Source: Neophaeotheca triangularis (taxonomy: Eukaryota). From it: DNA of 64,000 nt. Location: contig BAAIJX010000002.1 of the NCBI GenBank assembly GCA_054600435.1, positions 868,001-932,000 on the forward strand, read 5' to 3'. The notes beneath the pieces are model-generated. The model did no database searches. It worked only from the letters and a program-made list of their open reading frames with translations, and had not been told where the DNA came from. Shown here piece after piece: positions 1 through 64,000 of the stretch. The number at the start of each line of letters is the position of its first letter. The stretch's first letter is position 1. Made by a program: the position numbers and the translations under genes.

Positions 1-41
1 AACCCTTACTCGTCCTCGGGCGGTTTCCGTACCAAGTCAAC

Positions 42-1770
42 TCACAATACAATCCTCGTAGATAGAACCGGCGATCCCGGTGCAAACGGAAACCGCACAT
101 AGCGCAGCACGATCTCCGCGCCTCCCTCATCCAAATCCGCGGAGATTTTCCGCACGCGCTGGCACTCGGGCACCACATGCCTCAGGCCAGCGGGAAGAGG
201 CGATTCGTAATCGCGCCCCTCTTCGAGCTCGATGAGACGCCGTGCGCACAGTCCCGTGTAGCGGTCTTGCCAAGCGCCGTGGTAGTCGGAAGCTTGAAGC
301 ATCAAGTCGACGGCGAGCCGGCGGATGGCGGGGTCGCGGCATCGGGAGGCTGTGAGGAACATTGGGGGGGTTATGCCGAGGTCGAAACTATAGAGGAGGC
401 TGTAGTGCTGGGTTTTTGTCTTGGGGGAGGCGCTCCAGGTTTGGAGCAGGTTGCGGGCTGCGTTGACTGTGGCGGAGAAATGCGGGGTTAGGGTGTCGAA
501 GATTGCTTCGTTGGGGGTGTGGAGGGTGCTGAGAATGATGACGGCGGTGTGGTAATAGAGGGTCAGGAGGTAGGAGGCAGCGGGTGAGGTGGCTTGGGCG
601 CTTGGGTGGAAGTTGGATGCTAGAACTGCTTGCTTCCATTGTCGTAGGGCGTTGAGGTCCGGATGAGGCTGTGCGAAGGCTTCTGTCGAGTGAGAGTGGC
701 TTGGGAGTGAAAATGCATGGCTCATGATGCTGTCGTATTCCGCACGCGCAGTGACGGGCGTGTCGTACGAGGCGGGAGCCGTCCGAATCGGCAGCGGCGA
801 AGACGGTTGCGCCATATTGTGTATGTGGCGCCGGTCCATGCATAAGCAAAACTGGACTCTAAGTCGTTGTAAGATGGGGATGAGTGTACCGTTCACGAGA
901 GCGGCGGTAGGTCCCGAATACTTTTTCAAGCGCGTGTAAGTGCTTGTTTGGACTTTCCACCACTGCACAAGGTTCAGTCCGGCAGTCATGTGCACAAGGC
1001 AAGCGTTGTCGTTTCTCTGGAATTGTTCAAAACAAACGAAAAGGATACATGACATGAAGGTCACGTCCGGTTCCAGGGACATTTTCAGAGGTTGTGCTCT
1101 AAGCAGCGAAAGCGCTTCTTGCTGGTGCTTGAGAGCGCGCATTCTAGCACCGTTGCTCACCAGTCTCGGGTCGCCATGGAAAAGGGCAAAGTAGTTTCCA
1201 CTTTCCAGACATTCATGCTGCGACGCAAGGGCAACGATCGCGTGCCTAATGATATCGTGAGCGTAGGCGAGTTGGACAAAGGGAGCAGCCCAGTCGTCGC
1301 CGTCTTGTTGACCGAAGATCCTCTTTGTAGTTCTAGTTCGAAAATGATGCAGAGCGCGGCGCTCTCGGTCGCACAGATGAGGCTCTGTGTTGATCATCTG
1401 GCTTTGCATGGGAGAGTAGCAGTAGCCCTCGCAAATGCGACCAGTGGTAATACATTGGCCGCACGCCGACTTCTTCTCGTCGCATTTGACTCGACTGGAT
1501 TGGCATTGCCGTCTTAGTACCTGGTTGCCAGAATAGTCACGTGGGAGATATCGGTACAGCCTTACCGGGATATGGAGAGCGCAAACAAGGTCAGCTTAGC
1601 TTTCTTCCATTTTCTGCAAACAAAGGACACTGGAGGGGCTGGAGGGACTGGGGGGCATGCGTGGCGGACAGGGCACGACTGACTTACTTGCACGTCAAGC
1701 AACCCCCCCGGGCGCGGCCGGCGGAAGTTTTACGCGTTCCATTTCCACTTCCAATCCCCTTGGCTGGCAT
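42..1770 (-). CDS. Zn2Cys6 fungal transcription factor with a C-terminal fungal TF domain (multi-exon)
   Basis: Exon 1 (1770-1688) reads MPAKGIG...GGCLTCK and is followed by GTAAGT. The last exon (1494-42) reads RVKCDEKKSACGQCITTGRICEGY in frame with the 455-aa ORF, which has typical motifs (IRHAIVALAS, CILFVCFE, LFLTASRCRDPAIRR-like). A probable 6-nt micro-exon lies at 1571-1566. Confidence 0.88.
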
Positions 1771-1906
1771 TGCTAACCCGCCCTATATCACTATCTCGCT
1801 GGATGAGCAGGGATGAGGAAGGAATACCATATCAAAGAAATATTCGACTCAGGCGCTGAAGTAACATAGAGAAGGCGGCTAAGGTAAGCGGGATATATGA
1901 CGCCGC

Positions 1907-2052
1907 TATTGTGATATGCAGCGGCACGAACTCGATTGATTGATTACTAAGGACTAAACTAGGTGCTTTGCAGCAAAGCCTGTAAAGACAGATTGCGGCT
2001 TCTGCCTTAGGCATGCGCTGTCACGTACTGTGCAGTACAGCTTATTACAACA
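1907..2052 (-). repeat. Element A 3' LTR (146 bp)
   Basis: TATTG(=TGTTG)...CAACA; near-identical to 34574-34719. Confidence 0.93.
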
Positions 2053-2411
2053 CTCTCCCTACTATTAAGCAACACGTACGTGACTACCCTTTTTAGCAGT
2101 GAATATATGAATGCTACGTTTTGCGGTAATTGCCGCTAATACGCGCTGCTATACGTTGTCACGTAGAAGCTACTAGTGATAGGAAGGTGTTACTATCACT
2201 TTTAGAAAGCTCCTAAAAGAATATAGCACTATAAAAAGGCCTACTCCTCCTACTACAGTTCTCTAACCTTTCCTACTACTATAACTAGCTCCTCTTATCT
2301 TTACTAACTACTAATAACTAGTCTTGTCTTCACTAGTTGCCTTAATACTAATAGCTTCACATTCTACTAATACTAGCTAGTAATACTAATAGCTTTAGTA
2401 CTAATAGTAGT

Positions 2412-3508
2412 ATGGCTACTATTAACTAAAGCATAATGGGTAGTATAGGTAGCTCTAGTAGTAATAAGAAGCCCCTAACTAGTACCCCTTTAACACATAC
2501 TATGTATAACTTAAACTAGTTAGCGACACTAAGTAAGTTACTATAGGATAGCTGTTTCTATAAGCGATAAGCCGTAAGAATTTCGCTAACATTCTTAAAT
2601 AGTCCTAAACTATATCTAGCTAGACTAGATAATGTTAAGCAAATACTACTACAATTCCATAATAATGAAGCTTAGTAGTTCTATGCTTCTAATAAGTCCT
2701 TAGCCCTAAAGAATAAGCTAGAGATAAGGGTAGCTAGTAAGAAATTCAACCTATAATCTACTAAGAATACTAATTACCTCCCCACTACTATAACCTAAGC
2801 TACTAAGGGAGGGAAAATTCATAAAGGGGATATAGCTTATAGTAGATATAAGAAGGGTAATAGCCCTTAGAAGAACTATATTACCTTAGAACATAAAGGA
2901 AAGAAGTTTATAAAGGGTACCTATAGAAATTGTAGTTATAGTAACTATTTTAACTAATATGACTTCTCTTATAAGTACTACTAGCATTTATAGTGCTTAT
3001 AGTGTTTATAGGCTAATTTCTATAGGAATTACTAACATATAGGTAGCCTATTAACTAGTCCTATAAATAAAGTCTTTATAGGAAACTCTAGTGTCTTTAC
3101 TAAGAAGGATAGAGTTAATAGCTAGCTCTCCTATAGTAGCTCCCCTAACGACTAGTAGATATACTAAGGTACTAATCCCTAATAGCATTAACTAGAGGAT
3201 ACTAGCTAGGGCTACTATATTCGCTTAGGCTCTAAGGTAAAGAGTAGATGTCTATAGTAGTAGGTCTACCCTTAATAGGGGGATAGGTACTAAATCTATA
3301 CTATCTACTATAAGAGCTAGGTCTAGTAGAGAAAGTACCTTTTAGGGCTTCCTAACTTCTATAGGAAGTTCTTCTAGTTCTAGTAGTTCTTCTTCCTCTT
3401 TAAGCCTCTTAGTAAGGAAGGATAGTAAGAAGGATAGTAGCTCGAAGGGTAGTTAGGGTAGTCCTAAGGATAGCTAGGGTAGTTTAAAGAATAGCTAGAA
3501 GAAATAAA
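2412..3508 (+). pseudogene. RIP-degraded antisense cargo gene in Copia A, DUF3716-like six-cysteine domain (ends approximate)
   Basis: 2838-2966 after TA->TG reversion reads C-S-R-C-K-K-G-N-G-P-W-K-N-C-x12-G-A-C-G-N-C-x8-C-D-F. TATAAAA at 2230; intron-like GTAAGT...GCTAAC...TAG at 2533-2602; acidic low-complexity tail at ~3410-3508. Confidence 0.6.
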
Positions 3509-3683
3509 ATAAAGGAAAGGATAGTGATAGCCTATAAGGGTATTGTTTCTTAGGAGATAGTTCCCTAGAGTTTTAGTGTTTTCTAGAGTTTCTTAGGTTT
3601 TGTTTCTTAGGTTTCTTAGGTTAGTATAAAGGGAAATGCTATATCCTATAAGGGTGTAATGCTCTCTATAAGTAGGATAATCT

Positions 3684-5463
3684 TAAATCATCTAGTTAGG
3701 GGACTTTAGCTTAGTTAGACTATCTACTAGCTACTTAGTAGTATTAATGTATTTAATACTAATAACCCCCTTCTTAAGCTATTCCCTATAGTAATAGTTT
3801 CTAAGGGAAGTATGTTTTAATCGCTTTAAGTTAGTATAGTCTTCTATAAGTAAGATAGCTAACTTATTATTAATATGAACCTTAATAGTCTTTAAGCTAA
3901 ATTCTATTAAAGGCTAAAGTTTAAGGAAAAGATTCTACATCTAGTTAATTTCCCTTATAGTCTCTATTAATGTAATATACTCTACCTTAGTGCTTAATAG
4001 AATAACTTCCTTCTATCTCTAAGATCTCTAGATTATAGGTATACTATTTATAAAAATGGCTAAGCTAGATATTAATCTAGATGTAGCTAGATTACCTATA
4101 AAATCTAAGTCTAAGTAGGCCTTAATAGAAATCCCTTCCTATCTCTTATAGATAAGCCCTCTATCTATAGTACCTATAATATATCTCTAGATGTGTATTA
4201 TAGCTATAATATGCTCCTTAGATAGGTTTTAGAGGAACTTTACTAAGTAGTTAACTATATAAGAAATGTCTAGCCTTATCTAGTTTACTAGAAATTGTAG
4301 TTCTCTAATTATCTTATTAAAGATATAATAAACCTACTAAGTATATTGCTTCTTAGAAGGTTTATATAAGCGGTTAAGTAGGTACTTAATTATCCTTACT
4401 TAGTCTAAATTATGCCTTTTAAGTTTATTAAAGGTATAATACTTCTAGGATAGCTTAATAGTGTTCCTACTCTCCTTAATATATAGGTCTAGGAAAAGGT
4501 TAGTATCTACCTCCTTAATGCTATACTTCTTCTTTATCCTTATAATAAGCTACTTAATCTTCTTAGGTTTAGGGCTAAAGATCTAGAAGTTATCTATATA
4601 TATTAGAACTAGTATATTATTATTAGTAAAAAGATATATATTAGACTTTATCTACTTTAGTCCTATTAACTTAAGATAGGATATAGTATCTTAGAACTAG
4701 AGGTAAGCTACTTACTTAAGACTATATAAGCCCTTATTAATCTTTATAAGCTTGCCCTTCTTATCTTTAAGAATAAGTTTAAGTCCTCTTAGTGCCTAGA
4801 TAAAGATCTATCTATCTAGATTAGGATTTAAGAATACTATCTCTATATTAATCTAGGTTCTACTCTATTTAAGCTAGAATATAATAGCTAGGAGGATCCT
4901 TCCTATTCCTAGTCTTAGTATTAGTATAAAGGTGTTAATATAATTAGTATCTTATTTCTATAAGAATCCCCTTACTATCTATCTAGCCTTATACTTATTA
5001 ATAGAGCTATCTAGGAGAAGCTTTAGCTTAAATACCTACTTCCCTATAAGTGCTCTTCTACTAGGTAGTAGCTCTAATTACTTAATCTAGGTAATTATGC
5101 TAGTAGATTTAAGGCTTTTAATCTCCTTAATTATTATAGCCTTCTACTAGCTTATATCCTTTCTACTAAATGTATCGTAATAGTCCTTAGGACTATTAGT
5201 AGCTTAGGTTATAGCTCCTATATATAACTACCTATAATTCTATAGTTTTATAGGCCTACCTACCCTTAAATATATTAAGGGCTAGGGGGATAGTAATCTC
5301 TTCCTCTTACTAGTAGTTAGTTAAGGGAAGAATAGTGTTATTAGGGTATCTCCTTAATCTTCCTCTATTTAGTTAACTAAGGGCTACTACTACTCTCCCT
5401 AATTTATAGGGGAGACTTCTTAGTACTCTCCCTATTCTATAGGAGAGGCTTCTTATTATTACT
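3684..5463 (-). pseudogene. Copia A RT/RNase H remnant
   Basis: Minus strand gives RIPed LIYVDD (~4600) and an IKVH-like RNase H motif (~3880); riddled with TAA/TAG stops. Confidence 0.75.
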
Positions 5464-5882
5464 TATTACGATCCTATAAGGTAGTCTTATAGGTAGAGCT
5501 CGTAGTAGAAGAGGAGAGATATCGTAGAAGGCTAGTAAGGGTATTTCCTTTATTATAAGGATTTCAAAGATATGTGAAGTGTCGCTATAGACCTTTTAGT
5601 AAGATTATAATATAAGTTAAACACAAATCTCTATCTAGGAAATATCGCTAGCTATATATATAGGAGATTCATATTAGATTAATCCTTAACTAATCCATTA
5701 TACTTAGGATTAGACTAATCCTAAGTGTCCTAGCTTAGACTCAGTCTAAGTCTAAGCGAGTATGCTTAGTTAAAGTCTAAGCGAACATCTTAGCTAGTTC
5801 TAAGATTATATGTCTAGTAAGCTTTAGGGTTAGACCCTAGCTTAGACTAGGGATTCTAGTTCTACTTAGCTTAGCTATAATA
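5464..5882 (-). repeat. B1 3' LTR
   Basis: RIPed match to the B2 LTR; followed by CTATCCCCCTT (minus-strand PPT). Confidence 0.92.
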
Positions 5883-8800
5883 CTATCCCCCTTTTAGCTT
5901 AGCTTTGTCCTCAAAGCCTAATAAAGTTCCGTTATTCCCTACATCGTTTTGTTATCAAGTTTTATAATATCTTCTACCCTATCCTATAAATAATAATGTC
6001 TCAATCTTTTAGCTAAAGTCGAGAAGTCTAGAATAACTAACATAGCACCCTATTTAGCCTATTAATCTACGAGGAAATCGCCTTTAGCCGAACTAGTACG
6101 ATATGTGATTAGTACTCGATCTAGTCGGTATTTAGAATATATATGTAAAGGATATACTAAGTGTAACATAAAGCTTAGTTATCCTAAGTAGGAAAAATAG
6201 AGAGATTCATGTAACAAACTAATAGTAGTTAGAGGAGTATAAGGAGGAGGAGCTCGAGCTTTTATAAAAACTACATAAGCATCATTCGAAAAAGTTGTAG
6301 TTGTAGAAACAGCTTCATTATACTAAGGGTCGTATAGAAACCATAGTGTCTAGAGAGTTAGAGGATTTAGAGTAAGTAGATTAGTTAGAGGAAGATCTCT
6401 TAGGTCTAGTTAACACTAGAGTTGAGATTATGTAGCGTCTAGGCTTTATTAGTATTCTAGAGATGTCGATATAGGACTAGAGTGCTATCGATAGCTTAGA
6501 TCTTCCTTCTAAGCTTTAGGATTTCGGTCCTAATAATATTATTATAGGGCCTTCTAGTAGTTAAGTAAGTTGTCCTTAGGTTCCTAAGTATTTTCGCTTA
6601 TATAGTAACCTTTCTATTTCATGAGGTAGTTCTAACTATCCTTATCTAGAATCTTTTCGACCTTATACTTAGCTTCTTCCTCTAGTAGATTATAGTGAAA
6701 GATATCTTAGATTAGTGTTTTGGGATCTACTAGTTTGAGTAAGGATATATAGAAGACTAGGTAGATTCTAGCATCTTTTAGGAGTTAGAGGAAGTAGTTG
6801 ACTTTTCCTCTTTATTCTTTAACTAGAAACGGTCTGACTTTAATATAGTCTAGTTTTCGTGTTCATCTCCTTATCTTTAGGTTTTTCATAAGTAGGTACA
6901 CCTTATCCCCCTTCTTAAGCTAAGGTGCCGTTTTAGAGTCCTTATATCTTTATGACTCGAGTCGCTACTATAATTATGTGATTTTGTCTTTCGCCTATTT
7001 ATGTGCTTCCTATAGCTATAAAGATGTTTATAGGGCTCTTTCTACGAGTAGTCCTAGTTTTAGTTCTATGAAAATATTTAGATCTTTTCTAAAGTTTATA
7101 TAGAATAGAGTTATACCTATCGTTTCTAAGGCATTATTGTTAAGTATGAGCTATACTATAGGTAAGAGTACTACCTAATTATCCTGAGCGTAATTGATGT
7201 AATGTCGTAAGTATGTTTCGAGGGATTAGTTCGAGCATTCTATCTATCTATTAGTTTCTAGGTAAAATGCCGTTAATAGCTTATGTTTCACTCTGATTAC
7301 TAAAATCAAGGTCTTCTAGTAATTAGATATAAAGAGCTTATCTCTATCTATAATTAGAACTGTTAGAATGCTATAGTATTATACTAATCTGTCGAGGACG
7401 AGGTATCCGAGTTCTTCTATAGTAACTATCTCGTTATAGGGAATGAAATGTGAATACTTCGTAAGTCTATCGACTATAACTAGAATTGAATTATAGTCCT
7501 TACCTATTAATAGGTCCTTAGATCTTAGTAACTTGACGACAAAATCCATTATGACCTCATTCTATAGTAGATCTAGTAGCTCCTAGAATTGTAGGTTTCT
7601 ATATTTAGTATGTCTTAAAGCTTTATTTTATTAGTAGCTTATATACTTCTTGATGTACTCTAAGACCTTCTATCTTATTCTAAGGAACACGAAGTTGCGT
7701 CTAATATGTTCTACTATTCTAGCGATTCCTAGATGTCTATTAGTAGGTCTATCGTAGTAGTCCTAGATGTACTAGCATTCCTTTTCGTGTAGAACCCTAA
7801 ACTTCCTATGTTCGATAGGGAATTCCTTAGTGTTATCCCTAAGTACTTATAGTACTAAGTTAAATTCCTAAGGGTTAGCGCTTAGGCTTCTATCCTTATT
7901 AACTTTTAGTATATAGTGTTACTATAGAAGGTGTCCTTCTATGTAGTCGCTTCTTCTACTTAGCGCGTCGGCGCGTCTATTGTCTTTTCTAGGAGTATAG
8001 ACTATATTAAACTTATATTGTCTAAGTAGCTCTAACTATCTACATTATTAGCGTAATAGTTCCTTAGTAATTATGAAATATTATAGGTTCTTATGATCTA
8101 AGTAAATAGTTAATCTAGTTACTCCTTTACAGTATACTCTCTAGTATCATAATACTATAATGATTATGAGTAGTTCTTTATTATAGATCTCATAATTCTA
8201 TTCTACTAGTAATATCTTTCTTAAGAAGTAAGCGATAGGGTGTTGTTTACTTTCAACCTCCTATATGAGGTAAGCTCTTATTACTTTATTAGAGGCATCT
8301 ATTTCGATTTAGATAGGTCTCTTAGGGTCAAACATCCTAAGTATAGGGGTAGTTATATATAACTCCTTAAGCTTATTAAAGGATTGTTGTTAAATCTTTC
8401 CCTATATAAATAGTATATCCTTCTTCATAAGGTTAGTTAGAGGTATAGTAAGCCTTAAATAATCCTACATGAATTTCTAATTATAGTTAGCTAATCTAAG
8501 GAATACTTAAATGTCCTTAACTAACTTAGGTATTAGCTATTCCTCGATTAATTGAGTTTTCTTTAGGTCTATTTAGATCCTAGTAGTGCTAATTATAAAG
8601 CCTAGAAAGTCGACTTCCTTCTTATAGAACTCATACTTCTCTAGTACTATTCTAAAGTCTACTTTATCAAGTCATTCGAATACTATGTATATGTCCTTAA
8701 TATACTATTCTCATGATCCTTTCGTGAAGACCAATATGTCGTTGATATAAGCAATAACAGTAATATCGAGTAGGTCTTATAGGATGTCATTAATAAGTTA

Positions 8801-9723
8801 CTAATAGGTTACTAGGGCATTTATAAGTCCTATAGACATGACCTAGAATTCATAAAGTCTATAGCGCGTTCGAAAAGCTATTTTCTACTCTTCCCCCCTT
8901 ACTATTCTAACTAAGTAGAATACATCTCGAAGATCAATTTTAGTGAACTAGTATAAACTAGTGAGTCGATCTCTTATCTCGTCGATATTAGGTAGTAAAT
9001 AACAGTTTTTAGTAGTGATCGCATTAAGTCATCTGAAATCGATAACTATTCGTAGTTTTCCTCCTTTCTTTAGAACGAAAAACGGTAGTGAAGTAGCTAA
9101 TAAAGTAGAGGGTCGAATCTATCCTTTCTTTATTTTTTCATCTAGCTATTATTATTACTCTTCGAGCTCTTTTTTGGATAGCGTGTAAAGTGGCCCCTAT
9201 AGTATCTTTATACTAGGCTAAATGTCGATTTAGTAGTCCTATAGTTAATATCTAGGTAGAGCGGCTACTCCTTCTTCTTCCTAGAAAAGGCGCTTCTATT
9301 TCCTAAATTCTCTAGGGATATCTAAAGGTATATAACTTCCTTTCTCAACTCTTACCTATTAGTCCATTTAGGCTAGTTTAGTACCTATAGAGTCTAATCT
9401 AATTCATATTAGTATTATGGTCGATTAGCGATATGTTTCGTTGATCTACCTTCTCTTATCTACTATCGATCGCTACTAGTATGTAGGGTAGGTTGTAGTG
9501 ATGTAACTATACCTATCGAATATAAGTACTCGTTTTCTCTAATCTACTATAGGATTATGTCGTTCTAACTAAGGAGTACCTAGAACGATGTTATGTCTAG
9601 CTATAGGTATAACATCTAGGACAATTCGCTCGTGATACTTTTAGAAGACAAGTAGTAGTAGTACTATTTTGCTATCTACGTTAGGTAGTAATGAGCTATC
9701 TACGGCTATTAGTTCGTACCTAC

Positions 9724-10078
9724 TATCGTAGTGACTCCTATACTATGTTCGTAGGCGTACTAGTTTTACGGTATTTGCTTTATCATTACCCCCTTCACAT
9801 ACCTACACCTCCCCCTACACTAGTACTTACATCTTAGACATCTATCTAGATAGATATATATAGAATGAATTGCGACTACTTGAATTAGCCTCTAGGCACT
9901 ATGACTAACCTAACTAATTTCTGACCCCTAATGTATTATTCGTAACTGTTACGAATAATCCCTAATTCTTGACTACACCTAATTCCTAATCCTACTACAT
10001 TATTTATAATTATTATGAATAATACCTCCCTAAGTAAAACTAGTCTCCTAGCTTCTCGAGTACTCTTACTACTCGACA
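9724..10078 (+). repeat. Element C 5' LTR
   Basis: Direct repeat of 21423-21777; contains two 25-bp palindromes. Confidence 0.92.
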
Positions 10079-10757
10079 TATTTAGAGCCAAAGGTAGGGC
10101 GATCATATATTGTCTTCGTCCTAATAGTCGAACCTATACTCTAGGAATTATACCTACTATAAGACTACCTAACTTATAGAACTTACCCTTCGATAAGGGG
10201 ACTAGAAAAGGGACTCGACAACGCGATAGTAGCGCTATAGTTAACCCTAAGAAACCCACTACTCTACCCTACTATTCTCCTGTCCTAACGAAACGATGAT
10301 GGCAGCTTCTAGACAACCTAGACTACTACTTACTACTTTAGCTTTCCTCGCCCTTACCATTCTACTTAGCCTAGATACAGTTATCTATACTACATAAGGT
10401 TTCGGACTATTCGGTATTATCGCTAAAAACTTAATAGAGCTTCAAAAATGCGGAGGCTAGAGTCCCCTATAATGACGCTTATCTCATTTTAATAGAGGTA
10501 AACCCTCTATATACTACTAGAGAATCCGGACCTTTAGGACCTCTAGTAGAGAAAAGATATTATCTCGGCTATAGATCAAAGAAAGACTATAAGGTACTAC
10601 TTAAGATTAACTTCGTAAATTCACTACTAAGAACATCGCTTACATTCTCAGCTTCCTTACTTAGTCTATTACTTATATGTTCCAAGATTCTACTATTTTA
10701 CTTATGCCGCCTTACTATTATTACTATTTCTAGAAAACTGAATAAATAACTAAAAAT

Positions 10758-13700
10758 ATGTCTAACTCTCCTCTCGACGTTTCCCTTACCCTAGAAGATA
10801 TATAGGATGTAGGGCCTACTACTTCCTTAGTACTATCTACCCCTACGCTCACCCTAGGATCTAGTAAGGACAGCCCTAGGGCGTCCCTACCGTTGCGTCC
10901 TACTAATACCCTAGGGTACATAATTATAGTGCCTCCCCTAAGCCCTTATGAGCCTAGGGCGGCCTACTTCGATAGTAGTAACCTTATGAGCTTTATATAG
11001 AAGTATAAGAAGATATGTATACGGTTTAGGTTCGACTCCTATCATGTAGCCGAACTACTCGATAGCTATGTTAGCGACGAGGTCTAGGCCTAGGTATTAG
11101 ACCTCGAGCATAATAGCTTATTAGTAGGCATCTTTACTACTATAAAGGTCAAGTTTAGGGACTTCGACTTAGAGCGACTTACTAGAAGTGTTCAAGCGCT
11201 CGTAGGTTTCGTAGCTAAGAGTAAAGCTATTAGCTATCTAAATAGGATCCTAGAGTATGTTCGCGGTTTCGAGAGCATTATCTATAAGGCTAAAGATTAG
11301 GGGTACCCTCTTAGGGGACTAGAGATTATAAAGCACTTCCTCTATAGTTTACCTTAGAGCTTATAGGAGCGTCTCATCTAGTAGTTCTAGATTAATCTAC
11401 TTATGTCTAGCGAGTCTATCAAGTACCGATAACTATTTAGGGCTATCGAGGACAAGGTCTATACTAACTAATCCTTAGAGATGTTGAATTCAGTTCACAA
11501 TATAATAACCTGTACGGATACTAGCGAGAAACCTATCATGTCTATACTAGTCCCTACTATAGCATTCCTAGCACTAGCTTTTAGGAGCTAGGGATGTCCT
11601 ATATCTAACTTCCCTAAACAGCCTACCTCTAAAAAGGAAATAGACGAACTAGTAGCTAAGTTTAAGATGCTTAAGTTAAACGCTATAGACCTAGCCATTA
11701 TAGTTAAGAATGTAGGCTACTACGGATTCACTATGTCTAACATTCTAGCTAGCGCTATAACTAATGTCTTCTAGATAGCTCCTTAACCTTCTTTTCCTAA
11801 ACAGTCTACTTATGTCCCTACTACTACTACCTCTAATTTTAATAACTATATATAGTATCCTAGTTAGGGTTATAGCGCTCTAAATGCTACCTATAGAATA
11901 GTACTAGGAAGCTGTTTCATGTGTAGTAGCCTATATAGATAGATGACTTACCCTAGATTTCTCGAGCTTATTAATAAGGGACTTATACACTCTAACCTAA
12001 GTAGTAAATACATCTAATAGGGATCTGTTCAAAACCCGGGAGATGAACTCTAAAGGCTTCTATAGGAAAACCGGCTCGATGCTATTAAGTAGAAGATTGA
12101 ATAGAGCGAGAACTAGTTCATGCCTATCGCTATATAAGGTCCCGCGGTTCGCTTTATAACTACACTCCCTCTATTATCCCGTTCCGACACCTCTAAGGAT
12201 AAGGATGATACCTCTTTATATCTAATATAGACTCGATCTAGCCTAGGGCTAGTTCAAGACCTAGATACGAGAGTGTATAAGAAGCGAGCTACTCCTAAAG
12301 TCCGCGTAATAAGGCCTAGCGAGTATAAGAAGCTAGTAGATAGCGCGGCTTATAAGAGAAGCTAGACTATGCCCTACGACTTACTAATTAATCGACTAGT
12401 TAAGGAAAGGGACACTAATGACGAAGACTAGTAATAGCTAGCGCTACTAGCGATAAAGTAGTAGGCCTCGAGACATATAAAGCTCCTTAATGTCCTTATC
12501 TAGAATTAGTATGATTACGCTATAATGCTAGAGATACTCCTTAGTAGCGATATTACCGTAAACTATATAGATGTCTTAGCGAAGATACTAGGTATCTAGA
12601 AGCTACTATTTAGCCTACTACCTAAGGGGCTAGCTAATAATATATAGCGAGAAATAGACATAACTACTACATAAAGGTGTCTTGCCTACGAAGCGAAGAA
12701 GTCTACTACTAGGAGTACTTCCATGTTACCTACTATTACTACTACTCACGATTCGGTCGATAGGTAGTAACGGAATACTACTACATTAAACACTATATTA
12801 CTCTATATAACTACCTATGACGTCGACGATCTCATGGGAGAGGACCTAGTTTACTATAATGACTCTCTAGTCTACGAGATGAGGATTAGAAAGGCTAATG
12901 TCACTATACTCCTTAACTCTAGTACGGATATTAATGTCATGACGAGGGACGTTACTAAGCTCGCCTAACTACCTATTACGAGATTGCCATTATCTATTAG
13001 TCTAGACATTATGGTAGCGAACGGAGATGTAGTTACCTTTATTAGGTAGGTCCCTAACGCGCCTGTTTAGGTAGGCTAAGTCGTTATATATACGCCGATA
13101 CTAGTCATAGAATAGTTGTCGAAACCCTATATCCTTAGAGAGCTATATGCTTACCGCGCTTCCCTCAAAGTTTAGAGGAATCTATTAGGTAAAGTTACCT
13201 ACTAGGTCACTAGCGAGGATAGTTTAGTAACTACGGACTTTGTCCCTAGTATAGGAATTCGTCGACTAGTAGGCTTAGATTCTAAAGCTAGAGACCATTT
13301 CTCCCTTAATAGTGTTAGTATGTATATAGTACATATAGATTAGAGCGCGTCCTCTATTCATTTATTAAAAGGTAGGGCGGATAAGTAGGTTCGATTACTA
13401 CTACTAATACCTACCGAGAACTAAGCAAATCATTATTTATAACTATTACGAACAATCCTACTATTCGCGAGATGACTAATAACACTACTAGAACCCGAGT
13501 ATTGTTCGTAACTACTACGAATAATGTCTCTAGTCATATGATACCTAGACGCTCTACTAACTCTATGACTAGTACTTAAGCATTATTTATAACTACTACG
13601 AATAATGCCCTAGGTAGGGTCTCCTACATATAGAGGTCTAGTACAATAGTAGATAGTGTAAAGCTCTCGTAGAGTGTGAAACCTTTAGAACTTATAGCTC

Positions 13701-16700
13701 TTACCTCTAACCCTACCTTACCGCTAAAGGAGAATTTCAGTGTTATGACTATAGCTAAATAGAAGGTAGATAAGGTAGTACCTATTAACGACTCGAGTAC
13801 TATTCTGTCTAAGATTCCTAGTAGATAGTTAGATTAGCGAAAGAAAGCTATAGAGCGCTAGATTAAGAGTATACTAAAAGATCTTGTCGCTTACTCTAAG
13901 TATAATGGCTACTTCGAACTACGATATATATAAGAGCTAAGAGGCTATAGGTTAACCCTAGAGTAGATAGTAGGAGTAATAGTTAACATTACGCTCTTAC
14001 TAGAAGAACGTCGGCTATTCGAAGTGATGTTAATAGCCTATAAGCTAGCCCCTATGTAGGACTTTAAGGAGTATAGTATAATCTATAAAGATATGTGCTC
14101 TCTAGTCAAGATAAGAATAGTACTCTATAAAGCCTAGTAGGCCAAGACATATCCTATACCGAAAGCTTTATCTAGGGAGCTCGTCGAGATGTTAGAAGAC
14201 CGACTAAAAGCTAGTGTCCTTAAGTATAGCTAAGGACAATACTAGAATCCTTAGTTTCTAGTTAAAAAGAAGAATAGTAAATATAGGCTAATTAACTTAG
14301 CTACTATCCTGAATTCGGTTATGGTTCGAGACGCTATAATGCTACTAGATCTCATAAGCTTTATCTACTATGTTATAGGTAGACTACTCCTCTTACTATA
14401 TAACGTTTTCTCTAGATATGATGAAATCCGGTTACACGAAGAAAGCCGCGACATGATAGCTATCATGACTCTATTAGGGCTCCTAAGATAGATAACCTTA
14501 CTAATAGGTTAGATGAACTTAGTAGCTATCTTTTGCCGAGTTATGATATAGATACTTATAGTGCTATATCTACATGACGCTATCCTATATATCGACGACA
14601 TTATCGCTATTAGCGACTATAGTGACTCCTAGGGCGACCCTAACCCTTTACCTAGTATTAGGCTCTTAGTCTATAACTATGTCTAGAAACTAGACTAACT
14701 ACTCGCGGACATGGAGCGAGCTAGATATACTATCGCTATAGGGAAATCGTACTTCCTTTCCGAGGAGCTTAAGGTTATCAGCTTTATATATATGCCTAGT
14801 AGTACGAAGCTATTATGCTTAAAGGTTAAAGCTATCGCTAAGTGGACTAAGTGTCGCATATTACATGAAGCTCGTAGCTTCATTAGAATGTATATATACT
14901 ACAAGTAGTTGATCTAGGGATTTATATAGTATATAAGGCTGATTATTACGCTTATATGGAAAGATGTGCCTTTCATCTAGGGACTAGAACAAGCTATAGT
15001 AATAGTAGACCTAAAAGAGTAGCTAATGAAATTCCTAATCATAGCCCTAGTTGAATATAGTATAGATATAGGCTAACTAGTTCTTATAGTTAATATATGT
15101 AGTACTAGCTAGGGACTTTACTTATAATAAGAAGTTACTAATACGAAAAGACGAGTTATCTAGTATAATAGCGGTCTCTAGAACGAGAGCGAGTAGAAAT
15201 ATGATGCTGTTAAGCTCGAGTACTAGGCGTTAATAATCGCTCTTAAAAGGTTATAGCTATACCTTTATAGTATGAGGTTTGTAGTTAAAATAGATGCTAA
15301 TATGCTAGTTACCTAGCTTAATAAGGTTGCCTCGGACATACTAAATGCCATGGTAACTCGCTAGCTAGCTTAGATTTAACTATTTGATTTCGACGTGCGA
15401 CATGTCGCTAGTACGAAAAACGTCATTACTAACGGCCTGTCCTAGAAGTCTAATGGGCCGGCTAATACTAAAGACATCGACAACTAGGTTAACGTCTATC
15501 TCGATAGCATTTCGGTAGGGCTATCCCCGGTACTAGGCCTAACGTCTACTATTAGTAGAAATAGAGTACTAGCCTTAGCGGTAGGGCTACCCCTAGCGCT
15601 AGTCCTAATGTATACTAGTAACGAAAATCGAGGATCTACCTATATAGTAGGGTTACTCCTAGTATAGGGCCTAATGCCCGTGAGTAGTAAAGACAGAGCT
15701 TCGACTCCTTCTAATAGGGAGAGGGAACCTACTAATAATAATGTACTTAACTCTACCTACTCTAAGTACTCGTAAAGTGTCGCCTACTAGCTCACGACTA
15801 TATAAAGGCCTATAGACCTATCTAAATCGGAGTTCTAGGTATTTAAGCGACAAGTAATACAATTCCTAGTCTATAATGACTAACTATTTCGCTATATAAA
15901 TAGGAACTAGCCATTAACTCGTATAGTAGACGGAGAGTAGAACTGACTACAAATAATAAAAGAACTTCATGATAAGGGTAGTCACTATAGAAGAGAAGGG
16001 ACATACCGGAAAGTAGTAGACAGGTACTAGTAGGAAGGCATATATAATACTATTATAGTATATGTCAAAACCTACTAGGAGTGTTAGCTATATGTATGGA
16101 ACTAATTAGAAGAACTACTACACCCTATCTACATGAACGTAGTAGGTAGGAAGTAGGCCGTCGACCTAGTACGAATACCGGAATCCTATACTTTCTAGTA
16201 CATTACCCTTACCTAGGAAGACATGTCTAGCTAGGTAGAAGGCTGACTACTATATAACACTAAGAGCTATAGGCTAGCTCGCTTCCTTTACGAGGATATC
16301 GTTACTCGACATAAAGTGTTTAGGAAACTAGTCTATAATAGAGGCCTAGAGAACTAAGGGTAGACTACTATCCTACTTAAAGGATATAGTATCTAAGACA
16401 TCACGATCTCGCTATATTACCCCTAAGCTAATAGTATAGTAGAACGAGACTACCTGACTATCATTAATGCGTTAGCTAAAGCGAGTCGAGATACTAGACG
16501 ACCGTAGCTAGACCTACTCTATAGCGCGCTCTAGGCTAATAGGACTACTATACGAGCTACTACTAGTATAACTCTAGTAGCTATAATCTATAGTAGGGAG
16601 CCTATCCTACTAGTAGAGTTATTATTCCCGACCTAGTACACTATTAACTAGAACGGCATTTAAACGACGGAAGACCTACTAGTAGTATAGATGAAGTAGC

Positions 16701-17275
16701 TCGAACATTAGGATAAGAAGATAGATAAAGCCCTTCTACACTTATAGCGCCACTACGAGTTTAATAAGGAGTACTTCGATAAGACTCATTAGATAAGGCT
16801 AGAGTAGTTAAATGTCAGTAATCTAGTATTACTATTCGACTCGGTTCGTAATACTAATATGACGGCAAACTACAAATTCGCCTCTCGCTAGCTCGGTCTA
16901 TATCGCATTAAAACTATCTAGGAGAATATAGGCTTATACTATCTCGAGGAGCTTAATAGGATAGTACTAGATAAGCCGTATACTAGTCGACTGTTGAAAC
17001 TGTTTCACCTAAGGAATAATGTACTCGTAATATAAGACGAGGACAATGTAGACCTAGTAGAAGAGCACTCGATATCTAGGGGTAACGCATCTAACCCTAA
17101 GGACATCGTCCTAGCTATATAGGAAGGGCCTCGTAGGAGCTAGCGGTTACAACTAACTACTAATGTTACGCTAGTACTAAGGCGAAGTAGTACTAGTTTT
17201 GTCTCGATTCCTAGTATTTAGTACGACCTAATAGAGTACGAGCAATTTAGGGACCTAGAGTCTAATGAAGATTAG
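10758..17275 (+). pseudogene. Element C gag-protease and RT-RNase H-integrase remnants
   Basis: ATG at 10758; RIPed LL(D)S(G)(A)DINV protease at 12909; YIDDI at 14588; ELHD..GH and (C)xxC integrase zinc finger at ~15961-16085; Y(H)P(Q)AN(G) at ~16415. Confidence 0.85.
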
Positions 17276-17284
17276 TGTGGCCAC

Positions 17285-17683
17285 ATTATTCGTAACCGTT
17301 ATGAACAATACTAGGCCTAACACTACGCCTTCTCATAACACCTTAGTAATGCCGACGAGGCTCGTTACATTATTCGTAACCGTTATGAATAATGCCTCCT
17401 ATTACCCTATAGTGTAGTGTTATCGCTACGGCTACGTTATATTGTTTATATCTGTTATGAATAATGCCTTCTATTACCTCTAACACCTTAGTAGTATAGA
17501 TGAAGCTGTCACATTGTTCGTAACCGTTATGAACAATACTAGGCCTAACACCGCGAGTCCTAGTAGTGTAGACGAGGCTCATCACATTATTCGTAACTAT
17601 TATGAACAATGTCTCCCTTCACCCTATGAATTCTTAGCGTTATGGCCGAGCTCATTATATTATTCGTAACTATTATGAACAAT
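17285..17683. repeat. Array of six 25-bp palindromes (consensus ATTGTTCGTAACCGTTACGAACAAT), period 72-84 bp
   Basis: Copies start at 17285, 17369, 17441, 17513, 17586 and 17659; spacers are partly related to each other. Confidence 0.9.
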
Positions 17684-17823
17684 AATTGCCTTCGCCCTAT
17701 AACACTTCAGTGTTATATACTACGTGTCTAACACATAGTCACTACTCGTATTACCGGTATATGAGTTAGTAACACATATATAACATGTGCCTAATACATG
17801 CTCTACTAGCTAACATAGCTACC

Positions 17824-17831
17824 TATAAAAG
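17824..17831 (+). promoter_or_regulatory. Candidate TATA box for the element C cargo gene
   Basis: TATAAAAG followed by CT-rich sequence, located between the palindrome array and the cargo ORF. RIP can create TA-rich motifs. Confidence 0.35.
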
Positions 17832-18317
17832 AGGCCTCCCCTCCTACTCTACTCCCTCTACCTCTTCTCTCTCTCTAATAGTAACCACTACTACTACTAC
17901 TTCTTCTTCTCTTACTCACACCAAGACATCATTAACACTAACTACACTATATCTAGCTAACTAGCTATTATTAGCACTACTACGAGAACCTTCGAGTAGT
18001 TTAGCTTCACTTCTAGACAAGCCTTGAAGTAGCTACTCCCTCTAACCTTTATGACCTCTTTAACCTTATCGATATCTCTAGTACTTATTACTCCGACACC
18101 TCTATCCTTTAGTACCTATACCTACTTCCTTACTTTACATTCTCCTAAACCTATGACTTTACTAACACCTTTTCACTTTAACACTAACACTAACACTAAT
18201 ACCCGACATATCTTAGCGCGCGACACATGGAGTAACTAATTCTGCTTTTCTTCTTCTCCTTACTTTCATATCTCTCTCTCTCTCTTTTTCCTATAGTTAA
18301 GATTAAGATTGCTAACT

Positions 18318-21300
18318 ATAGTACCTAAGTAAGTAGCTACTCTAAAGTATCTATATGTAGGTTCCTAAGCTAGCTCTAGATTAGGTAGTTCGAATGAACT
18401 AGTAGCTCCTAAAAGCCCTCGCCTTACTTATAGTAGCTAGGCCACTATACGCCCTACTACTATCTTAGCCGCGCCCACGACCGCATCTATACCTAATAAC
18501 ACTATAGTAGCGAGGTCTACTGACTAGTTAAGCGTCTACTAAACCTAAGGAGCGACTAGCGAATAGGGAGCTCTAACACTCGACATATAGCAATATACCT
18601 TGAGCATTTCTAGGGTATAGCTTGAAAACACTATAAAGGAGATACTATAAAAGATTACTACTATAACTAACTTATATGCCCGAGATGCTATGTAGCTTAC
18701 TATACTTAAGATAGTACATGAAGTAGGCGAAGACTAGGACATGTTAGCATATATAGTAGATGACTATATATGAAGCGACCCTATATAGGCCCTAAAAAGA
18801 GCTGAGTTTAGGAAGATTAAAGACATAGCTACCTATAGCCGTTATAACCTACGTATTACTTGAAAGGAGAACTTCCTCTCTTCATGTAGGCTAGTCAATA
18901 CTACTAAAGCTATCAATTTAGAAACTATTAACTATATCTTTATAGCTCTAGAGAATGTGTCCTAGGGATTCGTTAATCTCGCCAAATATACCTAGACATC
19001 TAAGTAGACATTCTAGAAGCTACATACTACTACTAGTATCTAGACTATATATAGACTTATTAAGGAAACTCCTATAGGTTAACTAACTAGTGGAAAAGGG
19101 AAACCACTCTATATGTTCTTCTACACTAAGGCCGACTTTAATCATATAGTAGGCATAGACTAGATATCTAAGTTTACGACTAAGCGGACTACTAACGAGC
19201 TATAGAACATAGTAGGGGAGCTAGTCGATAAATATAAAAAGATATGCCTAAACGACCTCGCCCTATACTAAGGATAGGATAGCTAGCTCTCTTTCCTTAC
19301 CCGTCCTACTACCCTAACGATACCTAAAGCCCTAGAGACCTTACGACGAGAAGAGCACTTTATTAGTACTATCTCCCTAAGCCCTATAGGATAGCTACGA
19401 TCTCGAAACACTAGTATACTACTAATGCCTACGATTAAGGAGGATGTAGTATCTATAGTATCTATATTAGAGGAGCTTTATCGCTAGCTCTAGGGGTATT
19501 ACTAGCTACTATAACCCTCGTCTATACCTATATCTACTACCTTAGCCCTTCGTACTTATACTTATACCTAGTCTACTAGTGTAGGAACGTTAGCTCTAGC
19601 TCTAGACATATTAGCTATACCCCTAGATATAGCCCTAACACGAGTAGTACGAGGACTCTAGCTTAGCGAGTTGCCCTCTCTAACGCTAGAGGAGATCTAA
19701 GTAGTCATGGTGGCCTAGTTTACTAGTAATGCTATATATAGTAGTCTCTATAGTAGCCGATGTATGTATGAGGTAGATAAGATAGCCCTACTATAGTTAC
19801 GGGTTATGCTTAAGGCCGACAATAACTAATGAACTAGTTTCCGTATTATCGTAGAAGATAGGGATCGTATAGACTTATGTACTAGCTATAGTGCCTACTA
19901 CTATAGCGTGTACGCGACCTACTAAAGGCTAGTAGTATAGAGTCTTAGATTAGTTATTTAAGGGAAAGATAGTAAGAAGACTAATGACTACATCTACTAC
20001 ATCGCGAAACTCCTAAAGCAATCCTAGAAAAACATCGTTTACGGCTATATCTACTAGTTTCTAAACACTAAAGTCTAATGTCTACTAGGGATCTTAGCTA
20101 ATGTTAATAACCTAGAGACTTTCGTATATAAACTAGTAGAATCTAGCATAATACGCTACCTCGACATAGACTAGAAAGCGAGGATTATAGAAGGACTTAG
20201 TATTACTATCGCCTAGTATAAAGAATAGGAAAGGAACGGCACCATTAACATTCTAGATTTATTCCCCGAGCTACTAGAGGTTAAGGACCTAATCAAAAGC
20301 GAGTTCAGTATATACGACGCCTACCTACAAAACAACATATCTAACCGGGGCTAGTATAGGAACATGTACTACAGCCTGATTTAATAGTACCTTCGCTAGA
20401 GCCTAGTACTAATCTTACTATATACTCTATTACACAATGACGGCCTACTTTAGCTAGTGTCCTACCTATATTACACTAAGAACTAGTACCCTAGGGACTC
20501 TACTAGATTTAGGCATATTGATTTGAACCTAGTGTTTACATAGAATAATGGCACTAGCATGTATACTATTTAGGGTAGTATTAGTATCCTTAATGAGTTT
20601 GAGGATAACTATACTATAGTGGTCAAGGGGATATACTAGCGCCTAGAGGAGTAGACGAACTTCCTTATCGCTAATAACCTAGACTATAAGAAAGAGATTA
20701 TAGCTGTCGATAACACGAACCTACTAAAAGACTAGCTCTTAGCCTAGGGTTTAAAGTAGTAGCTAGTCCCTTATAAGGCCTTCGAAGTTTGTATTTCTAA
20801 TCCATGCCTACCCTATAGTACTACTATGTTAAAAGCTGTTTACGAACGTATAACTGTCCTACCCTAGTTCGTAGGAATCGACTAAGACTATGAGTACCTT
20901 TAGAATACTACTAGTAGAAAGTGGAGCGACATTACTACTATATACCGCGACTTCGTGCCTAGCCCGTCAAGTAGCTCTAGTTACACTACTAAGTATAGAG
21001 CTCCTTATGTACTATTTCCTACGACCCTACATCTAGTAGTATAGGATGCCTTATCTAGAGTAGCTATTAGCGAATTATAGTACACGAGCCCTAACATCTA
21101 GTAAGTACTATGTACTATTACTATAGAGAGCCTATATTATGTCTAGAAGTACATTTAGGAAATCCGGGATAACGCTGTTAAGGCATATGAGCTCGCCTAG
21201 GTATATTAGCGAGACGAAGAGAAAAGGGTGTTTTAGAATAAGTCGTTCTACTATTTAGAAAGTTCTAGCTCTACTCTACTACTATAGGATAAAGGAAAGA

Positions 21301-21392
21301 GGGGAGCTATACTAGTAGGATAGGAGGAGCTTATAGAGGAAATGTAGGATAAGGAGAACTCAATAGTGGTTTAGGGTAGCATAGCTACTATA
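18318..21392 (+). pseudogene. Element C cargo ORF (~1000 codons) with a C-terminal PhyH/clavaminate-synthase-like 2OG-Fe(II) dioxygenase domain, RIP-inactivated (ends approximate)
   Basis: Single frame. De-RIPed motifs: G(W)xRNMYYSLI(QQ)YLR(Q), LVSY(P)YY, FRHIDLN (HID intact at 20514-20522), I(Q)GSISIL(D)E..DN(C)TIVVKG(MH), V(R)ISNPCLP(HG) (distal His codon at 20814), LP(W)FV. Confidence 0.7.
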
Positions 21393-21422
21393 GAGTGGCG
21401 AGACTTTCTAGCTAGGGAGGGA

Positions 21423-21777
21423 TGTCGTAGTGACTCCTATACTGTATTCGTAGACATACTAGTTTTGCGGTATTTGCTTTATTATTACCCCCTTCACATA
21501 CCTACACCTCCCTCTATACTAGTACTTATATCTTAGACACCTACCTAGACAGACATATATAGAATGAATTATGACTACTTGAATTAGCCTCTAGGCACTA
21601 TGACCGACCTGACTAATTTCTAACCCCTAACACATTATTCATAACCGTTACGAATAATCCCTAATTCTTAACTATACCCGATTCCTAATCCTACTACATT
21701 GTTCATAACCGTTATGAATAATATCTCCCTAAGTAAAACTAGTCTCCTAGCTTCTCGAGTGCTCTCGCTACTCGACA
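21423..21777 (+). repeat. Element C 3' LTR
   Basis: TGTCG...CGACA; repeat of 9724-10078. Confidence 0.92.
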
Positions 21778-24242
21778 CTACTATCTGTTTTCTTCTAGGT
21801 AGCTAACCTATACTAATATATGAATGTTTCTAAGATAAAGTTTCTACTAGCTCTAGAATCTATTATAGTAAAGGTTTCATATCCGTTAATAGTATATGTT
21901 GTTTAGAAGACCGTTCCTAATACTATTTCATGTTAAGTATTTATGTTGTTTAGTTCCTAATACTCGCTCTTAGCGATAGGTCCTATTCGTTTTTTAAGAA
22001 GTAGGTAGATAAATCCGCTGTCTTAAGAGAGACTTCCTAGTAAAGGGGTCTATCCTAAGGTCTAATTGTGACTTTTCCTTAGATTACGTGTATAGTAATA
22101 GGTCCTCGTGTAGTTACTTTAATGTGTCTAAGAATCATCTTTTAGTCGACTAGTAGTCGAAATTTTTCGTATAGTACTATCGTCTATTAGTTTAAGGAAT
22201 CCTATACTTGTTTCTTCATTTCTTAAAGTATGATTTCTTCTTCTCTCTATTACTTCTAGATAAGCTAGAATTCTCTATAACGATTCTTAACTGTCTTAAC
22301 TTATTATCTTATCATGTATAGGATTCGTATCCTATCTAGCGTAATGTAGCTATTTTCTCTATAGAAAGTACTTCCTATTAGTAGCCTATCCTAGATAAAG
22401 GTAGTAGTATTATACTCGATAGCGACCTTTTAGTAGTCCTAGAACATTACTCGTAATCATATAAGTATAGCTTCGAATTGATTAGGTTCTAAGCGTCGTT
22501 TGCCTTAGATTACTAGGAATACTTCTTCATATAACTATGCGATATAAATGACCATTTTCTTAATTAGTCCTAGTCTATATATAATGAACTCTACTATGTC
22601 GTTATCATCTAGTTCGTCATCGTTAGTATAGTCATATTTAGAGTCGTCTTCGGAATCTATTACTATTATATCTTCTTATGATTCTAGAATCTCTAGAGGT
22701 ATCGATAGTCTTAAGGGGCTAATCTCTAGTGTTAGTATGATCGTAGTAAGTTCTAGTGTCTAAGATATTTCTTCGTTATCTAAGTTAGGTGTTAGTAGTA
22801 CTATTATTAGTAATAGTGCTTAGTTTTCTTATAGTTTATTGTCTTCCTATATAAATAGAGGTAGGGACCTTCCTTAGGCTATGTTACTATCGTCCCTTAA
22901 CTACTATAATGGTTAGTGTCTTGACATTATGTTAAGTTCCTTCTAAAGCTTATGTAGTTACTTAGATTCTTCGTCTATTATGGCCTTAATCCTGTCGTTA
23001 AGATCTACTATCTAATTAGCTACTTAGATCATGAGGTTGAAGTGTTCTTTAGTCTACTCCTTATAACTAACTAAGTTATCGTGAAACTCCCTAAGCTTCT
23101 AGTATTACTTGATTAGCGCATCCGTTCCGGACTTTAGGGTAACTCATTCAATAATGTTTACTTCCTTCTAAGGTCTAATAGGTATTCTGTTAGTTACTAG
23201 TCCCTAACTTTTATGTACTAAATAGTAATCCCTCTTACAAAACCTCTAGTAAAGTTCATTATACTCTAGTTCTTCGTAGGTTCTAGTAATATCATAAGCT
23301 CTATAGCTCTTATTAGTAGGAGAGCCATTATCCTATTAGGTTAAAATCGCATTGACCTCCTATCGTGGGCATATCTGTTTCCTATAGTAGTCTTATACAT
23401 AGTACTCTATCTTATAGTAGTTATAGCATTCCGGTCCATTCCGTTTCTTACTTAGGGCATTCTATTTACCCTATCCTCTATCCCTACCCTTCCTAGGATA
23501 CTATTACGTAGAGTCGAGTTCTATCGTATTAGGATCACGATGTTACTAACCGATAGGCCGGCTATTAGTAGTATAGCTAGTTCGTCCGCGAAATTATCTA
23601 GTGTAGCGTTTTTCCATAAACCATTTATAGAGAGCATTATTAACTTTAATCGCCGATTTGATTATACTAGGGAGAGTTAACTAATTGCCTCTATAGCGTA
23701 TAAGTTTATCCTTTATGTTATCCTTAAGTCCTTAGTAGTACATAGTTATGAGAGTATTATCGCTCTAGTTAGTCTTAGCTAAGTGCTCCTAAAACTTAGT
23801 AGTGTACTAAGAGGTAGACGTTTTCTACATAAGGTACTAAATCATTCGGATAGTAATCTATCGATCGTTACTTAATCTATAGATGTTGTGGATAACTTTA
23901 ACGAAAGACTTCTAGTTCGAGAATAGTCCTTTAGGGTCGATTTATTCTATAAGGAAATCTATAAGCTTAGGGTAGATCTAGTGTTAAGCTTCTCCTCGAA
24001 GGAACGAAGTAGTAGTAAGAGGTTACTTCTACTTACTAATGCTTTCTATAAGAAAGAACATCATTATCTAGTTGACCTAGTCGTCTAGCTTATTACGTTC
24101 GCTATAGAAGTAGTCTAGTTTAGTAACCTTATTAGTTGTTATAGTTAATACTCCTCATTAAGTACTAGCGACGCTTATGTCTCGGTTATCAGATAGGGAC
24201 ATACTTACCTATTAATCTCTCTTTCCTAGAGGGTGTTTAAAG

Positions 24243-24661
24243 TGTTATAATCCTATAAGGTAGTCTTATAGGTAGAGCTCGTAGCGGAAGAGGAGAGATA
24301 TTATAAAAGGCTAGTAAGGGTATTTCCTTTATTATAAGGATTTTAAAGATATATGAAGTGTCGCTATAGACCTTTTAGTAAGATTGTAACATAAGTTGAA
24401 CACAAATCTCTACCTAAGAAATATCGCTAGCTATATATATAAGAGATTTATATTAGATTAGTCCTTAACTAATCTATCGTACTTAGGATTAGACTAATCC
24501 TAAGTGTCCTAGCTTAGACTTAGTCTAAGTCTAAGCGAGTATACTTAATTGAAGTCTAAGCGAACATCTTAGCTAGTTCTAAGATCATATGTCTAGTAAG
24601 CTTTAGGGTTAGACCCTAGCTTAGACTAGGGATTCTAGTTCTACTTAGCTTAGCCGTAACA
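24243..24661 (-). repeat. B1 5' LTR
   Basis: 419 bp; matches the three other B LTRs. Confidence 0.92.
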
Positions 24662-24666
24662 TTACT

Positions 24667-26375
24667 CTCCCTATTCTATAGGAGAGGCTTATTATTACTA
24701 CTTTCCCTTAGGAGAGGCTTATTAGTAATCTCCCTTAAGAGAAGGTTAGTACTCTCTCTACTCTTTAGAGGAGACTTACTAGTATTAGTACTCTCCCTTA
24801 GGAGAGGCTTATTATTAATGTTAGTGCTCTCCCTTAAGAGAGGCTTATTATTACTACTCTCCCTTAGGAGAGGCTTATTATTATTACTACTCCTATTATA
24901 GGCTATTAGAGTTCTCCTAAAGCCCTAGGATATAAAGGGCTAATTACTCTCCCTAAACTATAGGAGCCTAAATAGGCCTAAAGTAGGTATCCTTATTAAA
25001 GGTTATATATAGGCTCTAAATAATGCTAAATAGGCCCTATCTAGTTAGTATTATTAAGAGGTAATTAGTAGTAGAGTTATCTTAGAATCCTATAAACTAG
25101 TAAATAGTAGCCCTTAAGGTAAACTTTTCTAAGGTAATCCTATTTTAGTTATATAGGAATACTTTATAGCTAAATCTTCTAAGGTTAGAGAGGTTAATAG
25201 TCTAGTCCTTAGAAACCCCTAAATCCTCTTTAAGGTATTATAGGGGGATCTTCTTAGTCCTAAGGTTATAGACTATATTAGTAATATAGGTTATATAGTT
25301 TATAGCTAGGGGCTAGAGATCTCTAGGAATACTAGAGTTAATTATTATTGCCCTAGCCTTAGCTAGGATGGTTTTATTAGATAACTCTATAATACTATTC
25401 TATTTAGGAGTCTTTAGGCTTAAGATATCCTATCTTATCCCTATTTGCTACACTATAGTAATTAAATTATAGTTAATAAACTCCTTACTACTATTAGAGA
25501 ACTATATCTTTAGTACCTTATTATAGGCATTTATAGTTCTTACTATAAAATTCCTAATAAATAATAGTACCTTACTTTTGTTTATTATAAAGAGAGGCTA
25601 TCTAAACCTAGTTTTAGAATCTATTAGGAAGATAATGTACCTTAGACTAATACTAGAGATTAGTATAATAGGGCTAACTATATTAATATGTATCTTATCT
25701 AGGGCTTAACTAGCCCTTACTCTTAGAGTTCTTAAGACTACCCTTTAAGACTTTAAGAGTTTATAGACCTTATAGTAGCTTAGGGCTATAGTGTCTACTA
25801 CTTTAAGCCTAGTTATATGTTACTTAGTAGTATTAAGGATACTACTACTAATATAGTCTAGTCTTTAGTACTATCTAGTTATATCTACCCTTAGCCTTAA
25901 CACTACTAATACTACTAGTAATTTTAGTATAGCTACTACTATCGATAGTAGGCTTTATTACTAAGGTAGTAGAAGGATTTTAAAATCCTATATAATATCT
26001 ACCTTATAAACTTGCTTTACTATTCTAATAGTACTTTTATTAGACCTTAGCTTATTAGTATATCTACCTAGAGTAATCCTATACTTCTAGTATAGTATGT
26101 CTATATAAATTAAGTTAGTAGAGGATCTTAGGGAGTATAGGACATTCTTTAGGGTAATACTAAAGATCTTATTATTATATCTAAGGGAGAGCTTAACTAT
26201 CCCTAAGTAGGTAATAGAGGCCTATCTAATAGCCTAGCTAAAGGTAATTAGCTTCCTAAGGGGCTTAATATCCTAAAAGCGCTTAAGCTTATTAAAGAAA
26301 GAGAAGGAGGATCTAGAGTCTAAAATAATAGTGATTTCTAGTACTATAGCTTATAGTACTATAGGGAGAGATAGA
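24667..26375 (-). pseudogene. Copia A protease/integrase remnant and repetitive IN-RT linker
   Basis: Resumes the sequence interrupted at 5463, with the same CTCTCCC/GGAGAG repeats; RIPed GH-C pre-integrase-like motif near 25790. Confidence 0.65.
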
Positions 26376-26794
26376 TGTTGCGATCCTACAAGGTAGTCTC
26401 ACGGGTAGAGCTCGTAGCGGAAGAGGAGAGATATCGAAGAAGGCTGGCAAGGGTATTTCCTTTGTCGTAAGGATTTCAAAGATACGTGAAGTGTCGCTGT
26501 AGACCTTTCAGTAAGATTGTAACATGAGTTGAACACAAATCTCTACCTAGGAAACATCGCTAGCTATATACATAGGAGATTCGTGTTGGATCAGTCCTTA
26601 ACTGATCCATCGTGCTCAGGATCAGACTGATCCTAAGTGTCCTAGCTTAGACTCAGTCTGAGTCTGAGCGAGCATACTTAGTTGAAGTCTGAGCGAACGT
26701 CTTGGCTGGTTCTGAGATCACGTGTTCGGCAAGCTTCAGGGCTAGACCCTGGCTCAGACTAGGAACTCTAGCTCTGCTCAGCTTGGCCGTAACA
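26376..26794 (-). repeat. B2 3' LTR
   Basis: TGTTGCG...CGTAACA; the adjacent minus-strand PPT is AAGGGGGATAG. Confidence 0.95.
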
Positions 26795-26878
26795 CTATCC
26801 CCCTTTCAGCCTAGCTTCGTCCTCGAAGCCTGATAAAGTTCCGTCATTCCCCCCATCGTTTTGTCATCAAGTTTCGCG

Positions 26879-30838
<3,960 letters not shown>

Positions 30839-30851
<13 letters not shown>

Positions 30852-33058
30852 GAGAAGTAGGTAGATGAATCCGCTGTTTCGAGAGAAACTTCCTAGTAAA
30901 GGGGTCCGTCCCGAGGTCTGATCGTGACTTTTCCTTGGATTGCGTGTGCGGTGATGGGTCCTCGTGTGGTTGCTTTGATGTGTCCGAGAATCATCTTTCG
31001 GTCGACTAGTAGTAGAAATTCTTCGCGTGGTACTATCGTCTATTGGTCCAAGGAATCCTGTGCTCGTTTCTTCATTTCTTGAAGCGTGATTTCTTCTTTT
31101 CTCCATTGCTCCTAGATGAGCTGGAATTCTCTGTAACGATTCTTGACTGTCTTGACTCGTTGTCTCATAGAATGTGGGATCCGTATCCCGTCTGGCGTAA
31201 TGTAGCCGTTTTCTCCGTGAAAAGTGCTTCCCATTAGTGGCCTGTCCTGAACAAAGGTGGCAGCGTCATATTCGACGGCGACCTTTCGGTAGTCCTAGAA
31301 CATTGCTCGTAGTCGCATGAGCATGGCTTCAAATTGGTTGGGTTCCAAGCGTCGTTTGCCTTAGATCCTTGGGAACACTTCTTCGTACGATGGTGCGATG
31401 TGGGTGACCATTTTCTTGATTGGTGCGGGTCCTTCCACAATGAATTCTAAGGTATCGTTGTCGTCGGGTTCTTCGTCGTCGGTATATTCGTATTCGGAGT
31501 CGTCTTCGGAATCCGTCACTGTCGTACCCTCTTGCGATTCTGGAATCTCTAGAGGCATCGATAGTCTCAAAGGGCTAACCTCCGGTATTGGTACGATCGT
31601 AGTGAGTTCCGGTGTCTGAGATATATCTTCATTGTCTAAGTCAGGTGTTGGTGGTGCCATCATCGGTGATAGTGCTTGATTTTCTTGCAGTTTGTCGTCC
31701 TCCTATGCAAATAGAGGTGGGGACCTTCCTCGGGCTGCATTGCCGTCGTCCCTCGACTGCTGTAGTGGTTAGCGTCTTGACATCATGTTAAGTTCCTTCT
31801 AAGGCTTGCGTGGTTGCTTAGATTCTTCGTCTGCTGTAGCCTTAATCCTGTCGTTCAGATCTGCCATCTGATCGGCTACTTGAATCATGAGGTTGAAGTG
31901 TTCTTCGGTCCACTCCTCATAACTAACCAAGTCGTCGTGAAACTCCCTGAGCTTCTAGTATTGCTCGATTAGCGCGTCCGTTCCGGACTTCGGGGTAACT
32001 CGTTCGATGACGTTCACTTCCTTCCGAGGTTTGGTAGATATACTGTTAGTCACTAGTCCTTGACTTTTGTGCACTAAGCAATAATCCCTTTCGCAAAACC
32101 TCTAGTGAAGTTCGTCGTGTTCCGGTTCTTCGTAGGTTCCGGTGATGTCGTAAGCTCCGCGGCTCTTATCGGTAGGAGAGTCGTTATCCTGTCGGGTCAA
32201 AATCGCATTGACCTCCTGTCGTGGGCGCATCTGTTTCCCACGGCAGTCTCGTGCATAGTGCCCTATCTTGTGGCAGTTGTAGCATTCCGGTCCGTTCCGT
32301 TTCTTGCCTAGGGCGTTCTGTTTGCCCCGTCCTCTATCCCTACCTTTCCTAGGACGCTGTTGCGTGGAATCGAGTTCCATCGCATCAGGATCGCGACGTT
32401 GCTGACCGACAGGCCGGCTGCCGGTAGTATAGCCAGTTCGTCCGCGAAATTGTCCAGTGTGGCGTTTCTCCATAAACCGTTCGTAGAGAGCGTCATTAAC
32501 CTCGATCGCCGATTTGATCATACCGGGGAGAGTTGACTGATCGCCTCCGTGGCGCATGAGTTCGTCCTTCACGTTGTCCTTGAGTCCTCGATAGTACATG
32601 GTCATAAGAGCGTTGTCGTCCTAGTCAGTCTTGGCTGAGTGCTCCTAGAATTTGGCAGTGTACTAAGAGGCAGACGTTTTCTGCGTAAGGTGCTGAATCA
32701 TTCGGATAGCAACTTGTCGATCGTTGCTCAATCCATAGACGTTACGGATGACCTTGACAAAAGACTTCCAGTTCGAGAATAGTCCTTTAGGGTCGATTCG
32801 TTCCATGAGGAAATCCGTAAGCTTTAGGCGGATCTAGTGTTAAGCTTCTCCACGAAGGAAAGAAGCAGCAGTAAGAGGTTGCTTCTACTCACTGACGCTT
32901 TCCATGAGGAAGAACATCATCATCTGGTTGACCTAGTCGTCTAGCTTGTTACGTTCGCCGTAGAAGTAGTCCGGTTTGGCAACCTTGTTAGTAGCCATGG
33001 TCGATACTCCTCATTAGGTGCTGGCGACGCTTACGTCTCGGTTATCGGATGGGGACAT
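30839..33058 (-). pseudogene. B2 gag (739 codons) with CCHC zinc knuckle and long C-terminal extension
   Basis: ATG at 33058 is in frame with TAG at 30841-30839; YYRGLKDNVKDEL, DPDAMELD and CYNCHKIGHYARDC motifs; RIP stops. Confidence 0.9.
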
Positions 33059-33098
33059 ACTTGCCTATTGATCTCTCTTTCCTAGAGGGTGTTCAAAG

Positions 33099-33517
33099 TG
33101 TTGCGATCCTATAAGGTAGTCTCACGGGTAGAGCTCGTAGCGGAAGAGGAGAGATATCGAAGAAGGCTGGCAAGGGTGTTTCCTTTGTCGTAAGGATTTC
33201 AAAGATACGTGAAGTGTCGCTATAGACCTTTCAGTAAGATTGTAACATGAGTTGAACACAAATCTCTACCTAGGAAACATCGCTAGCTATATACATAGGA
33301 GATTCGTGTTAGATCAGTCCTTGACTGATCCATCGTGCTCAGGATCAGACTGATCCTGAGTGTCCTAGCTCAGACTCAGTCTGAGTCTGAGCGAGCATGC
33401 TCAGTTGAAGTCTAAGCGAACGTCTTGGCTGGTTCTGAGATCACGTGTTCGGCAAGCTTCAGGGCTAGACCCTGGCTCAGACTGGGAACTCCAGCTCTGC
33501 TCAGCTTGGCCGTAACA
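33099..33517 (-). repeat. B2 5' LTR
   Basis: Differs from 26376-26794 by about 12 transitions (manual count), all in CpA/TpG context. Confidence 0.95.
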
Positions 33518-33522
33518 ATAGA

Positions 33523-34573
33523 GTAATACTTAATATACCTCCTAAAGATAGGGATAAGATTAACTTAGTATTACTATTATTACTATTATTAATAGCTATA
33601 GTAGCTTTTCTCCCCTTCTTCTTAATAGACTTAGTATTCTTATTCTTCCTTATATCCTTCTTCTTCCTCCCCTCCTACTTATCCTTACTACTATCTTTAC
33701 CTTTCTTATACTATTTAGGTACCTACTTTAGGTACTATTTAAAGTATTTAGTATTAGTATGTTAATAGTAATTATATTAGGTATAAATATCGTCTTTTAC
33801 TATATCTATAAACCCCTATATCCTTCTCTATTACTAAGATAGGGGAGGTAAGGCCTTAAACTTAAGGCTAGTAATTATATCCTCTAAGCATTTTCCGCTT
33901 TAAGGGAGGTTATTATATCTCTAAGTCTTAAGCTACTCTACATTTAGAGTTCCCCCTTTAAAGAGAATCTTAATATAGTTATCTAGAAGACTAATACTTC
34001 TTACATTTATCTAGTTCCTTAGAGCTATCTACTAATCTATAGCTCTCTTAAAGGTCTAATAGGCTACTATAAACTCTTAGTAATACTTTAAGGTGTTTAT
34101 TCCCTATAGCTTAATGCTATAGAGGTTAGAGATAGCCTTATAGAGAGTAATTGTAATATTAGGCCTATAGATAGATTTAATATACTTAAATAGCTTATAG
34201 GCTATCTTGTATAATATGCTATAGTTAGGCCTATATTCGTCTAATAGCCTTTCTATAATAATGCTATATGTAAGTATATCTTTCTTATAGAACATAACTA
34301 TAGTATCTGTTATAGACATTAGTAGTTAGACTACCCTTAGTAGCTATTTAAGGTTATAAAATATATAGTTAAGATAGTCCTTATTAAGTAGCTTACTCTT
34401 TAGGATAGCCTTTTAGATACTAAAGGTTATATTCTTCTTAAGGATCTTATTATCCTTAGCTCCCTTATTGTTTGTGTCTATTTTGTTTAACTAGGGATAG
34501 TTATCCTAGGAATCGTTCGTAATTAGCTAGTTTCATGCTCGCTTATACAGATTGATACGCTAGGCTTATAACC
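33523..34573 (-). pseudogene. Copia A leader and gag remnant
   Basis: Lies between the B2 TSD and the A 5' LTR/PBS; extremely TA-rich; K/E-rich coding remnants. Confidence 0.6.
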
Positions 34574-34719
34574 TATTGTGATATGTAGCGGCACGAACTC
34601 GATTAATTGATTACTAAGGACTAAACTAGGTGCTTTGCAGCAAAGCCTGCAAAGACAGATTGCCGCTTCTGCCTCAGGCATGCGCTGTCACGTGCTGTGC
34701 AGTACAGCTCATTACAATA
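34574..34719 (-). repeat. Element A 5' LTR
   Basis: Direct repeat of 1907-2052, followed by TSD GCCGC. Confidence 0.93.
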
Positions 34720-34950
34720 GCCGCTTCAGGCCGGTCTTGGCGGCATACAGACACACATCCATCGTACCTCAAACTACTAGTATTACTTTCCACATTCCCA
34801 TCTGATACTGATACTTACATAGACATAACCCTGTTCTCCTGGTGCAGAGCGCAATCGAACGCTACGTGCGACGACCAGCTTTATTCCCACGGCTGGCTGA
34901 GCAACAACTAAAGCTACCAATCCCCATCCTTTAAACATAAGTTGCAGCCA

Positions 34951-36207
34951 TTAGGCAGCCCTCTGAAATATCTCCTGTGCTTCAAAGACTCCCTCTGATG
35001 ATCGACCAACAAGCTGCGTATAGATGTCAGGGTCAGTGACACCCTCAAGACCAAACACAATAGCTCGACTGTCGACCTCGAGCCCAAGCTTACCCCTAAG
35101 GTCAGCACTATGCTCTGCTTCCGCCAAGATACCTATACTCGCAGCCGAAGACTCGCCAACGACCAGCGGCACGTCTCCTTCACTTCCACTAGCCAATATC
35201 CGCATGCCATCGTGAGCGTACCCATCGGGCACTGCTATGAAGTCGCTAGCAAGCCAGCGGAGCATCTTCCAAGCGGCAGGAGAAGGCGTACGGCACGCTA
35301 GCCCGGCCATGCAAGTCTGCAATGTACCTTCCGACTGCCTTAACTCCCCGTCCCTTGCGCTTTGCAAAAGGCAGTCGGCCTCGGAAGGCTCGACGAGGAC
35401 GAAGCGCGGGAGCGATGTCGTCTCGACTCCCTTTGCGCAGAGATGTGTGTAGAAGCCCTGGAAGATGGCGGCGCCAATGCTGCCAACACCGCCGCACACA
35501 AAGACGTGCGTGATTTCGTTGAGCGAGGGGAGCTCGGAGATTGTCTCGTGAACAACCGTCATGTAAGCGTTCATGACGTGCTGGGCCACGTCGTTGTCGA
35601 AGTCTGTCCACGAGGTGCTGCTGACAAAGTACCAGCCGTTCATGCGAGCATCCTCTTTGGCACGGCTCACGGAAGCCTCGTACTCGCCGTCGATACGTAT
35701 GACAATGGCCCCGTAGTCCGTCATCTTCGTCTTGCGACCTTCGCTCACGTGCGAATGGATGTAGGTGACGCAGCGGCAGTTAAAGATCTTGGCACCGTAC
35801 GCAAGACCCCGTCCTTGGTTGCCATCGGTGGCTACGCACACGGTGATTTTCCTGGTAACGTCGCGGTACTTGGATGTGCGAAGCTCCGCAGACGTGGGCC
35901 GGACACCACACGCCTTGTACACCTCGTTGGACAGGATCTTGAAGACGGCATAGGGAGCGCCGAGAGCTTTGAATGAGCCCAAATCGGTACCGAAGCGCTT
36001 GCTCTCGTCTTTAACGTAGAGTTGGTCGATGCCGATTTTTCTTGCGTAGTTTGAGAGGCGGTGTAATGGCTGGGGGGCGTATTCGGGCCAGGTGACAATC
36101 TCGTTGACAGCGGCGGTCCAGTCGGCGAGGTTGCGCATACATGTCGCGGCCCTGACTTCTGCATCGCGGTCGAAGCGTATTGGGTTCGGTACGTGAGAGA
36201 GTGACAT
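34951..36207 (-). CDS. Diaminopropionate ammonia-lyase-like PLP-dependent enzyme (fold type II), intronless
   Basis: YVKDESKRFG..LGSFKALGA (PLP lysine), ATDGNQGR, THVFVCGGVG, CMAGLAC, GESSAA and EGVTDP motifs. Confidence 0.88.
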   Translation of the reverse strand: MSLSHVPNPIRFDRDAEVRAATCMRNLADWTAAVNEIVTWPEYAPQPLHRLSNYARKIGIDQLYVKDESKRFGTDLGSFKALGAPYAVFKILSNEVYKACGVRPTSAELRTSKYRDVTRKITVCVATDGNQGRGLAYGAKIFNCRCVTYIHSHVSEGRKTKMTDYGAIVIRIDGEYEASVSRAKEDARMNGWYFVSSTSWTDFDNDVAQHVMNAYMTVVHETISELPSLNEITHVFVCGGVGSIGAAIFQGFYTHLCAKGVETTSLPRFVLVEPSEADCLLQSARDGELRQSEGTLQTCMAGLACRTPSPAAWKMLRWLASDFIAVPDGYAHDGMRILASGSEGDVPLVVGESSAASIGILAEAEHSADLRGKLGLEVDSRAIVFGLEGVTDPDIYTQLVGRSSEGVFEAQEIFQRAA

Positions 36208-36753
36208 GTTGATGCAGTGTGATGCTTGGTTTGGACACAAAGTAATAAGACTCAAAGTAAGACTCGATGCAACAACACGGCCCGAAGATAAATACTAAGC
36301 GCAACAGATTGTCGACATCGTTGAGTCATTTCCAATCCCCACCAGCCGCATACAATCGGCATAGCAATTTCCTCGAGATTGTTGCAAACGTACTATATTG
36401 TGAATGTGCGTACATGTTTGGGTTGTAGCAAGCTACTATACCCACTCTGCTGCTGCGCTGCAATTGGCCAGCGTCTCAAAAGCGCGAAGCAGCCAATCAC
36501 AACGCCTTTTGAATAAAGAAGCTTGAGCTTAATTCAGCTTGGCATATGAGGTGAGGTTGCATTCCGCCTTCGTCGCGTCCTTTCGGCCCTCAAGAGTGCA
36601 TGTATATACATCGACACGCTCCCCGAGCAGTCCAATGCCACCATGTCACATTCTTACGACTGTTATTGCCCAACATTCGGCGGCGTCTCAGACTGGCTGT
36701 GTCATCCTCCCTACGATTTGCTTTAGTAGTACCCGATATCTCCTCGTCGATCC

Positions 36754-38112
36754 ATGTTATTCCGCAAGATCGAAACCGAAGCCGGGCCTGCCCCTGATGG
36801 TGGCGCGACGGCCTGGCTACAGGTCCTCGCCGGCTGTCTCACCAACGCTCTCACCTGGGGTTACTCGGCCTCCTTCGGCGTGTACCAGCTCTATTACACC
36901 ACCACAAGGTCCTTCCCTCCCTCACAAGTCTCCTGGATCGGCTCCGTGCAAGTCTTTCTGACCTTCTTCATCGGCGTCTTGTCCGGTCGCGCGGCGGATG
37001 CGGGTTACGCGCAGGAGACTCTGCTCTTGGGTGTCTTTCTCGGCGTGTTTGGGACCTTCATGACGAGCTTGGCCGACCAGTACTGGCAGATTTTCCTGGC
37101 TCAGGGGGTCTGTACCGGCCTGGGGATGGGCTTGATGTATATGCCTGCCGTGGTGGTGGTCAGTTCGTACTTTCAGAAGCGGAAGAGATTGGCCTTGACC
37201 ACGGCGGCTTCGGGCGGTGGCTTCGGAAGCGTTGTATTCCCCCTGGTGATACAGAATGTGCAGACCAAGGTCGGTACGTCGAATCTTTCGCGCTGCGGTC
37301 TTGAATATCACTGACTCCAACAAGGCTTTGCCTGGGCTGTTCGCGTTCAAGGTTTCATAGCCCTTGTCTTCGGCATCGTCATCATGGTCCTGCTGCAACC
37401 GCGCTTACCTCCGAGAAAGTCTGGGCCACTTGTCGAGAGACGGGCTTTTCTGGAACCATGCTACGCCTTATTCACTATCGGCATGTTTCTAATCTTCTGG
37501 GCGTTGTACTTCGCCCTCTTCTATCTCAACACCTACGCCACATCCGTGGTTGGGCTCTCGGCCGAAACGGCCGCAAATCTCCTCGTCATCGTCAACGCCG
37601 TGACGATACCTGCACGTCCCGCCCTGGGCTACGTCGCCGATACCTGGCTCGAGCCGTTGCTCACAATGGCGCTAGTAACCATGTTCCTAGCTTGCATGCT
37701 GTTCGTCTGGATCCCTGTCAAGACAGCCGGAGCTCTGTACGCTTGGTCAGTCTTCTACGGCTTGGCCACGGGGGGAGCACAGGGCATGTTCGTCGGTGCT
37801 CTAGGATCTCTCACTCACGACTCTGCAAAAATGGGGACTAGGTTCGGCATGGTCTGCTCTGTACTGGCGTTTGCGACTTTGGCGGGCCCGCCGACTGCGG
37901 GAGGAATTATCGAGACTATGGGTGGTAGTTTTCTGGGAGCTCAGGTTTGGGCGGGAACGATCACCATGGTCGGAGGTCTTTTGATTGGGGCAGCGCTGTG
38001 GGCAGACAGGAGAGCTCGTCGTGGGAGTCAAAAGAGCGAACAAACTTTGGCATCTTTTGAGGCCAGTGTGTGTGTTGCTGAGGGGCTGGAGTGCTCTAAT
38101 AAGCTTCAGTAG
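36754..38112 (+). CDS. MFS monocarboxylate-porter-type (MCH-like) transporter; intron 37274-37324; 5' end uncertain
   Basis: PDGGATAWLQV, WGYSASFGVYQ, SWIGSVQ, YWQIFLAQG and GTRFGM motifs; the GTACGT...CTGAC...AG intron joins two ORFs in frame. Confidence 0.9.
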
Positions 38113-38553
38113 TACAACACTGTACCGCTTCCAACCGCCGAAGAAACGAAGGAGGACCTGCTGACTATTGTGATCGCGTTGCAATGCACTTGGAATACAT
38201 CGGTGCAAAGATTGCTATAACCTACGGCTTAGAAGATGTTGATAGAAAACCTCGTTGCCTAAATGGACCACGTGCCATTAGCTTTGATGAGCCTTTGCCT
38301 TGATCGTTGCGCATAAAACACCGAGTAAATCAAGAACGGTATGACCCGGAGACAGCGAATGAGCTGACTGGAGTCGGAAGAGCGTGATGGTGCAAGAGAT
38401 GGTTGACATGGATGTCGAGGTTTTGATAGACGATTCAACCTAACACTAACCCTGGAAACTTCGAGGGTATCCCATCCCACAACTTTGACTGCTAGTACAT
38501 ACCTAACTTTAATCATATGCTACCATACTACAACTAGCAGTGAACCCTCCAAC

Positions 38554-39615
38554 ATGGCCGACCAATACATCCTCTCCGTCACAGCCGGACCCAACTACAC
38601 AGACCAAAAACCCATTCCCATCAACACGTCGGAAAGCACCAAGATCTCGTCTGAACACCTGACAGCCAACCTCTCAATCCGCATCCAAAACTACCGCGGC
38701 CTCCCCACCAACTCGCCCAAAACCTCCCCCTACTTCTCCACATCCCAGCACTCCTCCGACCTCTACAGCCTCGCCTTCAGCTTTACGCCCAAAACCGACT
38801 TCAACGCCCACGACATCGTCTTCGGGAACGACTTCGACCACCCGATCCGCGACAAACTCCCGCCGGGCTTCCAGCAAGCTTTCAACCTCGTCAAGTGGTT
38901 CATCGACCCGGGTCTGTACGGCGATGTCTACGCCGACGAACCGTATTTGTACGGCCCGCTGCTGAGCTCGATTAATACTTTCCGTGTCGGGCCGAGGGAT
39001 GATGCGGAGCAAGAGCGGGTCGAGGAGATGAGGGCGGACGAGGAGGTGCCGTTGGTGCTTGAGGGAGCGGATGGGGACGGCGCGGTTGTCAGGGAGGCGG
39101 CGGGGATGCCGGCTGAGGGCGCCGCGAGGAAGAAGTGGGCGCTTACTCAGGGGAATTTGCGGAAGTTTACGTTTGAGAAGGGCAGAGAGTATTCGTGTGA
39201 TTTTTTTAATCCTTACTTGGATTTCAACGGTGAGAGATTTTTGCTTGAGAATGGTTTTGTTGAAGATGCGTGCAAGTGCTGACGGTTTTGGTTTCACAGA
39301 TTTCGCGGTTAAGCTGCCTAGCTTTGCGCTCTTCCCGGGTGTCACGATTCCCATCATCAGTTATTGGGATGGCCAGCCCCTTCGGTAGGTTGCCATCTGA
39401 AATTTGAAGATATTCCCCACTGTGGCGGCGAAGAAAAGTCTAACACGCTAACGTCAAGTTCGCACACTCTTAGATATGTGCTGAAGAACCGAGCTACGGA
39501 TGAGCCCCTTTTTGTCGTCGTTTTCACGCTGGTTCCGAAGGATCAGGCGGCAGGGGGCAATGTTGGTGCTGGGGGGAAGGAGAAGACTGGTGGCAACGAC
39601 GATGATCTCGATTGA
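38554..39615 (+). CDS. DUF1769-family conserved fungal protein (two introns)
   Basis: VRIQNYRG-like, FGNDFDHPIRDKLPPGF, WFIDPGLYGDVYADEPYLYGP, DFFNPYLDFN, YWDGQPLR and LRYVLKNR motifs; introns at ~39229-39299 and ~39385-39458. Confidence 0.82.
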
Positions 39616-40004
39616 GTTGCTTGAAGACTCTTGGCCGAGCAATGTCTCGCTTTTTGTTGCAGCTCCTGCGATCGTCACGGTATCTCAGGACCTGCGCCCC
39701 TGAAGCAATACGCCTGGACAGAACGACACACGATTTTCGCGGCTTAGCATGCGTTGAAGTTGTCACCTCAGCATTCGGACTCTGCGGCTGCCTCACTTAC
39801 GAACATCACAACAAGCCGAGCTCACAGCGATTCGGCCATGGCAATATCGCTTAACGTTATAGCTGCTCCCGAATTCCGTCCGAAGACCCCGATCAGCCGT
39901 CCAAGATGACCACCACGCCCTCACGAAGATTGGCAAAGATACCCCCAGCAAAGCCCCAGACAACTTATTACAAATAACGAAAGGCTCAACCCTTCTCATC
40001 CTGT

Positions 40005-40991
40005 TTACTCAGCATTCTCCTCTCTCCTCACCGTACCCCCATGAAGCAATCGCGCAACCTCCTCCGCGGTCCTACCCTCCCTCCTCTCCTCCGTCCTCTC
40101 CTCCGTCCTCTCACCACCTAACACCTTCTCCTCCCCAACCACGCGAGAAACCCCAGCAATCTGCCAGAAAACATCATCCCCCCCCCCCCCCCTCTCCGAG
40201 GCAAAAGCCGCATTAATCTCCCCCATCTCGCCCGCCCATCTATAAGCCTTGGGCGGCACGGCGGGCAAACTCGACTCCGCCCACTCCAGCGCCGTCGGGT
40301 TCGCTCCCCGAGCTCCCGCTTTAGCTCCGACAAGATCTCAAGCACGTGTGCCTTCGTGTATGCTTGCAAAGCCAGCGCCATGAAGCCCTTTGCAAGCGTG
40401 CCGAACATTATCTTCCGACCCCTGAAGCCGCGCCTATGGTCGCGGAGATGATGCTTATGTTTAGAAGCGCTGGGAGTGCGGGGTCGAGACGGTGGGTGGG
40501 GTGCTGGGGCTCGAGACGGGGATACTGGGGCGGCACCGGGCGATGATGCCGCTTTCGTGGTAGAGGAGGTTGTTGCTTTATTGGGAGAGAAGAGTGGCGA
40601 TGTCGTGGGAGGTCTGTGGGGAGATGGCGTTCTGGTTGAGGTAGTGGCGGGGTTCTTTTTGGCTTTGCCACCGGTGGGGGTTGGAGGTGGAGGTGGAGGT
40701 GGAGGTGCAAGTGGTGTTGGCGGCGATGGCTATGCGTTTTGCCACGGCTACAGCGTCGCGCGGAGGCACGATGGCGAGAGTGTAGTCGGCTTCTTGCACC
40801 GAGGCGACGTCGCTGGGGCTGAGGTGGATGCCGTTTGTTTTTGGCGCCGGCTTGGGTTGCGGAGCCGCGGTCGCGGACGTTTGTTGTGATGCTGTAGTTT
40901 GGAGAGAGTAGGAGGTGTGCGATTCCCAAGGCCCATGTCGCCGATGGAGATGATGCCGATGGTTAGGGGTTGGGGACCGGGGGTCTGCCAT
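40005..40991 (-). pseudogene. Frameshifted NAD(P)-binding 6-phosphogluconate-dehydrogenase-like (DUF1932-type) gene
   Basis: Fragments in different frames: GIISIGDMG, ADYTLAIVPPRDA, YLNQNAISP, KGFMALALQ, VPPKAYRWAGEMGEI. Confidence 0.75.
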
Positions 40992-41822
40992 GGTGGGTCA
41001 TGCAGGGTTGCTGTTTAGAGCGCTACATATATGGCCTTGGCTGCGATTATCCAGACGGGACTTGGGCTTGAACTCGAAGACTGAGATTTGCTGTGGACAG
41101 GACATTTGTGTAACCAGCGATTACCTTACGCATTGTTTCTCATGCTCGTCTTGATGTGTTGCCATCCCGTATCTCTTTGCCTTTTGATTGGCTCGACGGA
41201 TGGCGATGTCGGAGACAACCTGCTCTGTATTTACTGTAGCAAGCTGACCTCGTCTCGTCTCTCTTCTCTTTACTTCATCCCACTTCTCACCTCCTCCGAG
41301 TGACATACGACTGCAGTGGGAACATCCCATCACATGATTTCATCAGAGGATACGGTGTAGATGGGTCTCTCCTTGAAAATCACTAGATGGCGGCAGACTT
41401 TTGGTTGATGAGCGGGCACCGTGGTTCAGAATCCTACGGTGGCTTGCCCAGATACCCAGCTATATGGCTCCCTAGACGAGGAACTTCAACCACGGCCCAT
41501 GGGACGATGGTTCCAGCGGATCTGCCGTTTTTCGTCGTCTTGGCACTGCTCCTGAACGATCATTGTCAACTGGATAAAATCCGAGCAATGCCGATCCCCT
41601 AGAAGACCACCGCCTTCTCCTAGCCTTAGGCTCTATCACGATACCGCAAGAGCCATCATTGAGCGCCCGGGGACGTGGAATGGTGTGATCTACTCGTTTG
41701 ACAGACTTAAAATCGGGTACTGCCATGATTTCTGGATGCCTTTTGCAATGTAAATGCCGTTCTGGAGCAAATGTACAAGGTGACGGCCTATATACATCCT
41801 CTGGATCATTACTCTTCCCACC

Positions 41823-43097
41823 ATGTCCACGACTACCCAGCTCATCTCCCAACATCGGCCCGATCTTGCGCAATATGAAGAACTTTACAAGCACTTTCAC
41901 GCCAACCCCGAGCTCTCCAACCAAGAAAAAGACACTGCAGCGACCCTCGTCCGCCGTCTTCACGCCCTCTCACCAGACCTAAATATTCGCTCAAACATTG
42001 GCGGATATGGCATCGCCGCCGTTCTTCACAATGGTCCCGGCCAGACAATCCTTTTGCGTGCTGATTTCGACGCTCTTCCGGTTGAAGAACGCACCGGCCT
42101 GCCTTATGCCAGCACAAAACGCATGGTGGACTCTGACGGTGTAGAGAAACCCGTCATGCATGCCTGCGGTCACGACATGCACATCACCTGCCTTCTAGCT
42201 GCCGCAGAAACGCTCGTTTCGGCGAAGGAAGCTTGGTCCGGGTCCTTGGTCTTCATCTTCCAGCCTGCAGAGGAAAAGGGCACAGGCGCGCGAGCCATGG
42301 TCGATGATGGTCTGTACAAGAGGCACGGTGTACCCATTCCCGATGCGGCTGTAGGCGCGCACGTCATGCCTCTTCGTGCCGGCATGATCGGGACCAAGCG
42401 AGGTACGGTTGCCGGCTCGTCAGACTCGATGCGGGTGACGCTCCACGGTAGGGGCGGGCACGCAAGCATGCCAGACCGTCTTATCGACCCCGTCGTCATG
42501 GCCGCGAGCACAGTCAAGAAACTCCAAACCATCGTCAGCCGCGAAGTGGCCTCGGAAGATAGCGCGGTAGTCACAGTCGCCTCGATCCAAGCCGGCGACG
42601 CCGAGAACATCGTCAGCGACGACGCGCGCCTCGCCATCAATGTCCGCGCCATCAACGCCCGCACCCGCCAAAAAGTCCTCGAAAGCATCAAACGCATTGC
42701 CAAAGCCGAAGCGCTCGCGGGCAATGCAGTCGCCGAGCCCACTTTCGTCAACACCAGCAGCTTACCCCTGACCATCAACGACGACGCCGTAACCGGTAAG
42801 CTGGAAACGGCTTTCCGCTCGCACTTCACCGAAGCCCCGCACGCTTTCCGCACAGATCTGCCACGTATGGGTGGCAGCGAGGATTTCAGCGTCCTGGGCA
42901 CTTCCGTCGACCGGCCTGTCTCGTTCTTCGCTTACGGTGGCACGGATCCTGAATTCTGGGATACGTGTGGGAGGCAAGGCACGATGAACAAGGTGCCGGT
43001 CAACCATAGTGCGCTGTTTGCGCCGATTATTATGCCCACATTGCGGACGGGCGTTGATGGCTATGTTGCTGCTGCCTTGGCGTTTCTGGCCAAGTAG
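41823..43097 (+). CDS. Peptidase M20D amidohydrolase (hippurate hydrolase-like), intronless
   Basis: HANPELSNQE, LLRADFDALP, MHACGHDMH, FQPAEE, GRGGHAS, GSEDF and NHS motifs. Confidence 0.93.
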   Translation: MSTTTQLISQHRPDLAQYEELYKHFHANPELSNQEKDTAATLVRRLHALSPDLNIRSNIGGYGIAAVLHNGPGQTILLRADFDALPVEERTGLPYASTKRMVDSDGVEKPVMHACGHDMHITCLLAAAETLVSAKEAWSGSLVFIFQPAEEKGTGARAMVDDGLYKRHGVPIPDAAVGAHVMPLRAGMIGTKRGTVAGSSDSMRVTLHGRGGHASMPDRLIDPVVMAASTVKKLQTIVSREVASEDSAVVTVASIQAGDAENIVSDDARLAINVRAINARTRQKVLESIKRIAKAEALAGNAVAEPTFVNTSSLPLTINDDAVTGKLETAFRSHFTEAPHAFRTDLPRMGGSEDFSVLGTSVDRPVSFFAYGGTDPEFWDTCGRQGTMNKVPVNHSALFAPIIMPTLRTGVDGYVAAALAFLAK

Positions 43098-43590
43098 TGA
43101 GCTGCTTTCTGGTGGGAAGTCCAACGGATCTTATGTTGTCTGGTTTCCTTTACGCCATGTCGTGCTGCATCAACTTGAATCAGCCATTGTTTTGCTGCTA
43201 GTGAGCGCCGATGCCTGCTGGGGGATGTGGAAGATTTTTTACATGGTCTGCTGATACTAGACTGTAGAACTTACTGACTGCCGCGGTGGGCGGTGTTGTT
43301 TGGTAAGGCTCTGCAGATGAAAACTTCCACTTCGGACCGTTTTGTAGGCTGTCAGCTAAGAGCGATAATCAGATCATCACGTTGTGCAGTAACTTCGTCT
43401 TCTGAACCCTGCACTTTTCGGGCGATAGGGGTAGGATTGAAGCCCACGAGGCAATGGCAGAGATACGAAGACGGCTTTCTCTGCTGCATTGTCAATACTG
43501 CATTCGCTAGAAAATACCAAAGGTACACCCAACCCGGGGCCGCAACTCTGCTATCCACCAATTGCCTCACAAGGCACCGAGCAAACCCCC

Positions 43591-45720
43591 TCAAGCACCC
43601 TCGCCAGCACCAACATTCTTCTTCCGATCATTCGTAAGCGTCACCGCCACGCTATCCGTCATGTTATGCGAAACATCCTTGACGCAAAGACTCGCCACAA
43701 TCGCCACAGCACTGAAAGCCATAGCAGCATAATACATGTTCGAAAAAGCCTCGGCCCACGAATAGCGGATCGTCTCGCGCGCCACCTCGAGAGCTTCCGG
43801 CGAGACGCCAGGCAACTGACCCGCGAGATCCGCGCGGTGCGCTGCCAGTAGGCCGATGAAATCTGGCAGGATGGTTGGGTCGATTCCCAGAGGGATCACG
43901 GCGGCGCCTACGCGCGGCCCCGCGTCGGTTTCCATCGTGTTGGACAGGATGGCGCTGTAGATTGTTATGGCCACGGAGCCGCCGATGGCGCGCAGCGAGC
44001 CCAGCACTAGTGTCGCTAGCCCGATGTGCTCGTCTGGGCAGGACAGTTGGACGCCTACGATTAGCACTGTTAGGCTGCAGCCCATACCTGAAAGGTGGGT
44101 TAGCTGATGGAACTGGTTCGCTTCGAGGCCAAAGCATGTGCGTACCGAACATGGCGAGAAAGCCCATTCCCATTGCCAGCTGGAAGTCGTGCGGGCCAAA
44201 GGTCGTGAACACGGCGTCGGCGGTGAGTTTGATGATGTTGGCGGCCACGAGGATGTGCGGGATCCCAAGCCATTTTGCTCGGCCGATTATCATGGCTCCT
44301 AGGAACCCGCCGACGGCGCCTCCAGTCCCTCCAGGAAGAGCTGAAAGGCCGATCTTGATGGGGTCGTCGACGAACATACCCTGGCATTGTTGCGTCCAGA
44401 AGGCAATGGCTGTGTACAGTGACATGCCGCCTATAAAGGTGATGCCGAGCATGAGGGTCTGCCCGAAAGTGTTAGCCACATGTTGACCAACTTGAGGCGA
44501 AGACCCTGACTCACAAAAGTGCGGAACTTGCCAGAGAACAGCTCGCGGGCGAAGAATGGCTGCTTGGCTCCTTTCCATTCCCAGACACCCAAAGCGACGA
44601 GAGACGCGATACCCAACAGGAAGGGCGCAAGGGTTCCTGCAGACGCCCAGGGAAATTGCGTGCCCCCAAAGGAGAGCCCCATCAAGGTCAGTACGATACC
44701 CGTAGCCATGAGGAAGACCCCGACCCAGTCCAAGCGGAGGAATTGTTGCCACTTCGTCGTGTTGTGGATCCTGGCGCCGCTGGGCTAAGCGGAGGCTGGG
44801 TTAGCACTAGCCACTGCACTTAACAGTTTGGCTGACTTACCGGGAAATACCAGAAGTAGGTGGTAATCATCGTCAGAACGTTGAGCACCACGCCGACGAT
44901 GAAGTTTATTCGGAACGTGAGGCCCCCGCCAGCCACCATTGTGTTCCCGATCAAAGCGCCAAATATCGCCCATGGCACCGTCACGACATCTAGGAAAGCT
45001 TGCACGACTCCTCGATGTTTGTTGGGAACGATTTCCGCGATGGCGGCCAGACTTTGAATGCGGTCAGTCGACTGGCATCAAACTCGGGGCTATAGAGATA
45101 AGCAAGTACTCACGCCAAGTGCTGGGCTCCGGCGCCCACGCCTTTCAAAGCCATGGCTGCAATGACCATGGGCACGTTCTGAGCGGCGAGGGCGATAACA
45201 GTGCCGACTAGAGAGACCACCGTGCCGCCCCTATGTAAAACAGTCGGAGGTCAATGGAGAGCGGGGCGTATAGTTTAGATTCTTGCCAAAAAACTTACAT
45301 GAAAAACCAACGCCTTCCGAAGATGTCGCTCAAACCCCCTGAAAGTGGGTAAGCAACGCTGACAGCCACGGTGTAAGCGCTAAGCATCCAATTGTAATAT
45401 CCAACCGGACCTGTTGACAAAAACGTTATTGCAATGTTCAGCAGCACTGAGCTCGATTTTGATAGCCCGCACTCACCTATCTCAGCATTGATATGATTGA
45501 CAATGGCCGCTGTGCAGGCATTCTGCTGATAGGCAGTGGTGTACGACAAGCAAAGAGCAACGCAAGCAAGCCACTTTGTTTTGTTCATACTACCATCATC
45601 GACGAGAGTACTCTCCTTCTCGCCATTCTCTTCCTCAGAAGTGGCGATGGGAATTTGTTTGGTGTCGTTGTCGATGTGCTCGACGTGTTGAGACGATTCT
45701 TTCTCTTCGGTCGAAGTCAT
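43591..45720 (-). CDS. TRI12-like 14-TM MFS transporter (multi-exon)
   Basis: GLSDIFGRRWF, DWVGVFLMATG, GLSFGGTQFPW and HIGLAT...RAIGGSVAITIY motifs; several GT-AG introns. Confidence 0.85.
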
Positions 45721-47036
45721 CTTTACGTATCGATCCCAGTCACAAACAGCGTCGTGGTGTTTTAAAACGGAGAGGTCCGATGCATTGGAGGAGGTATCGC
45801 TGCCTTTAGTATCACCGTCGTGTTGCTGCCTCACTGTCCACAATGCGTTGCCAAGGTCGACGGGCAGCGGTACATGCACTTAGTAGCTCTTTCCATACGC
45901 TGTTGTGCTCGTGGCAAACCTCATGTCGTTCTTATTCCCTTTAGTCCCACCAGTGAGACCCTACTTCACGTACCCCAGCTAATGGCCATGCACTCCCCAG
46001 ATTCACACCCGCTCTGGAAATGCGGGGAACCATTGGCATGAATAAACCTGCACGACAGCTAGAGCTCCAGAGCTTCTTGAGCTGCCTTTGACGAGCGCGC
46101 GCGAGTCAATACCCTCTCGATGTTGCAGCAATACTTCTCGCAAGTACACCTCCCCACCACCAGTAAGAACAACATGTCGCATTCAGCATCCGAGGCTGTA
46201 CCATGCTCGCGGCTCGAATACCATGGCCTCGTGCGCTCTCGACTACCCTGCCTACGTCCCCTTGCCATCTTTGCATCTGACGTGTAGAGCCGCCGAGCCA
46301 AAAACGCTCGCCTCTGGGTTGAGCTTCGCATGCCACAAGTGCGCCCTCTCCCCTACCTCGCGACATCTCGCAGGGTACGCACAGCTCCTTTTCCGGCGTC
46401 CGTTTTGTGCACGTATTCCCACGACTTAGGCCCCGACAAGCCCCCAGAAGGGATCGCCGCTGTGCTTATGCTCGCCACAAACGGAAAGCCAGCTCTTCAG
46501 CGCGGGAACGCTTGACAGCTGGGCTGGCACACTGATGCAATGCTTTGGGGCACATTAGGTGGCCTCGGGTTATCCGTAGAAGTATTCATGCTGGCACGAG
46601 ACAGAGCTCGAGGCTCCGACGGGATGGCTCCCTCAGCTGGCTCTATATTGCGGAGAGCGCATCTGGAAGGCTTGCTTGAGCTCGAAGTGATCAGCACTTG
46701 ATCCTACGGGATGTGAGAACGCAGGGCAGATGCTCAGAGAGCCGACATCTGCCAATTGAAAATAGTCTCGAGGAAAACGTACCGGGGATGCCGTTTTGCA
46801 AGCGCTTGCCATGGTTAGTCTGCGTTTCGATGACTCTGGTGGCTGATAGTCAATGGACTCCATTCCAAGGTCGATGAACGCTCCCTTCGCTTTGCTTTAG
46901 CCTCGGTTATTACTGTCGCAAGAGACATATAAACAAAACCGGGTGCATCCTGGCAGGCTTTTAAGAGAGGATGCTTGATCGCCGCGTAGCTAGAACTGAG
47001 CTCTTGTCACAACACCTCAGCTCGCCTACCTCGACC

Positions 47037-48080
47037 ATGTCGACCACGACCACGGAAGCAGTCCGGCAACAGACAGGCGTAGATATCAAGCCGGATGGAC
47101 GTCGAGACCTTGCCACACAAATCCTACATGCAGATGAAGAGGCCTACGCCAAGCAGCTGGAGCCCCGTGGCGGCAAGGAAGACATGTGGCAAGGTGGTGA
47201 TGTCTACTACCCCAACCCTCCTAAGATGCCAGTCGACATCATTGTCGGGGACCTCACGGGCCGCGAAGCAGAGTTCTCTCTGGGGCAGAATGGGTTTTGC
47301 CTTGCTCGTCAAACGACAGAAGTGATGAAAACCACCGCGGATCTCCAAGACACGCAGAAGATCAAAGTTCGCTACTATCCAGAGATGCGGCAATGGCTGC
47401 AGCAGCTGTCAGTGATGTTACCATGAAATAAGTCGTATGCGTGCTTACAGCACTCAGGACAGGTGCTCCGATCGTCAAGATCATCCACCACGGCTCACGA
47501 GTGAGCACGAGCTCCCACAGCGTCAACAGCATTAAAAAAGAGAACATCGCCAAAGAGTCCAGACCCGCTCCCGCCGTTTTTGGCGCGCACCTCGATCAAT
47601 CTAGTTGGCAGGGTTTCAACGTCGTGCACAAGTTCTTCGGCGACGAGTGCGAGACACTGCTCCATGGCCGTTGCATGATAGTCAACGTGCGCAGTCCCAA
47701 CACCCCTTTCATCAACAGAGCTGACTCGCCGAACCCAGGCCTGGCGCCCGATCAAGCCAGTCTACAAACACCCCTTCGGCATCGCGGACGCCTCGACGAT
47801 CCCACCAGCCGACCTGGTGCTGCGTCCAAACCGCTGGGTCAACGAGATCCGAGAGTCGATGGGCCTTCGCCCCAACCCGAGTGTGCACAAGTGGTACTAC
47901 AAGTTCGCACAAAAAGCGGACGAGGTGCTCGTGTTCAAGCAGTTTGACAATTTTGGGCATGCAAGAGCATGTCCGCATTCGGCTTTTATCGACCAAGAGT
48001 TTGAGAGTGCGGAGCCTCGGGAGAGTATTGAGGTGAGGGCCATTCTGCTCTGGCCAGATGCGCAGGAGGTTCAGGGGTGA
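47037..48080 (+). CDS. AsaB/CmcJ/GA4-desaturase-like oxygenase (two introns)
   Basis: FSLGQNGF, YYPE, AHLDQS, NxWRP, KWYY, EVLVFKQFD, CPHSAF and RESIEVRA motifs; introns at ~47408-47450 and ~47687-47738. Confidence 0.85.
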
Positions 48081-48795
48081 GGTAATGAGGTGGGCTTCAG
48101 GAATGCTCTGATTAGTTACGGTGTGCGCGATAAGGTGCTTAAGGAACGCCCTCGATTTCATGGCGTGTTGCCGGCATTGATATTGTAAGATTGTTTTCAT
48201 TGCTTTTATCAGGCCAGAAAATGGGTTTCTCGTTAGCTTGGCAAGATACTCGTGACTCTTGAGCGATAGGATTGAGATTGGAGGAAATCAAGGGCTTTAA
48301 TCTGGCCCTTGAGAGGTGCAGAATCGAGCTCGTCTCGACCATTAATTATAGTCAGCATTCTTCGTTCTGTTTTACCGAGTTGTCTAGATGTTTGCGGCCT
48401 GACCAAGCCTTGAGTGTAGTAAACGCCAGCTCTCAGTTCTACGCTACTCATCTATCCAAGGTCAGCAGCCGTACGATCTCAGCGGAGGACTTCGTGACCG
48501 CTCGGGGCGGATTTCGTGGCAGATTTCGTTATTTAGCTACCATAGAAAGTCGGTCCGCGAGTCCCAAACGGCGGTGCCCAGCTCGTAATTGGCTTTTGTT
48601 TGACTGAAAGGGAGGTCTGAGGGTCACCTCCCAATAGAGGTACTAGTCCACAGTCACAAGCTTCAAGGTCTTTTTGGTTGCACCTGCTTTCCAAACGAGC
48701 GGCGTGTTCTAGCAGCGTCTTGTTTGAGGCGCAGGCTTCATGATACTCAGCATGGGACAAGCTCGCTCCTATCTCGGGAGATCGGAAACGGTGCA

Positions 48796-50265
48796 TCATG
48801 TTCCTGCTCTCCTAGTCGTGCTGTTGCCGGCATTCGAAGCGTCACTGCCGGACGCAGCGGCTGCGGTGGTCTTGACGCCGCCATTTGCATGCCCGTGGTC
48901 GTGGTCAACGCGATGGTGTTCCGCCTCCTCTACCTCACTCCCACTACCCTTCTCAATAAACATATCCTCAAAAGCATTTTCCGACTTGCTATCAGGCACA
49001 ATCCTGACGCTCAACTTCTTCACGCCCTTGACACTGCTGCCAACAGTCTCCCGAATCTCGTTCTTCAACTCTTCACCCTTCCCAACGCTCCAGCTTTCAG
49101 GCACAGAAACTTCGACCTCAACGAGAAAGTTCTGCCCGCTCTTGATTCCTTGCACACCCCTGACAGCCCCATTACCACTAGCCGCTCTCTTGCCGACAAT
49201 CCCCTCCGTGACCTTGCGCACGTTCTCACGGATGTCCTCATCCATCCCCACATCCGCCAACTCCAACAGCGCCGCCCTCGTGTTTCCCCACCCAGCCTGC
49301 ACAATCATACCACTAATCATCAACCCACCCACGGGGTCCAACCATGCCGCACCCTCAAGGAACTTACTCGCCAAGATGGTCGTCAGCGCCACAAAAGCCG
49401 TCAAGCTATCAACCCTGTGATGGTACGCATTGCTGGCGAGCACCGAACTCCGCTTCTCCTGCGCGATCTTGTTGGTACGCCTGTATAGCCACTCTTTCAC
49501 GATGATAGATCCGCCTGCCAGCCACGCAGCATTGATGTCCGGGCCTGTAAATCCTTCAACACCGTGGGAGTGGTCGTGGCCGTGGCTGTGGCTATGACCG
49601 AGAAAGGAGAGATGGGAGAGGAGGTCTGCAAGCCAAGGAGCGAATTGCATGGCCAGCGCTGTCAGGGCTTGTACTCCTATGCCTATGCCGCCCATGAGAA
49701 GTAGAGTTGAGACGCCCAAGGCGCCCAGGGACTCGATCTTGCCGTAGCCTTGAGGGAAACGCTCGGTGGGGCTTTTGAGGGAATACGAGATGGTCGCTAG
49801 CGTTGTAATGTCCGAGACGAGGTCGGTGAGTGCGTGCAATGCGTCTGCTGTTAGTGCTTGGCTGTTGAAGACGTAACCGCCTGCACCTTTGGCTATTGCC
49901 ATGCCAAGGTTCACGTAAAGGCCAATGCGGGTTATGCGCACGCCGGGATCGCTTTTGTTTTTACTTGTGAGATAAGTGTTGTCGTGGTGGTGGTGGTGGT
50001 GATGACCATGGCTATGGCCTGCGTGGGCTCTGGCTTGCTCCTTCGATGCCATTGCCGGTGGTGTGCGTTTGCGGATGCCGTGGGCGATGTGAGACCACTG
50101 GTATGGGGACCTTCTAGGCGTGGTACCGTGGGGAGTGTGAGCGTGTGTTAAAAGGATGCGACGTTGAGTCAAAGCTATTCGTGAAGTGGTCTGTGAAGAA
50201 AGTCTAAAGTAATGTGGCCGTTGGCATGCAAGACTTGACCGCAGTCGAGGCGCTGCGGGATTCAT
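48796..50265 (-). CDS. Mitochondrial cation diffusion facilitator (MMT1/MMT2-like) metal transporter
   Basis: Arg-rich presequence; His-rich HAGHSH; ADALHALTDLVSD, GYGKIESLG, SNAYHHRVDS and WLDPVGG motifs. Confidence 0.92.
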   Translation of the reverse strand: MNPAAPRLRSSLACQRPHYFRLSSQTTSRIALTQRRILLTHAHTPHGTTPRRSPYQWSHIAHGIRKRTPPAMASKEQARAHAGHSHGHHHHHHHDNTYLTSKNKSDPGVRITRIGLYVNLGMAIAKGAGGYVFNSQALTADALHALTDLVSDITTLATISYSLKSPTERFPQGYGKIESLGALGVSTLLLMGGIGIGVQALTALAMQFAPWLADLLSHLSFLGHSHSHGHDHSHGVEGFTGPDINAAWLAGGSIIVKEWLYRRTNKIAQEKRSSVLASNAYHHRVDSLTAFVALTTILASKFLEGAAWLDPVGGLMISGMIVQAGWGNTRAALLELADVGMDEDIRENVRKVTEGIVGKRAASGNGAVRGVQGIKSGQNFLVEVEVSVPESWSVGKGEELKNEIRETVGSSVKGVKKLSVRIVPDSKSENAFEDMFIEKGSGSEVEEAEHHRVDHDHGHANGGVKTTAAAASGSDASNAGNSTTRRAGT

Positions 50266-50768
50266 GTATCGTGTGACGTTGCTGCTGCTGTGCGTTCTGC
50301 GGGAGTTTCCAGTGGTGATGGGGGAAACCTTGATGGTGCTGGTGAGTCTGGCGGGTTCTGTCGGCCTGCGACAACTGGTGATGGATGGGGCAGGCTTCGC
50401 TCATCGAACTGTTGATATTAGGAGGTAGATTGTGGTCTAGGAAAGGTGGAGGTTGGACTCCCGTCTTGCCCGTCCTCACACGCGTGGGCAGACATCAACG
50501 GCAGATTTGAAGTCGCGTGCTCCAGAAATAGAGACTCGGGTGAGAACCGGGGTCGGGTCGGACGAGCTCCGGGGGAAAGACGGCAGTCTCTAGCCACTGT
50601 GGCAGATCGGGAGGGTTAGGGTCGGAGGAGTAAACTTGACCAGCCCAGCATGGCCTCTTTGATTCTCGTTCTCAGTCAGAGTCAACTCATCTCACTCCAG
50701 AGGCTCCTTGCAATTCAAATCAGCAGTGAGCTTTGAACGCGTACCAGACTAAACACACAATCGTTGTT

Positions 50769-51251
50769 ATGGCGGAAAGAACCGTGGAAACCGCCAACAG
50801 GCCCGTGAATCTGCCCAGGGTAGCCATCACATACTGTACCCAATGCCGATGGATGCTTCGGGCGGCCTACTTCGGCCAAGAACTCCTCTCGACCTTCGGG
50901 ACTAGCATCGGCGAAATCGCTCTGATACCGGCCACCGGCGGTCTCTTCCAAGTCCATCTCACTTACAAGCCTGTTACTGAAAGTGGCGATGCCGACGTCA
51001 AGGAAACCTTGCTCTGGGATCGCAAATCTGAGGGTGGTTTCCCAGAAACGAAGGTACTCAAGCAGAGAGTGAGGGACTGCATTGAACCGAGCAAAGGCCT
51101 GGGTCATAGTGATGTCGGTGGCAAGAAGGGAAACGCGGCCGTTGCGAAGGAAGGCGAAACTGCGAGCACTGAAGCAACGCAGAACGAGAGTGCCGACAAC
51201 AGCGATGAGGTGAAAACCAAGACAGGGCAAAACTGCGAAGACTGCAAATGA
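50769..51251 (+). CDS. Rdx (SelT/SelW/SelH) family thioredoxin-like protein
   Basis: ITYCTQCRWMLRAAYFGQELLSTF, LWDRKSEGGFPETK and LGHSD motifs. Confidence 0.93.
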   Translation: MAERTVETANRPVNLPRVAITYCTQCRWMLRAAYFGQELLSTFGTSIGEIALIPATGGLFQVHLTYKPVTESGDADVKETLLWDRKSEGGFPETKVLKQRVRDCIEPSKGLGHSDVGGKKGNAAVAKEGETASTEATQNESADNSDEVKTKTGQNCEDCK

Positions 51252-54200
51252 TGGGTTGGCAGTTCTCGCCGGTCCTGCAGAGTAACGTCGCCGCGAATGG
51301 TGGTAATGGAACCTTCTATCATCTCCGGAGCCCCAACTCGTCCGCACCGAGCGCGTTCGCCACAACAACCATGTAGTCGCATTGATTAATATTTGGTGAT
51401 GGCTCGAAGAAAGCGGCTTCAGCGACTCTTGCCGAGACAGGTCAAGCAAATCCGCCCCAAAGCGGCGTGACAGAATCTCAATTCAATCGACGGTCCTCCC
51501 GTTAGATTTCAGGCATCTCATTCACTACCTGTCATATTGAGCGCAGGAAGAAGGACTCCAGCTGGCATTCCCACGAAAGGAAGACAAGCCGGGTTAGCAT
51601 AGGGAACAATTCGTACTTTTGAATGAAGTCGACGATCAACGCAAGGACGAGTATGATGATCCTCGATAGTACAGTTGGTGGATGTAGCATTCCTACTTGA
51701 AGTAGTCGGTACGAGGCCAAGATAAGATATGTCGTGAATATAGCCCTCCTACTTGAAGTAGCCAACACCAAGCCAAAATGAGATGTCGTGCCTTTCCTTT
51801 CGTAAACGATCCTTCCATACTCCAAAACTCTGTCTGAACATCACCTCACGAGTTCAGGCACCTTTTACCTTCCAAATCCACTAACTACGACAGCAACGAG
51901 GCCATAATGAATGGGACCACGACTGCAGATGCAGACAGACCGCCAACGAGCCAGGACACGGATCTGCCGGCGCATGAATCAGGACATCACCCATACAACG
52001 TGCGGACGGCATGAGGGAGACACCTCGTCCTGAATACTTGCAATAATGCATCAACTGACTCTACCAATCTCCATTCTGTCCCACTAAGACTCATGGTGGT
52101 CGATCTTTCTTCGCGGATCGACTTCCCCGGCCTCGCCAGCAACAAGTGCCTAAATTAACACCAACAGCAGCAGACTACAGTGGCCGAGTACAAGTCTTTT
52201 GCACTCCGTCGAGGGCGATCCTCACTTTACGGGGCTCTCCCCGTCCACGCTACCAACAGTTTCCGACCTTCAACGGTTCAGTCGCGATGTTGCTAACGCC
52301 GCTCCTATGGACTCAACAACCCATCATCGATACGAGACCGAGCACACTGCCGCTTCAGGAAGAAGTCCACTCCACTTTCCCACTGTGGGCCGGGGAGGTA
52401 CCGGAAGGACGTTTAGGCGCTCTTCGCGACGTTAGCAGTCACCGTCTCTCGACGTGAGGTCGATGCCGGCCCTCTTATGATCGAGACCAACCCTCCATGT
52501 CGAGATAACGTGACTGGATCTTACTGCGGGCGTTATGAAGGTGGTAGCCAGTAAGCTGGCCTTGTGGCCTTTTGACCAGGATTGTTGGTATGGTGGCGCT
52601 TGTAGGCGCGGCACGGCTCACCTGTGACGAAAAAGGGTCCATTCCATTCTTGCGGCAGGAGTTGCTCTGGGGAACTGCGAAGCGATGGCCCTTTCCATGG
52701 ATACTGTTGCTCCACGGTCATTTTTGCTCTGGCTCTTCGAAGTTCGAAGTGCAGTTGCTCTGGTTATGCGCTGGCAAAGTGGCGAGCTAGACGTTTGCAC
52801 AGCCACGCTGTACATGGGTGTGTGTGGCAAAATGCCAACACATCGACAAGAAAGAATAGAGCATTAGGGCTTCCCTTGGTCAAAAGGTCATCGTGCCGAA
52901 ACTGACGACTTTAGATCCCAGTTCGACTGAGTCGGGGGTCTGCATCAAGGGGTGGGGTCTGGGCCAGGCATAGGCTGAGGATGTCGTGATTCCGTGAAAT
53001 GGATCCTCGCCTTTTCTTACATTTGAAGACTGATCGAAGCGGAAGACCATGGTTCCCCTGACCCGTGACGGACCGTGATACCGTTACAAAGTCAAACAAA
53101 TGATGGGTTTTTGAAAGGCAACAAGTGGTTGTCAGCTATCCTGGTTCACGCCGGCCCGTAGTAGCCAGCCTGGAACGAGCCGCCATTGCCAATAACTCCA
53201 GAGACCCTGATCTTCAGCTCTCACAAGTTCACAACCCAACGTGATGGCCGACCGGTTGATGGCATGATCCCGAGAAAGCTTCAATAAGGCCAGGCATCTA
53301 CAGGAGCTTTAGCACGTGTTTTTAAGAACGTCGACGAGGCTGTCAGCTGCCTTGGAGCAGTACTCTACACGCCAAGCTGAGATGCCACTCCAGAAGACCG
53401 GCTGCGCACTGTCCTTCAAGCAGCCCTGTCGCATGCAGTATATATGCACTCGGCCGACGAATGATGTCGCCTTTTGCTTCTTCAACACTCTCACTGGCTG
53501 TATCATGCCTACTGTACATTCGTTGCGAAGATGTTGGTCTCGAAATAAAAGTCGGTTCGACAATAGACGTTGATCAGAACGTTTCACAGATACCGCGGCG
53601 GCAGCTCCTAGTTGATTCCTGCGGATGCGCGCTGCCGACACGCCTCTAGGTGGGTGAGTAAGGTACCTTATGTAGTAGGGGGAGGGGGAGTCAGGTCCTT
53701 GCTGTGGTCTTCCCTACATGACCCAAACACAGCCATCACTAAACACTGAACACAACTCGAGGCATCTTCAAAGGTAGTAAGGTACTCAACTTTACAGCTT
53801 GAATTTCCAAGCCACTGGGCGCTAAAGATATCCATCAAATTCAAGGATCAACCCCTCCCAACAGGCGGAAAAGCCGCCTCTCGGCCACGGTACTTGAACG
53901 CCGTCAAGGCCCGCCCGCGCAAACCAAACGGCCCTCCCCCACACCGCCGCATCTCAGCTCGACATCATCCAGGGCAGGCAGAGGCGCGGGCACTTTCAAA
54001 AAAAGTAGCCCACTCTACGCTGTACACGTAGCAGCCTATTTTCTGGTTTCGCCTCAATTCTGTCGCGCATAGTTACAATATACGCTGCCGGCAAGACGCA
54101 GGAAGCAGTTCGGCACCTCCGGCGTCAGTGGCGGTGCACCGGCCGAACCACTTTCACTTACAACGCACGGGACCATGCGACTTTCTAGTCTTCTTTACCG

Positions 54201-54448
54201 TCTTACAAAGGTACGCCGTTACTTTTTGCACCTCACTCTCTCTCATACAGCGATATTTTGTTTCCTACCAGTCGTGGCGCCGGCGCTGATGACAGATCTC
54301 ACAACAGCAACCTTGATTGAAGCTTACGACGAAAGCAATAACCAAATAGCACACGACCTCATGACCATCTCCCGGAAAATCTGGCCGCGCATGCAGATTA
54401 CAGACTTGCTTCGATCACAGCCCAACGATCGTTCCGTTGCCTGGAAGC

Positions 54449-57400
54449 ATGTCTACAACCACCCGTTCGCAGCCCCGGCATGCACCGCAGTCGCAAGATG
54501 AGTCCACGAAAAGCGCACGAAGACCGTCGTCCAGTCGACTGCCTACTAGGACGAGTATCAGTAATACAGAGTCGGAACGGCCGGTGCAGCATGTCTCGAA
54601 ATTGGCAAAACGTACGAGCAAGAGCATGCCTGGTTCAGAGAAGAGCTGGGAACAGTCTGGCGCAAGTCGCATGCCGCAGGCATCGATGACAGCAGGGCAG
54701 CACAACGTTCCGATTGCTTCCAGGGACAATGTCGTAGCACCGTCTCCGGAGCCTCCATCAGCCGCGCATGCTACACAGCCAACATCGCGCCACACCACCC
54801 CTATTCCACCACCGAGTAGCCAGACTCCCTCGCTTGTCTCGGGATCTTCAGCGTCAACGTTCGATAGCCCAAGGTCGAATATGCTACGAAGAAAGCCAAC
54901 ACTGGAAGAGCAGGCTGCTCGTTCGCAGACAGGAACGCCAAGTATGCGAAAAGGCCGAGTTATGAAGCAAAGTAGGAAGGAGGGTCAGGACGAGGTTTTC
55001 GAGGATTCCATCCTGGGCATTACGATGCCACCAACTACCACATACGACGACAACCGTCTCAACGTCTCAACGAAGGCAGAGTCCCACACAGGCAATAGCT
55101 CATATTACGCACGCTATCGCACGAACACAGTTACGCCGCCCACCACATTTGGCTACGCGGCATCAGCAACCCCATCGACTCGCTATACCGACTCACCCTT
55201 CAGCCATGTTCCGACTCCCAGTTCTGTTTCCTCTTACTCTCCGAGTGTTGCAGCTGTTAGCAGCAGCACTCCACAACCGCATCAGAGCCCTCCAACTGTC
55301 CAGGAACCTCCAATAGCTGGTAGACTACCAGGCAAGAATGTCAAATCGCGACTAGATCTGCCTCCCGTTCGCGAGAATTCCACTTCTTCATCCGGATCAA
55401 CGATCAAGCGTGGCGATCGCACAACGGCAACGAACCGAAAGAGCAGTGTTCAGAACGTCCAACAGCCAGCACCAGCATCGATACAAACGCAGACCAATCG
55501 AAAGCCTTCAGCCACCCGCAAAGGCCTTCCAGCCCACAACACCGGTAATTCAAAAGCGGAACAGCCCGTCAATCGCCTCCCTCAGCAGATTCCACCAGAG
55601 CTTGCGCATCTCAATGTCGATCCACCCCCACAAGCCTCCCTTGACAAGCCGCTACCTCCGCGAAGACCTAGTCGAGATGGCACGCCCAGCTTGCCAGATC
55701 TACGGGATCCGTCAAATGTTGTTCAGAGTGATTTGCCGCGTCTCTACACTACTTACCACAAGCGAAACTCATCACAGGAAACTCCCAACTCAGCAACCTC
55801 ACCGAAGCCTAAGTCGCGTTTTGGTTTTTCCACTAGGTCTTCTTCGAGGGAAGCATCGCCGCGCATCGACTCTGCGGTTCCGCCTCCTTCACCTGCCAGC
55901 CACTTCACGCGCGACCCCACGTCAGAACCAAAGGAGCCGGCGCGACCACGTCTGTTGAGGAAAGACTCACCCGTCATTGGCCCGGCGCCGAATCCGAGCA
56001 AGTCTCCACGTTTCGGACTGTTCTCACGTAAAACCCCAAAGGAATTCACGAAACCTGAAAAGCCAAAACGCGAGAAGAAGAAAGGGCCTGCGGCCGGTAC
56101 CGGTCATGAAGGGTACGGAAGATTTGGGTTTCGCGGTCGGAGTGGGAGCATTGCAACCAATTCCACGGTCGTTCGTTCACCAAGTGCGGACAGCAACGGC
56201 ACTAGCTCCTCGTCTCGGCCGCCGGCCAGCAGGTCTGCTAGCAATGCCAGCAACGACCGCGCAGATATGGATGAGTTCCTACGAGAGCGGCTGAACCCTG
56301 TAGTACTTCGGGGAAGCGGCAGCACTGGCATTAGTACCGTTGCATCGAGCCCGGATCATACCAACGACCAGCAACCTCCGTCTTCGACGACGACCCTCGG
56401 TAGCTATACCAAGCCCAAGCTGCTACCTTCTGCCTTGAAGAACAGAGATCGAAGTGGCTCACCATTGAGGCGTGCCGGACCTCCTATTGGGAGCCAAGCG
56501 GACAGCAGTGAAGAAGATACAGCCACCAGGCACCCCACGCTGGCAGCTCGTCGCTCTTACAACCGATTGAACTCAGAGGGTAAGATGCCGTTGCGAATGC
56601 CGCCCCCAATTACCACGAACACGTGGGGGAAAAAGCCGTCGCTCAACAGCTACGATGAGGACGACTCTGCCATCCCACAGACCGATAGTACCTTGCCAGA
56701 TCAGAAGCTCCCCGCCAGAGAACCTTTCGGAGGCAGGGAAGGCATGTGGCTCCGCTCGGGTACTCCCCAACCCAAGCCGCCATCACCGAAAGCTCATAAC
56801 AAATGGAATTTCTTCGAGCGAGCCCACTCATCGCCACGCGACAAGCGAAAGGAGAACTCCATCATAATGAGCGACAAAGAGTGGCGTGCGGCTTACCAAG
56901 CTTCTCGGCCTGCTGGTCGATACCCGATGTTGGATTCTGTCGAGCCTGTAGGCCTTGACGAGGTCGAGCTGATGCTCAACGAGAGCTCAACGTCGGAAGA
57001 GCGATCAGCCTCATCCGACATGGACAGACCTCAGCTGGTTCGATACGATCGCAGGTATTCCGGGCTCTTGCCATCACCGCCCAGACGAGCGACAGAAAAA
57101 TTCTTAAACTCCAAACACTCCCCATCACGGATCGTGGTGCCACAAAAGTCTCAGGAATCTCCGGAGCTGCTGCGAGCTCGCATGGCCGTTTCCCGTCAAG
57201 CTCCTAATGTTGTGGACATCCCACGTTCTCCCAATATATCGGTGGCAGATAGTTCTGCTGGGCGGCAACATCTGATACCCGAACTGTCGCAGGATTTTCA
57301 GCTGCCGCCTGCTCCCCACGCTGTACACACGCCAGAACTACAACAAGGCACCGGCTCGCCCAAGCCATCGCGTCTCTCTCCAGTTGGACGCATTCCTAAC

Positions 57401-59296
57401 GTCGTTTCTAGGCGGGACCTCGATCGCAAATTATCCGACAATTCTTTCTCTCGGCCATTTGCACGCAACCAGCCAAGGCCAAGCGTAAAGCCTCCAGGGT
57501 CGCTCTACAGCCAAATCCGCGATCTTGCGAGCCCAGTTGACAACACTTCGCAGCCTGTATCCAGCACAAGCGAGGGTTCTGAGGCGCCTTCTGCCGAGCC
57601 GAAGAGCAGTATTAACACTGACCAGCCAAGTACTTCAACGAATAGGACGAGTGCCGAGATGCACGACTTCTTCCAATTTTCAAGAAAAGTATCCGAACAG
57701 TCCTACAGCAGCAGCTCTGGAGGCAATGATCCATACAACGCGAATGCGAACCTGTCACAGCAAGAAGACGTTTGGCACGAATACAATGACTTCCTGGACG
57801 ACGTCAATATGCAGAGGACACCTATGTCAACCGGGTCTTCGCTCGGCGCCCCGTTCCAGTATTCGAGCGCTCTGCAAAATGAGCATCAACCCTCGGTGCC
57901 AGCGACACCGCAGCAGTTCTACGCACAGCTACCCTGGGGTTTGCCTCTCTCTGACCTGCCGGCCCCACAGCGAGCTTCGACCGTTCCAGCAGTGCTCACG
58001 GTGCCGCAGCAAATTGCACATTTCATGCAGCCCTCGATGTCGCCCCTGACTACCCCAAACACGCTGGCCGACTTTGTATCCGACTATGGTAACCGCAGCA
58101 GTCAGAGTCTGGCGCCCAATCATCGGACAAGTTTGCGGCAAGACCCCCCAACGTCCTCCCGCTACAGCAGTGGTTCACATCACTCATGGAACTCTTCTCT
58201 GCCGGAAGCCAGCGCGCGCAATTCTGTTCAGAAATTGACCTCTGCCACAAACCGTAGGAAGTCCCAGCTTGAAGGCATAGTCGAGCGCGACAACAAAGAT
58301 CGGGGATCACCAAACGCTAACCTCAGATACGGTGCGCTGATGACCAGCAAATGGCTCTCGTTTGGACGGGTGCTCTTCAGCCCTGCGCACAACGAGATGA
58401 GGCTGGCAGATGAGCCTCGAGTGCTCATCATTGATGGCCTTGGCGATGACTGGTCCTCTTACGTGGCATTTTCCTACCCAGCAGCGACTGTATACAAACT
58501 CGGGTCCCCAGCTGCCAACAACGCCGACATTTCCCGGCCACCACTGAACTGGAAGAACCTCCCAAACCTCCGACACATCCGTCACCCAAGCCTTGGGGCA
58601 CCCTTCCCTTTTCCCAAAGGCTTCTTCACCGCAGTGGTTCTTCGCTTTCCCGTCGCCACGACTGACGCCGCCTACCACGCCTGCATCTTCGAGTGCAAGC
58701 GCGTGCTCCGCCCTGGAGGCTACCTGGAAACCACCGTCCTCGACATCGACCTTGTGAACATGGGCTCCCGCGCTCGGCGAGCAGTCCAAGGCTTGAAGGT
58801 ACGCATGCAGCAACGCGACGAGAACACCAGCCTACGCAACCTGAGTGACGGTCTCGTTCGTTTGATTGGTCGACGAGGCTTTGAAGACGTTCAGCGCTGT
58901 ATCGTCGGTATCCCCACCGCAGGTCGCATCCCTCGCAGCCAAGATCTAGGCAGCGTCAGCTCCGACAGCTCCGGCAGGAAAGTCCCAGTCTGGCAACGCG
59001 AGTCCCGCAGCATCGCCGACACCGAGTTTACTTTTGCAGACCTCCTTGACGATGGCCTGCAGAGCAAATTCGGCTCTGGAAAAACCGACGAGGGCATCAC
59101 CAAAATGGTTGCCAAGGTCGGTCGCTGGTGGTACTCGAACTGCTACGAGAGCACGCTCTCTGGCTCGAGCAACGACTCCATCTGGAGCGACCGTGGCATT
59201 CTACGAGAATGTGAGAAGCAGGGCACGAGCTTTAGGTTATTGATCTGCTGTGCGCAGAAACCTACGCAGACGCGGCGGAGGACTGTGAGTGTGTGA
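54449..59296 (+). CDS. Large Ser/Pro-rich protein with a C-terminal class I SAM-methyltransferase-like domain
   Basis: Uninterrupted ORF of ~1615 codons; GPAAGTGHEGYGRFG, ALMTSKWLSFGRVLFSPAH, PFPFPKGFF and ECKRVLRPGGYLE motifs. Confidence 0.88.
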   Translation: MSTTTRSQPRHAPQSQDESTKSARRPSSSRLPTRTSISNTESERPVQHVSKLAKRTSKSMPGSEKSWEQSGASRMPQASMTAGQHNVPIASRDNVVAPSPEPPSAAHATQPTSRHTTPIPPPSSQTPSLVSGSSASTFDSPRSNMLRRKPTLEEQAARSQTGTPSMRKGRVMKQSRKEGQDEVFEDSILGITMPPTTTYDDNRLNVSTKAESHTGNSSYYARYRTNTVTPPTTFGYAASATPSTRYTDSPFSHVPTPSSVSSYSPSVAAVSSSTPQPHQSPPTVQEPPIAGRLPGKNVKSRLDLPPVRENSTSSSGSTIKRGDRTTATNRKSSVQNVQQPAPASIQTQTNRKPSATRKGLPAHNTGNSKAEQPVNRLPQQIPPELAHLNVDPPPQASLDKPLPPRRPSRDGTPSLPDLRDPSNVVQSDLPRLYTTYHKRNSSQETPNSATSPKPKSRFGFSTRSSSREASPRIDSAVPPPSPASHFTRDPTSEPKEPARPRLLRKDSPVIGPAPNPSKSPRFGLFSRKTPKEFTKPEKPKREKKKGPAAGTGHEGYGRFGFRGRSGSIATNSTVVRSPSADSNGTSSSSRPPASRSASNASNDRADMDEFLRERLNPVVLRGSGSTGISTVASSPDHTNDQQPPSSTTTLGSYTKPKLLPSALKNRDRSGSPLRRAGPPIGSQADSSEEDTATRHPTLAARRSYNRLNSEGKMPLRMPPPITTNTWGKKPSLNSYDEDDSAIPQTDSTLPDQKLPAREPFGGREGMWLRSGTPQPKPPSPKAHNKWNFFERAHSSPRDKRKENSIIMSDKEWRAAYQASRPAGRYPMLDSVEPVGLDEVELMLNESSTSEERSASSDMDRPQLVRYDRRYSGLLPSPPRRATEKFLNSKHSPSRIVVPQKSQESPELLRARMAVSRQAPNVVDIPRSPNISVADSSAGRQHLIPELSQDFQLPPAPHAVHTPELQQGTGSPKPSRLSPVGRIPNVVSRRDLDRKLSDNSFSRPFARNQPRPSVKPPGSLYSQIRDLASPVDNTSQPVSSTSEGSEAPSAEPKSSINTDQPSTSTNRTSAEMHDFFQFSRKVSEQSYSSSSGGNDPYNANANLSQQEDVWHEYNDFLDDVNMQRTPMSTGSSLGAPFQYSSALQNEHQPSVPATPQQFYAQLPWGLPLSDLPAPQRASTVPAVLTVPQQIAHFMQPSMSPLTTPNTLADFVSDYGNRSSQSLAPNHRTSLRQDPPTSSRYSSGSHHSWNSSLPEASARNSVQKLTSATNRRKSQLEGIVERDNKDRGSPNANLRYGALMTSKWLSFGRVLFSPAHNEMRLADEPRVLIIDGLGDDWSSYVAFSYPAATVYKLGSPAANNADISRPPLNWKNLPNLRHIRHPSLGAPFPFPKGFFTAVVLRFPVATTDAAYHACIFECKRVLRPGGYLETTVLDIDLVNMGSRARRAVQGLKVRMQQRDENTSLRNLSDGLVRLIGRRGFEDVQRCIVGIPTAGRIPRSQDLGSVSSDSSGRKVPVWQRESRSIADTEFTFADLLDDGLQSKFGSGKTDEGITKMVAKVGRWWYSNCYESTLSGSSNDSIWSDRGILRECEKQGTSFRLLICCAQKPTQTRRRTVSV

Positions 59297-59454
59297 TGAT
59301 GCGATGATATCCAAGCGACTCCGCTTTTCTTTTGACTCCATGCATCTACTCGACGACACGGCCTATCTTGACGACAATGATTCTATTATCGCCTAATACC
59401 CTTTCTTCAAGATGTGCACCACACAAGGGCTGGACCTAGTTGCATCATTGGCTC

Positions 59455-59458
<4 letters not shown>

Positions 59459-59485
<27 letters not shown>
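59459..59485. repeat. Poly(T) tract
   Basis: About 27 consecutive T downstream of the long ORF. Confidence 0.85.
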
Positions 59486-62400
59486 ATACTGCTTTCTGCA
59501 GCGTTTTAGCAAGCGAGTCAGGTCTCTTTCCGTATTTCCCCTTTCTGTCCACGGTCTCAGTGGTACTCTTTTGAGATGGCTCCTGCGCAGATGCATCTGG
59601 CCTCTCGGCCCCGGGCTCACGCCCGTGAATGAATGAATAAATGTATAGCGATTTTGAAGTCCCGGTGGTTTCGACTCAGGCGAGGAAATCTTTTATTTGG
59701 GGTACGTACGGCCTACTCTAGCCAATCGACGAGGTAGACGATAGCACGATGGCAATGAAGAAACAAACCGTGTTCAAGTGTCTGACCGACTGCCGACCAA
59801 GTGCGTATCTCTGGTGTTACATCTCTAGACAGCTTTCTCCAGCGGAGATCGATTGGTGCTGCACCTTATTGCTTTTGCAAGCCCGGCGGCAGACACTGCT
59901 GCCTATGTTGCCAGACCAGTGAACTTTTCGAGTGATCATAGACGGTACCACAAGCTCGAGTCGCCGCTACCGTGCATGCTCTGTCCTACAACCCTCTACC
60001 TCCAAACCCAAGACAAACCTCCCCCCCTTGTCGACTTGAAACTGCGAGCCATCCATCGCCATCCATACGCCGGAGCTCAGGGCCAAAACACAACCCCCAC
60101 GACACGAAACGAAAACCAAGCAAGTCAGCCGAAGAGCCGGAGATTCGACCGCTTTGACCGCGCTCGTCGCCACGCTACACAATCGGTCAACGATGCCCTG
60201 CGGAACAGCTTCCACGGATTCCACGCCGACCAGTGGGATGGAAACGGCAACGGCTCAGATCTCGCAGCGCTGTATGAGTGAGTGCATTGCACGAGCCTCG
60301 AGGAAATGGATACGAGCTTGTGTCGTTTCGTCGGAAAGCTCCCGGTCGTTGTCAGCTCGCGTGGGGCGGACGAGACCACACGCCCAGCTCAGCCCGGCTC
60401 ATGGGGCTGGACGGCGAATCCCCTGGCTTCTGGTTGGTATTGCTGCGATGTACATGACGAAATCTACACCGTCGCTGGTGTTGATGAGGGGTGCTGGTGG
60501 AGAGAAGCTATTGTTATTATTATTACCGAGCTCGAAAGCTGCAAGAAACCTGTGCGAAAGACCTAGGAAAGGTCCCACCCCGTTCTGTCCCATTGTGGGT
60601 TCCAAATCATCGAACTTGGTGGAACGATCTCGCATTGTGGATGACAATCGATCCATTGGTTAGCAATCCCTCTCCACGCCTCGTCCAACCGCAACCTTCA
60701 CAGTCCTCGTGGCCGCCGTGTTGTGTCTCGCGGCACGAGTGACGTGCTCAAGGCTGCAGAATCTCCAACCCGGCCGACTCGGCGTCATCTGTTGGACCTT
60801 ACAATCGCACCTTCCAGGAACAAAACTCTGGCATGTCGAGCGGGCCGACATGTTCCCCGGACTCGGAAGACTACAGCGCGAGTTCCCAAAGCAGTGTGCG
60901 ATCCAGGCCGGACCGACCTAAGTTGAAGCTCACGCTGCGAGTCGAACCATTGGAGCGTGACTTCTGTGCCACCGACAGTAGTCACAGTCTTGCTCGAGGC
61001 CGAAGGCGATGCCGTCGACGACGTTGACGCCATCAACGCGAGTCTAGATGCTTAGGCCGAAGCCTTCGACATGCCCGCCGACCGCATAGTCGTTGATGGA
61101 ACAGACCTTAGAAGTGCCGGTGATTAGCAGTGGGTATGCGAGCACCTACCCGTGCTATGACTGCTGGTCGGGCGGTTTTGCGGTGGTTGATGACAACGGC
61201 TTCTATGGACGAGGACACGCTTTTGTGAGGTTTGCAAGCCGCCAATACGACGACAGCGTCGGAGACCACGGGCCGCCCAACTTTGACGCCTATGTTGGGG
61301 TTGTGAGGAGCGGCGAGCACGGTCGACGGGCCTGACGGATGAGGGTTCGAACGGTATACCGCCGGAGGACTGGAGGGCTAGGCTGGCTTCTCAGGATTTG
61401 AGGAGGCTTCTACTGCGGAGAGCGACGATGACGGAGACGACGATGACACGGACGGGTAGGGTCTGGGGTTAGCCATGCTAATCTTCGAACATCGTGCCAA
61501 TGGTTGCGTGCGTTGAGGCCACGGACTTGCTGCGTTCCCTGAGAAGAGTCGTGTCCCACCACCTGACCAAAAGTCTGAGTGGCGGGTCACCAGCGACTAA
61601 CGACGCCTGTGAAGAAGCCTTGCAGGATGCCGATGGACCGTAGTCTGACATGGGCTTCGTGGACATACCTGTCCATGCCTGAGATCCCCGGCTTTGGAAG
61701 CCACAGTTGCCGATAGGTAGCTGAAGATTCTATGTAGTCCTCTCCATACCACGAGTCTCTGCTGTCTCTTTTCAAGACCTCTAGCCCCGGTAGTAGCTCT
61801 GAAATATGCGGCAGAATGCTAGAATTGCGATATGATAAGAGGTGGAAAGCAAATCGAGAAACGCTTGACGCGGAAGCTACTCTCAGCAATGCTACCGTGA
61901 AATCCAGACTATCGCACTCCATGGACTCTGGCCCCAGTCTTTGGTTGCCACCCTCGCTGCAAAGCAACCTCACCCATCTGGGCAATTATCTTGCAGTTCT
62001 GTCGTTCTCAGGCGAAGGAGAAATCTTGAGACCGGAGCTCTTACGTCCGTGACAAAACTGTACCTATCTACCTACCTACTTACCTACCTGCCGGAGAAGC
62101 AGAGGTGTGAGTGGAGAGAGCTTTGTGCAGTTGTAGTGTGGCGAGCTGAACCGTGGGGTCGGGAGCAGCAAGTGTGTATGTACTGTAGGTTCACTGCCTA
62201 GGTAGATGATGATTGATGGTTTGGAAAGAGGTGGAAGCTGGGAGCGGGTCGAGCGGGTGGGATTTGGGAAGTGTGTGCGTTGCGTAGGTGGTTGTTATCT
62301 AGGTGAGTAGGTAGGTAAGTGGGTAGGTAGCTGGTGTTGCGTTGCAGCTTGGAGGGACGTGGAGGAGGCACGTGTTGGTGGAGGTGCGTGATGGTGAAGT

Positions 62401-63933
62401 AAAGGCATGGCGACTACTGTCGGGTAGATGAGCCTGTATCAATCTCTCTCATCGAGCACCGGCATCCTCGATAAGCAAAAGACTGCCGTGCCGCTGAACC
62501 AAACCCTCCCTCATGACTCGCGCGACCACTCCCACGCCTCGACCGCTGACACGAAGAAAAAAAGAAAAAAAAAAGAAAAAAGCAAGGTAAATATGCTGCG
62601 AGTAATGCGTACCTACCTGTACCTACCTATCCAACTCATACAGTACCTAGTACCTACCCCCCACAGCTCAACAATCCAACCCCCGCCTGTCGAACACCTG
62701 TACCTAGGTAAAATACAAGCCAAGGTGCCCTCGTATCGCACCCGAGTTGACCACCCTAACCCGACAAGTACCTACATACCAGAGCAGGAAGGTAGCTCGA
62801 GCGACAAAGGTATAGGAAAATGAAAATGCCGCAGCCGCAGTCGTCGCCAATACTCCTAAGGAATTGGCGCTGGAGACGGCGCCTCGTAACCGCTAGTTCC
62901 TAAAGGGCAGCGCTGGCGAGGGTACCCTATGCGTCGTCGTCGTTGTTGTTGGCCATGCGAGGAGAAGAGCAGCGAGCGGTATGTATTTCGTCGTTGACTT
63001 AGCACTAGGAAAATTGCTGGCTTGGTCGCTTAATTCTCGTTTTTTTTTTTTTTCATTGAGACCTACGTATAGATTTGAATCTCGGGCGCCGGCGGTGTGG
63101 CTTTCTCATAGGTGGGAGATGGGAGGGGAGGTTTGCTCCTCATTCCAAGACAGTGCTCGGGAGAGTTGCGAGCGAGTTGGGCAGGTCAGATGATACAGGT
63201 ACCTCCACTAAGCTGGGCACTGCAACTGCAACTGCAAATACATACCTACTAGACATACCTACTAGTAGGTACTGTACCTTAGCTAGGTAAGCAGGAATTG
63301 AGTGAAGCTAGGCGGTCGGGCAGATAACCTTAGACGACCCTTCTTATTACTGCTATCCGTCTGCTTTTAGCATCGTAGTAGTGAAGTCGTATCGAAGATA
63401 TTAAAGAAGAATTAAGGATAATGATGGTTATTTCATACAGATTATTATTCTTCACAGTTCTTACAGCGAGCGTGTGTATACATCATCGTCGCATCAAAAA
63501 CAAAAACATGAGATGCACAATTGCAGATCGAAGCAGACGTTGCTGCAAGGTGGAGCCGGGACTTGTTTCGTCACTTTATTTTATCCATCAATCAAATCAT
63601 CAATCAATAATAGTATCATCTTTAACCGGCTTTCCGCTTAAGTTTAGTCGATTTTGACACTGCTCTCGCCTGGTTGGCCGGCTTTGGATTAGCGAGGCGG
63701 ATGCATTATCATTGTTAATTATTGGCCATAGAAGAAAGAAAAGGTGCGCCGCCGCCGAAGCCGCCAAAGAGAGGGAGGGAGGTCGGAGAAAGAGTCCCAC
63801 GTCCTGTTTTGCACAGGCGCCGCCGCTTGACACTTTGTTCTGTGTCTTGTTAATGTCGTCGACCGCCCGCCCGCCCGCCTGTCCATGTCCATGTCCAGTG
63901 AGCCTATGTGCCGGTATCTCTCTCACTACTCTT

Positions 63934-63992
63934 TCTCTCTCTCTCTCTCTCTCGCTCCCAGCTCTGTCCTGTCCTGTCCTATCCTCTGTCCT
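63934..63992. repeat. (CT)n and (CTGTC)n microsatellites
   Basis: Directly visible. Confidence 0.8.
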
Positions 63993-64000
63993 GTGTGTGT

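Follow-up and report, generated by a model that had tools for sequence, protein, structure and literature searches.

Among the additional genes of LTR retrotransposons, antisense open reading frames in the interval from pol to the 3' LTR form a class that has already been described, and this class includes brtn of the fungal Boty element (PMC7264820). The aORF-3R members named there are gene23 of maize Grande and those of rice RIRE2, Silene Retand and PvRetro13, and for gene23 an internal promoter near the polypurine tract is reported (PMC7264820). DUF3716 (PF12511), on the other hand, has been described in a different kind of mobile DNA: as far as the excerpted source extends, REP9-1 and REP9-2 are DUF3716 cargo genes of the IS3EU-like DNA transposon REP9 in Zymoseptoria tritici (PMC8232023). 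The DUF3716 protein PSC58 of F. graminearum is called orthologous to NCU05718 of N. crassa in the available text of PMC10776026, and NCU05718 binds double-stranded TTAGGG directly, its DNA-binding domain not being identified in the part of the report at hand (PMC4650311). Antisense extra genes and transposon-borne DUF3716 have already been published separately; the literature covered, subscription papers including Zhao et al. 2011 lying outside it, yielded no placement of DUF3716/PF12511 in an LTR element, no fungal copia antisense gene and no paper joining both in a copia element. Copia elements are usually described as carrying gag and pol only, whereas the lineage described here keeps a spliced third gene under selection.

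The copia element and its antisense gene

The window, a stretch of 64,000 nucleotides (contig C2, 868001-932000), comes from the 25.4-Mb genome of Neophaeotheca triangularis, an ascomycete. From about 2,000 to 34,700 it is AT-rich with RIP-type dinucleotide ratios, and here lies a RIP-mutated Ty1/copia retrotransposon on the minus strand, dead in this genome. The assignment to copia made in a preliminary description of this DNA holds, the reverse transcriptase domain RVT_2 (PF07727) being matched on the minus strand with 71.4 bits (E 1.2e-19; cut-off 31.6), and pol has the order reverse transcriptase, then RNase H end, with no integrase behind them. The element is composed as follows.

1902-1906, no strand: left target-site duplication GCCGC, identical to the 5-mer at 34720-34724
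1907-2052, minus: 3' LTR, 146 nt, differing from the 5' LTR by 7 transitions and 1 transversion
2053-2062, minus: polypurine tract, recognised by sequence and by its equivalent position in the relative L027
3698-5465, minus: 3' part of pol, RNase H end and reverse transcriptase (RVT_2 at 4406-5065), from Pfam and sequence comparison
5466-24660, no strand: nested Gypsy and further insertions breaking up pol, from repeat and copy comparison
24661-26377, minus: middle part of pol (protease/integrase region), collinear with the uninterrupted copy C4
26378-33517, minus: second nested Gypsy, from repeat and copy comparison
33518-34573, minus: gag region, collinear with copies C4, C3, C41 and C63
34574-34719, minus: 5' LTR, from comparison of the LTR pair, followed by the duplication GCCGC at 34720-34724

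The three copia pieces left between the Gypsy blocks are collinear with an uninterrupted copy of 6.5 kb on contig C4, which is flanked by the target duplication GAAGC. No Pfam match was obtained in the gag region, and the middle part of pol gave a weak Pol_BBD match below cut-off (E 0.0095) and none to rve. Searching the genome with the LTR produced 17 matches, among which are six two-LTR copies (C2, C3, C4, C24, C41 and C49), two partial copies, one on C103 with the 3' part and one at the end of C63 with the 5' part, and three further matches to a lone LTR.

Several features accompany the element. Tandem repeats of about 30 nt occur in the copia pol upstream of the reverse transcriptase (5355-5465 and 24661-24900), where the first Gypsy block is inserted, and in the nested block (9929-21735) a 42-44-nt motif recurs in either orientation, with no fewer than 11 occurrences, partly as short arrays with a spacing of 72-84 nt (17279-17696). 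Some 300 nt downstream of the element there is a frame of Zn2Cys6 transcription factor type, and the gene of a PLP-dependent enzyme ends just before the element; the flanking frames are at 42-1595 and 34951-36294, both on the minus strand, and both flanks look unRIPed. The nested Gypsy at 26378-33517 has an antisense frame of its own between pol and its 3' LTR (26954-27433, plus strand, ATG at 26954), with six Cys spaced x2, x13, x8, x2, x7, followed by an acidic coiled-coil stretch. The first stop common to all nine copies compared (of 12 long matches) is at codon 160, and each of the six Cys codons has escaped mutation in three or more of the nine; only three transversions separate them, too few for a selection test. 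This frame matched no Pfam family above cut-off and not the DUF3716 profile, the best Atlas result being 0.88, unnamed.

Past the end of pol the copia element contains extra DNA, put at about 1.6 kb in the preliminary description and found here to be an insert of 1,648 nt between the polypurine tract (about 2062) and the RNase H end (about 3698), which is retained in all seven copies that keep the 3' end. The gene proposed for it is indeed antisense to gag-pol, on the plus strand against a minus-strand pol, and lies between pol and the 3' LTR. Both this layout and the coding nature of the gene can be regarded as almost certain. Its features are these.

2230-2236, plus: TATA-like word TATAAAA, a weak, putative internal antisense promoter, in 6/6 full copies
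2243-2345, plus: pyrimidine-rich tract upstream of the ATG, 69% C+T (top 1% of element-span windows; 75% in L027)
2412-2532, plus: exon 1, with Gly/Ser-rich start and KKP motif, aligning to the N-terminus of the intact relative P0004
2533-2602, plus: intron 1, phase 1, GTAAGT in 6/6 copies; L027 608-653 has the same position and phase
2603-2970, plus: exon 2, identified by the profile match described below
2838-2966, plus: six-Cys core of DUF3716 with RIP mutations, its Cys codons being TAT in five cases and TGT in one, by PF12511 on C44 and L027
2971-3046, plus: intron 2, phase 1, with ATAAGT as its mutated donor in 6/6 copies (GTAAGT in C44 and L027)
3047-3537, plus: exon 3, encoding a Ser/Gly-rich tail with a KGK motif close to its end, 52% identical to C44 over 58 codons

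The word TATAAAA is present at 2230 as had been reported; taken alone it weighs little, because the two strands of the 32.8-kb element span together hold 13 such sites and RIP makes TA. The signals given earlier for intron 1 (GTAAGT at 2533, GCTAAC at 2585 and a TAG ending at 2602) are all in place. For intron 2, ATAAGT at 2971, ACTAAC at 3031 and a TAG ending at 3042 could likewise be seen, but 3042 was wrongly taken as the acceptor: the AG ending at 3046, 4 nt further on, keeps the frame and is the one used in the annotated C44 protein. A RIP-tolerant intron pattern has two plus-strand matches in the 1,648-nt insert, exactly these two introns, and none on the minus strand, compared with 0 and 1 on the two strands in 19,134 nt of nested elements.

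The ATG at 2412 is kept in one of six copies and is ATA in the other five, and the window copy is without 46 nt at about 2624-2626 that are present in the other five full copies; with these restored, the exons amount to about 330-340 codons. The end of the gene is not fixed, because RIP creates TAA, and the stop candidates are TAA at 3505-3507 or at 3535-3537. The tail of the window gene ends in the KGK motif like those of the intact proteins P0004 and P0007, which are encoded on contigs of 6,462 and 6,755 bp, that is, of whole-element size. In the copy on C103, which breaks off at the fourth Cys codon, about 230 nt are inserted in the leader of the antisense gene (between 2896 and 3161 of that copy's contig).

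An intact version of the whole arrangement is found in L027 (Ga0058697_10027775), a metagenomic contig of 2,033 bp, the one confirmed among 12 pattern matches and the single locus at which an intact relative was seen in genomic context. It has, in this order, an LTR-like end and polypurine tract (about 100-116), a C+T tract, the ATG at 466, an intron at 608-653, exon 2 with six Cys, an intron at 1071-1117 and a stop at 1468-1470, and its opposite strand encodes a copia RNase H end with 56% identity to the pol of the window (E 2e-14). Both introns are in phase 1 and interrupt the same codons as their counterparts in the window family, and all three exons are open, so that an open spliced frame, the lack of which would have counted against the gene, does exist. 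L027 is CpG-depleted (2 CG vs 114 GC) and has no TpA excess; it is not RIPed and displays methylation-type decay rather than RIP. Since the gene recurs at the equivalent position in this unmutated relative, which comes from another sample, the antisense gene belongs to the regular make-up of the element: the insert is an established accessory gene in a lineage of fungal copia elements, dead here through RIP.

The DUF3716 protein and selection on its coding sequence

The suggestion that the gene encodes a DUF3716 protein, originally made from its Cys pattern, is confirmed through less-mutated relatives. PF12511, with a cut-off of 22 bits, matches the paralogue on contig C44 at 37.6 bits (E 2.1e-9), the L027 protein at 48.8 bits (E 6.5e-13) and P0004 at 49.3 bits; the window's own mutated exon 2 frame gave no PF12511 match in the Pfam scan. 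A search of 1.84 billion representatives returned 38 matches, of which 35 were aligned, P0016, P0024 and P0026 having been dropped beforehand as repetitive and, on reading, unrelated; word-indexed protein searches gave 1, 2 and 5 matches, at near lengths only. A profile of 38 relatives, from which C44 was excluded, matches the window frame with 53.8 bits (iE 2e-16) and also all six other genomic copies. Of 15 proteins submitted to a Pfam scan, 12 were above the DUF3716 cut-off, one was below it and two were without a DUF3716 match, these being the RIP-like P0009 and a pol peptide included as a check. Scans of viral and prokaryote contigs revealed no relatives of the DUF3716 protein. C19, another copia family of this genome, has no match to the 38-relative profile, and copia elements can therefore spread without a DUF3716 gene. 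A second, distant DUF3716 host gene (L021) was noticed on contig C81 (18946-19125, minus strand, 46.1 bits), with a GTAAGT donor and a CTGAC branch shortly beyond the domain and an excess of GTAC in the surroundings of the gene (15 vs 6 expected).

The six Cys positions are 90-100% conserved in 39 relatives. In the window their codons are as first described, TAT at 2838, 2847, 2877, 2922 and 2958 and TGT at 2931, and the proposal that TAT be read back as TGT is borne out for five of the six, which are seen unmutated in this genome (2847 as TGT in C24, 2877 in C3, 2931 in the window, and all but 2922 in C44). It finds no such witness at 2922, the only position at which Tyr replaces Cys in less-mutated sequence, in all six full copies and in the un-RIPed C44 alike, which at this single codon weighs against the preliminary description. 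All copies are RIPed, and they are uninformative at this codon because each of the six keeps only 1-6 of the 37 CA/TG sites of the C44 paralogue; the corresponding column is Cys in 33 of 35 relatives, and all six Cys are present in L027.

The Zn(II)2Cys6 cluster has Cys spacings of x2, x6, x5-12, x2 and x6-8. The spacing here is x2, x9, x14, x2, x8, and the identification with this cluster (PF00172) was rejected, the profile-profile probability being 1.1%; a stretch resembling the SLU7 zinc knuckle, a single weak PDB sequence match (E 0.039), was not accepted either. The model of the 137-aa domain is confident (pLDDT 86.7), and a fold search with it found no match at E<=0.001 in PDB or BFVD, a result that does not show a new fold; its best VIA Z was 2.4 among 48,161 chains, and the low-confidence full-length model was also without match in a fold search.

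Transversions were used for testing the coding nature of the gene, because RIP makes only transitions, and were counted among the six natural copies away from gaps, with each exon in its own frame. Third codon positions hold 23 of the 33 exon transversions (p 2e-5), including 5 of the 6 in exon 1, and 19 of these 23 lie in four-fold codon families against a background of 129/281 (p 3e-4). Exon indels measure 6, 6, 9, 18, 21 and 42 nt, all multiples of 3, the 46 nt of the window being the sole exception, and the introns and flanks have many indels of other lengths. The third-position bias of the transversions implies that the antisense gene was selected as a protein inside the element. The gene is more diverged than pol, with 29/846 vs 10/1260 transversion columns in the same five copies (p 2e-5), and its alleles are mosaic: in exons 1-2 the window copy is closer to C49 (5/462) than to C4 (14/462), and in exon 3 it is closer to C4 (2/391) than to C49 (10/391). 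Judged by these sequences, mosaic alleles and a divergence above that of pol point to long residence and exchange in the element, template switching among older alleles probably being the simplest reading of the mosaic.

Possible roles of the gene product

The packaged genomic RNA is the gag-pol strand, in which the introns of an antisense gene would go unseen by the spliceosome, and reverse transcription would copy them back into the element. As the preliminary description had argued, antisense introns may thus survive because the genomic RNA is the other strand, an argument that comes from LTR biology and fits the intron retention seen here. Such a gene would need its own promoter, presumably just inside the 3' LTR near the polypurine tract. 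The predicted product of about 330 aa would consist of a compact zinc-binding domain and a disordered tail with a basic end, and we infer a zinc-binding nuclear protein. Having entered the nucleus, it may bind double-stranded DNA by sequence and act in trans, keeping the element transcribed or unsilenced in a role like that of VANC. That the product is a DNA-binding regulator of the element appears to us somewhat better than an even chance, the strongest pointer to such a function being the orthology of PSC58 with the TTAGGG binder NCU05718. Candidate binding words were not enriched: TTAGGG occurs 14 times vs 11.9 expected in copy C4 and 0 times in L027, YRTAYR 28 times vs 44 expected in C4 and 8 vs 5.2 in L027, and CGTACG is not enriched in the copies or L027; RIP blurs such counts, and RIP and CpG loss also blur other motifs. 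The C44 region has 2 CGTACG vs 0.2 expected, too few to weigh.

Other explanations have to be set against this regulator. The gene might be a neutral one-off capture of the C44 host gene, carried as a passenger, as the C44 gene (about 84577-85700, minus strand, L013) is a single-copy, un-RIPed DUF3716 paralogue, 59% identical to exon 2 of the window despite RIP and separated from the element copies by 8-10 transversions in 232 nt, and as no LTR or pol remnant was found in the 28 kb around it (a weak test, the queries being mutated frames and the pol end of L027). The selection on coding among the element copies speaks against a passenger, and the distant copia element of L027 with the same layout largely refutes capture. 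Moreover, the copies share exon 1 with P0004 and L027 and the KGK-type tail with P0004 and P0007; C44, in which Tyr takes the place of the fourth Cys and both start and tail differ, shares neither, and from the sequence comparison it therefore looks like a derived drop-out rather than the donor. The passenger explanation is accordingly very improbable. (The C44 gene stands between genes reading like a dipeptidyl-peptidase and a NACHT-ankyrin protein.) Only a slight chance is also given to the idea that the antisense RNA, and not a protein, is the working product, controlling the element through double-stranded RNA: a transcript that converges on pol could overlap with the genomic RNA, as is proposed in PMC7264820, but the third-position bias, the frame-keeping indels and the conserved Cys reflect selection on a protein, and RNA control may come in addition to it without being the only role.

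Among explanations that accept a protein, one has it acting on host development, in sporulation or the sexual cycle, rather than on element chromatin, for instance by lowering exposure to RIP. RIP acts in the sexual cycle. Expression of REP9-1 lowers pycnidia formation in Z. tritici (PMC8232023), and F. graminearum depends on PSC58 for its ascogenous hyphae (PMC10776026), both being DUF3716 genes; yet both phenotypes could be side effects of a DNA-binding protein and the copia family is heavily RIPed anyway, which leaves this explanation rather unlikely. The protein could also work within the retrotransposition cycle, helping to package or export the RNA, to bring the integration complex into the nucleus or to choose the target site. 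The accessory proteins of retroviruses have served as the model for proposing such roles for antisense ORFs (PMC7264820), and the position of the gene and its retention in all copies would fit; however, the same domain is found in a DNA transposon without RNA intermediate (PMC8232023, as excerpted) and in host genes such as C81, which favours a role at the level of DNA or chromatin. Since DUF3716 rides in REP9, a DNA-level role fits better than RNA packaging, and work in the retrotransposition cycle is considered improbable. For the DNA-binding regulator, a wider generalisation is offered tentatively, as possible rather than probable: DUF3716 may be a family of fungal regulators that are encoded by transposons, bind DNA sequence-specifically through an unsolved zinc fold and either counter silencing or activate in trans, and whose spliced cassette would have been swapped among copia, gypsy and DNA transposons, kept antisense in retroelements so that introns survive, and sometimes dropped into host genes such as C44.

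Comparison with known systems

Set beside the available parts of the cited sources, the gene is most like the aORF-3R class in its position, orientation, presence in all copies, cross-species conservation, probable internal promoter (here predicted from a TATA-like word and a CT tract only) and function still to be assigned. It differs in belonging to a fungal copia element and in having two spliceosomal introns, and its Pfam domain also occurs outside the element, in C44 and C81, whereas aORF-3R proteins are, in the portion of the source at hand, without clear database relatives (PMC7264820). With brtn of the Boty-like Ty3/gypsy elements of Botrytis and Sclerotinia it shares the presence of an additional antisense gene in a fungal LTR element (PMC7264820, PMC8365987, PMC4227169); the host element of brtn, which is compared here via citing papers, is gypsy and not copia.

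REP9 resembles the present element as a many-copy fungal transposon carrying a DUF3716 gene, but it is a Class II element with a measured host phenotype, and its cargo is compared with the copia gene here by Pfam label (PMC8232023). PSC58 and NCU05718 are likewise DUF3716 proteins and provide the only binding data found for the family (PMC10776026, PMC4650311); they differ in being products of host genes, the binding domain has not been mapped, and their TTAGGG word is not enriched in C4 or L027. The intact natural example places a fungal domain that is uncharacterised in a concrete context, and the question of what antisense ORFs do in LTR elements becomes testable with one small protein that is well folded in the model. 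With VANC of the Arabidopsis VANDAL elements the likeness is a functional analogy only, that of an accessory protein whose proposed site of action is the element encoding it; the sequence families are unrelated as far as known, and the proven targets of VANC lie in tandem arrays, of which none were found here (PMC5735166, available part). Should the DUF3716 protein prove to counter silencing, the copia lineage would represent a fungal parallel to plant VANC.
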